64,000 bases of DNA from Sphyrna mokarran. Taxonomy: Eukaryota. Both the position numbers and the translations under genes were made by a program. A model generated the notes under the pieces. That model saw nothing but the letters and a program-made list of their open reading frames with translations. It had not been told where the DNA came from and made no database searches. Position 1 is the stretch's first letter. Every line of letters begins with the position of its first letter. Shown in pieces: positions 1-64,000 of this stretch. The stretch is from NCBI GenBank assembly GCA_024679065.1, contig JAGIQG010000012.1, forward strand, positions 87,358,001 through 87,422,000. Direction: 5' to 3'.

Positions 1-31
1 TATGGAGCAGGGAGCCAGCTCAATGTCATTG
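1..31 (+). CDS. Gene A: 3' end of a V/J-type Ig-domain exon (YGAGSQLNVI, J-like GxG motif); truncated by window start
   Basis: TAT GGA GCA GGG AGC CAG CTC AAT GTC ATT G|GTAAAG gives a J-like G strand with a phase-1 donor, matching the phase-1 TM exon at 5165. It resembles ISGKGTQLNVT|GTAAGT of gene B. Confidence 0.7.
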
Positions 32-312
32 GTAAAGTCAATGCTGAGTGACTGGTGTGTACATGGAATGGAAGGAAGCAGACAGAATGGCAGAGGGCTC
101 ATGCAGGCTTTTGTTCCAGAGATTGGATTAGGTTGGGCTGGTTCAGAAGTCAGGCCTGGAGGGACATCAGTGAGAAACTGAATCACAGAATTGTAGAGGA
201 GACTATTCGGCCCATCATGTCTTCACCATCGCTCTGAGTGCTCCACTCATCTCGCGCCATTCCCCCGCCTTCTCCCTGTAACACTGAACATTTCTCCACT
301 TTAGATAATACC

Positions 313-1130
313 AGGTTAAAGTCCAACACGTTTATTTGGTAGCACAGACACTAGCTTTCAGAACGCTGACCCTTCATCAGGTAAGTGGGAATTCTATTCA
401 TAAACAGGGCATATAAAATCACAAATTCAATTTACAAAGTAATGGTTGGAATGTGAGTCTTTACAGGTAATCAAGTCTTAAAGGGACAGATAATGTGAGT
501 GGAAAGTGGGTTCAGCACAGGTTAAAGAGACGTGTATTGTCTCCAGACAGGACAGTTTGTGAGATTTTGCAAGCCCAGGCAAGTCATGTGGGTTACAGAT
601 AGAGCGACATGAACCCAAGTTCTGTGATTGAGGCTGTCCTCATGTGTGTGGAACTTGGCTATCAGTCTCTGCTCAGTGACTCTGCGCTGTCATTTGTCAT
701 GAAGGCCATCTTGGAGAACGCTTACTCAAAGATCAGAGGCTGAAGTGTTTGCCAACAGGAAGAGAACACTCTTGCCTGGTGATTGTCGAGCGATGTTCAT
801 TCATCTGTTGTTGTAGCGTCTGCGTGGTCTCCCCAATGTACCATGCCTCGGACATCCTTTCCTGCAGCGAAACAGGGAGACAACATTGGCTGGGTTGCAA
901 GTGTATATATCGTGTACCTGGTGGATTGTGTTCTCACGTGAGATGATGGCATCCGTGTCAAACATCCGGCATGTCTTACAGAGGTTGCTGTGGCAGGGTT
1001 GTGTGGTGTTGTATTCACTGTTCTCCTGAAGGTTGGGTAGTTTACTGCGAACAATGGTCTGTTCGAAATTGTGCGATTGTTTGAAGGCAAGAAATAGGGC
1101 TTGTAAAATCTCATGATCTGTCCTGGACCC
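313..1130 (-). mobile_element. Penelope-like element remnant (GIY-YIG region and pLTR with hammerhead motif)
   Basis: Peptide YTCNPANVVSLFRCRKGCP resembles the GIY-YIG ORF at 58430-59077. CTGATGA..GAAAGCT on the - strand at about 353-380. Confidence 0.8.
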
Positions 1131-1336
1131 AAACCACTCACTGTGTGAATCTGTCTCCACCACACTCACAGACAGTGCATTCCAAATCCTCACCACTCGC
1201 TGTGTGAAAATGTTTTTCTTAATTTCGCTTTGATAAATTCCTTTATTTTGATACCCTGTGTTTCTCGATTTCACATTGGGAGCAGTTTCTCCCGATCTCT
1301 CTGTCAGACCTCCAGTGATTTTGAATTTGTGTCAAA

Positions 1337-3572
1337 TTTGAAGAAACGAGACAGGATCTAAAAAGAGTGGATTGGGACAGGCTGTTCTCTGGTAAGGATA
1401 TGATTGGTAAGTGGGAGGCCTTCAAAGGGGAAATTTTGAGAGTGCAGAGTTTGTATGTTCCCGTCAGGATTAAAGGTAAAGTGAATAAGAATAAGGAACC
1501 TTGGTTTTTGAGGGATATTGTAATTCTGATAAAGAAAAAGAGAGAGATGTGTGACATGTATCGGCAACAGGGAACAAATAAGATACTAGAGGAGTTTAAA
1601 AAATGTAAGAAACTATTTAAGAAGGAAATCAGGAGGGCTAAAAGAAAACATAAGGATGCTTTGGCAGTCAAGGTGAAGGATAATCCTAAGAACTTAACTT
1701 CTACAGGTATATTAAGAGAAAAAGGATAGTAAGGGATAAAATTGGTTCTCTTGAAGATCAGAGTGTTCAACATTGTATGAAACCAAAAGAAATGGGGGAG
1801 ATATTAAATGGGTTTTTTGCATCTGTATTTATGAAAGAAACTGGTATGGAGTCTACAGAAATAAGGCAAACAAGTAGGGAGATCATGGAACCTTTACAGA
1901 TTAAAGGGGAGGAGGTGCTTGCTGTCTTGAGGTAAATCAGAGTAGATAAATCCCCAGGAGTGGACAGGGTATTCCCTCAGACCTTGAAGGAGATTAGTGT
2001 TGAAATTGCAGGAGCCCTGGCAGATATATTGAAAATGTCAGTGTCCACGGGTGAGGTGGCAGGTGATTGGAGGGTAGCTCCTGTTGTCCCGTTGTTTAAA
2101 AAAAGGCTCAAAAAGTAATCCAGGAAATTATAGGCTGCTAAATTTGAGATTAGTAATTGGTAAATTATTGGAAGGAGTACTAAGAGATAGAATCTACAAA
2201 TATGGGATATGTTCAGTGCAACTTGTGGACCTCTTTGTGCTGTAGTTTTTCTGTGCTCTATGTTCGATGTTCCAATACTTGGATGGACAGGGACTTACTA
2301 CGAGAGTCAACATGGTTTTGTGCGTGATCGGTCATGTTTAATTGATCTATTAGAGTCTTTCAAGGAGGTTACCAGGAAAGTGGATGAAGGGAAGGCAGTG
2401 GATGTTTACACGGACTTCAATAAGGCCTTTGACAAGGGAGGTTAATTAGGTAGCTTCAGTCACTAGGTATACATGGGAAGGTAGTAAATTAAATTAGACA
2501 TTGGCTCAATGGAAGAAGCCAGAGGGTGGTAGGAGAGGATTGTTCCTCTGAGTGGAGGCCTGGGATTCGTGGTGTGTCACAGGGATCAGTGCTGGGCCCA
2601 TTGTTGTTTGTCATCTATATCAATGATCTGGATGATAATGTGGTAAATTGGATCAGCAAATTTGCTGGTGATGCAACAATTGGAGCGGTAGTGGACAGTG
2701 AGGAAGGTTTTCAAAGCTTGCAGAAAGATTTGGACCGGCTAGAAAAATGGGATAAAAATGGTAGAAGGATTTTAATGCTGACAAGTGTGAGATATTGCAC
2801 TTTGGAAGGACAAACCAAGGTAGAACATAAAAGGTAAATGGTAGGACACTGAAGAGTGCAGTAGAACAGGGGGATCTGGGAATACAGATACACAGTTCCC
2901 TAAAAGTGGCATCACTGGTAGATGGGGGTCATAAAGAGTGCTTTTGGTACATTGGCCTTTATAAATTAAAGTATTTAGTATAAGAGTTGGAATGTTATGG
3001 TGAGGTTGTATAAGACATTAGTGAGGCCGAATTTAGAGTATTGTGTGCAGTTTTGGTCACCTAATTACAGAAAGGATATTAATAAGGTTAAAAGAGTGCA
3101 GAGAAGGTTTACAAGGATGTTGCTGAGACTTGAGAAACTGAGTTACAGAGAAAGGTTGAATAGGTTAGAACTTTATTCCCTGGAGCGTAGAAGAACGAGG
3201 GGAGATTTGATAGAGGTGGATAAAATTATGGTGGGTATAAAGTGAATGCAAGCAGGCTTTTTCCAGTGAGACTAGGGGACAAAAAAACGAGAGGGCATGG
3301 ATTATGGGTGAAGAGGGAAACGTTTAAAGGAATATTCAGGGGGTTCCTCAAACAGAATGGTGGGAGTATGAAATGAGCTGCCAAATAAAGTGGTAAATGC
3401 AGACTCACTTTTAATATTTAAGAAATACTTGGACAGGTACATGGATGAGAGGGGAGTGGAGGGATATGGTCCAGGTGCAGGTCAGTGGGACGAGGCAGAA
3501 AAATGATTCGGCACAGACAAGAAGGGCCAAAGGGCCTCTTTCTGTGCTGTATTGTTCTATGGTTTCATGGTT
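1337..3572 (+). mobile_element. Degenerate CR1 LINE (RT fragments), inserted into an older LINE
   Basis: [12 protein letters not shown](G)D and VRPNLEYCVQFWSP motifs, TTCTATG-type tail, flanked by TCAAAT direct repeats. Absent from the paralogous site at about 34030. Confidence 0.9.
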
Positions 3573-5164
3573 CAAATCTCCTCTCCGCTTTCTCTCTCCC
3601 ATGGAAATCAGTCCTAATTTCTACAATTCTTCTCCAAAGCCCAGGAGACTGTGTGCTTTATTAACTGCTCTCTCCACCTGTTCTATCAGCTTCAATGAAT
3701 TATACATACACACACTCAGCTGCCTCTGTTTCTGCACCCCCTTTAGATTTGTAATCCTGTATTTACATTGTTTCTTGATGTTCTTCCCACCAACATGCAT
3801 CTCCTCACATTTCTCCGGGTCAAACTTTATCTGCCACCTGTCTGCCCATTCTAACATTTTGTCTCTGTCCTATTGAATTTTCAAATAATATTCCTCACAG
3901 TTTCCAATATTCTCAAGTTTCAGATCACCCATAAATGTTGAAATTGTATTCTATACGCTAAGGTCTCGGTCATTCATGTATTTGAGGAAAAGCAAGATCC
4001 CAGCACTCAGCCCTGGGGAACTCCACTACAAATGATGGCTGATGTTGGGCTGCAACTCCATTCGCTGCCTGTTCACCGTACGACCATCAGACCATGAAAT
4101 ATAGGAGTAGAATTAGGCCACTTGGCCCATCGAGTCTGCTCTGCCATTCAATCATGGCTGACAGGATTTTTATCCCCATTCTCCTGCCTTCTCCCCATAA
4201 CCCCAGATCTCATTATTGATCAAAAACCTATCTATTTCTGTCTTAAAGACACTCAATGACCTGGCCTCCTCAGCCCTGTGTGAATATGAGTTTCACAGAT
4301 TCACCACTCTCCGGCTGAAGAAATTCCTTCTCATCTCAGTTTTAAAGGAGTGTTCCTTCACTCTGAGGTTGTGCCCTCGGGTTTCAGTCTCTCCCACCAG
4401 TAGAAACATCCTCACCATGTCCACTCTATCTGGGCCTTTTTTTCATTACATCGACCTTCAGATAACATCAGCGTCCTTTTGTTATATTTTAGACAGACAA
4501 TGTAGGTTCCAAATCAATACTAACTTCAGCACATCGTTGATAGAAGAAATGAACCAAACTTCAAGTTAAATTCATGGGGTTGAAATTGTAGAAGTGCGTC
4601 TGCCAACTCCAGTTAAACACCGTATCTCTGTCACCGTATCTCTGAATTCCTCGACAGAGCAAAATCTCTCTATTCCAGCCTTAAATGTATTTAACAATGG
4701 AGCATCCACACCCCTCTGGGTGCAGCACTGGAGAGATGGTTGCTGAGTTAGTGAGATTTGGTGAGTGTGGACAGGCAGGGGAAGGAGATCATTCCTCATC
4801 CTCCCAACTTCACACAAACAAGCGTTTGGAAGTTCTGGGATTTTTTTGAATGTTCCTCTGTGATTCTTTGGGATTGGTGCAAACTGCCAATGGATCACGG
4901 CTCTCTGCCCTGCTGTACGATTGATCTTTGGGCTCATTTCAGATCCATAAAAAAAGGTAACAATGTTAGAGGAAGAAGCCATTATGTGGCACTGGCCTTT
5001 CATTCCAGGCTGTTAACTTGCCTTGTATGAAAGGGATAATTTTACCCGAATGTGCTGAGCAGAAACTGATGGGAACAGGTTCTGTCTGATTTTATTTCCA
5101 TTCCGGTTGTTCTACATTACTCAAACTGAAACTGTAGTGTGTGTAACATTCTGATATTTTACAG

Positions 5165-5315
5165 AAGAACCATCTTACAATAATCCTTGGACTTCAGATC
5201 CTATTGTGTTAAGCCTGGCTATCATTCTGCCCTTGGTTGTCCTCTTCTGCGTTGTTCTGCTCATAAGTTATCTTGTGATAAAAAGGTTCTGTTCATCAAG
5301 GAACTCCACACCAAG
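5165..5315 (+). CDS. Gene A stalk/transmembrane exon (EEPSYNNPWTSDPIVLSLAIILPLVVLFCVVLLISYLVIKRFCSSRNSTPR)
   Basis: Acceptor ttttacAG and donor GTAAAT, phase 1 to 2. About 25 uncharged hydrophobic residues are followed by KR. Conserved paralogous exon at 35397-35547. Confidence 0.85.
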
Positions 5316-6039
5316 GTAAATATGATTCATCTTGTGTCTGTTACTGTAACTGGACAGGGGCACTATTTTATAACTTGCTGCTTTTAGTGAGGAGTAACTT
5401 TTCCTTTGTAGCGTACAGTTCACGTGGAGTGACCTGCTACTGATGAGAGCCACACATGTCCAGATACTCAACTGGTGCCAGTCATCTCCCACTGTCACAG
5501 CATCACACTTACTCCAGCACTGACCAACAGGCACCTAACTGCTGCTGAGAGTCAGGAAGGATTTAACAGTTAAAGTACAAAACATCACCCTCAGGATATA
5601 AGTGCTGGATAATTCCCCACCTAGCCCACCTAATGAACTCGATCAGAGCGCTGGTTTCATGCCTGTGTCTCGCTAGCTGCACACTCCCTCATGATGCTCA
5701 GACCAAGTGAGAACATTCGAATGGACACTCTGTGTAAGCAGCCTACTTCACTATTACCCTCCCCACAAGGAAACAATCCAATCATATTTACCCATCCTGA
5801 TCAAGCTTCACAACATGCCTTCTGATTTTGGTCAAATTCTTTGTGTTATTGTTAGAGCAAGTTCTGTTTATTTAGGAAATGATTCAGTTGATCTTGTTCA
5901 TCCGTGGAATCTTCCATAAAAAACTCATATGGGAAATCCATATTGAAAAGTCTAAACTGCATCTCCACCCAGAGTGTGAATATTACAGCGCTGTTCTGTG
6001 GTAAAGCTGCAATGAAGCTAATGTGTGGCATTTCTTTAG

Positions 6040-6083
6040 GGTTCCTGATGGAGACCAGAACCCTGTGTACGCAACAGTGGATA
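6040..6083 (+). CDS. Gene A cytoplasmic exon 1 (VPDGDQNPVYATVD)
   Basis: tttctttAG acceptor and GTAAGT donor, phase 2 to 1, open frame with a YxxV motif. Confidence 0.8.
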
Positions 6084-7011
6084 GTAAGTAAACTAATTCA
6101 ATCATTATTGCAAAGTTTGTCAGGAATTATTCTCAATCCCAGATGTCCCTTTGATGCTGATGGATTTGTGATGTAATTAACTTGCTAATAATTTGCCCAA
6201 TTCATTGTCTGATTGACAGAATTTACTGTTAAAGGTTGTAAATCTACATCCTACAGAATGAAGATGGTGGGAGGCTGCCCCCAGCCTTGTAGCTGCACTG
6301 TGAAACACCCCCTCAGTGTGGCAATGCTGCAGCCAGTGGCTCCAAAGAGATAGAAACTTCCAGAAAGGAACAGCCTCCTCTGTGTCACCAGCATGTAGTG
6401 ATCATGCCTTTGTAGATCGAGCACATTGTCCGTTCACAGGGGGATTCCTCGGGATAGAGAAGGTTCAGATCTGACCCAGTAAAGAGTTTAAAGATGGTGA
6501 GGTTTTGATAGAGGGAAAATCTATTCCCTCTGGTGAACGGATCAGTAACCAGCGATCATCGATTTCCAATCACTGGGTAAAGATCTAGAGAGCAGATGGG
6601 GAGAAATGAGAGTTGTCGGGATGTGGAATACTCGAGCTGGGAATGTGGTGGAAGCTGATTCCAGAAATAATTGGAAAAGACAATTGGCCAAGTGCTGGAG
6701 GATAAGGAATTTCCAGGATTGTGAATAAAAAGCAGGAATGTGGGATTAAGGACAATGACTCTATTAATGACCTCGTACAGGCTGAATGGGGCAAATGGCC
6801 TCCTCCTGTTGTGTGAGATTCTAATTTGGATGATGAGTTTTTGAAGACAGTGCAGCTGATGGAGAATAATCCCCACCTCCCCCATTAGCTTCACTCTGAG
6901 AAAACTGCCCAAGGTGACACTGGGATTTTTCTATCCCTCTCATTCCAAGTTTAAAAAGCTCCATCTTTCCGTGGATCTATTCGGAAGTAACATCGTTACG
7001 TTTCCTTTTAG

Positions 7012-7055
7012 ATAAAATCCAGCGCAGCAAACAAGGAGCAGCTTCTTCTGCCTTG
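7012..7055 (+). CDS. Gene A cytoplasmic exon 2 (NKIQRSKQGAASSAL)
   Basis: tttccttttAG acceptor and GTAAGG donor, phase 1 to 0. Paralog at 37244-37287. Confidence 0.78.
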
Positions 7056-8653
7056 GTAAGGGAATGTCATACAGCTGTTGTGTTTTACTGTATTTTTCAT
7101 ACTTCAGCTTTGCAAACTGTTTCCAAAATAAGCAGCACGTTGTATTCCACAGGAGCACCATCCATATTACTGTAAGAATAAATCATTGCAGTGTTACAGA
7201 CAGGAGAGTGAGAATAACCTGCACTGAGTTCCCCACACCACCTGTCTGTCAGCAGACGCACTTGAGAATTCTTTTTGAAGAATGTGGCGGCTTCTTTTCC
7301 AAATCCTTTGGTTTGTGTGAATCAATTTACAAAGAAACTGCAGGAAACTGGAGTTATCATTAACTCCGAAAGTTACATTAAACCTGGAGAAGAATGTTCA
7401 CAACTTCCCACTCCACCACAAGCACACCCTCACACACACCCACACACACCCTCCCTCACACATCCTCGCAAGCACCCTCGCACGCACTCACACATATACC
7501 TTCACATACATCCTCACACATAGACACACTCTGACACATACGCACACATCCTCACACACACAACACACACATACCCCCATGCAGAGACATATAAAGACTT
7601 CCTTATACACTCACACACACCCTCACACACATACATACATACATACACACATTTACCTGACTCTCACACACCCTCATGCGTGCACACATTGAGGGTCTTG
7701 TGTGGTGAATTCATTGTCTTGACTGACTCTAACTCTGCTCAAACGATGAGCTTATCAATTTCAAATGGCCATCCACGTTCCTCTTTTGAACGCTCCTTGG
7801 ACTGGGAGGGTCCAAGCTGTGAGTCTGTTAGCAGCTCTGGGGGTACAATGAGTGTGGATGTGTGAGTTTCCTGGTTTCATGATTACAGGGGGTCAGTAGA
7901 ATGAAATGAGAGATTCCACAGGCTAAGGAAATATATTTTTCCTTGTACCTTCTGGGGACTCTCTAGCACAAAGGGCAAACTATGCAGTCATGTGACTAGT
8001 AGTAGCCATCTTCTTGTTTCAGCAGAGAATCAATTTTTAAAAGATAGCAATAAGGACAAAGTTTGAACGTACTTTCCGTGACTTTGTGCCCGCATTCACC
8101 ATGAGCGCAATCGGCAAAATCTTGTGAAAGCCGGAAATGAGAATCTCAGTGGTGATTTTTGCCACCCCATAGCGATGATGTAATGATGTGCCCGCCCAGA
8201 AAAGAAGCCTCATTTCAATAAATTATATTATTATTAAAAGGGTTCCCTCCTGTCATGTTGGTGAGATTTACAGCAGCTATTGAATGTGAACCGGGTGAAG
8301 GGAACCTGCTGGGGCCACACAGGTAGATTCAGACCCCAGGTGAGGGAGGGGAACATACCAGGTCAGGACCCTGGCATTGCCCCCAGCACTGGAGGGTGCC
8401 TGATCCTCGAGTTGCTGGTGGAGTCGGTGAATCAGGGGTCGCCCCGCCAACAAAATATCGTGGGATTCAGTCTCTGGTTGAGTTTTTTGCGGGACTTTAC
8501 AGCAGAGAAATCTTCTATTGCTGTCAGCGCCTTCAAAACCACTCCTCCTACCCACTATCCCCCCTTCGCGATTTCCTGGGAACCCTCACCCAGCGCCTAT
8601 TACAGAGTCTGGAAAAAAATAATCAAGGATTAGAATGGTACAAAAATAAAGTA

Positions 8654-10968
8654 TAGAACATAGAACATTACAGCACAGAACAGGCCCTTCGGCCTTCGAT
8701 GTTGCGCCGACCAATATAAAAAGCAATGCCCCTCCAAACTAACCATTCCCTTCTCTTCCATATACTTATCAACTAACCTCTTAAACGCCACCAAACTTGG
8801 CGCATCTACAACTGACGCAGGCAGGGCATTCCACTCCCGAACCAACCTTTGGGTAAAGAACCTACCTCTGATATCCGTCCTATAACTATCACCCCTTAAT
8901 TTAAGGCTGTGTCCCCTCGTGCTAGCTTTCTCCATCCTAGGAAAAAGGCTATCACTGTCCACCCTATCTAAACCTCTAATCATCTTATATGTTTCGATAA
9001 GGTCCCCTCTTAGCCGCCTCCTTTCTAATGAAAACACCTCAAATCCCTCAGCCTCTCTTCATAAGACCTGCCCTCCATACCAGGCAACATCCTGGTAAAC
9101 CTCCTCTGTACCCGCTCCAATGCCTCCACATCTTTCTTATAATGTGGGGACCAGAACTGCACACAATACTCCAAGTGCGGCCGCACTAGAGTTTTGTACA
9201 GTTGCAACGTGACGTTGCGGCTCCAAAATTCAATCCCCCTACCAATAAAAGCTAAGACTCCATATGCCTTCTTAACAACCTTATCGCCTTGACTGCCTAC
9301 TTTCAGGGATCTATGCACATATACACCAAGATCCCTCTGTTCATCAACACTATTAAGAATCCTACCATTAGCCCTATACTCTACACATTTATTATTCCTG
9401 CCAAAGTGCATTACTTCACACTTTTCCACATTAAACTCCATTTGCCACCTCTCGGCCCAGCTCTGCAACTTGTCCAAGTCCCTCTGCAAACTATAACACC
9501 CTCTTCACTATCTACCACTCCACCGACTTTAGTGTCATCTGCAAATTTACTAATCCATCCTTCAATACCCTCATCCAGATCATTTATAAAAATTACAAAC
9601 ATCAGGGGCCCCAAAACAGACCCCTGAGGTACACCACTTGTAACCGAACTCCACGATGAATATCTCCCATCAACCACCACCCTCTGTCTTCTATCTGCTA
9701 GCCAATTCCTAATCCAATTAGCTAAATCACCCTCAATCCCATACATCTGCAATTTCTGCAGAAGCCTTCCATGGGGCACCTTATCGAACGCCTTACTAAA
9801 GTCCATATATACCACATCAACTGCCTTACCCCAATCCACCTCTTTGGTCACTTTTTCAAAAAACTCAATAAGGTTAGTAAGGCACGACCTACCCTTCACA
9901 AAACCATGCTGTCTATCCCCAATCAATTCATTTCTCTCTAAATAACTATAAATCCTATCCCTAATAATTCTCTCCAATACTTTGCCCACAACAGCAGTAA
10001 GACTCACTGGCCTATAATTCCCTGGAAGGTCTCTCTTCCCCTTCTTGAACCATGGGACCACATTCGCTATCCTCCAGTCCTCCGGAACCACACCCGTAAC
10101 CAACGACGACCTGAAGATCAGAGCCAGAGGCTCTGCAATCGCCTCTCTTGCCTCCCAGAGAATCCTAGGGTAAATCCCGTCCGGCCCAGGGGACTTATCC
10201 AACTTCACACCCTCAAGAATATCTAGCACATCCTCCCTATCTACTTCAATACTTTCCAGTTTGCAACCCTGTACCTCAGTGTTCTCCACAACTACATTTA
10301 CATCTCCCTGCGTGAATACCGAAGAGAAATATTTATTCAGTGCCTCTCCAATCTCTTCAGGCTCCACTCACAACTTCCCACTGCTGTCTATGACTGGCCC
10401 TAATCTTGTCCTAACCAATCTTCTATTCTTAACATATCTAAAGAAAGCTTTAGGATTCTCCTTGATCCTATCAGCCAAAGTCCTCTCGTGTCCTCTTTTA
10501 GCTCTTCTCAACTTACTCTTTAGCTCCCTCCTGGCTAATCTATAGCTATCCAGTGCACTAACTGAGCCCTCAAGCCTCATCCTGACATAAGCCTCCTTTT
10601 TCCTTTTAACCAGCGAATTAACTTTTTTAGTACACCATGGTTCCCTTACACGACCATTTCCTCCTTGCCTGACAGGGACATACTTATCAAGGACTCGCAG
10701 TAGCTGCTCCTTGAATAAGTTCCACATTTCAGATGTTCCCAGTCCCTGTAGTTTCCTAGTCCAATCTATGCACCCTAATTCTCTCCTGATGGCCTCATAA
10801 TTACCCTTCCCCCAGCTATAACTACTGCCCCCATCTTCATGCCTATCCCTATCCATCACTAAGGTGAACGTAACCGAATTGTGGTCACTATCACCAAAAT
10901 GTTCACTAACTTCCAAGCCTAACACCTGGTCTGGCTCATTGCCCAGCACTAAATCCAATGTAGCCTCC
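8654..10968 (-). mobile_element. Young 5'-truncated CR1 LINE (end of endonuclease and RT; frameshifted)
   Basis: ORFs 10368-10958, 9411-10367, 9025-9489 and 8630-9037 with GDSDH, KSPGPDG, QGSVLGP and FADD; AGAACAT tail repeats. Confidence 0.95.
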
Positions 10969-11079
10969 TATCCAATATTTTCTTATTTATTACCTGGCAA
11001 TATGTTGCACGTACAGAGACACTCTCTCACACATTGCAACATTGAGATTACTCATTGACTTGCATCAGCACCCATTGTA

Positions 11080-11675
11080 AATGTATTTCAGGCAATTGAA
11101 CAAGACATTGGTAAGGCCACAATTGGAATTACAATTCTGGTTACCCTTTCATAGAAAGGATATTATTAAACGAGAAACAATGCAGAAAAGATTTACTAGG
11201 ATGCTACTAGGATTTGATGGCTTGAGTTATAAGGAGAGGCTGGATAGACTGGGATTCTTTTCCTTGGAGCGTAGAAGGCTTGGCGATGATCTTATAGAGA
11301 TCTATAAAATAATGAGGGGCACTGATCAGTTAGATAGTCAGTGTCTTTTCCCAAAGGTAGAGGAGTCTAAAACTCCAAGGCAAAGGTTTAAGGTGAGAGG
11401 GGAGAGACAAAAAGAGTCCAGAGGGGTAATTTTTTCACACAGAGGGTGGTGAGTGTCTGGAACAAGTTGCCAGAGGTAATAGTAGAAGTGAGTGCAATTT
11501 TTTTCTTTTAATAAGCATTTAGACAGTTACATGGATAAGATGGGTACTGAGGGATACGGGCCAAATTCGGGCAATTGGGAAAAGCTTAGTGGTTTAGAAA
11601 AGAAGAGTAGCATGGACAAGTGGGGCTGAAGGGCCTGTTTCCATGTTGTAAACCTTGATGAGTCTATGAATCTAT
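11080..11675 (+). mobile_element. CR1 3' fragment
   Basis: LVRPQLE..FSLERRRL.DDLIE peptide and GAAGGGCCTGTT tail. Confidence 0.85.
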
Positions 11676-11709
11676 AAATTGAAACAGTCTTGCAGCTTCT
11701 ATTCGACAG

Positions 11710-11760
11710 GGTTCTGTGGTCAGTAGTGAATTTAGCTACATATTTCCTGTGGGTTTCTGT
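11710..11760 (+). CDS. Candidate additional gene A cytoplasmic exon (GSVVSSEFSYIFPVGFC)
   Basis: cttctattcgacAG acceptor and GTGAGT donor, phase 0 to 0, so it fits between 7055 and 15713. It lies in non-repeat sequence but has no paralog or transcript support. Confidence 0.35.
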
Positions 11761-12049
11761 GTGAGTTGAGAGCTACTCTGGTCACTTTGCTGTTATGTCT
11801 ATTCTGGTCACTTTGCTGTTATGTCTGGCCCATATTCGAATCATCGAATCATTCAGTGCAGAAGAGGCCCTTCGGCCCATCAAGTCTACATCAACCCATG
11901 AGAAACAGCTTGGTACACTATCCAAGGTTCCTGAACATGAAGCTGCTCTTCAAATTGTGTGCAGTCTGTGAAAACTCTCGGCAAGTCTCGTGTTTTCATT
12001 CTGAACCAAACACCAAGTTATTGAGAATGTCGTTAGTTCCCTTTCTGTG

Positions 12050-14238
12050 CTGATGAACAGAGGGATCTTGGTGTATATGTGCATAGATCCCTGAAAGTTG
12101 GCAATCAAGTCGATAAGGTTGTTAAGAAGGCATATGGAGTCTTAGCTTTTATTGGTAGGGGGATTGAATTTTGGAGCTGCAACGTCATGTTGCAACTGTA
12201 CAAAACTCTAGTGCGGCCGCACTTGGAGTATTGTGTACAGTTCTGGTCCCTACATTATAAGAAAGATGTGGAGGCATTGGAGAGGGTACAGAGGAGGTTT
12301 ACCAGGATGTTGCCTGGTATGGAGGGCAGGTCTTATGAAGACAGGCTGAGGGATTGGTTACGATTGGTGAGCGTCGTTGGTTACGGGTGTGGTTCCGGAG
12401 GACTAGAGGATAGCGAATGTGGTCCCATTGTTCAAGAACAGGAAGAGAGACCTTCCAGGGAATTATAGGCCAGTGAGTCTTACTTCTGTTGTGGGCAAAG
12501 TATTGGAGAGAATTATTAGGGATAGGATTTATAGTTATTTAGAGAGAAATGAATTGATTGGGATAGTCAGCATGGTTTCGTGAAGGGTAGGTCATGCCTT
12601 ACTAACCTCATTGAGTTTTTTGAGAAAGTGACCAGAGAGGTGGATGGGGGTAAGGCGGTTGATGTAGTATATATGGACTTTAGTAAGGCTTTTGATAAGG
12701 TGGACCATGGAAGACTTCTACAGAAAATGCAGATGTGTGGAATAGAGGGTGATTTATCTAATTGGATTAGGAATTGGCTGGCAGATAGAAGACAGAGGGT
12801 GGTGGTTGATGGGAGATATTCATCGTGGAGTTCGGTGACAAGTGGTGTACCTCAGGGGTCTGTTTTGGGGCCCCTGCTGTTGTAATTTTTATAAATGATC
12901 TGGATGAGGGTATTGAAGGATGGATTAGTAAATTTGCAGATGACACTAAAGTCGGTGGAGTGGTAAATAGTGAAGAGGGGCGTTATAGTTTGCAGAGGGA
13001 CTTGGACAAGTTGCAGAGCTGGGCCGAGAGGTGGCAAATGGAGTTTAATGTGGAACAGTGTGAGGTAATGCACTTTGGCAGGAATAATAAATGTGTAGAG
13101 TATAGGGCTAATGGTAGGATTCTTAATAGTGTTGATGAACAGAGGGATCTTGATGTATATGTGCATAGACCCCTGAAAGTAGGCAGTCAAGTCGATAAGG
13201 TTGTTAAGAAGGCATATGGAATCTTAGCTTTTATTGGTAGGGGGATTGAATTTCGGAGCCGCAACGTCATGTTGCAACTGGACAAAACTCTAGTGCGGCC
13301 GCACTTGGAGTATTGTGTGCAGTTCTGGTCCCCACATTATAAGAAAGATGTGAGGCATTGGAGAGGGTACAGAGGAGGTTTACCAGGATGTTGCCTGGTA
13401 TGGAGGGCAGTTCTTATGAAGAGAGGCTGAGGGATTTGAGGTTGTTTTCGTTAGAAAGGAGGAGGCTAAGAGGGGACCTAATCGAAACATATAAGATGAT
13501 TAGAGGTTTAGATAGGGTGGACAGTGATAGCCTTTTTCCTAGGATGGAGAAGCTAGCACGAGGGGACACAGCTTTAAATTAAGGGGTGATAGTTATAGGA
13601 CGGATATCAGAGGTAGGTTCTTTACCCAAAGGTTGGTTCGGGAGTGGAATGCCCTGCCTGCAGCAGTTGTAGATGCGCCAAGTTTGGTGGCGTTTAAGAG
13701 GTTAGTGGATAAGTATATGGAAGAGAAGGGAATGGTTTAGTTTGGAGGGGCATTGCTTTTTTATATTGGTCGGCACAACATCGAAGGCCGAAGGGCCTGT
13801 TCTGTGCTGTATTGTTCTATGTTCTATGTTCTATGATTTGAGGTTGTTTTCGTTAGAAAGGAGGCGGCTAAGAGGGGATCTTATTGAAGCATATAAGATG
13901 ATTAGAGGTTTAGATAGTGTGGACAGTGATAGCCTTTTTCCTAGGATGGAGAAAGCTAGCACGAGGGGACATAGCTTTAAATTAAGGGGTGGTAGTTATA
14001 GGACGGATGTCAGAGGTAGGTTCTTTACCCAGAGGGTGGTAAGGGTATGGAATGCCCTGCCTGCTGCAGTTGTAGATGTGCCAAGTTTGGGGGTGTTTAA
14101 GAGGTCCGTTGATAGGTTTATGGATGAAAAGGGAATGGTTTGGTTAGAGGGTCATTGCTTTTTCTTAATTGGTCGGCGCAACATCAAGGGCCGAAGGGCC
14201 TGTTCTGCGCTGTAATGTTCTATGTTCTATGTTCTATG
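12050..14238 (+). mobile_element. Head-to-tail concatenate of three young CR1 fragments
   Basis: RT C-terminal peptides repeat at 12079, 12825-13582 and 13835-14215; two (TTCTATG)n tails at about 13815-13835 and 14215-14238. Confidence 0.9.
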
Positions 14239-14857
14239 TAACTAACAGGTCCAGCCCCTTGTAACATCAGTAATTTCTCTGGAAGAGCAACTTTTCAACT
14301 CTCTGCCTCAGCCAACACAGAAATATTCTGGAGTTTAACGTACAGGACCAGTAACACAATATGTATGACATTTATATACAATATGTAATTTGGACAGAAT
14401 TAAAAGTGTTTTGTAGCTAAAACCTAAACAATAGCAGTAGGAGTTGGCCATTCAGCCCATTGAACCTGCTATCCCATTCAATACAATCATGACTGATCAC
14501 CCAGTTCAATTCCAGCTTCCTTCACTATCTCCCTATTCTTTAATTCATTTATTATCGCAAATATTCCTGTCTAGGTTCCTGTAAGAAGCTGCAACACACA
14601 AAAAAAGGCCTTGGATCGGGAAGGTGGAATGTGTTGATTCCAGTTGGGAGAGATAGCGGCTTGTCTCAACTGGCTTTGGAATTTTTACAATCCGTTTTCA
14701 GGACATGGGCATTGCTGACTCGATCCCGCATTTATTGCCCATCCGTAAATGCCCCTTGAGAAGGTGATGGTGAGCTGCCTTCTGGAACTGCTGCAGTCTA
14801 TGTTCTATGTAACTAACAGGTCCCGCCCCTTGTAACATCAGTAATCACTGTGGAAAT

Positions 14858-15378
14858 TCCGCACTTGGAGTATTGCGTACAGTTCTGGTCGCCGCATTAT
14901 AAGAAAGATGTGGAAGCATTGGAAAGGGTACAGAGGAGGTTTACCAGGATGTTGCCTGGTACGGTGGGAAGGCCTTATGAGGAAAGGCTGAGGGACCCGA
15001 GGTTATTTTCATTAGAGAGAAGAAGGTTACGCGGTGACCTAATTGAGGCGTATAAGATGATCAAGGGATTGGATAGGGTGGATAGTGAAAGCCTTTTTCC
15101 TCGGATGGTGATGACCAACACGAGGGGACATAACTTTAAATTAAGAGGTGGTAGTTTTAGGACGGATGTCAGAGGCAGGTTCTTTACACAGAGGGTGGTG
15201 AGGGCGTGGAATGCCCTGCCTGCAGCAGTTGTGGACTCGCCTACTTTTGGGGCATTCAAATGTTCGGTGGATAGGCATATGGATGATATTGGAATTGTTT
15301 AGGTTAGAGGGTCCACTGGCCGGCGCAACATCGAGGGCCGAAGGGCCTGTACTGCGCTGTAATGTTCTATGTTCTATG
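14858..15378 (+). mobile_element. CR1 3' fragment
   Basis: HLEYCVQFWSPHY..RGDLIE peptide and TTCTATG tail. Confidence 0.9.
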
Positions 15379-15712
15379 TCTCTGTGGTGAAGGTGCTTGA
15401 GATGTAAAAAATCCCAGGGCAATATTTGGAAGGTTGGAGCGGAGTCATCCTTTAATATCTGGGTGACATTTATCCCTAAACAACATTATCACAGCCCATT
15501 ATCAGGTCACTGTCACATTTCTCTTTGTGGGATCTTGCTTTGTACAAATTAGCAGCTGTCGATAAAAAGCACATCCCAACAGCCTGTGACTATCTTCCAG
15601 AGAGAGAAAGAAACCGTTCAATTAAAAATAACTCCATTCGATCTGTTCACAGAGACATTCCTTTGTTGCGTTTGGAGAATATTTAGTGATGAATGTTTCT
15701 ATTGGATTTCAG

Positions 15713-15835
15713 ACCGGTGAAGGGGAATGTAGTTATGTCGAACTTCAGTTCCACGGTCAAGACAGAAAGCAGCCGAGAGTAAGAGTTGCTGAGAGTCCCA
15801 CAGAGTATTCCACTGTGAAACACATTCACAACTGA
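15713..15835 (+). CDS. Gene A terminal exon with ITIM-like and ITSM motifs (TGEGECSYVELQFHGQDRKQPRVRVAESPTEYSTVKHIHN*)
   Basis: ttggatttcAG acceptor, phase 0 (matches the donor at 7055), open to TGA at 15833-15835. Contains SYVELQF and TEYSTV (TxYxxV). Confidence 0.75.
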   Translation, partial: TGEGECSYVELQFHGQDRKQPRVRVAESPTEYSTVKHIHN

Positions 15836-16264
15836 AAACAAAACAACAAGACAAAGTCATCACAAGGTCCAGCTCCCTCTTGAACATTTCTAACGAACCG
15901 GCTCCAACAGCTTTCTGTGGGAGAGAATTCCACAGGTTCACAACTCTCTGAGTGAAGAAATTCTTCCCCATCTCAATCCTGAATAGTTCATCCCTTATTC
16001 TTAGACTGTGACCCCTAATTCTGGACCTCCCCAACGTCAGGAACATTCTCCCCCCAATCCAGCCTGTCCAGTCCCATCAGGATTTTATTTGTTTCCAATT
16101 TGTGGCTTTCATCAAAACACATCCTTCAGGATTTACAACTTTAAAGCAGGAGGAGCCATTCGGCCCCTCGACCCTGCTCCATAATAAGGAAAAGTCGTTA
16201 AGTTTTATAAATCCTAAAAGTGTGGACAATATGAAAGACAGGAAAGAATTTATATTTAGAGAAA

Positions 16265-16990
16265 GCTAAGAACAAAGAAAAGTACAGCGCGGAACAGGCC
16301 CTTCAGCCCCCAAGCCTGTGCCAATCATGTGCCTGAATGAAACTAAAAAATACCTCCTGCCCTCCCTCGAACCATATCCCTCTATTCCCTGCCTAGTCAC
16401 GTACCCATCCAGATGTCTCTTAAATGTTGTTAATGTGCCTGCTTCTATCACCACCTCCGGTAGCATGTTCCAGGCACCCACCACTCACTGTGTGAAAAAC
16501 TTCCCTTGCACATTTCCCTTAAACTTTCCCCCTCTCACCTTGAACCAGAGCCCCCCTCCCCCTCTCCCAACTTGCAATTGATACTTCCAGCCTTGGAAAA
16601 AATCTCTGACTATTCACCCTATCTGTTCCTCTCATTATTTTGTAGACCTCTATCAGGTCTCCCCTCAGCCTCTGTCTTTCCACTGAAAACAATCCCAGTC
16701 TATTCAATTTCTCCACACAGCCAACAACCCTCAAAACCAGGCAACTTCCTGGTGAATGTTCTTTGCACTCTCTGCAAAGCTTCCGTGTCCTTCTGGTAGT
16801 GCGGCGAATGCAACTGCACGCAATACTCCAAACACAGACGAAACAAGGTTTTAGAGATGCTACATGAATCCCAACTCTTGTACTCAATGCCCCGGCTGAT
16901 TAAGACAAGGAGGCCATGAGCCTTCTTCATCACCTCAGCCACCTGTGTTGCCAATTTAAGGGAACTGTGGACCTGTACGCCCAAATCCAA
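16265..16990 (-). mobile_element. Degenerate CR1 3' fragment
   Basis: LEYCVQL..RLRGDLIEVYK and VGAWNMLP peptides. Confidence 0.85.
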
Positions 16991-17189
16991 CTTATCCCAG
17001 AAAAGTTCCAAGGAAAGCTGAGGACAGTGGAATTGAAGATGAATGGGAGAAAGGATCTGTAAGAATCTGGAATGCATTGCCTGGGAAGATAGTGGAAGCC
17101 AAAAACCTTGAAAAAATACTTGGATGAGCATTTGAAATATCCTAACATTCCAGGATATGGGACCAGAGCCAGAAAATGGGATTGGTGTG

Positions 17190-17980
17190 ACAATATTCAG
17201 TCTTGGGTTGACAAGTGATAAGTAACATTCACATCACACAGGTGCCAGGCAAAGAGAACATCTAACCATCTCGCCTTGGCATTCAATGGCATCACCATCA
17301 CTGAATCTCCAACCATCAACATCATGGAGGTGACCACTCAGCAGGTACTGAACTGGACAGGCCTTATCAATACTGTGATCACCAGAGCAGGTCAGAGAGT
17401 GGGAATTTTATAAATAGGAAATCGCCTCCTAATTCTCCAAAATCTTTCCACCAACTACAAGTCACAAATCAGGAATGTGATTAAATACTCCCCATTTGCC
17501 TGGATTGGTGCAATTCCAACAACACACAAGAAGCTCGACACCATCCAGGAAAAAGCAGCCCCGCTTGATTGGCATCACATCTACAAACATTCAAACCCTC
17601 CACCACCGACACTCAATGCACACGGCTGCTACTATCTACAAAACACTCAACAGCAATTCACCAAGAATCCTTTAACAGCACCTTCCAAACCCACGACCAT
17701 TTCCATCTGAAAGGACAAGGACAGCAGATACCTGGGAACACGACCACCTGCAAGTTCTCCTCCAGGTCACTCACCATCCTGACTTGGAAATATATCATAG
17801 TGGTTGGGTCACAATCCTGGAATTCCCTCCCTAAGAGCATTGAGGGTTAACCCACAGAACATTGACTGCAGCGATTCAAGAAGGCAGCTCACCACCACCT
17901 TCTCAATGGGCAACTAGGGATGGACAATAAATGCTGACCAGCCAATGATACCCATCTCCTGTGAATGAATCAAAAAAAAA
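17190..17980 (+). mobile_element. Degenerate LINE of a second CR1/L2-clade family (related copies at 31040-32060 on -, 43260-44075 on +)
   Basis: Shared peptide YSPxAWIGA.PTTHKKLDTIQ and a shared 3' end with A-tail. The 31816-32049 copy has QGSVLGPTIF. Confidence 0.75.
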
Positions 17981-18227
17981 TCCCACCACTCTTCCTTATT
18001 ATTCCTTAACTTTCCCTTAACTGTATCGATGCCAATCGTATCAATGAGGAAATGGAGCAGGTTTTAAATCATTTATATTTGTATTTGTGGGGATTTGCAA
18101 TAAATTCTCGCTTCAATTCAGCTTCATTCTGTGATTCTGTATTTGTGCTAAAAGGATTAAATCTTCAATTTTAGTTTCATTTTTAAAAGTTGCTTGCAAG
18201 TCTGTAGCACGGTTTAAATGTCTGTAT

Positions 18228-19645
18228 TGTAATGATGGTTTTATAATGTTAAAGCAAATGCAGGGTTAAATAAAGAGGCAATTGCTCAGTAACCAGGAGC
18301 CACACACAGACAGTCAGAGCAGTTAGTTCCATTGAAAGAAAGGAACCCAGGAGTAAGCAACTCTCTCAGGAACTGCTGGAAAATGTGGGACAATGCACAG
18401 CGACAGAAAGGAATAAACAGGGTGGATTCTCGAAGGCTATTTCCCAGGGCTGAAATGGTCGCTATGAGAGGACACAGATTTAAGGTGCTGGAGGCAAGTA
18501 CAGAGGAGATGTTAGAGGTAACTTTTTCACTCAGAGGGTGGTGAGTGAATGGAATCGCTTGCTCTCAGTGGTGGTAGAGGCAAACTCGCTGGGATCTTTT
18601 AACAGAATTCTGGATGAATACATGGGATTTAATGGGATTGGGAGTTACAGATAGTTCTATGGCCTGGTAGGTATGGGTATGATCAGAACAACTTGTGGGC
18701 CGAAGGACCTGTTTGTGCTGTAGTGTTCTATGTTCTATGTAAAGCTAGCCCCAAGCTAAAGAACAGAAAGTCCTCACGTCCAGGGAATGGGACAAAACGG
18801 AGTTCCAGGAAAAATGTGAAGATAAAGGAATGAAGAATAGAAATCTGGGAAAAGGTTGTGTTCAGTGAAGTCAAGAGTAGAGAGAGAGGCTCCAAGTTAA
18901 AGACAGGGCTGCAGGGTACAGACCTGGGGCATGTCAGCTTGTGGAAGGTTGGTAACAAGTTAGTGCAGCCTGTGAAGCAGTTGTGTTCTGTTGGCACAAC
19001 TGGGCACCTGAGAGAGTGTGTGGGAGGTGAAGCTGGATGCATGTGGCAATCCTGGGCAGAGGAATCCCAGAAGGAGAGATTGAAATCCTGGAGGTAGATC
19101 CTTGGTGATGTTATCGAGTAAAAGCATCATTTGGGAGAAGATTCTTCAAGAGCAGTGATTGGAAATCCTCATGTGAAAGTCAGGGAGCCAGTGAGGCCAA
19201 TTGACTCATAGCATGATTACCATTGGTGGGAGGAGGGGGGAGGGGGAATTTGGGGTTGGGGGGTAGAATGGATGAGAAATCAACAGAAATTGTTTTGTTG
19301 GTATCTCTCACTTAATTTCAGAGTGTGGGATGTCCGATCGCAACTTTTCTCTTGGTTTATATGGACTGTGTGCTTACTGAGTATATTCGAGTTTATGACT
19401 GGATTTAGTAACTTGTGTTATCGCTAACAATCTATACATATCTGTAAAAGTCTAGCTGGGTGAAGGAATAGTGTGTTATAGCCAATCTGTTCTTGAATAA
19501 ATGTTTGATCTTTTGTTCAGAGTTGATTGGCAGTCCTGTGACTCTGTTCAGCAGCTCCATCCATGGATCGAAATAAAAAATCCATCAAACCAGCTTCCAC
19601 CCTGGCCTCTGACTTGTTCAGCAGTGACATCAGCTGCATGGGAAC
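18228..19645 (+). mobile_element. Possible solo LTR (paralog at about 44325-48200, split by CR1)
   Basis: Begins TGTAAT, ends AACA, with an internal AATAAA at about 19496. No clear TSD, so the assignment is inferential. Confidence 0.35.
18411..18740 (+). mobile_element. CR1 3' fragment specific to the first repeat unit
   Basis: Flanked by an AAAG duplication. The empty site GACAGAAAGCTAG is present at about 44498-44510. Confidence 0.9.
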
Positions 19646-21197
19646 ACTTGAGCCACTTGCTGTGAGTTCCACATTCTGACCACTCTCTGGGGAAAGATCT
19701 TTCTTCTCAATTTCTCATTAGATTGATCAGTGACTATCTGATATCGATGCTCTCTCTTTTCATTCTTCTCCACAAATGCAGACTCTCTCTGTCCCGCTAT
19801 CAAAACCTTCCATCATTTTAAACATCTCCATGAGATCACTCATGTCCTTCAGGGAAGGAAATCTGCCGTCCTTACCCAGTCTGGCCTACATGTGACTCCA
19901 GAGCCACAGCAATGTGGTTGAGTCTGAACAATGCCTGCTGAAATGGAGGGGAGTTAGTGATGGGTAATAAATGCTGGCCCAGCCACTGACACCCACATCA
20001 CGTGAATGAATTTGCAAATAATCATTTGTCTTCTGTTTGCAAGAGAAAAGAACCCAGCCTAATTATCTTTTCCTGATTGGAATAATTTCCAGTCTTGGTT
20101 GATCTTTGTAAATCCTCTTTGTACTTTCTTCAAAGTCTCTCCATCTTCTTTCTAAAATATTGACCAGAAATGTAAACTGTGGTCTAAATGGTGAGGAAGT
20201 GAGGATTGATAACAGCTCAATGAAACGTCATGACTTTTCAATCCTATCCCTCAAGACATAAAAACTCAGCCTTTGTTTTGTTTTTGTGATGATCTTATTG
20301 GTCTGTGCTATTCCTGTCAGTGATCTGTGTGTTTATTCTCCCAGATCCTCCCATATCTATTTGCATTCGACATTTCCAAACAATCTGAACTCCTTATTTT
20401 CCGTTCCAAAATGGAATATCGATGTCAAAGTGAATTTTCCAATAATTATTCTGTGATGTCAATGTATTCATGACCTCCTGTAAACCATTCCACACAACAT
20501 TGATTCTCACTATCACCAACCTGCCATCATGCTCGGGTTTAGGGATTGAAGAATTGAAGAATGTCTCTGTGAAATTGTAAACCACATCTCCATCTGAGAC
20601 AGAGAAGTTCTGAATAGTATATTGTATAATCATCAGCAAAGTGATGGGAGAGGTCATCAACAGTGTAATCAAGAGGCACTAACTCAGCAATAACCTACTC
20701 ACGGACACTCAGTTTGAGTTTTGCCCAGGGTCACTCAGCTCCTGACCTCATTACAGCCTTGGTTCAAACATGGATAAAAGAGCTGGACTCCAGAGGTGAG
20801 AGTGACTGCCCTCGACATCAAGGCAGCATTTGACTGAGTGTGGATTCAAGGAGCCCGAGTGAAACTGGAGTCGATGGGAATCAAAGGCAGGGATTTTCCG
20901 CTCCCGTTCTGTTCCAGTGAGCGTTAAAGGACAATGGGAGATTGAGAGTTGTCCGCTGTGTGTTACACTCTGGATGGAGCGATGGTAAGCACCAATCACT
21001 CACCATCCTTAAAATCTTACCCTAGGATGTGTGTAAATGAGATCCCCTCCCATCCTTCCAAATTCCAGACAATACAGGCCCAATCGACCCAATCTCTCCT
21101 CATATGACAATATCACCATCTCAGCAATCAGTCTGGTGAACCTTCTCTGTTCTCCCTCTCTGACAACGAAATCCTTTCTTAGATAAGCAGACCAAGT

Positions 21198-23550
21198 ATT
21201 GGGCGAGGAGCTGGCAAATGGAGTATAATGTTAGCAAATGTGAGGTTATCCACTTTGGCAGAAATAGTAGTAGGAGGGATTATTATTTAAAAGGTGAAAA
21301 GCTGCAGCATGTTACGGTGCAGAGGGATCTGGGGGTCCTTGTGCACGAATTGCAAAAACCCAGTCTGCAGATGCAGCAGGTGATTAAGAAGGTGAATGGG
21401 ATGTTGGCCTTTATAGTGAGGGGGATAGAATATAAAAGTAGGGAGGTCTTGCTACAACTGTGCAGAGCACTGATGAGGTCACAACTGGAGTACTGTGAGC
21501 AGTTTTGGTCACCACATTTGCAAAAGTATATATTGGCCTTGGAAGGAGTGCAGAGAAGGTTCATCAGGCTGATAGCGGAGATGAGGGGGTTAGCCTATGA
21601 AGAAAGATTGAATAGACTGCGTCTGTACTCTTTGGAGTTTTGAAGGCTGCGAGGGGATCTTATAGAGACTTACAAGATAATGAAGGGGATGGATAGAGTA
21701 GAGGTAGAGAGATTCTTCCCACTTAGAAAGGATAGCAGGACTAGAGGGCACAGCCTCAAAATAAGGGTGGACGGGGGCGCAGTTTAGATCAGAGTTGAGG
21801 AGGTACTTTTTTACTCAAACGGTGGTGAATCTCCGGAATTCTCTGCCCATGGAAGTGGCAGAGGTTCCTCGCTGAATATATTTAAGTCACAGGTAGATAG
21901 ATTTCTGATAGACAAGGGAATTGAGGGTGATGGGGACAAAGTGGGAAAGTGGGACTGATCCATGTCAGATCAGCCATGATCTTATTAAATGGCAGGGCAG
22001 GCTCGAGGGGCTGGATGGCCTACTCCTGCTCCTATTTCTTATGTTCTAATCTTCTTGTCTTTTTATGTTCTTATGAGCCACTGTTCTGCTCAATCCCACC
22101 TTCAGCCCCACCTTTCAGGCCATTGTCATCAGTAAAATCCTCTCTCTCCCCATGGTTATTACCCTTGGGATGAACCCACCTCACTCCCTTCAATCCAAGG
22201 CTCACAGATAGCAACGGCTCCAACTGCTTTCACCAATCATTGGCATCATTGGATGGGCCACTCAGGCACCATCAGGCCCTGCTATCCCCTCCCAAAACCA
22301 TTTGCTACTCCAGCATCATCCTGGAATGTAAAGGAAGCTCTTTCCATCTTTTCTCCAATCATCAACATCCCCTTACATCCCTCTCCTGTCAACCCACAGG
22401 CTCATGTCAAAACTCTCTCGGGGTTCAGTTGGGGTCTGTAGTTTCCGTGTGTCTCCCCTCATCTCTCTCCCCTCCCCCCCGGTTTGGGTCCTGCATTGCA
22501 GAGTATTATGAATGATCACAGCATCCCCAGCAGTGGCAATGCTCCTATAGTTTAGCTTTAAATGGTACTAAATACTCTGGATGTCAGGCTCCAGCTGATA
22601 TGAGGAGCCAATGAACAGCGCAGTTAGAGCAGGCTGACCACAGAAACCACGGCAATGAGCAGCGAGAAAAAGTGAATGTTCTGCTTCCATCTTGGTGAAT
22701 GGGTGTGGGTTAAACACACACTTCATTGTAAAAGATTGTCAAAAGATACAGCACGATAGAGATCAGCTGCAGATATGGGTGGAGAAATGGCAGATGGAGT
22801 TTAATCCAGGTAAGTGTGAGGTGCTGCACTTTGGGTAATCAAGTGTTAAGGGTAAGTATACAGTTAATGGCAGGACCCTGAACAGCACTGATGTACAGAG
22901 GGATCTTGGAGTCCAAGACCATCGCTCCCTGAAAGTGACCACACATGGTGATAGACTGGTAAAGAAGGTGAATGTCATTATTGGTCGGGGCATTAAGTAC
23001 AAGGGTCAGGGAATCATATTGCAGTTTATAAAACTTTGGTGAGGCCACACTGAGAGACTTGCATTCAGTTCTATTTGCCACATTACAGGAAGGATGTGGA
23101 TGCTTTGGAAAGGATACAGAAGAGGTTTACCAGGATGTTGCCTGGATTAGAGGCAATGAGCTATAAGGAAAGGCTGGACAAACTAGGCTTGTTTTCGAGG
23201 GAGCGGCGGAGGCTGAGGGGAGACCTGATAGAATTCTATAAAATGATGAGAGGTATAGATAGGGTTGGCAGTCAGAATCCTTTTCCCAGAGTTAAAATGT
23301 TTAATACGAGGGGACACGGTCTTAACGTGAGAGAGGGTGAAAGTTCACAGGAGATGTGAGGTACGAGTTTTTTCCACAGAGAGTGGGAGGTGTCTGGAAC
23401 ATGCTGCCAGGGGTAGTAGTGGAAACAGAGACGATGGGGAGGTTTAAGGGGCTTTTAGAGAAGCACATGAATCTGCAAGGAATAGTGGGATATGGAGCAA
23501 GGACAGGAGAAAGGGATGAGTTTAATTTGGCCTCATGTTCAGCACAACAT
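21198..23550 (+). mobile_element. Two degenerate CR1 3' fragments (about 21198-22075 and 22725-23550)
   Basis: KCEVIHFG, QRDLGVLVH, LEYC and RGDLIE peptides. Confidence 0.85.
22075..22722 (+). repeat. About 650-bp segment present three times (also about 26335-26980 and 51345-51990)
   Basis: ORF-track peptides 22240/26498/51509 are nearly identical. Confidence 0.9.
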
Positions 23551-24639
23551 CCTGAGTTGATTTCAGATCGTTACATTACAGGGAGGATGTTGTGTGTGGA
23601 ACCCAGGAATGTGTTGCTATGTTAAGGGTGCTACACAAATGCAAAGCATTGTTGTTCATTGGAGGCCTGTTTCCATGCTGTAAATCTCTACGACTCTACA
23701 TCTCTAACACCTTCTTTATACTTTAACATTCCCATTAACATTTCATTTCTCTTATATTCCTGATATCTTTCTCAATCTCTCCTTAGCTCTGACCTATCGC
23801 TGACCTTCTATTCTACTCCACCTCCTCCACCTCCCTCTCCAACTCTCTCGTTCATCACATTTCTATCCTTCAGTTCTGTAGAAGAGTCACACAGACTCAA
23901 AACATTAACTCTGCTTCTCTCTCCACAGACGCTGCCAGACCTGCTGAGTTTATCCAGCACTTTCTGTTTTAATTAGAAATTACAGTTTGTTTTGCATAAA
24001 CATTGAGAGTTTTATGGTGAACATTATTGGCACAGGCTTTGTGTTCATTTTTATTGAATAAAAACAGAAATGGAATTGAATTCCTGAGTTGTGTTATGGA
24101 TTTTTACTAACAGATATTTCCTGCAGTCGTGTGTGGAACCCTGAGAATGTGTTGCTAAGTTAAGGGTGCTATACAAATGCAGGGTTTTGTTGCTGATTGT
24201 AGTTTGCACCAATCTGTCAATCAGCTTTTGCATTTTGACCTTATATGGGTTTGAAATGTGATGTGAGTGAAGATAGAGATTGATAAATGGACAAACAAAA
24301 ATAAGGTGTTGGAGCTGTGGTTTGTGAGTTCTCTTACTATTTTTAAATCACTAATAAAACCAATCTTCAATAAAATATCCAGTTCACTGATCATTGCAAT
24401 CTGCCTCTCTGGAATCCAGCTGATTCACTGAAAAGTTTTCAAAATGCCTAATGGTAGCCTGTGAATATTTAAGATGATAAAGCAATCACACTCCAGACAA
24501 CTCGAAATAGCTGCACAATCATGTGTTCTGGGCAACTCCTTCACTGCAGTAGAAATGACAAATGGTGTGAGTTTTCAGTCTGAGAGAGGCTGCTGCCCCT
24601 GATAAGCGTAGATACTGTAAGGAATAAGTCTGTATTTTT

Positions 24640-25935
24640 TTTTGAGCAACACAGCACAGGAAACAGGTCCTTCGGCCCAACGAGCCCACGCCGCCGTCAT
24701 AACTATATAGTAACAATTCCATTATTCTATTTCTAATTTTAGGTTATTCCTAATATGGAAGAGTCTCAATGTAGGGACAATTTGTTTCCCAATCAGCCTG
24801 AGAGCGAATTTTTGGGATGTGGGAGGAAACCGGAGCGCCCGGAGAAAACCCACGCAACCACGGGGAGAACGCGCAAACTCCCGCAGACACCGGCCCAATT
24901 CCAAGTGTCTGCACAGCTACAGCGATAGTCACTGAGCTGTCATGGTGCCCTTCAGATGGTCCAGATAAAGCACTCATTTACGACATGAAGAACCAGGCAA
25001 CCCATGAATCAACATCCAAGAGCTGTCCTCGCACCACCTGCCGAATGCATGCTCCTTGATGGTCAAGTATGGACCGAATTACCTGTGGAAAAAAAGCCAT
25101 AGTTAAACAGTCCTACTATATCCCTCTATCTGCATACCGCTCATGTGGCTGTCCAAGAGACCCTTAAACAGCCCCAGCGTGCCTGCTCCCACCACCTTAC
25201 TCGGCAGTGCATTCCACACCCCCACTACCCTTTGTGTGAAAAACTGCCCTCTAATATTAGTCTTATACATAGCCCCCCTCACCCTAAGGCCATGACCCCT
25301 CGTCCTATCCATTTCTGAAGGTGGAAAAAGTTTACCTCCATTTACTCTATCTATACCCCTTATAATCTTATACACCTCTATGAGATCCCCTCTAAGCCGA
25401 CGTCTTTCAAGGGAAAACAACCCCAGTCTATCTAATCGTTCCTCATAAGACAGTCCTTCCATACCAGGCAGCATCCTGGTAAACCTCCTCTGCACTCTCT
25501 CCAAGGACTCCACATCCTTCCGATAGTACGGCGACCAGAACTGGACGCAGTATTCCAAGTGAGGCCTAACCAAAGTTCTATACAACTGCAACATCAAACT
25601 CCTACTCTTGTATTCTATACCCTTTTCTATGAAAGCTAACATACTATACGCTTTCTTTATCACCTTCTCCACCTGTGAAGACACCTTCAGAGACTTGTGA
25701 ACCTGCACCCCCAAGTCTCTCTGCGTCTCTATACTCCGTATAGTTTTACCTTTTATCCTATAACTCTCTTCTACATTTTTCCGGCCAAAATGCATCACCT
25801 CGCATTTATCTGGATTAAATTCCATTTGCCATCTATCTGCCCAGTCTACCAACCTGTCTATGTCCTGTTGTATTGCCTGACACTGCTCGTCTGTACCTGC
25901 CAATCCAAGCATCTTAGTGTCATCAGCAAATTTGC
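24640..25935 (-). mobile_element. CR1 LINE fragment with a V-SINE central domain embedded in its 3' UTR
   Basis: ORF 25103-25963 (FADDTK..LEYCVQFWSP), then a V-domain (GGAGTTTGCGCGTTCTCCCCGTG..CCGGTTTCCTCCCACATCCCAAA), then the CR1 tail. Empty site at about 50995. Confidence 0.85.
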
Positions 25936-27369
25936 TGGTCTCACAACCTACCCCAACTTCCAAGTCTCTTACTGTTCTCCTTATCTAACTTGTCTAACGC
26001 CACATTCTGACTGTAAAGGGTTAAGGCCCAAGGCTGCTCACAGTGATATTTTTCAGCCTGACTCCATCAGCCTGGATTTATTCTTAATAATATTGAGTTC
26101 AGGGTGAAGCAGATTCCAGGTGTATTTGCTGTATAGAAACGTGTGTATTTTATGGACATTCAGCCCCATTAGACTGTTGCAGCATTGGATCCCATTGGAT
26201 CCTGATTGGCCGGTATCTGAATTCTATTCAACTTAAAGAATGGTTTGGGTTCCGATATAATTCCTAAAATCCATCAGTAATTTCTACAGAGGTTTCAGAT
26301 ACTTAGTGGGGCAGCCTTTGCCTCTCCATTTGGAGCCACTGTTCTGCTCAATCCCACCTTCAGCCCCACCTTTGAGGCCATTGTCATCAGTAAAATCCTC
26401 TCTCTCCCCATGGTTATTACCCTTGGGATGAACCCACCTCACTCCCTTCAATCCAAGGCTCACAGATAGCAACGGCTCCAACTGCTTTCACCAATCATTG
26501 GCATCATTGGATGGGCCACTCAGGCACCATCAGGCCCTGCTATCCCCTCCCAAAACCATTCGCTATTCCGGCATCATCCTGGAATTCAAAGGAAGCTCTT
26601 TCCATCTTTTCTCCATTCACAAACATCCCCTTACATCCCTCTCCTGTCAACCCACTGGCTCACATCAAAACTCTCTTGGGGTTCAGTTGGGGTCTGTAGT
26701 TTCTGTATGTCTCCCCTCGTCTCTCTCCCCTCCCGCTGGGGTGTGGGTCCTGCATTGCAGAGTATTATGAATGATCACAGCATCCCCAGCAGTGGCAATG
26801 CTCCTATAGTTTAGCTTTAAGTGGTACTAAATACTCTGGATGTCAGGCTCCAGCTGATGTGAGGAGCCAATGAACAGCGCAGTTAGAGCAGGCTGACCAC
26901 AGAAACCACGACAATGAGCAGCGAGAAAAAGTGTATGTTCTGCTTCCATCTTGGTGAATGGGTATGGGGTAAACACACACTGCTGTTCGAGCCGCAAGGC
27001 GGGGGGGGAGGTTTCGGGGAGCAGGCGTTTAAAAGTGGGGGGGCGCAGGGAGCGGGGTGGTGAAGGGCAGAGAGTTCCAATCAGTCCCCATGTTGTCAGT
27101 TTTCTCTCCTCTTTAACACTCTGCCCAGGATCGAGTTTCTGGTTATTTGTCCTCATGTCTCTTTCTTTGCTTTGATGAAAATGTAGTTTATTTTCTCTCC
27201 TGTTGACAATCCTTTGAGGATTTTCCTCATTTAAGAAGCTTGTTATTACCAAGAGACAGAGAATTTGATTCCAGTGATTTTCAATAAATGTTCCAACTAT
27301 CTACATTTCTGTAACTATTGTCTCTCTCACTGTGTGAATTCTTCATGTTAAACCAGCTTATTGTAGGGA

Positions 27370-27590
27370 GCTTCACACAACAAATGATAAACCTCACTTA
27401 TAACAGTTCCACCCAGGAAAGGGAGTAACCACTGGCTCATTGCTTTTCTCTTTATCTACGCTTTAAATTTATTCGCTGGTGAAGAAAAGGATATGAAACC
27501 AGCTGCAGTTGTTGGGACATTTTGTGTTTCAATGTGTTTACTGGACACACGATAAACGGTGTGGAGAAACAGGATTGTCACTCTGTCGAG
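27370..27590 (+). promoter_or_regulatory. Putative proximal promoter of gene B (duplicated at about 52380-52604)
   Basis: Lies directly upstream of the leader ATG. Contains short GATA (TGATAA), Ets-like (CAGGAA), RUNX-like (AACCAC) and E-box (CAGCTG) words; these short motifs could be chance matches. Confidence 0.3.
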
Positions 27591-27642
27591 ATGATCAGTA
27601 AAACTCTTTTTGTTCTAACTCTGTCTCTCTGTGTTTCTGGGG
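27591..27642 (+). CDS. Gene B leader (signal peptide) exon (MISKTLFVLTLSLCVSG)
   Basis: gagATG start, hydrophobic core, phase-1 donor G|GTAAGT matching the V exon acceptor at 30004. Confidence 0.85.
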
Positions 27643-28174
27643 GTAAGTACAAGTTATTGTTTGGTTTGGAGAAGTTTCACTTGTGATTAAAATATCTCTC
27701 CCTGGTTTATGCTGCTGTGTGTGTCAGCTCCTGTATTGTGTGTGGATTCCACAGTTAGAACATTCAGAACTGGATATGAGTCTTACAGGAGAATTTATCA
27801 TTGTATTGAGATAGTTTAGTGTATCTGACACAGAATTACACAGACTGGGAACACGGATCACAGAACTGAGTGTTCCACCATTCTTTCCAGTTTAATGGGA
27901 CCATGGGTTTGACTGACAGTCTGTACATTAATTGGGTGTATTTGTGGGCACTGTGAGGCAGCAGTGTTAAACACTGTGCCACCGTTCCACCCCACCACTA
28001 GCAACACTACCCCACCTCCTGTTTCTTATTTTCCTGAACTTCCGCAATGTTGACCATCCTTGAATACTCACTCACCATTCTTGGTCACCCAGCTGCCGTG
28101 TCTCCGTAATGCCGATCATAACGTTCCTTAGTTTATCAAAGCTTTTGTGTTCCCCATGTATATTTTCCTTTCCT

Positions 28175-28470
28175 GGCACAGTGGTTAGCACTGCTGCCTC
28201 ACAGTGTCAGGGACGCAGGTTCAACTCCAAACGTCATAGTTTGTGTTGAGTTTTCACATTCTCCCCATGTCTGTGTGGGTTTACTCCAGGTGCTCTGGTT
28301 TTCTCCCACAGACCAAAGATGTGCGGGTTAGATGGATTGGCCGTGGGAAATTGCCCCTTAGTCTCAGGACGATCAGCAGGGCAAATATGTTGGGTAACAG
28401 GGATAGGGCCTGGATAAGATGCTCTTTTGCAGAGTCAGTGCAGTGTCAATGGGCCAAATGGCCTCTTTCT
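28175..28470 (+). mobile_element. HE1-type V-SINE (tRNA-derived head and V domain)
   Basis: GGCACAGTGGTTAGCACTGCTGCCTCACAG head, GGTTCAA B-box-like word, V domain, CR1-like tail. Confidence 0.8.
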
Positions 28471-29204
28471 CACAAAGGCAGCCTTTCCTCAGTTTCAAAG
28501 CTTTGTTTGTGAGTGATCTTTCTCTGTCTGAAACTTAATGTCAAACTCTCCCATGTTACAATCACTGTTTGCTAAATATTCCCTTCCAGTCAGATTCTGA
28601 ATTAAACCTGTCTGATTATTCATTACTAAATCCACACAATCCCCACCCAGACTGACTGGGGACTGGGGGCACAAACAAGCAACAGGGGCTGAAGCTGGAG
28701 GCCCTTGGGGAAGGAGCCTGACAGATAGTGGGACAAACCCTGAGGCTGGATTGCAGGGCTGAGAGGTCAGTGTGAGGCCTCTTCACAGCTCTGAATAAGA
28801 AAAGGACTTTTCCCAGAGCACACACTGAGTGTGTTGGAGAATTTGGATCAGAGTGGGAATTCGCTGCAGAGGGAGAGAGAAACTTTATCCTTCTAACCCT
28901 GCCCTAACCCCGTCTTTAGGAGGATTACAAACTTCTTCAATGCCAGTGGGATTCTAACTTTTTCCCTCCTGCTGTATTCTCTGCTCCCGACGTCACTAAA
29001 CTCTCTACAGGCGGGATAGGAGAATTCCACCCAAAATCTGGGATGTGTAGCTTTGTCTGAGAGAGCTGTTCCACAGTGTGAGGACAACATTGTATTCCAC
29101 TGTTATATCAACACATCTGTATTGCTGAGGACAGCACAGTGTAACCCCCAGGATATAGAGCAGGAACAAACTAACACAGCAAGATCAACCTTAGAACCTG
29201 TGCC

Positions 29205-29845
29205 CCCGCCCCTCTGCAAGAAAGGATGTCCCGAAGCATGGTATATTGGGGAGACCATGCAGACACTACAACAGTGGATGAATGAGCATCGCTCAACAAT
29301 CACCAGGCAAAACAGTTCCCTTCCTGTGGACGAACACTTCAGTGGTCACGGGCATTCGGCCTCTGACCTTCGGATAAACGTTCTTCAAGGGGGCCTCCAC
29401 GACACACGACATCGCAAAGTCGCTGAGCAGAGACTGAAAGCCAAGTTCCACACACATGAGGACGGTCTTAACAGGGATCTTGGCTTCATGTCACACTATT
29501 TGTAAACCCCATGACTTGCCTGGGTTAGCAAAAAACCTCACTTTCTGTGCTGTCTGGAGATAATACACATCTCTCTAACCTCAGTACTCAGTGTTCCTTT
29601 GTTAGCCACTTTAAGACGTGAATAGCAGGTTAGGTGTAAGGATTCGCATCCTAATCAGCAATCTGTAAACTGTCTGTGCTGATACTTGTGATTTTGGAGA
29701 CCAGAACACCTCATTCACCTGACGAAGACACAAACGCCGAAAGCTAGCAGATTCAGTATCAAATAAATCGGGTGGATTTAAAATTGATGTTGCCAAACCT
29801 CTTACTGAGTTTACCCCAGTCCAACGCCGGCATCTCTACATCATG
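29205..29845 (+). mobile_element. Penelope-like GIY-YIG 3' fragment with pLTR, in the leader-V intron
   Basis: CKKGCPEAWYIGET..GLNRDLGFMSHY peptide; CTGACGA..GAAAGCT at 29719-29745. Confidence 0.88.
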
Positions 29846-30003
29846 ACAGGCACACCCCCCCCCCCCCCCCCCCCCCCTCCCAACACAGAAACTCTACTCC
29901 CTGGACTGTCCCTTTAAATACTCATGGGAATTTGAAACCTTCAACTCAGAATTTAACTCACTGATTTCTGTCACTCACTGATTTGCTTCTCCTCTGTTTA
30001 AAG

Positions 30004-30707
30004 ATGTGAAGCTTCTAGATGTTATCCAGTCTCCGAATGTGGAACGTGTCACAGAGGGTCAGACTGCACGGTTACAGTGCACCCTGAGGAACGCCGCAGT
30101 GACACACACTGATGTTCACTGGTACCAGGAGCTACCTGGGAAAGATAGGGAGACAGTTTTAGTAGATGAACCACCGAACATCATAACCCGGGGTTCAGGT
30201 TTCACTGAGCGATTCCAGCCTTCCAGAGACACCTCCAATAACAGCTTCATTCTGACAATCTCCATGGTGCAGCCCAGTGACACTGCCGTCTATTAGAACA
30301 TAGAACATAGAACATTACAGCACAGAACAGGCCCTTCGGCCTTCGATGTTGTGCCGACCAATATAAAAAGCAATGCCCTCCAAACTAAACCATTCCCTTC
30401 TCTTCCATATACTTATCAACTAACCTCTTAAACGCCACCAAACTTGGCGCATCTACAACTGCTGCAGGCAGGGCATTCCACTCCCGAACCACCCTTTGGG
30501 TAAAGAACCTACCTCTGATATCCGTCCTATAACTATCACCCCTTAATTTAAAGCTGTGTCCCCTCGTGCTAGCTTTCTCCATCCTAGGAAAAAGGCTATC
30601 ACTGTCCCCCCTATCTAAACCTCTAATCATCTTATATGTTTCGATTAGGTATTACTGCTCAGTGTGGGGAGATATCAGTGGCAAGGGGACACAGCTGAAT
30701 GTAACCA
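30004..30707 (+). pseudogene. Gene B germline-joined V-J Ig domain exon, interrupted by a CR1 insertion (30296-30649)
   Basis: DVKLLDVIQSP..LQC..VHWYQ..RFQPSRDTSNNSFILTI..QPSDTAVY[insert]YCSVWGDISGKGTQLNVT|GTAAGT. All V-set hallmarks and the J-like GxGT motif are in one exon. The insertion creates an in-frame TAG at 30294-30296. Confidence 0.92.
30296..30649 (-). mobile_element. Young CR1 3' fragment inserted in the V exon, 5-bp TSD TATTA
   Basis: TATTA at 30291-30295 and 30650-30654. Near-identical to the 3' ends of the CR1s at 8654 and 48070. Confidence 0.95.
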
Positions 30708-33369
30708 GTAAGTCCAGTTTACAGAAATATCTGCCTGAAGGAATCACCACTTGTAACTGTGTGGGAAGTGAGTGTGTGAGAAATATCACAAACCCCTGGG
30801 TTAAAGGGAACACGTTAGAAAAATAGACTGGGTGATCTCATGCACTTTTCTCAAAGAATAAAAATTGTGCATCGCTCCTGATTTCTCAGTCTTCAATTCT
30901 TTGACATTTTCTCTGTTTCTCTGTTTCTGTTTGTTTCTAATCTTTCTCCCTCTCCTTTGTTTACTCAGCTTTTTGTCAGAGTGCTGTCTCCAGCTGTTTC
31001 TGTTTTATATTCATTCTTGGTGGGTGTTACTGGTTAGGGTCCATCCCTAGTTACCCTTCAGAAGGTGGTGGTGAAACAGCCTCTTGATCTGTTACAGCCC
31101 ATGTGGTGTAGGTACATCCACAGTGCAGTCAGGATTGGAAATTCCAGGATTCTGACCCAGAGACAGTAAAGGAACGGTGATATATTTCCAAGTCAGGATT
31201 GTGAGTGACTCGGAGAGAAGCCTCCAGGTGGTGATGTTCCCCATGTGCCTCCTGCCCTTGTCCTTTTAGAGTCAAACTCATCAAGTTGTAGAGTCACAGA
31301 GCGCAGAAATGGTAGAGGTTATGAGTTTAGAAGGTTCTGTTAAAGGAGCCTTGGTGAGTTCCTGCAGTGTATCTTGTAGATGGTACACACGCCTGTCACT
31401 GTGTGTCCATGGTGGTGGGAAAGAATGTTTAATGTGATGGGTGGTGTCCCAGTCAAGCACTTTGGATTTGTTCTGGATGGTGTCAAGCTTCTTAAGTGTT
31501 ATTGGAGCTGCACTCATCCAGGCAAGTGGAGATTATTCCATTACATTCCTGAGTTGTGCCTTGTAGGTGGTGGACAGGCTTTGGGGAGTCAGGAGGTGAG
31601 TTACCCTCTGCAGTTTCCCAGTCTCTGACCTGCTCTTGTAACCATAGTTTTTACAGGGCTGGTCCAGTTCAGTTTCTGGTCAATGGTAACCCCCAGGATG
31701 TTGACAGTGGGGGATTCAGTGATGGAAATGCCATTGAATGTCAAGGGGTGATGGTTAGATCCTCTGTTGTTAGAAATGTTCATTGCCTGGCACTTCTGTG
31801 GGGAAATGTTATCTTCTACATCCCAGCCCAAGTCTGAATGTTGTCCAGGTTTTGCTGTGTGCAGGAACAGGCTTCTTCAGTAATGGAGGAGTAATGAATG
31901 GTCCAATCATTAATGAACATTCCCACTCCTGACCTTATGATGGAGGGAAGGTCATTGATGAAGCAGCTGAAGATGGTTGGGCCGAGGACACTTCCCTGAG
32001 GAAATCCTGCAGTGATGTCCTGGAGCTGAGATGATTGACCTCCAATCATCTTCCTTTGTGCTGGATATGACTGCGGAAGGAGAGGAAAAGGTGAGGAAAG
32101 CAGTGAATATGATGGGATTCAGGGAATTAGGGGTTCCTTGGAATATGATGTACAATATGAGAAATGAGCAGGGAAGCACTGGAGGCTGTGATCAGGGAGG
32201 AGGAATGGGTGAGGTTTTGAGCTTGGCACACTGCTGGGTATCAGGAATAAGGAGAGTCTTAGGGATGAGGAGCAAACATTAGCCGAGACAACAACGTCCA
32301 CATCCTGGGAAAGAGAATGCTCGAGGCTGGAAGGAGCACAAACAAATTGTCTCTTTAGAGTTGGGAGCCATGTGTCAGGCCATTTCATCTCCAGAAACAA
32401 CTGTCTGACTATCTGTTCAATATGCTACTGTTGATGGCATTATCAGATGTGCTTATTATGAATGCTTGGCTGAGTTCCAAACTAACAATGGAGCTAGTCA
32501 ATTTGATTGAATTTACATGGTTTGAAGCAAAGTGCTCCTATTTATGACAGGCATTTCGGAAGTTTCAGGAAGTTTCTTTTTTATGGTTTTTCAATGCCTG
32601 TTTGTATATTTGAACACAGTTAAGAGATGTTAATAGGAATAAAACTTTACTCATTGGTATTTATTTGACACTTTTCTGAGGTTGTAAGATGAATAGCTTT
32701 TTTTTTCTGAAGCAGAATTTCAAAGCCTCTTCGCTCATTGTGTAAGTTTCAGAAACATTTCAATGAATTCTCAGACGTGCTTGTAGCACATTGCTTCTCT
32801 GTGTGTAGAATACTGGGAGAGTGGGTGTGGAGCATGGATGGGACAATGGAAGGGACATGGAGTTGCAGAAAGCATGAGGATCTGGAGGGATACGATGGGG
32901 CATGGAGGAGGCTTGAGGGTGTAAAGAAGAGTGGGATCTTGGAATGAATTTCCACAGATTTCTGAAGGGGACAGGATTGGTCGATAATGGAGGGATAAGT
33001 TCCGGATCCCTGTGTCTCTTTTTATCAATTCACAACAATCCCAGAAGGGGAAAATCTAGGCCAGATTGATAGAATGGGATAAAGAAGAGGATTAGCAGCA
33101 GTAAATCAGCCTGTGTGTGGACACACTGTAATTATTATACAGGAAATTTTAAACTTTATACCTTTACTTTCATCTTTCATTCATCTTTTTAAACAATAAT
33201 TTGAGTTCTTCCAATAATCAGCTGTGAAGATTGTGAACTTTATCCATTCAATAGTTTGTTTTCTGTGGGTGTGAATGTGCACTGAATGGATAATATCTGC
33301 AAATTCCAGAACATTCAGCAGATTCTCTTTTGTCCCCTCATTCCCTCCCTCGTTGCAAATAATAATTTC

Positions 33370-33830
33370 CATGTACCTGGGCTGTGTTCTCATGTGAGAT
33401 GATGGCATCTGTGTCAATGATCCGACACGTCTTGTAGAGGTTACTGTGACAGGGATGTGTTGTGTCGTGGTCACCGTTCTCCTGAAGGCTGGCTAGTTTG
33501 CTATGGACAGTCGCCTGTTTGAAGTTACGCAGTTGTTTGAAGGCAAGAAGTGGTGCTTGCAAAGTATCTCTCATTGTCCTTGCTGGAGATAATACATGTC
33601 TCTTTAACGTGTGCTTAACCCTCTCTCCACTCACATTATCTGTACCTGTAATACTTGATTACCTGTAAACATTCACATTCCAAACATTCTTTTGAAAATT
33701 GACTGGTGTCTTTATATGCTTTGTTTGTGAAAAACTCCCACTTATCTGATGAAGGAGCAGCATTCCAAAAACTAGGAGCTTGTGCTACTAAATAAACCTG
33801 TTGGACTCTAACCTGGTTTTGTGAGGCTTC
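33370..33830. mobile_element. Penelope remnant with internal inversion, apparently orthologous to the one at about 910-1130
   Basis: Same inversion junction (GAAGGCAAGAA..GCTTGyAAA) and the same downstream old LINE flank. Confidence 0.7.
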
Positions 33831-35396
33831 TTGCTGAATCTGTCTCCACCACATTCTGAGATAGTACATTCCAGATACTCATCACTCACTGTGTGAAAAG
33901 GGTTTTTCTTAATTTTGCATTGGTAAATTACTTTATTTTGATTCCGTGTAGTTCTCGGTCCTTTCACAATGTGAGCAGTTTCTCACGATCTACTCTGTCA
34001 GACCGTCAATGGTTTTGAAGATGAGTTAAATCCCCTCTCCGCTTTCTGTCCCCCATAGAAATCAGTCCTAATTTCTACAATACATCTCCAAAGCCCAGGA
34101 GACTGTGTGCTTTATTAACTGCTCTCTCCACCTGTTCTATCAGCTTCAATGAATTATACATACACACACTCAGCTGCCTCTGTTTCTGCATCCCCTTTCA
34201 ATTTGTAATCCCGTATTTACATTGTTTCTTGATGTTCTTCCCAACGACATGTATCTCCTCACATTTCTCCACGTTGAACTTTATCTGCTACCTGTTTGCC
34301 TGCCTCACCGTACGACCATCAGACCATAAGATAGAGGAGTAGAAATAATCCATTTGGCCCATCGAGTCTGCTCTGCCATTCAATCATGGCTGACAGGATT
34401 TTTATCCCCATTCTCCTGCCTTCTCCCCATAACCCCAGATCTCATTATTGATCAAAAACCTATCTATTTCTGTCTTAAAGACACTCAATGACCTGGCCTC
34501 CTCAGCCCTGTGTGAATATGAGTTTCACAGATTCACCACTCTCCGGCTGAAGAAATTCCTTCTCATCTCAGTTTTAAAGGAGTGTTCCTTCACTCTGAGG
34601 TTGTGCCCTCGGGTTTCAGTCTCTCCCACCAGTAGAAACATCCTCACCATGTCCACTCTATCTGGGCCTTTTTTTCATTACATCGACCTTCAGATAACAT
34701 CAGCGTCCTTTTGTTATATTTTAGACAGACAATGTAGGTTCCAAATCAATACTAACTTCAGCACATCGTTGATAGAAGAAATGAACCAAACTTCAAGTTA
34801 AATTCATGGGGTTGAAATTGTAGAAGTGCGTCTGCCAACTCCAGTTAAACACCGTATCTCTGTCACCGTATCTCTGAATTCCTCGACAGAGCAAAATCTC
34901 TCTATTCCAGCCTTAAATGTATTTAACAATGGAGCATCCACACCCCTCTGGGTGCAGCACTGGAGAGATGGTTGCTGAGTTAGTGAGATTTGGTGAGTGT
35001 GGACAGGCAGGGGAAGGAGATCATTCCTCATCCTCCCAACTTCACACAAACAAGCGTTTGGAAGTTCTGGGATTTTTTTGAATGTTCCTCTGTGATTCTT
35101 TGGGATTGGTGCAAACTGCCAATGGATCACGGCTCTCTGCCCTGCTGTACGATTGATCTTTGGGCTCATTTCAGATCCATAAAAAAAGGTAACAATGTTA
35201 GAGGAAGAAGCCATTATGTGGCACTGGCCTTTCATTCCAGGCTGTTAACTTGCCTTGTATGAAAGGGATAATTTTACCCGAATGTGCTGAGCAGAAACTG
35301 ATGGGAACAGGTTCTGTCTGATTTTATTTCCATTCCGGTTGTTCTACATTACTCAGACTGAAACTGTAGTGTGTCTAACATTCTGATATTTTACAG

Positions 35397-35547
35397 AAGA
35401 ATCATCTTACAATAATCCTTGGACTTCAGATCCTATTGTGTTAAGCCTGGCTATCATTCTGTTCTTGGTTGTCTTCTTCTGCGTTGTTCTGCTCATAAGT
35501 TATCTTGTGATAAAAAGGTTCTGCTCATCAAGGAACTCCACACCAAG
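35397..35547 (+). CDS. Gene B stalk/transmembrane exon (KESSYNNPWTSDPIVLSLAIILFLVVFFCVVLLISYLVIKRFCSSRNSTPR)
   Basis: Paralog of 5165-5315 with the same splice sites; no charged residue in the TM segment. Confidence 0.85.
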
Positions 35548-36271
35548 GTAAATATGATTCATCTTGTGTCTGTTACTGTAACTGGACAGGGGCACTATTT
35601 TATAACTTGCTGCTTTTAGTGAGGAGTAACTTTTCCCTTGTAGCGTACAGTTCACGTGGAGTGACCTGCTACTGATGAGAGCCACACATGTCCAGATACT
35701 CAACTGGTGCCAGTCATCTCCCACTGTCACAGCATCACACTTACTCCAGCACTGACCAACAGGCACCTAACTGCTGCTGAGAGTCAGGAAGGATTTAACA
35801 GTTAAAGTACAAAACATCACCCTCAGGATATAAGTGCTGGATAATTCCCCACCTAGCCCACCTAATGAACTCGATCAGAGCGCTGGTTTCATGCCTGTGT
35901 CTCGCTAGCTGCACACTCCCTCATGATGCTCAGGCCAAGTGAGAACATTCGAATGGACACTCTGTGTAAGCAGCCTACTTCACCATTACCCTCCCCACAA
36001 GGAAACAATCCAATCATATTTACCCATCCTGATCAAGCTTCACAACATGCCTTCTGATTTTGGTCAATTTCTTTGTGTTATTGTTAGAGCAAGTTCTGTT
36101 TATTTAGGAAATGATTCAGTTGATCTTGTTCATCCGTGGAATCTTCCATAAAAAACTCATATGGGAAATCCATATTGAAAAGTCTAAACTGCATCTCCAC
36201 CCAGAGTGTGAATATTACAGCGCTGTTCTGTGGTAAAGCTGCAATGAAGCTAATATGTGGCATTTCTTTAG

Positions 36272-36315
36272 GGTTCCTGATGGAGACCAGAACCCTGTCT
36301 ACACAACAATGGATA
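36272..36315 (+). CDS. Gene B cytoplasmic exon 1 (VPDGDQNPVYTTMD)
   Basis: Paralog of 6040-6083; AG/GTAAGT boundaries; YxxM motif. Confidence 0.8.
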
Positions 36316-37243
36316 GTAAGTAAACTAATTCAATCATTATTGCAAAGTTTGGCAGGAATTATTCTCAATCCCAGATGTCCCTTTGATGCTGATGGATTTG
36401 TGATGTAATTAACTTGCTAATAATTTGCCCAATTCATTGTCTGATTGACAGAATTTACTGTTAAAGGTTGTAAATCTACATCCTACAGAATGAAGATGGT
36501 GGGAGGCTGCCCCCAGCCTTGTAGCTGCACTGTGAAACACCCCCTCAGTGTGGCAATGCTGCAGCCAGTGGCTCCAAAGAGATAGAAACTTCCAGAAAGG
36601 AACAGCCTCCTCTGTGTCACCAGCATGTAGTGATCATGCCTTTGTAGATCGAGCACATTGTCCGTTCACAGAGAGATTCCTTGGGATAGAGAAGGTTCAG
36701 ATCTGACCCAGTAAAGAGTTTAAAGATGGTGAGATTTTGATAGAGAGAAAATCTATTCCCTCTGGTGAACGGATCAGTAACCAGTGATCATCGATTTCCA
36801 ATCACTGGGTAAAGATCTAGAGAGCAGATGGGGAGAAATGAGAGTTGTCGGGATGTGGAATACTCGAGCTGGGAATGTGGTGGAAGCTGATTCCAGAAAT
36901 AATTGGAAAAGACAATTGGCCAAGTGCAGGAGGATAAGGAATTTCCAGGATTGTGAATAAAAAGCAGGAATGTGGGATTAAGGACAATGACTCTATTAAT
37001 GGCCTCGTACAGGCTGAATGGGGCAAATGGCCTCCTCCTGTTGTGTGAGATTCTAATTTGGATGATGAGTTTTTGAAGACAGTGCAGCTGATGGAGAATA
37101 ATCCCCACCTCTCCCATTAGCTTCACTCTGAGAAAACTGCCCAAGGTGACACTGGGATTTTTCAATCCCTCTCATTCCAAGTTTAAAAAGCTCCATCTTT
37201 CCGTGGATCTATTCGGAAGTAACATCGTTATGTTTCCTTTTAG

Positions 37244-37287
37244 GTGAAACCCAGCGCAGCAAACAAGGAGCAGCTTCTTCTGCCTTG
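37244..37287 (+). CDS. Gene B cytoplasmic exon 2 (SETQRSKQGAASSAL)
   Basis: Paralog of 7012-7055; AG/GTAAGG boundaries, phase 1 to 0. Confidence 0.78.
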
Positions 37288-38218
37288 GTAAGGAAATGTC
37301 ATACAGCTGTTGTGTTTTACTGTATTTTTCATACTTCAGCTTTGCAAACTGTTTCCAAAATAAGCAGCACATTGTATTCCACAGGAGCACCATCCATATT
37401 ACTGTAAGAATAAATCATTGCAGTGTTACAGACAGGAGAGTGAGAATAACCTGCACTGAGTTCCCCACACCACCTGTCTGTCAGCAGAAGCACTTTAGAA
37501 TTCTTTTTGAAGAATGTGGCGGCTTCTTTTCCAAATCCTTTGGTTTGTGTGAATCAATTTACAAAGAAACTGCAGGAAACTGGAGTTATCATTAACTCCG
37601 AAAGTTACATTAAACCTGGAGGGAATGTTCACAACTTCCCATCCATCACATACACACTCCCTCGCACATACCATCATATTCCCCTTTACACACACTCCCA
37701 CACACACTGTCATCCACACACACACTTTCATACAACCTCAAACAAACCCCCACACAAACCTTCACACACACCCTCACACAAACTTCTCACACACACCCCC
37801 TCAAAGTCAGCGTCACACAGCATCTACACACACCCATGCACGTGCACCCCTTCACACACACAACAACCCACGCACACTCACTCACAACCCACTCTCACTC
37901 ACAGAAACACACACCCTCACTCCAGTGCAACGCCTCAATCCCACATGATAGGTAAAATGGCTGTAGAGAGATTGGGCTAAACAAAGGCAATTGGGATGAG
38001 ATTAGTGGTAAAACTGGGTAGTATGGACAAGTTAAGCCAAAGGGCCTGTTTCCATGCTGTAAAATTGTATGACTTACTAACACACCCTCACACATACACC
38101 CACACACACACACACATAAAAGTTGCCTTTTATGGAACTCAGTTTATTCTCTATTGTGTCATTAAATTCTCCTTATTCTTCACTTCATTTTGTCAATTTT
38201 TCAACATTTCTTCAATTT

Positions 38219-39492
38219 AACATAGAACATAGAACACTACAGCACAAACAGGCCCTTCGGCCCACAAGTTGTGCCGAACACATCAAAACCTACCCAGCCA
38301 CAGACCTATCTATAACTCCCAATCCCATTGGATCCCATATACTCATCCAGAAGTCTTTTAAAAGACCCCAGCGAGTTTGCCTCGACCACCACCAACGGCA
38401 GCCGATTCCATTCACTCACCACCCTCTGAGTGAAAAACTTTCCCCTAGCATCCCCTCTGTACTTGCTTTCCTGCACCTTAAATCTGTGCCCTCTCGTCGC
38501 GACCATTTCAGCCCTGGGAAATAGTCTCTGAGAGTCCACCCTATCTCTTCCTCTCAACATCTTGTAAACCTCTATCAGGTCGCCTCTCAACCTTCGTCTC
38601 TCCACGGAGAACAGTCCCAGCTCCCTCAACCTGTCTTCATAAGGCATGCCTCCCAATCCAGGCAACATCCTTGTAAATCTCCTCTGCACCCTTTCAATAG
38701 CTTCCACGTCCTTCCTATAGTGAGGCGACCAGAACTGCGCACAGTACTCCAAGTGTGGTCTGACAAGGGTCCTATAAAACTGCAGCATTACCTCCTGACT
38801 CCTGAACTCAATCCCTCAATGAATGAAGGCCAGTACACCATTTGCTTTCTTAACCACATCCTCCACCTGGGAGGCCGATTTGAGAGTCTTATGGACCTGG
38901 GCCCCAAGATCCCTCTGCTCTTCCACACAGCTAAGACTCCTACCTTTGATAGTGTACTCATTCATCCCGTTGGATCTGCCAAAATGGACCACAACACATT
39001 TATCCGCGTTGAAGTCCATCTGCCACTTCTCCGCCCAGTCTTGCATCCTTTCGATGTCATGCTGCAACTTCTGACATCCCTCCAGACCATCCACAACACC
39101 ACCGACCTTCGTGTCATCGGCGAACTTACTCACCCATCCCTCCACTTCCTCATCCAGATCATTTATGAAAATGACAAACAGCAAGGGTCCTAGAACAGAT
39201 CCCTGGGGCACTCCACTGGTGACCAACCTCCATGCAGAAAAAGAGCCATCCACAACCACCCTCTGCCTTCTGCAGGCAAGACAGTTCTTGATCCACAAGG
39301 CCAAAGCCCCTTGGATCCCATGGCCTCTCACCTTCTCAAGAAGTCTTGCATGTGGGACCTTGTCAAATGCCTTGCTGAAGTCCATGTACACCACATCCAC
39401 TGCTCTTCCTTCGTCAATGTGTTCAGTCACATTTTCGAAGAACTCAATTAAGCTCATAAGGCACGACCTGCCTTTTACAAAACCATGCTGAT
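38219..39492 (-). mobile_element. CR1 fragment (RT) in gene B intron
   Basis: ORFs 38816-39499 and 38306-38788 with [10 protein letters not shown] and FADD. Confidence 0.93.
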
Positions 39493-39876
39493 TTTGCAAA
39501 ATTTGTTGTCAGTGATTTCATCTTGTTGTTTAACACAGTGCAGAGGTCGGCAATCCCCCGGCTGTCCCAGTCCCTGCACATCGTCAGACTGTCTGTGTGT
39601 AAGGTAGGACTCCAGCCCGTGGGGTGATTACCCACTCTCTGTCTCAATCAGTCCCTCAAGGCAGGTGACCCTCTGCTGCTGTGTTCCCTTTAAAGGGACA
39701 GTCACGGCATGGACTTTACCGCTTGCTGAATTAAAGTGTTTTAGAAATCCGCAGATTCATAGAAATATAAATGTCTCCAGATTATAATTCCTGACCCTTT
39801 GTCATCAGGATTTAGTACTTTCCCATTTTTACAATAATTCCATGACCTAATCTTTACAGTTTACATTTTGTTACAG

Positions 39877-39918
39877 AAATTGGAAGATTCTCCAGGAGAC
39901 TTGGACTCAATGTACATG
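39877..39918 (+). CDS. Gene B cytoplasmic exon 3 (KLEDSPGDLDSMYM), first ITAM tyrosine
   Basis: ttttgttacAG acceptor and GTAAAT donor, phase 0 to 0. Confidence 0.75.
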
Positions 39919-41122
39919 GTAAATATCTCTCCCCACAATACACTGGAACATGTCTGAGGATGAACATTTACCACATGCTCAAAGTTTCCAATTTCTGCGA
40001 TCTCATTGGTCCCAAGTATTGTATTGACAAGTCTATCCACCAATCACAAGCAATGGGAATGGGCTGGGTGACTGAACAAATAGCCAATCATGTCGGACTT
40101 CCCACTGGGTTTTCATGTCATTGGCTGAGTGTCCTGGTGAATTCCTACCTCCACTTTCCAGTCTCATTCCTGTTCAATCCCACTCTCGCACCATCACTAC
40201 CCTCCCCCCCACCGAAACCACAGGGACAAATCTCATTATCTCCCCCTGGAGCAGCACAGACTCTCTGCTCTCATTCCCAATCCTCTGTCTCCATGATCAC
40301 TATCAACCTCACAAAGCTGTGGCCACTCTCTGTGTCCCACAATTCCCAGAGAGAGTGAGAACCTTCTATTAATATTCCTCCTCTCACAACCTCTAAACAC
40401 CTCAAAACCCTTTACACTGAGGGAAGAGCTTCAGACACGCAGTCATTGTAGTTTAGATAGAAAGCAGCCAATTGGAGCACAGCAAGAACACAGTGAGATC
40501 TCTGCTGCGTTTAGAATATTAAATCATAAATATGGTGTGAGGATTCACTGCCCCCCCTCCAGCCTGCTTCAGTAATCAACACAACCAAGGCCAATCTTCT
40601 CCCTCACATCCACTGTCCCAGCCATTCCTCAAACCCCTTAATTCCCAGAGAGACCCAAAACCTATGCGTCCCAGCCTTAAATTCTCTCAATGATGGAGCA
40701 CCCACACCGTCTGGGGGAGTGAGTTCCAAAGATTCACAACCCTTTGAGTGAAGGCATTGCCTCAAAGCCGTGCTGTAAGATTCAGCACATCCACCTGATA
40801 GAGGGCCTCGGTCTAATACCTCGTCCAAAAGACTGCCCTTCTGACACTGCAGCACTCCCTCGGTACTGCACAGAAAAGGCAGCCTGGGTTATAGAATCAA
40901 ATCTCCAGACTGAGTTTGAAGTCAAAATCAGCCTCAAATTCAAGCATGCTTCCACTGAGCCAACACGGAGGAATTTGGGAAACTGTCCATCCAAATAGAG
41001 TAAAATAAATTATTTTCACCTTGAAGTGAATGTTGTTAGAATGTAAAAGCATTCCAAATAAGCTTCTCATTGTGCACATGTTACTAGATCACAATCTCTA
41101 ACATGTCTCTATTTTCTGTTAG

Positions 41123-41165
41123 GTATTACAGCAAAGACCTGAGTCTATATACGGTGACCTTAAAG
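41123..41165 (+). CDS. Gene B cytoplasmic exon 4 (VLQQRPESIYGDLK), completes ITAM YMVL-x7-YGDL
   Basis: ttttctgttAG acceptor and GTATGT donor, phase 0 to 1. Splicing to the previous exon gives DxxYxxL-x7-YxxL. Confidence 0.78.
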
Positions 41166-42039
41166 GTATGTTTCTATTCTATTTCATCAAGGTTCAGGGA
41201 AGACATCTGATTTAGATTCATAGAATTCCTACAGTGCAGAGAGAGGCCATTCAGCCCATCGAGTCAGCATGACTCTCTGAAAGAACATCTCACACATGCC
41301 CTTCTCTCAGCCCTGTGCATTTACCATGGCCAATCATACACATCTAACCAATACAGCTTTGTAAGAGGCATTTTATAATGGATTATCTACCTAACTGACA
41401 CATCCTTGGATACTAATGGGCAATTTACCATGGATAATCCACATAACCTTCACATCTTTGGAATGTCCCGTTTTGTATCAATGGTAAAACTGAGGGAACA
41501 TTTCACTCAGAATGAGCCCTTAACCACAACACTGCATAGAATTGACAGAGAGCTGTGAGTCCAGTGTGGCAATGCACCATTATTAACCCCGTGGGCTCAA
41601 ACACTGAAGGCTGTGTGTGATATATAACAAATACAAGTACATACATACACCTGGACCTGAATACATACAAATAGACACACATTCACAAATGTACATAGAC
41701 ACACAAACATCCACAAACACACACATACTTACACACATACAGTCAGTAACACACGCGCACACACATTTCGCACCTTGATTCCCAATATGTGGAGTGGGAA
41801 TACTGAACAATTTCACTTCCTACCCCCTCAGTGTTAAGATCAACTGTAGCTCCGACTCCCATTCCATCTGAGATCAACTCACTCAGCTCAGGCTGGAGAT
41901 AAAATCATGGAGTTTCTAGTTATTAATAATGGAATTACACCTGGAGAACCTCATCAGAGGATCGGAAATGATCCTTTATTCTTACATTGTTTCAGGATTA
42001 ATTTTGGAAAGTGAAGTATTTTTAATTTTGTTTAAACAG

Positions 42040-42065
42040 GCAATAAACAAACTCGTGATTACTGA
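42040..42065 (+). CDS. Gene B terminal coding exon (GNKQTRDY*)
   Basis: ttttgtttaaacAG acceptor, phase 1, TGA at 42063-42065. The exon is short, so the call is less certain. Confidence 0.55.
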
Positions 42066-45000
42066 ACTACAGAAGAAGATATTTCAGATGATACCATTCT
42101 GAGAGTAGGGGAATCGGGACCATCAAGAACACGTTTAAAACAATGACCTCGTTTCATTGATTAACTCCTTATCCTCACATTCTCCCCACTTCCCCAATTC
42201 TACCCAGTATCTTTCCCCATTTCCACACTCCTCAGCAATCTACCTCCCTTCACCCCATTTCCCCATTCTCCTTTACGTTCTTCTCAGCAATCCATCCACC
42301 TTCTCTCCGATACAAAGTCCTAACTCCTGATCTTCCAGACTAACACCCAACCCAACAAACCATCCCCTCCCCTACTCCCTGACCCCACTTGTCTCCTCAT
42401 TAAATTGCTCAGTTCCTACTCTCTCCATAAACACTCCTCTGTGATCCATTCATTCTGCCTGATCCCATGGCCCTAGGTTCACAGAACCAGAGAATGGCTA
42501 CAGCACAGAATGAGGCCATTCAGCCTGGTGTCTGTGCTGACCCCCTGAAGGAGCAATTCACCAAATGTCACTCCCCTGCCTTTTCCCTGTAACCCTGTCA
42601 ACATTTGCCTTTCAGATAAGGATTCAATTTCCCTTTGAAATCCTTGATTAACCCTTCATCCACCACACTCTCTCAGGCAGTGCATTCCAGATTGTGCACA
42701 GTCGCTGGGTCAAAAGGTTTCTCCTTAAGTCACCATTGTTTCCTGTGATAATTACCTTAAATCTGTTTCCTCTGCTTCTCCATCTTTCCAGCAATGGGAA
42801 CAGTTTCTCCCGATCCACTCCGTCCAGACTCCTCCAGATTTTGAACGTCTCGAATTCAATCTCCTTTCAATGTTCTCTTTCCCAAGGAGAACAGTCCCAA
42901 TTTCTCCAATCTGTCTTCAGAATTGAAATTCCTCATCCCTGCAGCCATTCTCATGGTGATTACTGACACCAGAAGTGTGGTCAGATGGTCAATAGGATCG
43001 AGGAGGTTTGTGTGGGGCTGGAAGAAATTCCAGGTGGTGTTTATTGCAATAAACTTCAGATTTCAATCTCCCGAATGATCACTCTCATTTTTAGCTTTAG
43101 TTTATTTCTCTCAGTAGTTTTATACTCGACTATATTAGAAAATCCAGGTGAGCTGTGTAACTCAGATTTCATAGAGCTGTGTAGAATATACACACAGAAA
43201 CAGGCTACTCGGTCCATCAAACCCTACAGAATCTGTGCCCATATGGAGCAAAACTGGACAACATTCAGTCTTGACTGACAACTGTTAAATAACATTCACA
43301 CAATCACACAGGTGCCAGGCAAAGACCATCTGCAAGCAGAGAACATCTAACCATCTCCCCTTCACATTCAATGGCATCACCATCACTGAATCTCCAACGA
43401 TCAACATCATGGAGGTGACCACTCAGCAGGTACTGAACTGGACTGGCCTTATCAATACTGCGATCACCAGAACAGGTCAGAGAGTGGGAATTTTATAAAT
43501 AGTAACACAAATTCTGACTCCCCAAAGCCTATTCACTAATTACATGTCACAACTCAGCAATGTAGTGCAATACTCCCCACGCGCCTGGATTGGTGCAGCT
43601 CCAACAACACACAAGAAGCCCGACACCATCCAGGACAAAGCAGCTCCACTTGATTGGCATCACATCTACAAACATTCACTCCCTCCACCACCGACACTCA
43701 GTAGCAGCTGTGTGCATTATCTACAAAACACCCAACAGCAATTCACCAAAAATCCTACAACAGCACCTTCCAAACCCACGACCATTTCCATCTGAAAGGA
43801 CAAGGACAGCAGATACCTGGGAACACCACCATCTACAAGTTCCCCTCCAAGTCACTCACCATCCTGGCTTGGAAATATATCGCTGTTCCTTCACAATCAC
43901 TGAATCACAATCCTGGAATTCCCTTCCTAAGAGCATTGAGGGTTAACCCACAGAACATGGACTGCAGCGATTCAAGAAGGCAGCTCACCACCACCTTCTC
44001 AAGGGGCAACTAGGGATGGGCAATAAATGCTGACCAGCCAATTATACCCATCTCCTGTGAATGAATCAAAAAAAAATCCCACCACTCTTCCTTATTATTC
44101 CTTAACTTTCCCTTAACTGTATCGATGCTAATCGCATCAATGTGGAAAAGAAGCAGGTTTTAAATCATTTATATTTGTATTTGTGGGGATTTGCAATAAA
44201 TTCTCGCTTCAATTCAGCTTCATTCTGTGATTCTGTATTTGTGCTAAAAGGATTAAATCTTCAATTTTAGTTTCATTTTTAAAAGTTGCTTGCAAGTCTG
44301 TAGCACGGTTTAAATGTCTGTATTGTAATGATGGTTTTATAATGTTAAAGCTAATATAGGGTTAAATAAAGAGGCAATTGCTCAGTAACCAGGAGCCACA
44401 CACAGACAGTCAGAGCAGTTAGTTCCATTGAAAGAAAGGAACCCAGGAGTAAGCAACTCTCTCAGGAACTGCTGGAAAATGTGGGACAATGCACAGCGAC
44501 AGAAAGCTAGCCCCAAGCTAAAGAACAGAAAGTCCTCGCGTCCAGGGAATGGGACAGAATGGAGTTTCAGGAAAACTGTGAAGATAAAGGAATGAAGAAT
44601 AGAAATCTGGGAAAAGGTTGTGTTCAGTGAAGTCAAGAGCAGAGAGAGAGGCTCCAAGTTAAAGACAGGGCTGCAGGGTACAGACCTGGGGCAAGTCAGC
44701 TTGTGGAAGATTTGTAACAAGTTAGTGCAGCCTGTGAAGCAATTGTGTTCTGTTGGCACAACTGGGCAACTGAGAGAGTGGGTAGGAGGTGAAGCTGGAT
44801 GCATGTGGCAATCCTGGGCAGACGAATACCAGAAGGAGAGGTTGAAACCCTGGAGGTAGATCCTTGGAGATGTTATCAAGTAAAAGCATCATTTGGGAGA
44901 AGATTCTTCAAGAGCAGTGATTGGAAATCCTCATGTGAAAGTCAGGGAGCCAGTGAGACCAACTGGCTCACAGCAGGATTACTATTGGAGAGGCAAATGC

Positions 45001-45297
45001 AGAGCGTGTATGGGTGGGTGGGTGGAGGATGGAAGCGTGGAGGGGGTGGGTGGAATTGATGAGAAATTCACAGAAGTTGTTTTGTTGGCATCTGTCACTT
45101 AATTTCAGAGTGTGGGATGTCCAATCACAACTTTTCTCTTGGTGTATATGGACTGTGTGCTTACTGAGTATATTTGAGTTTAAGATTGGATTTAGTAACT
45201 TGTGTTATCACTAACAATCTGTACATATCTGTAAAAGTCTAGCTGGGTGAAGGAATAGTGTGTTATAGCCAATCTTTTCTTGAATAAATGTTTGTTC

Positions 45298-48070
45298 ATT
45301 TTGGCCATTTCAGAGACTTGGGTAGAGCAGGGACAAGAATGGATGTTGCAGGTTCCAGGGTTCAAATGCTTTAGTCGGAGTAGAGAAGGAGGTAGAAGGG
45401 GGGGAGGAGTGGCATTATTAGTCAAAGACTGTATCACAGTGACAGAAAAGAAGTTTGATGAGGACTTGTCTGTTGAGGTAGTATGGGCTGAGATTAGAAA
45501 CAGGAAAGGAGAGGTCACCCTGTTGGGAGTCTTTTATAGACCTCCTAAAAGTTCTAGAGAGGTAGAAGAAAGGATTGCAAAGTCAATTCTGGTCAGGAGT
45601 GAAAGTAATAGGGTAATTGTTATGGGGGACTTTAACTTTACTAATATTGATTGGAATAGCTATAGCTCTAGCTCGTTAGAGGGGTCAGTTTTCGTACAAA
45701 GTGTGCAGGAGGTTTTTTGACTCAGTATGTAGATAGGCCAACTAGAGGTGAGGCTACATTGGATTTGGTGCTGGGCAATGAGCCAGACCAGGTGTTAGGC
45801 TTGGAAGTTAGTGAACATTTTGGTGATAGTGACCACAATTCGGTACGTTCACCTTAGTGATGGATGGGATAGGCATGAAGCTGGGGGCAGTAGTTATAGC
45901 TGGGGGAAGGGTAATTATGAGGCATCAGGAGAGAATTAGGGTGCATAGATTGGACTAGGAAGCTACAGGGACTGGGAACATCTGGAATGTGGAGCTTATT
46001 CAAGGAGCAGCTGCTGCGAGTCCTTGATAAGTATGTCCCTGTCAGGCAAGGAGGAAATGGTCGAGTAAGAGAACCTTGGTGTACGAAAAAAGTTGATTTG
46101 CTGGTTAAAAGGAAAAAGGAGGCTTATGTCAGGATGAGGCTTGAAGGCTCGGTTAGTGCAATGGATAGCTATAGATTAGCCAGGAGGGAGCTAAAGAGGG
46201 AATTGAGGAGAGCAAAGAGAGGACATGAGAAGACTTTGGCTGATAGGATTAGGGAGAATCCCAAAGCTTTCTTTAGATATGTTAAGAATAGAAGATTGGT
46301 TAGGGCAAGATTAGGGCCAGTCATAGACAGCAGTGGGAAGTTGTGCGTGGAGCCTGAGGAGATTGGAGAGGTACTGAATAAATATTTCTCTTCGGTATTC
46401 ACGCAGGGTGATGTAAATGTAGTTATGGAGAACACTGAGGTACAGGGTAGCAAACTGGAAGGTATCGAAGTAGACAGGGAGGATGTGCTAGATATTCTCG
46501 AGGGTTTGAAGTTGGATAAGTCCCCTGGGCCGGACGGGATTTACCCTAGGATTCTCTGGGAGGCAAGAGGGGATTGCAGAGCCTCTGGCTCTGATCTTCA
46601 GGTCGTCGTTGGTTACGGTTGTGGTTCCGGAGGACTGGAGGATAGCGAATGTGGTCCCGTTGTTCAAGAAGGGGAAGAGAGACCTTCCAGGGAATTATAG
46701 GCCAGTGAGTCTTACTTCTGTGGTGGGCAAAGTATTGGAGAGAATAATTAGGGATAGGATTTATACTTATTTAGAGAGTAATGAATTGATTGGAAATAGT
46801 CAGCATGGTTTTGTGAAGGGTAGGTCGTGCCTTACTAACCTCAATGAGTTTTTTGAAAAAGTGACTAAGGAGGTGGATGGGGGTAAGGCGGTTGATGTGG
46901 TATATATGGACTTTAGTAAGGCGTTTGATAAGGTGGCCCATGGAAGACTTCTGCAGAAAATGCAGATGTATGGGATAGAGGGTGATTTAGCTAATTGGGT
47001 TAGGAATTGGCTAGCAGATAGAAGAGAGAGGGTGGTGGTTGATGGGAGATATTCATCGTGGAGTTCGGTGACAAGTGGTGTACCTCAGGGGTCTGTTTTG
47101 GGGCCCCTGCTGTTTGTAATTTTTATAAATGATCTGGATGAGGGTATTGAAGGATGGATTAGTAAATTTGCAGATGACACTAAAGTCGGTGGAGTGGTAG
47201 ATAGTGAAGAGGGGTGTTATAGTTTGCAGAGAGACTTGGACAAGTTGCAGAGCTGGGCCGAGAGGTGGCAAATGGAGTTTAATGTGGAAAAGTGTGAGGT
47301 AATGCACTTTGGCAGGAATAATAAATGTGTAGAGTATAGGGCTAATGGTAGGATTCTTAATAGTGTTGATGAACAGAGGGACCTTGGTGTATATGTGCAT
47401 AGATCCCTGAAAGTAGGCAGTCAAGTCGATAAGGTTGTTAAGAAGGCATATGGAGTCTTAGCTTTTATTGGTAGGGGGATTGAATTTCGGAGCCGCAAGT
47501 CATGTTGCAACTGTACAAAACTCTAGTGCGGCCGCACTTGGAGTATTGTGTACAGTTCTGGTCCCCACATTATAAGAAAGATGTGGAGGCATTGGAGAGG
47601 GTACAGAGGAGGTTTACCAGGATGTTGCCTGGTATGGAGGGCAGGTCTTATGAAGAGAGGCTGAGGGATTTGAGGTTGTTTTCGTTAGAAAGGAGGCGGC
47701 TAAGAGGGGATCTTATTGAAACATATAAGATGATTAGAGGTTTAGATAGGGTGGACAGTGATAGCCTTTTTCCTAGGATGGAGAAAGCTAGCACGAGGGG
47801 ACACAGCTTAAAATTAAGGGGTATGAGTTATAGGACGGATATCAGAGGTAGGTTCTTTACCCAAAGAGTGATTAGGGAGTGGAATGCCCTGCCTGCAGCT
47901 GTTGTAGATGCGCCAAGTTTGGTGGCGTTTAAGAGGTTAATTGATAAGTATATGGAAGAGAAGGGAATGGTTTAGTTTGGAGGGACATTGCTTTTTATAT
48001 TGGTCGGCGCAACATCGAAGGCCGAATGGCCTGTTCTGTGCTCTAATGTTCTATGTTCTATGTTCTATGT
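45298..48070 (+). mobile_element. Longest CR1 ORF2 copy in the window (APE endonuclease and RT, frameshifted), specific to the second unit
   Basis: AISETW, GGGVALLVK, YRPP, GDFN, GDSDH and FADD motifs; (TTCTATG)n tail. Empty site at about 19500-19520. Confidence 0.95.
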
Positions 48071-49261
48071 TCAGAGTTGATTGGCAGTCCTGTGACTCTG
48101 TTCAGCAGCTCCATCCATGGATCGAAATAAAAAATCCATCAAACCAGCTTCCACCCTGGCCTCTGACTTGTTCAGCAGTGACATCAGCTGCATGGGAACA
48201 CTTGAGCCACTTGCTGCGAGTTCCACATTCTGACCACTCTCTGGGGAAAGATCTTTCTTCTCAATTTCTCATTGAATTGATCAGTGACTATCTGATATCG
48301 ATGCTCTCTCTTTTCATTCTTCTCCACAAATGCAGACTCTCTCTGTCCCGCTATCAAAACCTTCCATCGTTTTAAACATCTCCATGAGATCACTCATGTC
48401 CTTTAGGGAAGGAAATCTGCTGTCCTTACCCAGTCTGGCCTACATGTGACTCCAGAGCCACAGCAATGTGGTTGAGTCTGAACAATGCCTGCTGAAATGG
48501 AGGGGAGTTAGTGATGGGTAATAAATGCTGGACCCAGCTACTGACACACACATCACGTGAATGAATTTGCAAATAATCATTTGTCTTCTGTTTGCAAGAG
48601 AAAAGAACCCAGCCTAATTATCTTTTCCTGATTGGAATAATTTCCAGTCTTGGTTGATCTTTGTAAATCCTCTTTGTACTTTCTTCAAAGTCTCTCCATC
48701 TTCTTTCTAAAATATTGACCAGAAATGTAAACTGTGGTCTAAATGGTGAGGAAGTGAGGATTGATAACAGCTCAATGAAACGTCATGACTTTTCAATCCT
48801 ATCCCTCAAGACATAAAAACTCAGCCTTTGTTTTGTTTTTGTGATGATCTTATTGGTCTGTGCTATTCCTGTCAGTGATCTGTGTGTTTATTCTCCCAGA
48901 TCCTCCCATATCTATTTGCATTTGACATTTCCAAACAATGTGAGCTCCTTATTTTCCATTCCAAAATGGAATATCGATGTCAAAGTGAATTTTCCAATAA
49001 TTATTCTGTGATGTCAATGTATTCATGACCTCCTGTAAACCATTCCACACAACATTGACTCTCACCATCACCAACCTGCCATCATGCTCGGGTTTAGGGA
49101 TTGAAGAATTGAAGAATGTCTCTGTGAAATTGTAAACCACATCTCCATCTGAGACAGAGAAGTTCTGAATAGTATATTGTATAATCATCAGCAAAGTGAT
49201 GGGAGAGGTCATCAACAGTGTAATCAAGAGGCACCTGCCTCACGGACGCTCAGTTTGGGTT

Positions 49262-50440
49262 CATAGAACATAGAATATAGAACATTATAGCACAAACAGG
49301 CCTTTCGGCCCACAAGTTATGCCGATCATATCCATACCTACCATCTTATCTATAACTCTCAATCCTATTAAATCCCATTTACACATCTAGAAGTCTCTTA
49401 AAGGACCCTATCGAATTTGCTCCCACCATCACCGACGGCAACCGATTCCACTCACCCACCAACCTCTGAGTGAAAAACTTACCCCTGACATCTCCTCTGT
49501 ACCTACTCTCCAGCACCTTAAACTAGTATCCTCTCTAGTGACCATTTCAGCCCGGGGAACTAGCCTCCGAGAATCCACCCTATCTATTCCTCTCAACATT
49601 TTATAAACCTCTATCAGGTCACCTGTCAACCTTCATCTCTCCAGGGAGAAGAGTCCCAGCTCCCTCAACCTACCCACATAAGGCATGCTCCCCAATCCAG
49701 GAAACATCCTTGTAAATCTCCTCTGCACCCTCTCAATAGCTTCCACATCCTTCCTATAGTGAGGCGACCAGAACTGCACACAGTACTCCAAGTGGGATCT
49801 GACAAGGGTCTTATAAAGTTGCAGCATTACCTCCCGACTCCTAAACTCAATCCCTCGATTAATGAAGGCCAGTACACCATATGCTTTCTTGACCACATCC
49901 TCCACTTGCGAGGCCAATTTAAGAGACCTATGGATCCGGACCCCAAGATCCTTCTGCTCCTCAACACTGCCAAGACTCCTCCGCTTGATATTGTAGTCCT
50001 GCCAAAATGGACCACCACACATATATCCATGTTGAAATCCATCTGCCATTTCTCCACCCAGTCTTGCATCCTATTTATGTTTCGCTGCAACTTCAGACAT
50101 CCCTCTAGACTATCCACAACATCACCAATCTTCATATCGTTGGCGAACTTACTAACCCATCCCTCCACTTCCTCATCCAGATCATTTATGAAAATGACAA
50201 ACCGCAAGAATCCTAGAACAGATCCCTGGGGCACTCCACTGGTGACCGACCTCCATGCAGAAAAAGACCCATCCACAACCACCCTCTGCCTTCTGCAGGC
50301 AAGCCAGTTCTGGATCCACGAGGCCAAAGCCCCTTGGATCACATGCCCTCTCACCTTCTCAAGAACTCTTGTATGTGGGATCTTATCAAACGCCTTCTGA
50401 AGCCTATGTAAACTAAATCCATCACTCTTCCTTCATCAAT
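49262..50440 (-). mobile_element. Degenerate CR1 fragment
   Basis: ORFs 49827-50354, 49633-50049 and 49429-49629. Confidence 0.9.
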
Positions 50441-52604
50441 GTGGCCACATTTAGGGTGCTGTGTTCATTTCTGCTTGCCACATTACTGGAATGATGTCAT
50501 GTGTGGAACTCTGAGAATGTGTTGCAAAGTTAAGAGTGCTGCACAAATGCAGAGTGTTGTTGTTGATTGGAGTTTGCACCAATCCATCAATCAGCTTTTG
50601 CATTTTGACCTTATATGGGTTTGAAATGTGGTGTGAGTGAAGATAGAGGTTGATAAATGGACAAACAAAAATAGGGCATTGGAGCTGTGATTTTCTCTTT
50701 CTCTTTTCAACTCACTAATAAAACCAATCTTCAATAAAATATCCAGTTCACTGATCATTGCAATCTGCCTCTCTGGAATCCAGCTGATTCACTGAAAAGT
50801 TTTCAAAATACCTAATGGTAGCCTGTGAATATTTAAGATGATAAAGCAATCACACCCCAGACAACTCGAAGTAGCTGCACAATCATGTGTTCTGGGCAAC
50901 TCCTTCACTTCAGTACAAATGACAAATGGTGTGAGTTTTCAGTCTGAGAGAGGCTGCTGCCCCTGATAAGCGTAGATACTGTAAGGAATAAGTCTGCATT
51001 TATCTAACGCCACATTCTGACTGTAAAGGGTTAAGGCCCAAGGCTGCTCACAGTGATATTTTTCAGCCTGACTCCATCAGCCTGGATTTATTCTTAATAA
51101 TATTGAGTTCAGAGTGAAGCAGATTCCAGGTGTATTTGCTGTATAGAAACGTGTGTATTTTATGGACATTCAGCCCCATTAGACTGTTGCAGCATTGGAT
51201 CCCATTGGATCCTGATTGGCCGGTATCTGAATTCTATTCAACTTAAAGAATGGTTTGGGTTCCGGTATAATTCCTAAAATCCATCAGTAATTTCTAAAGG
51301 AGCTTTCAGATACTTGGGTGGGCAGCCTTTGCCTCTCCATTTGGAGCCACTGTTCTGCTCAATCCCACCTTCAGCCCCACCTTTGAAGCCATTGTCATCA
51401 GTAAAATCCTCTCTCTCCCCATGGTTATTACCCTTGGGATGAACCCACCTCACTCCCTTCAATCCAAGGCTCACAGATAGCAACGGCTCCAACTGCTTTC
51501 ACCAATCATTGGCATCACTGGATGGGCCACTCAGGCACCATCAGGCCCTGCTATCCCCTCCCAAAACCATTCGCTACTCCAGCATCATCCTGGAATGCAA
51601 AGGAAGCTCTTTCCATCTTTTCTCCATTCACAAACATCCCCTTACATCCCTCTCCTGTCAACCCACTGGCTCACATCAAAACTCTCTCGAGGTTCAGTTG
51701 GGGTCTGTAGTTTCCGTGTGTCTCCCCTTGTCTCTCTCCCCTCCCCTTGGGGTGTGGGTCCTGCATTGCAGAGTATTGTGAATGATCACAGCATCCCCAG
51801 CAGTGGCAATGCTCCTATAGTTTAGCTTTAAGTGGTACTAAATATTCTGGATGTCAGGCTCCAGCTGATGTGGAGCCAATGAACAGCGCAGTTAGAGCAG
51901 GCTGACCACAGAAACCACGACAATGAGCAGCGAGAAAAAGTGAATGTTCTGCTTCCATCTTGCTGAATGGGTGTGTGTTAAACACACGCTGCTGTTCAAG
52001 CTGCAAGGGGGGGGTTTCGGGGAGTGGAGAGTGGGGTGGGGTCTGGTGGGGGAGGGGGGGAGGAGGTGGAGGGTGAGAGTTCCAATCAGTCCCCATGTTG
52101 TCAGTTTTCTCTCCTCTTTAACACTCTGCCCAGGATCGAGTTTCTGGTTATTTGTCCTCATGTCTCTTTCTTTGCTTTTAGGTTATTTTCTCTGTTGACA
52201 ATCCTGTGAGGATTTTCCTCGTTTAAGGGGCTATATAAATACTGGTTGTTGTTATTACCAAGAGACAGAGGATTTGATTCCGGTGATTTTCAATAAATGT
52301 TCCAACTATCTACATTTCTGTAACTATTGTCTCTCTCACTGTGTGAATTCTTCATGTTAAACCAACTTATTGTAGGGAGCTTCACACAACAAATGATAAA
52401 CCTCACTTATAACAGTTCCACCCAGGAAAGGGAGTAACCACTGGCTCATTGTCACCGTTTCCTCTTTATCTACACTTTAAATTTATTCGCTGGTGAAGAA
52501 ATGGATATGAAACCAGCTGCAGTTGTTGGGACATTTTGTGTTTCAATGTGTTTACTGGACACACAATAAACGGTGTGGAGAAACAGGATTGTCACTCTGT
52601 CGAG

Positions 52605-52656
52605 ATGATCAGTAAAACTCTTTTTGTTCTAACTCTGTCTCTCTGTGTTTCTGGGG
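52605..52656 (+). pseudogene. Gene C: orphan leader exon (MISKTLFVLTLSLCVSG) with no V exon downstream
   Basis: Same coding sequence as 27591-27642, donor weakened to GTAATT. Homology to gene B stops at about 53050. Confidence 0.75.
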
Positions 52657-53049
52657 GTAATTACAAGTTATGGTTTGGTTTGGAGAAGTTTCACTTGAGA
52701 TTAAAATATCTCTCCCTGGTTTATGCTGCTGTGTGTGTCAGCTCCTGTATTGTGTGTGGATTCCACAGTTAGAACATTCAGAACTGGATATGAGTCTTAC
52801 AGGAGAATTTATCATTGTATTGAGATAGTTTAGTGTATCTGACACAGAATTACACAGACTGGGAACACGGATCACAGAACTGAGTGTTCCACCATTCTTT
52901 CCAGTTTAATGGGACCATGGGTTTGACTGACAGTCTGTACATTAATTGGGTGTATTTGTGGGCACTGCAAGGCAGCAGTGTTAAACACTGTGCCACCGTT
53001 CCACCCCACCACTAGTAACACTACCCCACCTCCTGTTTCATATTTTCCT

Positions 53050-53375
53050 GGACAACACGACAGCTCAGTGACTATCGCTGTGCTGTGCAGATACATGGAT
53101 TTGGGTCTGTGTCTGTGGGAGTTTGCGCATTCTCCCCGTGTTTGCATGGGTTTTCTCCGGGTGCTCTGGTTTCCTCCCACATCCCAAAGATGTGCTCTTA
53201 GGCTAATTGGCAAAACAAATTCTCCCTAAATTGTCTCAAATTTGGTTTTTAATCCATAGATCTATAAATATGGACAGGGATCACGGGTAGAGATGGGAAT
53301 ATCGGGGTGGCGGCGCGGGCTCATTGGGCCGAAGGGCCTGTTTCCCGTGCTGTTTTGTTCTTTGTTCTTTGTTCA
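53050..53375 (+). mobile_element. 5'-truncated 3' UTR (V domain and tail) of the CR1/V-SINE chimeric family
   Basis: Near-identical to 57795-58100; (TTCTTTG)n tail. Confidence 0.85.
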
Positions 53376-53554
53376 ATAGTGCAAGGATTGTTTCCAGTGA
53401 TGACATGTTCTGAAATGTCCAAAATTCAGATGCCCATTGGCCTGTGATGAACTTTTTAATGTGACTGGAACCAAAGAGTTCAACACACATCTTTGTTTAA
53501 GGTTAAAATTTCTGTTTATGATGAAAGCATCTCACTTTCAAACTTAACCTGGAG

Positions 53555-53766
53555 TTATCATCACTATTTCCCAATGTGTTATGATCACTATTTCCCAATG
53601 TGTTATGATCACTATTTCCCAATGTGTTATGATCACTATTTCCCAATGTGTTATGATCACTATTTCCCAATGTGTTATGATCACTATTTCCCAATGTGTT
53701 ATGATCACTATTTCCCAATGTGTTATGATCACTATTTCCCAATGTGTTATCATCACTATTTCCCAG
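53555..53766. repeat. 24-bp minisatellite (ATCACTATTTCCCAATGTGTTATG) x about 9
   Basis: Perfect tandem repeats, visible as periodic peptides in the ORF track. Confidence 0.97.
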
Positions 53767-55942
53767 TGTATCTTTTGCTGTGACATTAATAATTCACCCT
53801 GTGTTTTGCATTGATTTTTCAGGGAGTAAGCTACAATTAAAGTTGGGTCACAAATCCTTCAAAACAACTCAAAGGGTTCATGAAGTGGGCCTTTACCTAC
53901 CTTTGTAGGTAATTAAGGATGACCAATAAATGCCAACCTTGCCCAGGGCACCTACCTCGCTGTGGCTGCCCACTCCAAGCTAGGTGCCAGATTTTTTTCA
54001 TAAATCATTAAATTGAACACATTATAATCTTTCATTTTTTTTTATTTAAAATGACGGCATTTTCTGAAATGTACATAACTCAGCTGCTCATTGGCCTGTG
54101 ATCCAACTGCAACCAAAGAGTTCAACATCAAACCTTCGCTGTCAGCGGGGGTGACATTGGAATCACCCGCTAATAGGGAGACCAGGTAACATGCCGGGCA
54201 GTTGAGCACCAACACTGTGCCAGGCAGCGCCAAGGCTCAGATTGAGTTGCCAAACACATGTTGATCTAGACAAGACTTGAGAGTGAAGGTGTGTAATCCA
54301 CTCAAACATTTCAATTCTATGGGAATACCTGAGCATGTCTGGGACCTCGTCGAAGCCCCGGTTTTAGAACGCTCGCTCACAAAGGCACTTTCTCTATTGT
54401 CATTACCTATAGGCTGGCTGTTACCCAATCAGAATTGGTCATTACTGATGGGTCTTTGAATGCAATCGACTGATATTCATTTTTATATAAATACTTTAAA
54501 CAAATTCATATTCTTTATGCTTTCATTAACATTATCAAATTCAGAATGCAGCGTGTGATTATTTTATGAATATTTAAATCATTTTGAAGCAAGCTGTGAC
54601 TTTGGGGCTGGTTCAGATCTGAAACCATGCTGGTTCATGTGGGAGGACAGGACATTGTCCTTTCCCTGCTCCACCTCACAAATCATTTCTGTACAACCCC
54701 ATTAGAGATCTCTAGTGCAACATTTTCTCCAGACTTCCCTTCATCTGTGACTCCCAGAGTGAGAAGATGGTGGGTTCTGCTTCCCACCACATTGCAGTGA
54801 AAACACTGCCTCCAGCTTTTTCAACCTTGGCCTGATTCCACTCAGTTCAGCGTCCCACATTCATCATTCAGAAAAATACCCCGATCTCCCTGAACCCAAT
54901 CAGAGAGACAGTTCGAGGAATGGAGTCACAGAATCTCCATTCCACAGCTCCAGGCACAAGGCAGATAGGTGTTCAAATCCTCAGGTGTCACGCCAATTGG
55001 TACAACACACACATTGGGTCATGCCAATTGGTACAGGTCACACACTGATCCCTCCATCCAGCCTACCTTACACAAGATCAACAACCTGTGCCTGAGAGTG
55101 AGAGGTAATTAACAGGCTCACTGTGTGGGAGAGAAGGAAGGATTGGCTGGTCAGGTAAACTCAGCAGGAAATTACTGGATCTGAATGTGTCCTCACACAG
55201 TGGGAGCTGGCAAACGGGCACACATACCCTCACTGCCTTGTGACAAAATGCTGTCCTTTCCCACTGAGAATAGTTATCTCAAACGCAACACACCTGACAA
55301 GAGCCCATTCCATTCCAAACGCCTCAGTCCTGATGAAATCTCTCTCTCTCTCCCCACAGGTACTGCCTGAGAATTTACCTTTTTCATGTCTAAAACCACA
55401 GTGAGTCTGACTTAAAAGAAACACGCAGGATGAGGGTGTCGCTGGGCAAGACCAGCATTTGTTGCTGACCCTAATTGCTCTTGAACGGAGTGACTGCAAG
55501 GCCAATTCGGAGACAGCCATATTGCTGTGGGTCTGGAGTCACGTATAGACCAGGCCTCACTCTCCAGCTGCTGGGAATGGTCAAAGTCTACACTCAGTAT
55601 TATTCCTCGCAGACTCCAGTCCCTCAATGCGGTCTGATTAATCTCTGTAAACTGTGGGAGCTCGGACAGACACTCACAACTTTCACCTCCATCTTCCTGT
55701 TAAATATAGCTGCAGTAAAATCGCAGAGTTCATTCTCTTTCCCGAGACAGACCGATCCAGAATGAAATGGACCCTCCAGCTATCACTGGCTATTCAGTTA
55801 TCATCCCAGATCCAGCAATGCCAGCTCGCCCTGAGTGGGGTAAATCCACTCCGTCCCTATCCGGAAAGTTCCATTTCACAGCGGCAACTGACAGGGAGGG
55901 GGCGGGTTCGCTCTGGAATCCTCACCAATCACCCAGCGGCGT

Positions 55943-56054
55943 TTAATCGTGGAAGCGTTGACATGCTTTCTTCCACTTGCAGGCCGTACACCATTGGCTC
56001 CTGTTCTCCACACCATACACCTTGCGACATTTCTTAGCTTCACCGCGGACCCTC
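55943..56054 (-). CDS. ZNF395: ZNF395-family last exon, C-clamp domain ([36 protein letters not shown])
   Basis: Near-invariant C-clamp C-terminus of ZNF395/ZNF704/SLC2A4RG; stop TAA at 55943-55945; preceded by an 89-bp intron. Confidence 0.92.
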
Positions 56055-56143
56055 CTGTCAATCAGTAAAAAACAAACCCTTACTTGTCCGTTCAGTGTCT
56101 GGAGAAAGGAATAAAATTTCCCAGGTCCTCTCCCCTCACTCAC

Positions 56144-56262
56144 CTGTTTGCACTGAGGGTCTGAGTCGTTGAAGCAAAAACAATGTGTGGTTTGAGTGAA
56201 GCCACTGGTGACTGAATCACACAATCTCCAAACGTGAAGGTACAACTGTAATCTGGAGAGAC
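56144..56262 (-). CDS. ZNF395: ZNF395-family penultimate exon ([40 protein letters not shown])
   Basis: ttttctattccAG acceptor and GTGAGT donor, 119 bp, phase 0 to 2, in frame with the last exon. Confidence 0.8.
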
Positions 56263-56289
56263 CTGGAATAGAAAAAGATCAAAGTTTAC

Positions 56290-57106
56290 TGTCCATTCCC
56301 AGTGACCCATTCACTGCCCATTCCCAGTGACCCAGTCACTGACCATTCCCAGTGACCCAGTCACTGCCCATTCCCAGTGACCCAGTCACTGCCCATTCCC
56401 AGTGACCCAGTCACTGACCATTCCCAGTGACCCAGTCACTGCCCATTCCCAGTGACCCAGTCACTGACCATTCCCAGTGACCCAGTCACTGACCATTCCC
56501 AGTGACCCAGTCACTGACCATTCCCAGTGACCCAGTCACTGCCCATCCCCAGTGACCCAGTCACTGCCCATTCCCAGTGACCCAGTCCTGCCCATTCCCA
56601 GTGACCCGTCACTGCCATCCCAGTGACCCAGTCACTGCCCATTCCCGTGACCCAGTCACTGCCCATTCCCAGTGACCCAGTCACTGACCATTCCCAGTGA
56701 CCCAGTCACTGCCCATTCCCAGTGACCCAGTCACTGACCATTCCCAGTGACCCAGTCACTGCCCATTCCCAGTGACCCAGTCACTGCCCATTCCCAGTGA
56801 CCCAGTCACTGCCCATTCCCAGTGACCCAGTCACTGACCATTCCCAGTGACCCAGTCACTGCCCATTCCCAGTGACCCAGTCACTGACCATTCCCAGTGA
56901 CCCAGTCACTGCCCATTCCCAGTGACCCAGTCACTGCCCATTCCCAGTGACCCATTCACTGCCCATTCCCAGTGACCCAGTCACTGACCATTCCCAGTGA
57001 CCCAGTCACTGACCATTCCCAGTGACCCAGTCACTGACCATTTCCAGTGACCCCAGTCACTGACCATTCCCAGTGACCCAGTCACTGACCATTTCCAGTG
57101 ACCCAG
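56290..57106. repeat. 25-bp minisatellite ((A/C)CCATTCCCAGTGACCCAGTCACTG) x about 33
   Basis: Tandem array with a 25-bp period. Leftover units occur at about 58108 and 59385-59408. Confidence 0.97.
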
Positions 57107-57109
57107 TTG

Positions 57110-58100
57110 GTTGGATCTCATTTGGAATATTGCATCCAGTTCTGGTCGCCTTACTACCGGAAGGATGTGGAGACTCTGGAGAGAGTGCAGAGGAGGTTTA
57201 CCAGGATGCTGCCTGGTATGGAAGGTCTGAGTTACGAGGAGAGGTTAGGCAAATTGGGACTGTTTTCCTTAGAAAGACGTAGAATTAGAGGAGGTCTAAT
57301 AGAGGTGTACAAGATTATGAGGGGTAATAGATAGAGTAAACAGGGTTAAGCTTTTTCCTAGGATGGACTCAAATAGCACGAGGGGTCACGGGCTTAGGGT
57401 GAGGGGGGTAAGGTATAATTTGGATGCTAGAGGGAGTTTTTTCACACAGAGGGTGGTGGGGATATGGAATGCGCTGCCAAGTAAAGTGGTGGAGGCAGGT
57501 ACTCTGGAGTTATTTAAGAAATACTTAGATGGGCACATGAACAGAATGGGAATGGAGGGGTATAGAAAACTGATTTAAAATAGGGATCATGAGCCTTGGG
57601 AGTCCCTGGGAAGTGTGTAAATAGATGATGATATTGATGTACTTGTTTTTATCCTACAGGTGCTTTGGTCCACCTTGTTGTCTAATGAGGGGCAGACACG
57701 CGATGGTTCGTGAGAGGGCTGCTCTTGGATTTTTTTTGAGAGTATCCCAGTGCTTCACGTCGTTAGTGTACGCTTGACCTGGACCATTTGATGAGCAACA
57801 CGACAGCTCAGTGACTATCGCTGTGCTGTGCAGATACATGGATTTGGGCCTGTGTCTGTGGGAGTTTGCGCATTCTCCCCGTGCTTGCGTGGGTTTTCTC
57901 CGGGTGCTCCGGTTTCCTCCCACATCCCAAAGATGTGCTCTTAGGCTAATTGGCAAAACAAATTCTCCCTAAATTATCTCAAATTTGGTTTTTAATCCAT
58001 AGATCTATAAACATAGACAAGGATCATGGGTAGAGGTGGGAACATCGGGGTGGTGGTGCAGCGGAAAGGCCTGTTTCCCATGCTGTTTTATTCTTTGTTC
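57110..58100 (+). mobile_element. CR1 fragment with V-SINE domain in its 3' UTR
   Basis: HLEYCIQFWSPYY..VVGIWNALP peptides, then a UTR homologous to 24640-25100. Confidence 0.85.
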
Positions 58101-58117
58101 ACTGTCTATTCCCAGTG

Positions 58118-59388
58118 AGAACTCAGTAAGAACTTAGCAACACCAATTTATAATCCAACCAATTTATTTGATAGTAAATTTGCGAGCTTTCGGCACTCTG
58201 TGTCTTCGTCAGGCAAATGCAGTGTTCTGGTCTGCAATAGCACACATCAGCACAGACAGTCAGAGATTGCTGATTAGAATGCGAATCCTTACATCTAACC
58301 TGCTATTCAAGTGTTAAAGTGGCTAACAATGTGTGTGAAGGGAATCCTGAGCATTGTTAGAGAATTGTGTATTTTCTCCAGACAGCACAGTAAGTGAGGT
58401 TTTTTGCTAACCCAGGCAAGTTACGGGGGTTACAGATAGTGTGTCATGAAGCCAAGATCCCTATTAAGACCGTCCTCATGTGTGCGGAACTTGGCTATCA
58501 GTCTCTGCTCAGCGACTCTGCGCTGTCGTGTGTCACGAAGGCCCCCTTGAAGAACATTTACCCGCAGGTCGGAGGCCGAATGCCCATGACTGCTGAAGTG
58601 TTCGCCCACAGGAAGGGAACTGTTTTGCCTGGTGATTGTTGAGCGATGCTCATTCATCCGCTGTCGTAGTGTCTGCATGGTCTCCCCAATGTACCATGCT
58701 TCGGGACATCCTTTCTTGCAACGTATTAGGTAGACAACGTTGGCCGAGTTGCAAGAGTATGTACCGTGTACCTGGTGAATGGTATCCTCACGTTTGATGA
58801 TGTCGTCCATGTCTATGATCTGGCATGTCTTGCAGAGGTTGCTGTGGCAGGGTTGTGTGGTATTGTGGTCACTGTTCTCCTGAAGGTTGGGTAGTTTGCT
58901 GCGAACAATGATCCGTATGAGGTTGTGCGGTTGTCTGAAAGCAAGAAGTGGGGAGGTGGGGATGGCCCTAGCGAGATGTTCATCCGCACACATGAGGATG
59001 GTCTTAATAGGGATCTTGGCTTCATGACACACTATCTGTAACCCCCGTAACTTGCCTGGGTTAGCAAAAAACCTCACTTACTGTGCTGTCTGGAGAAAAT
59101 ACACAATTCTCTAACCAATGCTCAGGATTCCCTTCACACACATTGTTAGCCACTTTAACCCTTGAATAGCAGGTTAGATGTAAGGATTCACATTCTAATC
59201 AGCAATCTGTGACTGTGTTGATATGTGTGTTATTGCAGACCAGAACACTGCATTTGCCTGACGAAGACACAGAGTGGCGAAAGCTCGCAAATTTACTATC
59301 AAATAAATCGGTTGGATTTAAAATTGGTGTCGCTAGATTCTTACTGAGTTCTTACTACCCCAGTCCAACGCTGGCATCTCTACATCAT
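58118..59388 (-). mobile_element. Penelope-like element with intact GIY-YIG fragment and inverted terminal repeat
   Basis: ORF 58430-59077 (NVVYLIRC..WYIGET..R.NEH). 58118-58485 is an inverted copy of about 58985-59350. Flanked by ATTCCCAGTGA. Confidence 0.92.
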
Positions 59389-61156
59389 TCCCAGTGACCC
59401 AGTCACTGTTCAGTCTCAGTCAATATCCAACCCCATTGATCCATAGAATCAAACTATGCAGAAAAGGCTCTTCAAGTCTACCCAGTCAGCACCAACAATA
59501 ATTACCATTAAAATTATATTAATCCCATTTTCCACTCTTGTCCCAGATTCTACAATATTAGGATATTCCAATATTCATCCAAATATTTTTGAAAGTTTGT
59601 AAGGTTTCCGTCCTCCACTACCTTCCCAGGCAGAACATTCCAGATTCCCAGCACCCTCTAAGTGAAAGATTTTTTCAAATCCCCCCAGAATCTCCTGTCC
59701 ATCTCCCTAAAACTCTGCTCCCTCGTGATTGACCCCTCAACCCAGGGGAACAGCGGCTCCCTTTCATCCTGTCTGTACTCCTCATTATCATATACACCTT
59801 AATCATGGCCCCACCTCAGCCTCTCAGCTCCAAAGAAAACAGTCTCTCCTTATTGCTGACATGCCCCCTCCCCAGGCAGCATCCTAGTGAATCTCCTCTC
59901 TATCCCATCCAGTGCAATCACATCCTCCCTATAGTGAGGTGATCATAACTGCAGAGAATACTCCAGCTGTGGCCTGACCAAAGCTTTGTACAACTCTGAT
60001 ATTATCTCCTTGCTTTTGTACTCTGTACCACAACTGAGAAAAGCAAGTGTCTCATAATCCTTCTGAACTATCCCATTTAGCTGCTCCGCCACATTCAGGG
60101 ATCTGTGAATAATTACCCCAAAATTCACATGAACCAGCCTCCCATCCATTGGCTCCGTCTACACTTCCCGTTGCCTTGGAAAAGCAGCCAGCGTAATCGA
60201 GGACCCCCACGCACCCAGACATTCTCTCTTCCATCAGGGAAAGATACAAAATCCTGAGGTCACGTATCAACCAACTCAAGAACAGCTTCTTCCTTATTGA
60301 TGTCAGGCTTTTGAATGGACTTACTTTGCATTAAGTTGATCTTTCTCTCCACTCTAGCTATGACTGTTTCACTAACTTCTGCACCTTTTTCTTTCTTTCT
60401 CCCCTATGTACTCTCTGAATGGTATGCTTTACATAGCACGTTTAAGAATTACCCGGATAGTCACATGAGCAGTCTGGGAATGGAGGGATACAAACGAATG
60501 GTCTAGTTGGGCCAATGAGCGGCGCAGGCTTGGAGGGGCCGAAGGGCCTGTTTCCTGTGCTGTTCTGTTCTTTGTTCACACAAGAAACATTACTTTTCAG
60601 TGTATCCTAATACATGCAACAATAATAAATCAAATCAAAACTCTGTTCCTTTCAGCTAGCCGATGCCTTGCCAGTCATTAAATCCCCCTGAGTTCATCAC
60701 TTGTCAGGGTTAAATACCATCTGTCACTGCTCCATCTATCTGACCAACCCATCTATATCTTCCTGTAACCTACAACCATCTTCTTCAATCTCGGTGTCAT
60801 CTTTAAACATGCTCAGCTTCCCCCTCCACATTTTGATCGATATTATTTATATATATAACAACAAGGAAGCCAGCAATGAAGCTTGTGGTACGTCATTGGA
60901 CATCGGCCTCCAGTCACTCAGCTTTCTACCACCACACTTTGATTATTAAGGTTCGGATCCATCTCACCAAGCTTCCCAATTCAAAGTGTTTTAACCTTTT
61001 CAATCTCCCACGTGGTATCTTGTTAAAGGCTTTGCTAAAATCCACACAAACTCCATCAGCTGAACGCTGTCACTGTCCATCCCAGCGGCTGGGTAAGGTG
61101 TAGAACAGGCTTCTCGAGTAGATCCTGTTTGGGGATGGAGACTACTGTTCCCTCAC

Positions 61157-61400
61157 CTGATAGGTGTGATCCACACACACTTGCCAGAGGCAGCTCGGAG
61201 CAGACTGGCTGAGAGTGTTTGGGAGCTGGGATTCCGAGGGGCTTTCTCGTGGGTTGACGGGAACGTGCTGAGTCTCCAGGACAGCAGGTGGAGAGATACA
61301 ACGCCGAGTGCTCAGACCCTCCGGGACAGGATCACCACTCACTGGAATCTCCGTGTAATAGAAATCTTCCTCTCCGTCGCTGAGGTCAGAATCAGTGCGT
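61157..61400 (-). CDS. ZNF395: ZNF395-family exon (RTDSDLSDGEEDFYYTEI...LSQSAPSCLWQVCVDHTYQ)
   Basis: Family signature EEDFYYTE and LSxSAP..DHxYQ; ttttgttgggacAG acceptor, GTGAGG donor; 244 bp, phase 2 to 0. Confidence 0.88.
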
Positions 61401-62249
61401 CTGTCCCAACAAAAACAAAACACCTTCAAACACAGGAGCAACAACTCAACCTCACCTGTAGACACTCCAGGAGGATTCACTATCCTCCCTCACTCACCCC
61501 AACATGCAATCTGAGGCTATTCAACCACATGATGCTTCAGCAGTAATTTACACTTTGTTCAAGGTCACAGAAGGATGTAGGAACACAAGAACATAAGGAA
61601 TGGGAGGAGACCATTCAGCCCTTCGAGCCTGCTGCACCATTCAATGTGATCATGGCTGAATCTTAATCTTGGTACCATATCCCCGCTTTCTCCCAAGACC
61701 CCACAATGCCATTAAAATCTAAACAACAGCAAGATCTCTTTCTTGAAGATATTCCATGGCTGGCCCTTCACAGCCTCCTGTCTATCGCTTACTGCCGCTG
61801 GGATATAGAAAATTGTCAATCGCAGTCCGCAACATCCTCACCAATAAGGCTTCCACAACCGCTGGCGTAGGGAATTCCACAGGTTCACCACCGTCTGAGT
61901 GAAGAAATTACTCCTCATATCAGCCGTAATAGCCCAGCACACTGAGAGGCCATTCACCTCAGAAAGACAACGTTGGCTCTTTGACAGAGCTGTCTAACTT
62001 TCCCCAATTCCTTCCCCGTAATTCAGCAAAATTTTCTTTTGCAATTTCCGATTTTCTTTGGAGAGTTAATGTTGACCCTGCTGCTCTGAGGCAGCTGAGA
62101 CCCCAACCACTGGAAAAGTCTAATTTGTGCCCCCTCCTTCCCGACCCTGCCACCAATGGGAACAGATTCTCCCTATCTACTCAGACCACACACCCCCACC
62201 ATTTGTCATTTGGAACATCTCAATCAAATCTCCTCTCAGCCTTCTCAGC

Positions 62250-62594
62250 CTATGAAACATATAAGATGATTAGAGGTTTAGATAGGGTGGACAGTGATAG
62301 CCTTTTTCCTAGGATGGAGAAAGCTAGCACGAGGGGACATAGCTTTAAATTAAGGGGTGGTAGTTATAGGACGGATGTCAGAGGTAGGTTCTTTACCCAG
62401 AGGGTGGTAAGGGTATGGAATGCCCTGCCTGCTGCAGTTGTAGATGCGCCAAGTTTGGGGGCGTTTAAGAGGTCCATGGATAGATTTATGGATGAAAAGG
62501 GAATGGTTTAGGTTAGAGGGTCATTGCTTTTTCTTAATTCGTCGGCGCAACCGAAGGGCCTGTTCTCCGCTGTAAAGTTCTATGTTCTATGTTC
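62250..62594 (+). mobile_element. Young CR1 3' fragment
   Basis: ETYKMIRGLDRVDS..EKGMV peptide and TTCTATG tail. Confidence 0.9.
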
Positions 62595-62784
62595 TCTTCT
62601 CCAAGAAAAACAGCCCCAACCTCATCACATAACTAACATTCACGTCACTGACACTATAATGAATATTAAAATGCACCATCAAAAATATGCCTGTCACTGC
62701 AATAACATTCTACACCACTTGGGGGCAGAAAAACCTCAGAATTTCCTTCAACACAGCTTGCCCTCATAAAGCAGCACTGAGAGA

Positions 62785-63543
62785 CTTTTACTCTGTATCT
62801 AACCCCGTGTTGTACCTGTCCTGGGAGTGTTTGATGGGGACAGTGTAGAGGGAGCTTTACTCTATATCGAACCCCGTGCAGTACCTGTCCTGGGAGTGTT
62901 TGATGGGGACAGTGTAGAGGGAGCTTTACTCTGTATCTAACCCCGTGCTGTACCTATCCTGGGAGTGTTTGATGGGGGACAGTGTAGAGAGAGCTTTACT
63001 CTGTATCTAACCCCGTGCCGTACCTGTCCTGGGAGTGTTTGATGGGGGACAGTGTAGAGGGAGCTTTACTCTGTATCTAACCCCGTGCTGTACCTGTCCT
63101 GGTAGTGTTTGATGGGGGACAGTGTAGAGGGAGCTTTACTCTGTATCTAACCCCGTGCTGTATCTGTCCTGGGAGTGTTTGATGGGGGACAGTGTAGAGG
63201 GAGCTTTACTCTGTATCTAACCCCGTGCTGTACCTGTCCTGGGAGTGTTTGATGGGGGGACAGTGTAGAGGGAGCTTCACTCTGTATCTAACCCCTTGCT
63301 GTACCTGTCCTGGGAGTGTTTGATGGGGGACAGTGTAGAGGGAGCTTTACTCTGTATCTAACCCCGTGCTGTCCCTGTCCTGGGAGTGTTTGATGGGGAG
63401 ACAGTGTAGAGGGAGCTTTACTCTGTATCTAACCCCATGCTGTACCTGTCCTGGGAGTGTTCGATGGGGGGACAGTGTAGAGGGAGCTTTACTCTGTATC
63501 TAACCCCGTGCTGTACCTGTCCTGGGAGTGTTTGATGGGGGAC
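62785..63543. repeat. About 69-71-bp satellite (ACTCTGTATCTAACCCCGTGCTGTACCTGTCCTGGGAGTGTTTGATGGGGACAGTGTAGAGGGAGCTTT) x about 11
   Basis: Tandem array; unit length varies in the G run. Confidence 0.97.
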
Positions 63544-63564
63544 AAAGTTCCACTCTTATATAAG

Positions 63565-63825
63565 TTTTAGTTTTATTTATTAGTGTCACAAGCAGACTTA
63601 CATTAACACTGCAATGAAGTTATTGTGAAAATCCCCGAATATCCACACACCGGCACCTGTTCAGGTAACACTCAGGGTGAATTTAACAAGGCCAGTGCAC
63701 CCTAATCAGCACGTCTTTCAGACTGTGGGAGGACACCAGAGCACCCAGACAAACCCACGCAGACAATGACCCAAGTTGGGAATCAAACCCAGGTCCCTGG
63801 AGCTGTGCCACAGACTGTAGTTGTA
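63565..63825 (-). mobile_element. Degenerate HE1/V-SINE-like element
   Basis: The - strand reads CAGGGACCTGGGTTTGATTCCC..GGGTGCTCTGGTGTCCTCCCACAGTC. Confidence 0.65.
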
Positions 63826-63910
63826 AAATTGCTTCCCACTCCCCTCCCTCGCCAATACCTATCCTCCTGAGGCCATTCATCTTCTAACCCCAGGGATCCT
63901 GAGTTCCTAC

Positions 63911-64000
63911 CTGAGATGCACTGTCCGAATGTGTCTCCGGATTCCAACAGTGGATGAGAGGAGTTTTTGGCAGCTTGGCCACATGCAGCGATACAGCATC
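63911..64000 (-). CDS. ZNF395: ZNF395/ZNF704/SLC2A4RG-family gene, C2H2 zinc-finger exon (partial: MLYRCMWPSCQKLLSSTVGIRRHIRTVHL)
   Basis: C-x4-C-x12-H-x4-H finger typical of this family. Donor AG|GTAGGA is phase 2 and matches the exon starting at 61400. Paralog assignment is tentative. Confidence 0.8.

Follow-up and report, generated by a model that had tools for sequence, protein, structure and literature searches.

The membrane-proximal tyrosine of gene A, in the motif YATV, is on balance probably an inherited site of SHP-1/SHP-2 type, which is conserved under an inhibitory tail and is eroding in duplicates that carry only an ITAM tail, and the differences between genes A and B around this tyrosine are, judged from the sequences compared here, not one tuned switch. 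Both genes lie in the window analyzed in this work, a stretch of 64,000 nucleotides from Sphyrna mokarran, and the family to which they belong is, on its sequence features, a VJ-type paired-receptor cluster of a known kind, which can be likened to receptors of the CEACAM1/CEACAM3 type.

In gene A, a leader and three VJ-type V domains of one exon each are followed by a transmembrane (TM) exon, two 44-bp cytoplasmic exons, the first of them bearing the tyrosine, and a terminal exon; the parts inside the window are:

1..31, + strand: 3' end of the third V(J) exon of gene A (the leader, V1, V2 and the greater part of V3 precede the window)
5165..5315, + strand: TM exon of gene A, with an uncharged membrane span and 79% identity to Mustelus P0025
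6040..6083, + strand: juxtamembrane tyrosine exon of gene A, NPVYATVD, amino acids as in Mustelus P0025
7012..7055, + strand: second 44-bp cytoplasmic exon of gene A, with a phase 0 end where the tail type is chosen (junction as in the catshark isoform pairs)
7153..7171 (also 37385-37403), + strand: 19-bp exon-like segment
15713..15835, + strand: terminal exon of gene A, CSYVEL and TEYSTV, 70% identity to the P0025 tail

The terminal exon contains TEYSTV, which is an ITSM under the definition TxYxx(V/I), and CSYVEL, a non-canonical ITIM without the ITIM residue at −2, and the juxtamembrane NPVYATV, with Pro at −2, fits neither (I/L/V/S)xYxx(L/V) nor TxYxx(V/I) (definitions of PMC2832619). This proline sets the juxtamembrane site apart from a canonical ITIM or ITSM, and the site may bind SHP2 only weakly. 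Mustelus P0025 shows this exon order too, together with NPVYATVD, matching the tyrosine exon of gene A exactly throughout at the amino acid level, which fixes the reading frame and makes Val the ancestral state. Sharks and sawfish account for the named matches of the V exon, the best of them at 75% identity (Mustelus), and in a PDB sequence search the 60 matches listed were all antibody V domains. We discarded the idea that the 19-bp segment is a constitutive exon, as it throws both tails out of frame and is absent from homologous proteins, and it is likely skipped. Five copies keep it, with good splice signals; it may be a relic, or a regulatory exon that truncates the product.

Gene B starts with a leader and a single V exon, shares the three middle exons of gene A, and ends in three ITAM-tail exons:

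27591..27642, + strand: leader exon of gene B, phase 1
30004..30707, + strand: single V(J) exon of gene B, interrupted by an insertion, with one TAG inside the match
30296..30649, no strand assigned: CR1-type 3' fragment of 354 bp in the V exon of gene B, with TATTA duplicated at 30291-30295 and 30650-30654 and up to 98% identity to other nearby copies
35397..35547, + strand: TM exon of gene B, A-like (5 differences from A vs 20-22 from copies C, D and E)
36272..36315, + strand: juxtamembrane tyrosine exon of gene B, NPVYTTMD, identical to copy E
37244..37287, + strand: second 44-bp cytoplasmic exon of gene B, identical to copy C
39877..39918, + strand: ITAM exon 1 of gene B, ending in DSMYM, phase 0
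41123..41165, + strand: ITAM exon 2 of gene B, which completes the first YxxL and is followed through a 7-residue spacer by YGDL
42040..42065, + strand: terminal coding exon of gene B

The sequence-only reading had described gene A as inhibitory, gene B as carrying an ITAM, and the three differences between their tyrosine exons as falling around the tyrosine. All of this holds: coordinates, splice ends and mismatch count were verified. The break in the V exon of gene B, described below, had escaped that reading. The two 44-bp exons (6040-6083 and 36272-36315) are both bounded by AG/GT, differ at exactly 3 of 44 bases, and translate as VPDGDQNPVYATVD in gene A and VPDGDQNPVYTTMD in gene B. Going from gene A to gene B, the G>C change at 6067/36299 (GTG>GTC) is silent in Val, the G>A change at 6071/36303 replaces Ala by Thr, and the G>A change at 6077/36309, a single transition, replaces Val by Met.

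These exons sit within a 3.5-kb block in which the two genes are 97% identical, and the A-B difference rate of the introns (21/1977) predicts 0.47 differences in 44 bp, such that three or more would arise with a probability of 0.012 for the tyrosine exon considered singly. An equally tight cluster of three A-B differences in 11 bp is found in the intron at 6440-6450, a further one opens the next exon (7012-7018), and when the 34 A-B differences were placed at random, some 3-in-11 cluster appeared in 24% of trials. Taken together, the exons also diverge more strongly than the introns (11/239 vs 21/1977, p=3e-4), and thus the excess reaches beyond the tyrosine.

A search of the same genome with the tyrosine exon gave at least five matches, copies A-E, all paralogue counts here being lower bounds. 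The motif is YATV in A, YTTM in B, YATM in C, CTTM in D, which has lost the tyrosine, and YTTM in E. ITAM exons are present in copies B, C, D and E, each of which yields (D/E)xxYxx(L/I)x6-8Yxx(L/I) once its two ITAM exons are joined in phase 0, a junction that is backed by catshark proteins. A sixth copy, F, has the inhibitory tail of gene A and has lost the tyrosine exon. Between 5700 and 6130 the variants are nested, with sites shared by B, C, D and E (5752, 6077), by B, D and E (6023, 6071, 6120), and by B and E (5836, 6067); one site, 5950, conflicts with this nesting, and every exonic A-B difference has an intronic variant with the same distribution among the copies. These patterns argue that the three changes arose at three times, stepwise by descent, and that Val>Met, being common to all ITAM copies, is one event inherited four times. 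The proposal that point changes had been tuned together to the polarity of each tail fails here, since three coordinated changes are ruled out by the three differing distributions among the paralogues. What survives of it is that Val>Met tracks the ITAM tail, with Met in four of four ITAM copies and Val in the one inhibitory copy that retains the exon; Ala>Thr is unlinked to the tail and the third change is silent.

The ITAM copies together carry five amino acid changes in the 21 bp about the tyrosine: V>M in all of them, A>T in B, D and E, Q>R and P>A in C, and Y>C in D. Across the copies, five of the six variable sites of the tyrosine exon are nonsynonymous, all on the ITAM side. This exon is more variable than the introns (6/44 vs 70/1947, p=0.006), such that pure relaxation fails to explain the rate, and does not exceed the TM exon (33/151, p=0.29), such that the excess is not specific to the motif. 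The TM exon itself (5165-5315 and its paralogues) is far more variable than the introns, with Pro and Gly lying within the predicted membrane span of copies C, D and E.

Taking the paralogues into account, we considered whether selection, acting a single time in the ancestor of the ITAM copies, favored the Val>Met change for creating a p85 site that provides co-stimulation beside the ITAM, a site that would now be usable in copy C only; on these sequences we regard this as unlikely. In its favor, Met is found in all four ITAM copies and is absent in A, and it persisted while the adjoining exons were exchanged with A, as is evident in gene B, which is a mosaic of an A-like TM exon, a tyrosine exon identical to that of E and a next exon identical to that of C. 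The retention of Met in all four ITAM copies likewise counts against the erosion of the site that we prefer. Set against selection for p85, the change is a single G>A transition, and of its carriers D is without the tyrosine, B is broken, and for E no V exon was found within about 48 kb upstream. Only copy C could therefore carry YxxM in an intact receptor.

The damage to gene B lies in its V exon, which the CR1 insertion breaks just ahead of the second cysteine, with an in-frame TAG at 30294-30296 immediately at the insertion. No second V exon was found between the leader and TM exon of gene B, and no GTRAG donor that could splice out the insert was found in 30001-30660. Rescue of the V exon by removing the insert was rejected on this ground, and also because use of the AG at the insert end joins the leader out of frame. 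Transcripts with a premature stop are degraded, and by this established rule the early in-frame stop would lead to degradation of the full gene B transcript. Gene B is thus, by its sequence, likely a pseudogene. Skipping of the broken V exon joins the leader (27591-27642) to the TM exon (35397-35547) in frame, and a possible product of such a transcript is a predicted membrane protein with a short ectodomain, YTTM and an ITAM. The intron at 4122-5123 and its counterpart at about 34354-35355 contain roughly 1 kb with zero A-B differences, which suggests a recent conversion tract reaching into the TM exon. Extra copies of the leader exon occur at 52605-52658 of the window and at other loci, with no V exon found after the copy at 52605 in the window or the next 30 kb. 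Self-comparison of the window also revealed tandem minisatellite arrays at 53554-53769, 56285-57107 and 62779-63544.

Genes A and B were accordingly rejected as a receptor pair, as the V exon of B is broken and the ectodomain of A matches that of C. Copies A and C share 12,464 bp at 99.95% identity across V1-V3 (G000:C224:87345606-87358069 vs 87270669-87258207, the genes being inverted), near-identical ectodomains with opposite tails in one cluster, as in paired receptors, and this identity reflects either a very recent conversion or an assembly duplication. Copy C looks intact, making A and C a candidate pair of inhibitory and activating receptors. In V2 of both, Ser replaces the first canonical Cys. 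More distant family members lie at G000:C224:87147k-87173k and 87894k-87971k, one with LDTVYAHV and an inhibitory terminal exon and another with a PDYENI tail.

To place these copies in the wider family, we compared 78 homologues, excluding 15 that have no TM span and setting aside 19 with unclassified tails, which left 31 inhibitory and 13 ITAM-tailed proteins; isoforms and orthologues are among them, and the rows are not independent of one another. YxxV is present in 28 of the 31 inhibitory homologues (YATV 20, YTTV 4, YAAV 2, YASV 2), the tyrosine is missing in the other 3/31, and YxxM occurs in 0/31. Thr at +1, as in YTTV, is thus found in inhibitory proteins too, and in many homologues the −2 residue is T, I or V, which does fit an ITIM or ITSM at the juxtamembrane tyrosine. 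The ITAM-tailed homologues have YENV (5), YENI (3), YETV (2), YATV (1), YGNM (1) and YPRW (1, probably not the equivalent position), such that YxxM is found in 1/13 and most ITAM tails in the family carry an upstream YEN. A profile search with the ITAM tail gave 12 matches, of which three were already known, two are long repetitive proteins, and seven are further proteins, several of them named CEACAM- or PSG-like, all with YEN and none with YxxM (0/7). The catshark ITAM cluster members have YxxM in 0/3, and four catshark proteins have YATV preceding an ITAM tail. Two protein searches with the tail region found no additional relatives.

The association of YxxM with ITAM tails and of YxxV with ITSM tails that had been expected in other family members is consequently not borne out, with YxxM at 1/13 under ITAM tails and 0/31 under inhibitory tails, and with YATV on four ITAM-tailed catshark proteins. 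These frequencies, together with the 0/7 of the further matches, also speak against a selected p85 site. They are in line with an eroding phosphatase site, as YxxV is kept in nearly all inhibitory homologues, YxxM is absent from them and copy D has lost the tyrosine, and as the ITAM proteins of carpet sharks altered the same site differently (YENV, YETV). We note, however, that copy F, which lacks the exon, and the three inhibitory homologues without the tyrosine indicate that the site is dispensable in some inhibitory genes.

With regard to the ancestral state, the S. torazame isoform pairs P0082/P0079 and P0055/P0080 are identical over 286 residues, including YATV, and then continue into either an inhibitory or an ITAM tail, switching at the same junction as genes A and B. 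On these RefSeq models, one annotated S. torazame gene appears to give an ITIM/ITSM-type or an ITAM tail through alternative 3' exons. In a weakly resolved tree of the TM module, built on 59 columns with the motif taken out, ITAM tails occur on this module in carpet sharks, catsharks and Sphyrna mokarran, the site reading YENV or YETV in the first, remaining YATV in the second, and having become YxTM and CTTM in the third. The ancestor would have been a two-tail gene like that of the catshark, and its duplicates would each have lost one tail by reciprocal loss. Gene A retains a 3' flank that in copy C follows the ITAM end exon, which is consistent with loss of the ITAM block. The ITAM-only copies would then have been freed from keeping the phosphatase site, or pushed to lose it, with Met at +3 weakening SHP2 binding and any p85 binding being a by-product relevant only to copy C. 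A broader version, in which ITAM-fixed duplicates of a two-tail VJ receptor ancestor independently re-tune the SHP2-type tyrosine, to a GRB2-type YENV in carpet sharks and a p85-type YATM in copy C, is a doubtful extension that we put forward tentatively.

The biochemical meaning of the site was assessed against published profiles. In the SHP2 data consulted, in Tables 2-4 of PMC12878756, the library motifs of the SHP2 C-SH2 domain favor A/S/T/V at +1 and I/V/L at +3, with M unlisted, and YATI is among the natural SHP2 ligands, such that YATV looks SHP2-type and Met likely weakens it; in PMC3514216, though, one YxxM peptide beats a YASI peptide at the SHP2 N-SH2 domain (IC50 11 vs 25 uM). The YATV core resembles these YATI-type ligands and the PD-1 ITSM, including ligands with Pro at −2, but the predicted site of gene A is without the aromatic +5 of the tighter ligands described there. 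For p85, Table 3 of PMC3514216 gives pY-[V/D]-x-[I/M/V] (N-SH2) and pY-[V/M/E]-[N/T/M]-M (C-SH2), and for GRB2 the same article gives pY-[V/E]-N, which YEN fits. A tyrosine with Met at +3 is present in B, C and E, D having Cys in place of Tyr. By these tabulated profiles YTTM and YATM fit p85 partly: T at +2 (in YTTM and YATM alike) and M at +3 suit the C-SH2 domain, a point for a selected p85 site, but +1 is T or A, outside either profile. That the ITAM tails of the family usually have an upstream YEN, an activating-type site matching the GRB2 profile, is a further point for selection.

CD28, ICOS and DAP10 likewise have a membrane-proximal tyrosine with Met at +3, as in B, C and E; here, however, +1 is Ala or Thr rather than V, M, E or D, and the site, which is putative only, is not conserved in the family and is lost in D. 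The inhibitory receptor CD300f reportedly binds p85, judging from the title of a reference cited in PMC10768021 and PMC7247439. YxxM in fish LAG-3 is discussed as possibly inhibitory in PMC10768021. YxxM is thus not a polarity marker, and the assignment of the motif as a PI3K p85 docking site is not sustained here, given the residue at +1 and the presence of YxxM in inhibitory receptors, which also weighs against selection for p85.

It is also conceivable, if somewhat unlikely, that the motif serves chiefly in trafficking, as an NPxY signal overlapping Yxx-hydrophobic, that V>M is conservative and that the link to the tail is chance descent. NPxY is an internalisation signal, and NPVY is retained in A, B and E, but C has NAVY in its place, and the signal is not a general trait of the family, where TVY, IVY and AVY are found. 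All of the variants that keep the tyrosine (YATV, YATM and YTTM) match the endocytic consensus Yxx(L/M/V/I/F) quoted in PMC2832619, and an intronic cluster equals the clustering of A-B differences at the tyrosine. Such a signal does not account for the nonsynonymous changes at 5/6 variable exon sites, all on the ITAM side, or for how tightly the inhibitory homologues keep Y-small-x-V (28/31). Our preferred reading remains an inherited phosphatase site that is probably under erosion.

Among known systems, the closest likeness is to paired receptors of the CEACAM1/CEACAM3 type, which, as the available sections of PMC2832619 describe them, have ITIM/ITSM and ITAM members with ectodomains homogenised by gene conversion, a phase-0 intron that splits the first YxxL of the ITAM, as in gene B, and, in marsupial ITAM members, an upstream YxN motif for GRB2, as in most shark ITAM members. 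Our ITAM-tail profile matches shark and chimaera CEACAM- or PSG-like proteins at E values of 4e-5 to 6e-4. The CEACAM ectodomain has a Cys-less N domain followed by C2-type domains. The ectodomain here, in contrast, is at least one single-exon VJ-type V domain with Cys/Trp and a J-like end, and with these V-set VJ domains the family is not placed among the CEACAMs. By sequence, the tail module alone appears to be common to CEACAM-like proteins and the shark VJ family. The shark and chimaera proteins P0088, P0089, P0091 and P0093 (CEACAM-, PSG- and HEPACAM-like) carry YEN with the same ITAM tail module as the VJ family, hinting at sharing of tail exons between IgSF families.

A germline-joined VJ exon is also known from UrIg, UrIg2, NKp30 and PRARP (PMC12227049 and PMC10751288, in the parts consulted). 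UrIg and UrIg2 combine VJ with C1 domains, and the sections of PMC12227049 available mention no ITAM or ITIM, whereas the family described here has signalling tails. Its closest homologues, P0025 and P0058, have V-set domains only, with no C1-set match, and the only exons mapped between leader and TM exon in A and B are V exons; with no C1 domains of the UrIg type, the family is not placed with UrIg/UrIg2 (PMC12227049, PMC10751288 and PMC6795676). No description of a shark VJ paired-receptor family was found in the literature searched, a search that lay outside most subscription journals.

Taken alone, the motif switch amounts to a single point mutation and would be of small consequence. The cluster, on the other hand, brings together antigen-receptor-like V domains, a CEACAM-like tail module, and variants of one tyrosine site (YATV, YATM, YTTM, CTTM, YENV and YETV) on both tail types. 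These natural variants make it testable how a two-tail gene splits into activating and inhibitory receptors, and whether leftover inhibitory sites are then removed or re-tuned.

Follow-up and report, generated by a model that had tools for sequence, protein, structure and literature searches.

Two receptor genes of the shark Sphyrna mokarran share a homogenised front and end in opposite signalling tails, and we put at about two in three the probability that an old one-way graft of an ITAM tail onto an inhibitory gene, together with concerted evolution, explains the pair. Both genes, here unit 1 and unit 2, were found in a window of 64,000 nucleotides (G000:C224:87358001-87422000), the whole stretch of DNA that was analysed, which contains no assembly gap and has the character of shark-type DNA. 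In each unit the transmembrane exon is followed by two tail exons of 44 bases, of which the second has a phase-0 end. The tails then diverge: unit 1 continues with a single exon that bears an ITSM and one ITIM-like motif, unit 2 with three exons that encode a canonical ITAM (Table 1). By analogy, unit 1 and the ITAM copies would be paired immune receptors of the CEACAM1/3 or SIGLEC11/16 kind, and the locus would preserve the actual junction that turned an inhibitory receptor into an activating one.

Table 1. Features of the two units and their flanks, in window coordinates.
Feature	Position	Strand	Remarks
Unit 1 transmembrane exon	5165..5315	+	Hydrophobic stretch without charged residue
Unit 1 first cytoplasmic exon	6040..6083	+	Tyrosine motif; common to ITAM copies
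Unit 1 second cytoplasmic exon	7012..7055	+	Phase-0 end; last shared exon
Old dispersed element, unit 1	7182..8071	+	CA-rich interior ~7400-7690; both ends kept
LINE pile (reverse transcriptase) in unit 1 intron	8653..15380	.	8653-10967, 12045-14236, 14803-15378
Unit 1 last exon	15713..15835	+	CSYVEL (ITIM-like), TEYSTV (ITSM), stop codon
Repeat fragments private to unit 1	15864..17188	.	I2 departs from the unit 1 sequence at 15863, where homology stops
Truncated LINE 3' part, unit 1	17189..17930	+	Common ancestry with unit 2 copy; 87% identity
Spacer	17930..20720	+	Common to unit 2, partly to three other ITAM copies; absent behind I2
Unit 2 leader exon	27591..27642	+	52-base length taken from homologous leader
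Unit 2 single-exon VJ domain	30004..30707	+	LINE end inserted at 30296-30649
Unit 2 transmembrane exon	35397..35547	+	
Unit 2 first cytoplasmic exon	36272..36315	+	
Unit 2 second cytoplasmic exon	37244..37287	+	Phase-0 end
Element 5' end and ITAM-lineage CA tract, unit 2	37414..37945	+	Graft junction inside tract; element 3' end missing
ITAM exon 1	39877..39918	+	Ends two residues into first YxxL, phase 0
ITAM exon 2	41123..41165	+	Remainder of first YxxL, 7-residue spacer, second motif SIYGDL
Unit 2 last coding exon	42040..42065	+	Acceptor chosen over 41996: matches P0050 and P0057 ends
LINE copy, unit 2	43257..44026	+	Deleted in three other ITAM copies

The gene pair and its opposite tails

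Self-comparison of the window aligned 4066-7578 with 34297-37800 at 97.2% identity; on the right, homology restarts at 17189/43257, where 17189-18410 matches 43257-44506 at 90.7%. These values bear out the preliminary description, which had the units homologous on both sides of ~7400/37630 and ~17190/43260. In 200-column bins, identity of the left flank stays at 95.5-100% to ~7265, drops to 90.5% in the next bin and then to 62.5% and 48.5%, the fall starting at ~7400/37630. The right edge is graded: LINE sequence with patchy alignment and 83-90% identity comes first, and 96-98% is reached only from ~17880/43980. A single clean break at 17190 was rejected, because identity climbs through the patchy, ~87% identical LINE.

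The intervals between these edges have no common unique sequence, as had been described: word-size-7 BLAST of one interval against the other matched only the LINE, short repeats and the CA tract, with nothing across any tail exon. Colinear homology between the two tails, named beforehand as the finding that would speak against an exchange, was looked for and was absent. The share of multi-hit repeats is 69% in interval 1 and 41% in interval 2. Exon phases show that the intron following 7055/37287 is in phase 0 and confirm that either tail stays in frame behind it.

Tails were called inhibitory or activating by the motif consensus given in PMC2832619, and exon translations confirmed their opposition. 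The ITIM/ITSM label given earlier to unit 1 holds for TEYSTV, a canonical ITSM, but CSYVEL, with Cys at Y-2, is ITIM-like and not canonical. The ITAM of unit 2 reads D-x-x-YxxL-x7-YxxL and is split by a phase-0 intron, as noted for the CEACAM ITAM in PMC2832619. The gene model of unit 1 is open, with 483 residues, and consists of a leader (beyond an assembly gap), three V exons and the transmembrane exon ahead of its tail. Unit 2 is probably a pseudogene: a LINE end, marked by a 5-base target duplication and an in-frame stop, interrupts its sole V exon.

Misassembly, joining pieces of near-identical copies, would be another way to obtain such a pair. The V block of unit 1 lies immediately before the window; over 12,464 bases it has 99.95% identity with that of the inverted ITAM copy A3, the three V exons of unit 1 being equal to those of A3, and both blocks start at assembly gaps, located at C224:87270670 and 87345506. 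Moreover, 7390-7466 is bridged by no contig among those listed. The window is nevertheless gap-free, one contig of read run X1, which may be the source sample, spans 7466-8640 with 1 difference, the exon order of unit 1 recurs in homologues from 7 species, and the element in its intron is continuous. We therefore consider this explanation highly improbable.

Copies in the cluster and exchange among them

A genome search returned at least 6 transmembrane exons, at least 2 inhibitory exons and at least 4 ITAM exons. Five of the six copies lie within ~210 kb, three of these five inverted relative to the window, in a cluster whose neighbours are ligand-gated channel, ZNF395-like, HlyIII/PAQR and MCM genes. 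ITAM copy A4 is on another contig, and no V exon or leader was found upstream of it. I2, the other inhibitory copy, has a frameshift in its V exon and no first tail exon, and it carries its own unique sequence from 28 bases past the stop codon. No native donor gene of the ITAM turned up within the 464 kb that were searched, so evidence of the donor comes from other species only; the ITAM introns, searched for traces of the linker exon of carpet sharks, gave no significant match.

The V exons are germline-joined VJ: in intact copies among the 23 V exons, V through a J-like end to the splice donor forms one exon, which rules out rearranging Ig/TCR genes. The domain is a Pfam V-set and resembles Ig light-chain V in an atlas comparison (0.95), the tail matches being below 0.9; a search of solved structures returned antibody fragments only, among the 60 matches listed.

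The front shared by the copies is a recombination mosaic. Across 5131-7084, the six copies are split in 15 different ways by 38 informative sites, 347 of the 703 pairs of sites are incompatible, compatible sites cluster along the block (p 0.0003) and 0 sites unite the two inhibitory copies. Recurrent exchange in the block upstream of the tract is evident, and the tract is not needed for swapping fronts between tails, because any crossover in that block does so. With clustered genes homogenised in this manner and opposite cytoplasmic motifs (ITSM and ITIM-like versus canonical ITAM), the locus has two of the features by which paired receptors are recognised.

The CA-rich tract and the right edge

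The preliminary description placed the left break inside a CA-rich tract present in both units, a location that stands for the junction of the ITAM lineage but not for unit 1, which is continuous through the tract. Directly before and after the unit 1 tract, the sequence matches one old dispersed element; in 4 of 6 fetched element copies its two ends lie 0.6-1.6 kb apart and are colinear with unit 1. The ITAM copies compared, U2 (unit 2) and A2, have the 5' element end only. Because unit 1 keeps both ends and these copies just the 5' one, unit 1 is continuous and the ITAM lineage was cut inside the CA-rich interior. The earlier view of unit 1 as recipient of a cassette at the tract fails on the same ground, both ends of one old element flanking its tract.

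Tracts of the three ITAM copies that retain one are 89-99% alike and of one form. The unit 1 tract matches them at 71-73%, against 76% for an unrelated tract, the 1 of 4 controls with a usable alignment (a second aligned just 1-2 columns), and its likeness to the ITAM tracts is no better than to this one scorable control. Two of the six copies, A3 and I2, have lost the tract and kept their tails, the loss lying at 7356 in A3 and forming part of a deletion of ~7085-12005 in I2. CA/GT-rich tracts make up 1.2% of the 664 kb fetched (28 tracts, homologous ones counted in); because they cover so little, a break falling in one by chance is unlikely, yet this is a single event.

That the homology boundary lies inside so scarce a sequence class speaks for a reusable recombination site, repeatedly switching inhibitory and activating tails, as had been suggested. 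Several independent junctions at the site would mark a recurrent switch, whereas one junction type was found in this genome, the ITAM tracts having a single form, two copies keeping their tails without a tract and unit 1 passing through it uncut. We regard repeated switching as distinctly unlikely, and a reusable polarity switch in this genome, with a single junction type among four ITAM copies, is not supported. Contigs from public sequencing runs, among which no RNA run was listed, are consistent with a cut in the ITAM lineage: their depth, which does not equal copy number, falls in run X1 from ~60 on the shared block to 11 past the tract and in run X4, from another organism, from ~180 to 40 across it; run X2 is shallow, and run X5 has a depth of 2-3 past the tract. 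The same step in another organism fits inheritance and counts against repeated switching. An X4 contig end at 7399 was discounted as a junction, its loose letters resembling both tract forms in low-complexity DNA.

On the right, the shared LINE described as a bound does delimit units 1 and 2, but only 2 of the 6 copies have it, A2, A3 and A4 having deleted it. The two LINE copies have 94 shared derived sites and private differences of 38 and 30, and their 5' truncation coincides within ~10 bases. Independent insertions are rejected by the shared derived sites; the LINE inserted once, long ago, and borders a homogenised spacer. The right edge is best explained as a separate old junction that may have arisen in either direction, and the spacer may be native to the inhibitory or to the activating gene.

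The ITAM-type spacer sits behind unit 1 and not behind I2, which fits a double-ended replacement and counts against a simple graft.

In such a replacement, an old event that did not recur, the ITAM exons were swapped for the inhibitory exon from tract to LINE as a cassette. Both edges are indeed old relative to the flanks, the LINE being 87% identical against 96-98% in the adjoining sequence, and the LINE truncation is common to units 1 and 2. Against this, the unique sequence of I2 past its stop may be the native 3' end, in which case the spacer reached unit 1 only afterwards, through unequal crossing-over. We judge a double-ended replacement to be unlikely and retain the one-way graft.

Homologues in other sharks and known paired receptors

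A protein search found 61 homologues, and a second one gave no new sequence. Their database names are scattered or absent, some being SIRP-alpha-like, and a precomputed C1-set match is present in just 2 of the 61. The closest named proteins come from the ground shark Mustelus asterias (75% in the V domain, 91% in the ZNF395-like exon). The architecture of unit 1, a transmembrane exon, two tail exons and an inhibitory end, recurs in 11 homologues from 7 shark species, and 15 represent a second inhibitory paralogue, which in this genome lies tail-to-tail with I2. An ITAM or its remnant is found on a different transmembrane type of its own in 9 and on an inhibitory-type front in 5; the remaining 21 have no tail, other tails or are ambiguous.

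In a tree built on the transmembrane and first tail exons (32 of the 61 homologues and 5 own models; 29 isoforms, tail-less or other-tail models excluded), the transmembrane segments of native ITAM genes group in a separate clade (100/99), and the chimeras group by lineage with inhibitory genes. Because other sharks show the inhibitory architecture together with this native ITAM clade, we take the inhibitory form to be ancestral and the ITAM tails to be grafted. Holding 9 chimeric fronts as one clade was rejected (AU p 1.5e-88; 21 of 61 homologues plus 5) on ~65 columns and with groups named after the first tree was viewed.

Relatives had been proposed for comparison as a source of other tail combinations. 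ITAM chimeras do exist in other sharks, as automatic gene models, but in carpet sharks they join one exon earlier: with exon limits taken from protein alignment, in four carpet-shark chimeras the match to the inhibitory partner ends with the first tail exon, whereas catshark model P0046, which repeats exons and may be merged, joins after the second, as does this genome. The earlier join is a further argument against a reusable switch; in favour of the switch are P0046, joined after the same exon as here, and the grouping of chimeric fronts by lineage, which independent origins would also give. The different joining exons reflect either two grafts or one graft whose boundary was later moved by conversion. 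Tentatively, the genes might form an undescribed non-rearranging multi-VJ paired-receptor family whose activating members arose on at least two separate occasions, in carpet sharks after the first tail exon and in ground sharks after the second, by ITAM-tail grafts from a paralogue; the CA-rich transposon interior would be the graft site and may still yield alleles of opposite polarity.

Under the one-way graft, the ancestral gene would have been inhibitory, with the exon order that homologues show: tandem VJ exons, then the transmembrane exon, a pair of short tail exons and an ITIM-like/ITSM last exon. In an old event, a copy of it would have been fused with ITAM exons from a distinct activating paralogue, inside the CA-rich interior of the transposon remnant in the phase-0 intron, where the junction lies. 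This single chimera would then have duplicated into the four ITAM copies. Conversion and unequal crossing-over may have kept the front, from the V exons to the second tail exon, and the downstream spacer alike, with exchange halting where homology halts, the left limit being the tract and the right limit the old LINE. If function follows that of known paired receptors, both forms would bind the same ligand, unit 1 mediating SHP-1/2-type inhibition and the intact ITAM copies Syk/ZAP70-type activation that would counter pathogens exploiting the inhibitory form.

SIRP, NKp30/XMIV and NITR also combine VJ-like V domains with inhibitory and activating members. The SIRP ectodomain is V-C1-C1, activating members of the SIRP and NKp30 type use a charged transmembrane residue and an adaptor, and the neighbours of SIRP and NKp30 are the prodynorphin region and the MHC. 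The genes described here differ from these families in having no C1 or I exon in the models, an uncharged transmembrane segment and, apparently, other neighbours. SIRP identity was rejected, as V-C1-C1 is absent and unit 1 runs from its leader through three V exons to the transmembrane exon; the SIRP/NKp30 activating type is ruled out by the uncharged hydrophobic stretch and the intrinsic ITAM. A search for the opioid-peptide family, bearing on SIRP-type synteny, had no match anywhere and is uninformative.

CEACAM1 and CEACAM3 of mammals and Xenopus, as presented in PMC2832619 and PMC5112662, resemble the present genes in combining ITIM/ITSM and intrinsic ITAM members in one cluster, in occurring as pairs of opposite orientation and in having fronts kept alike by conversion; marsupial CEACAMs acquired ITAM exons independently (PMC2832619, PMC5112662). 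Unlike CEACAMs, the shark genes have an ectodomain of tandem antigen-receptor-like VJ exons, and homogenisation extends over the transmembrane exon and both tail exons, whereas in CEACAMs it mostly stays within the ligand-binding exon (PMC2832619, PMC5112662). SIGLEC11 and SIGLEC16 share with them a simple-repeat tract at the edge of similarity and repeated conversion, the SIGLEC pair being head-to-head; their boundary is a (GAAT)n tract, conserved across species and ascribed to one original duplication (PMC5701461). SIGLEC16 signals through an ITAM adaptor and has its tract at the 5' boundary, whereas the shark receptors carry the ITAM themselves and have the tract within the tail region (PMC5701461).

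The evolutionary logic is already known from CEACAMs and Siglecs, and the interest lies mostly in the family. A shark-directed literature search by title and abstract start, with thin coverage of subscription journals and supplements, found no description of it, and a shark family with tandem single-exon VJ domains is apparently undescribed. With several VJ domains carried on paired inhibitory and activating tails, this family would give cartilaginous fish a further, innate receptor system of NK-like or myeloid-like type. Interest in single-exon VJ genes comes from the search for kin of the antibody/T-cell-receptor ancestor (PMC12227049), and UrIg and UrIg2 are, like the genes here, single-exon germline-joined VJ genes of elasmobranchs (PMC12227049). 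UrIg is described there as secreted, with three C1 domains, whereas the present genes encode membrane receptors that have no domains other than V and carry signalling tails; identity with UrIg is ruled out by the transmembrane exon and the tails.

Inverted V-exon block shared by unit 1 and A3

Two inverted copies of a 12,464-base block (G000:C224:87345606-87358069 and 87270669-87258207, on the contig of the window) share 99.95% identity and carry three V exons, single-exon VJ domains of the shark paired-receptor family. An assembly gap lies at the start of each copy. The pair reflects either a recent duplication, which would have placed the same ectodomains on the inhibitory gene (unit 1) and on an ITAM gene (A3), or an assembly artefact. 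In both unit 1 and A3, the second V domain has serine in place of the first conserved cysteine (L026:3670-4012, a fetched stretch, and its inverted twin).

Incomplete copies, a possible exon and neighbouring genes

The features located are listed in the table. The orphan ITAM copy A4, on a separate contig, lies close to forkhead (HNF3) and WD40 genes, and no V or leader exon was found in ~70 kb upstream of it. Likewise, no V exon follows the third unit's leader in the rest of the window or the following 100 kb. The candidate cryptic exon has a second copy, at 79% identity, in the other ITAM genes; it did not match the linker of other sharks. For six homologues of the ZNF395-like exon, the length given for the longest contig equals that given for receptor homologues from the respective species, suggesting that this linkage is conserved. 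The second sub-cluster contains two additional transmembrane/tail types.

Features located in the window and elsewhere in the genome
Feature	Location	Remark
ZNF395-like gene exon	window 61142-61489	minus strand
Further sub-cluster, same V family	G000:C224:87885001-87985000	
Possible cryptic exon	window 39540-39605	phase 1-to-0; upstream of ITAM exon 1
Orphan transmembrane and ITAM copy (A4)	G000:C949:6933280-6945650	L034-L036
Third unit's leader exon	window 52574-52674	
Old dispersed element	window 7182-8071; also L067-L072	long CA-rich interior
Element with GIY-YIG	window 58430-59077	
Minisatellite	window 53554-53769	24 bases
Minisatellite	window 56288-57107	25 bases
Minisatellite	window 62787-63544	70 bases

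Repeats and mobile elements

We take the GIY-YIG element to be Penelope-like. Within unit 1, one intron holds two LINE pieces (8653-10108 and 12372-13827) that are inverted relative to each other at 96% identity, and a 403-base tandem duplication lies within the same intron at window 13433-14238.
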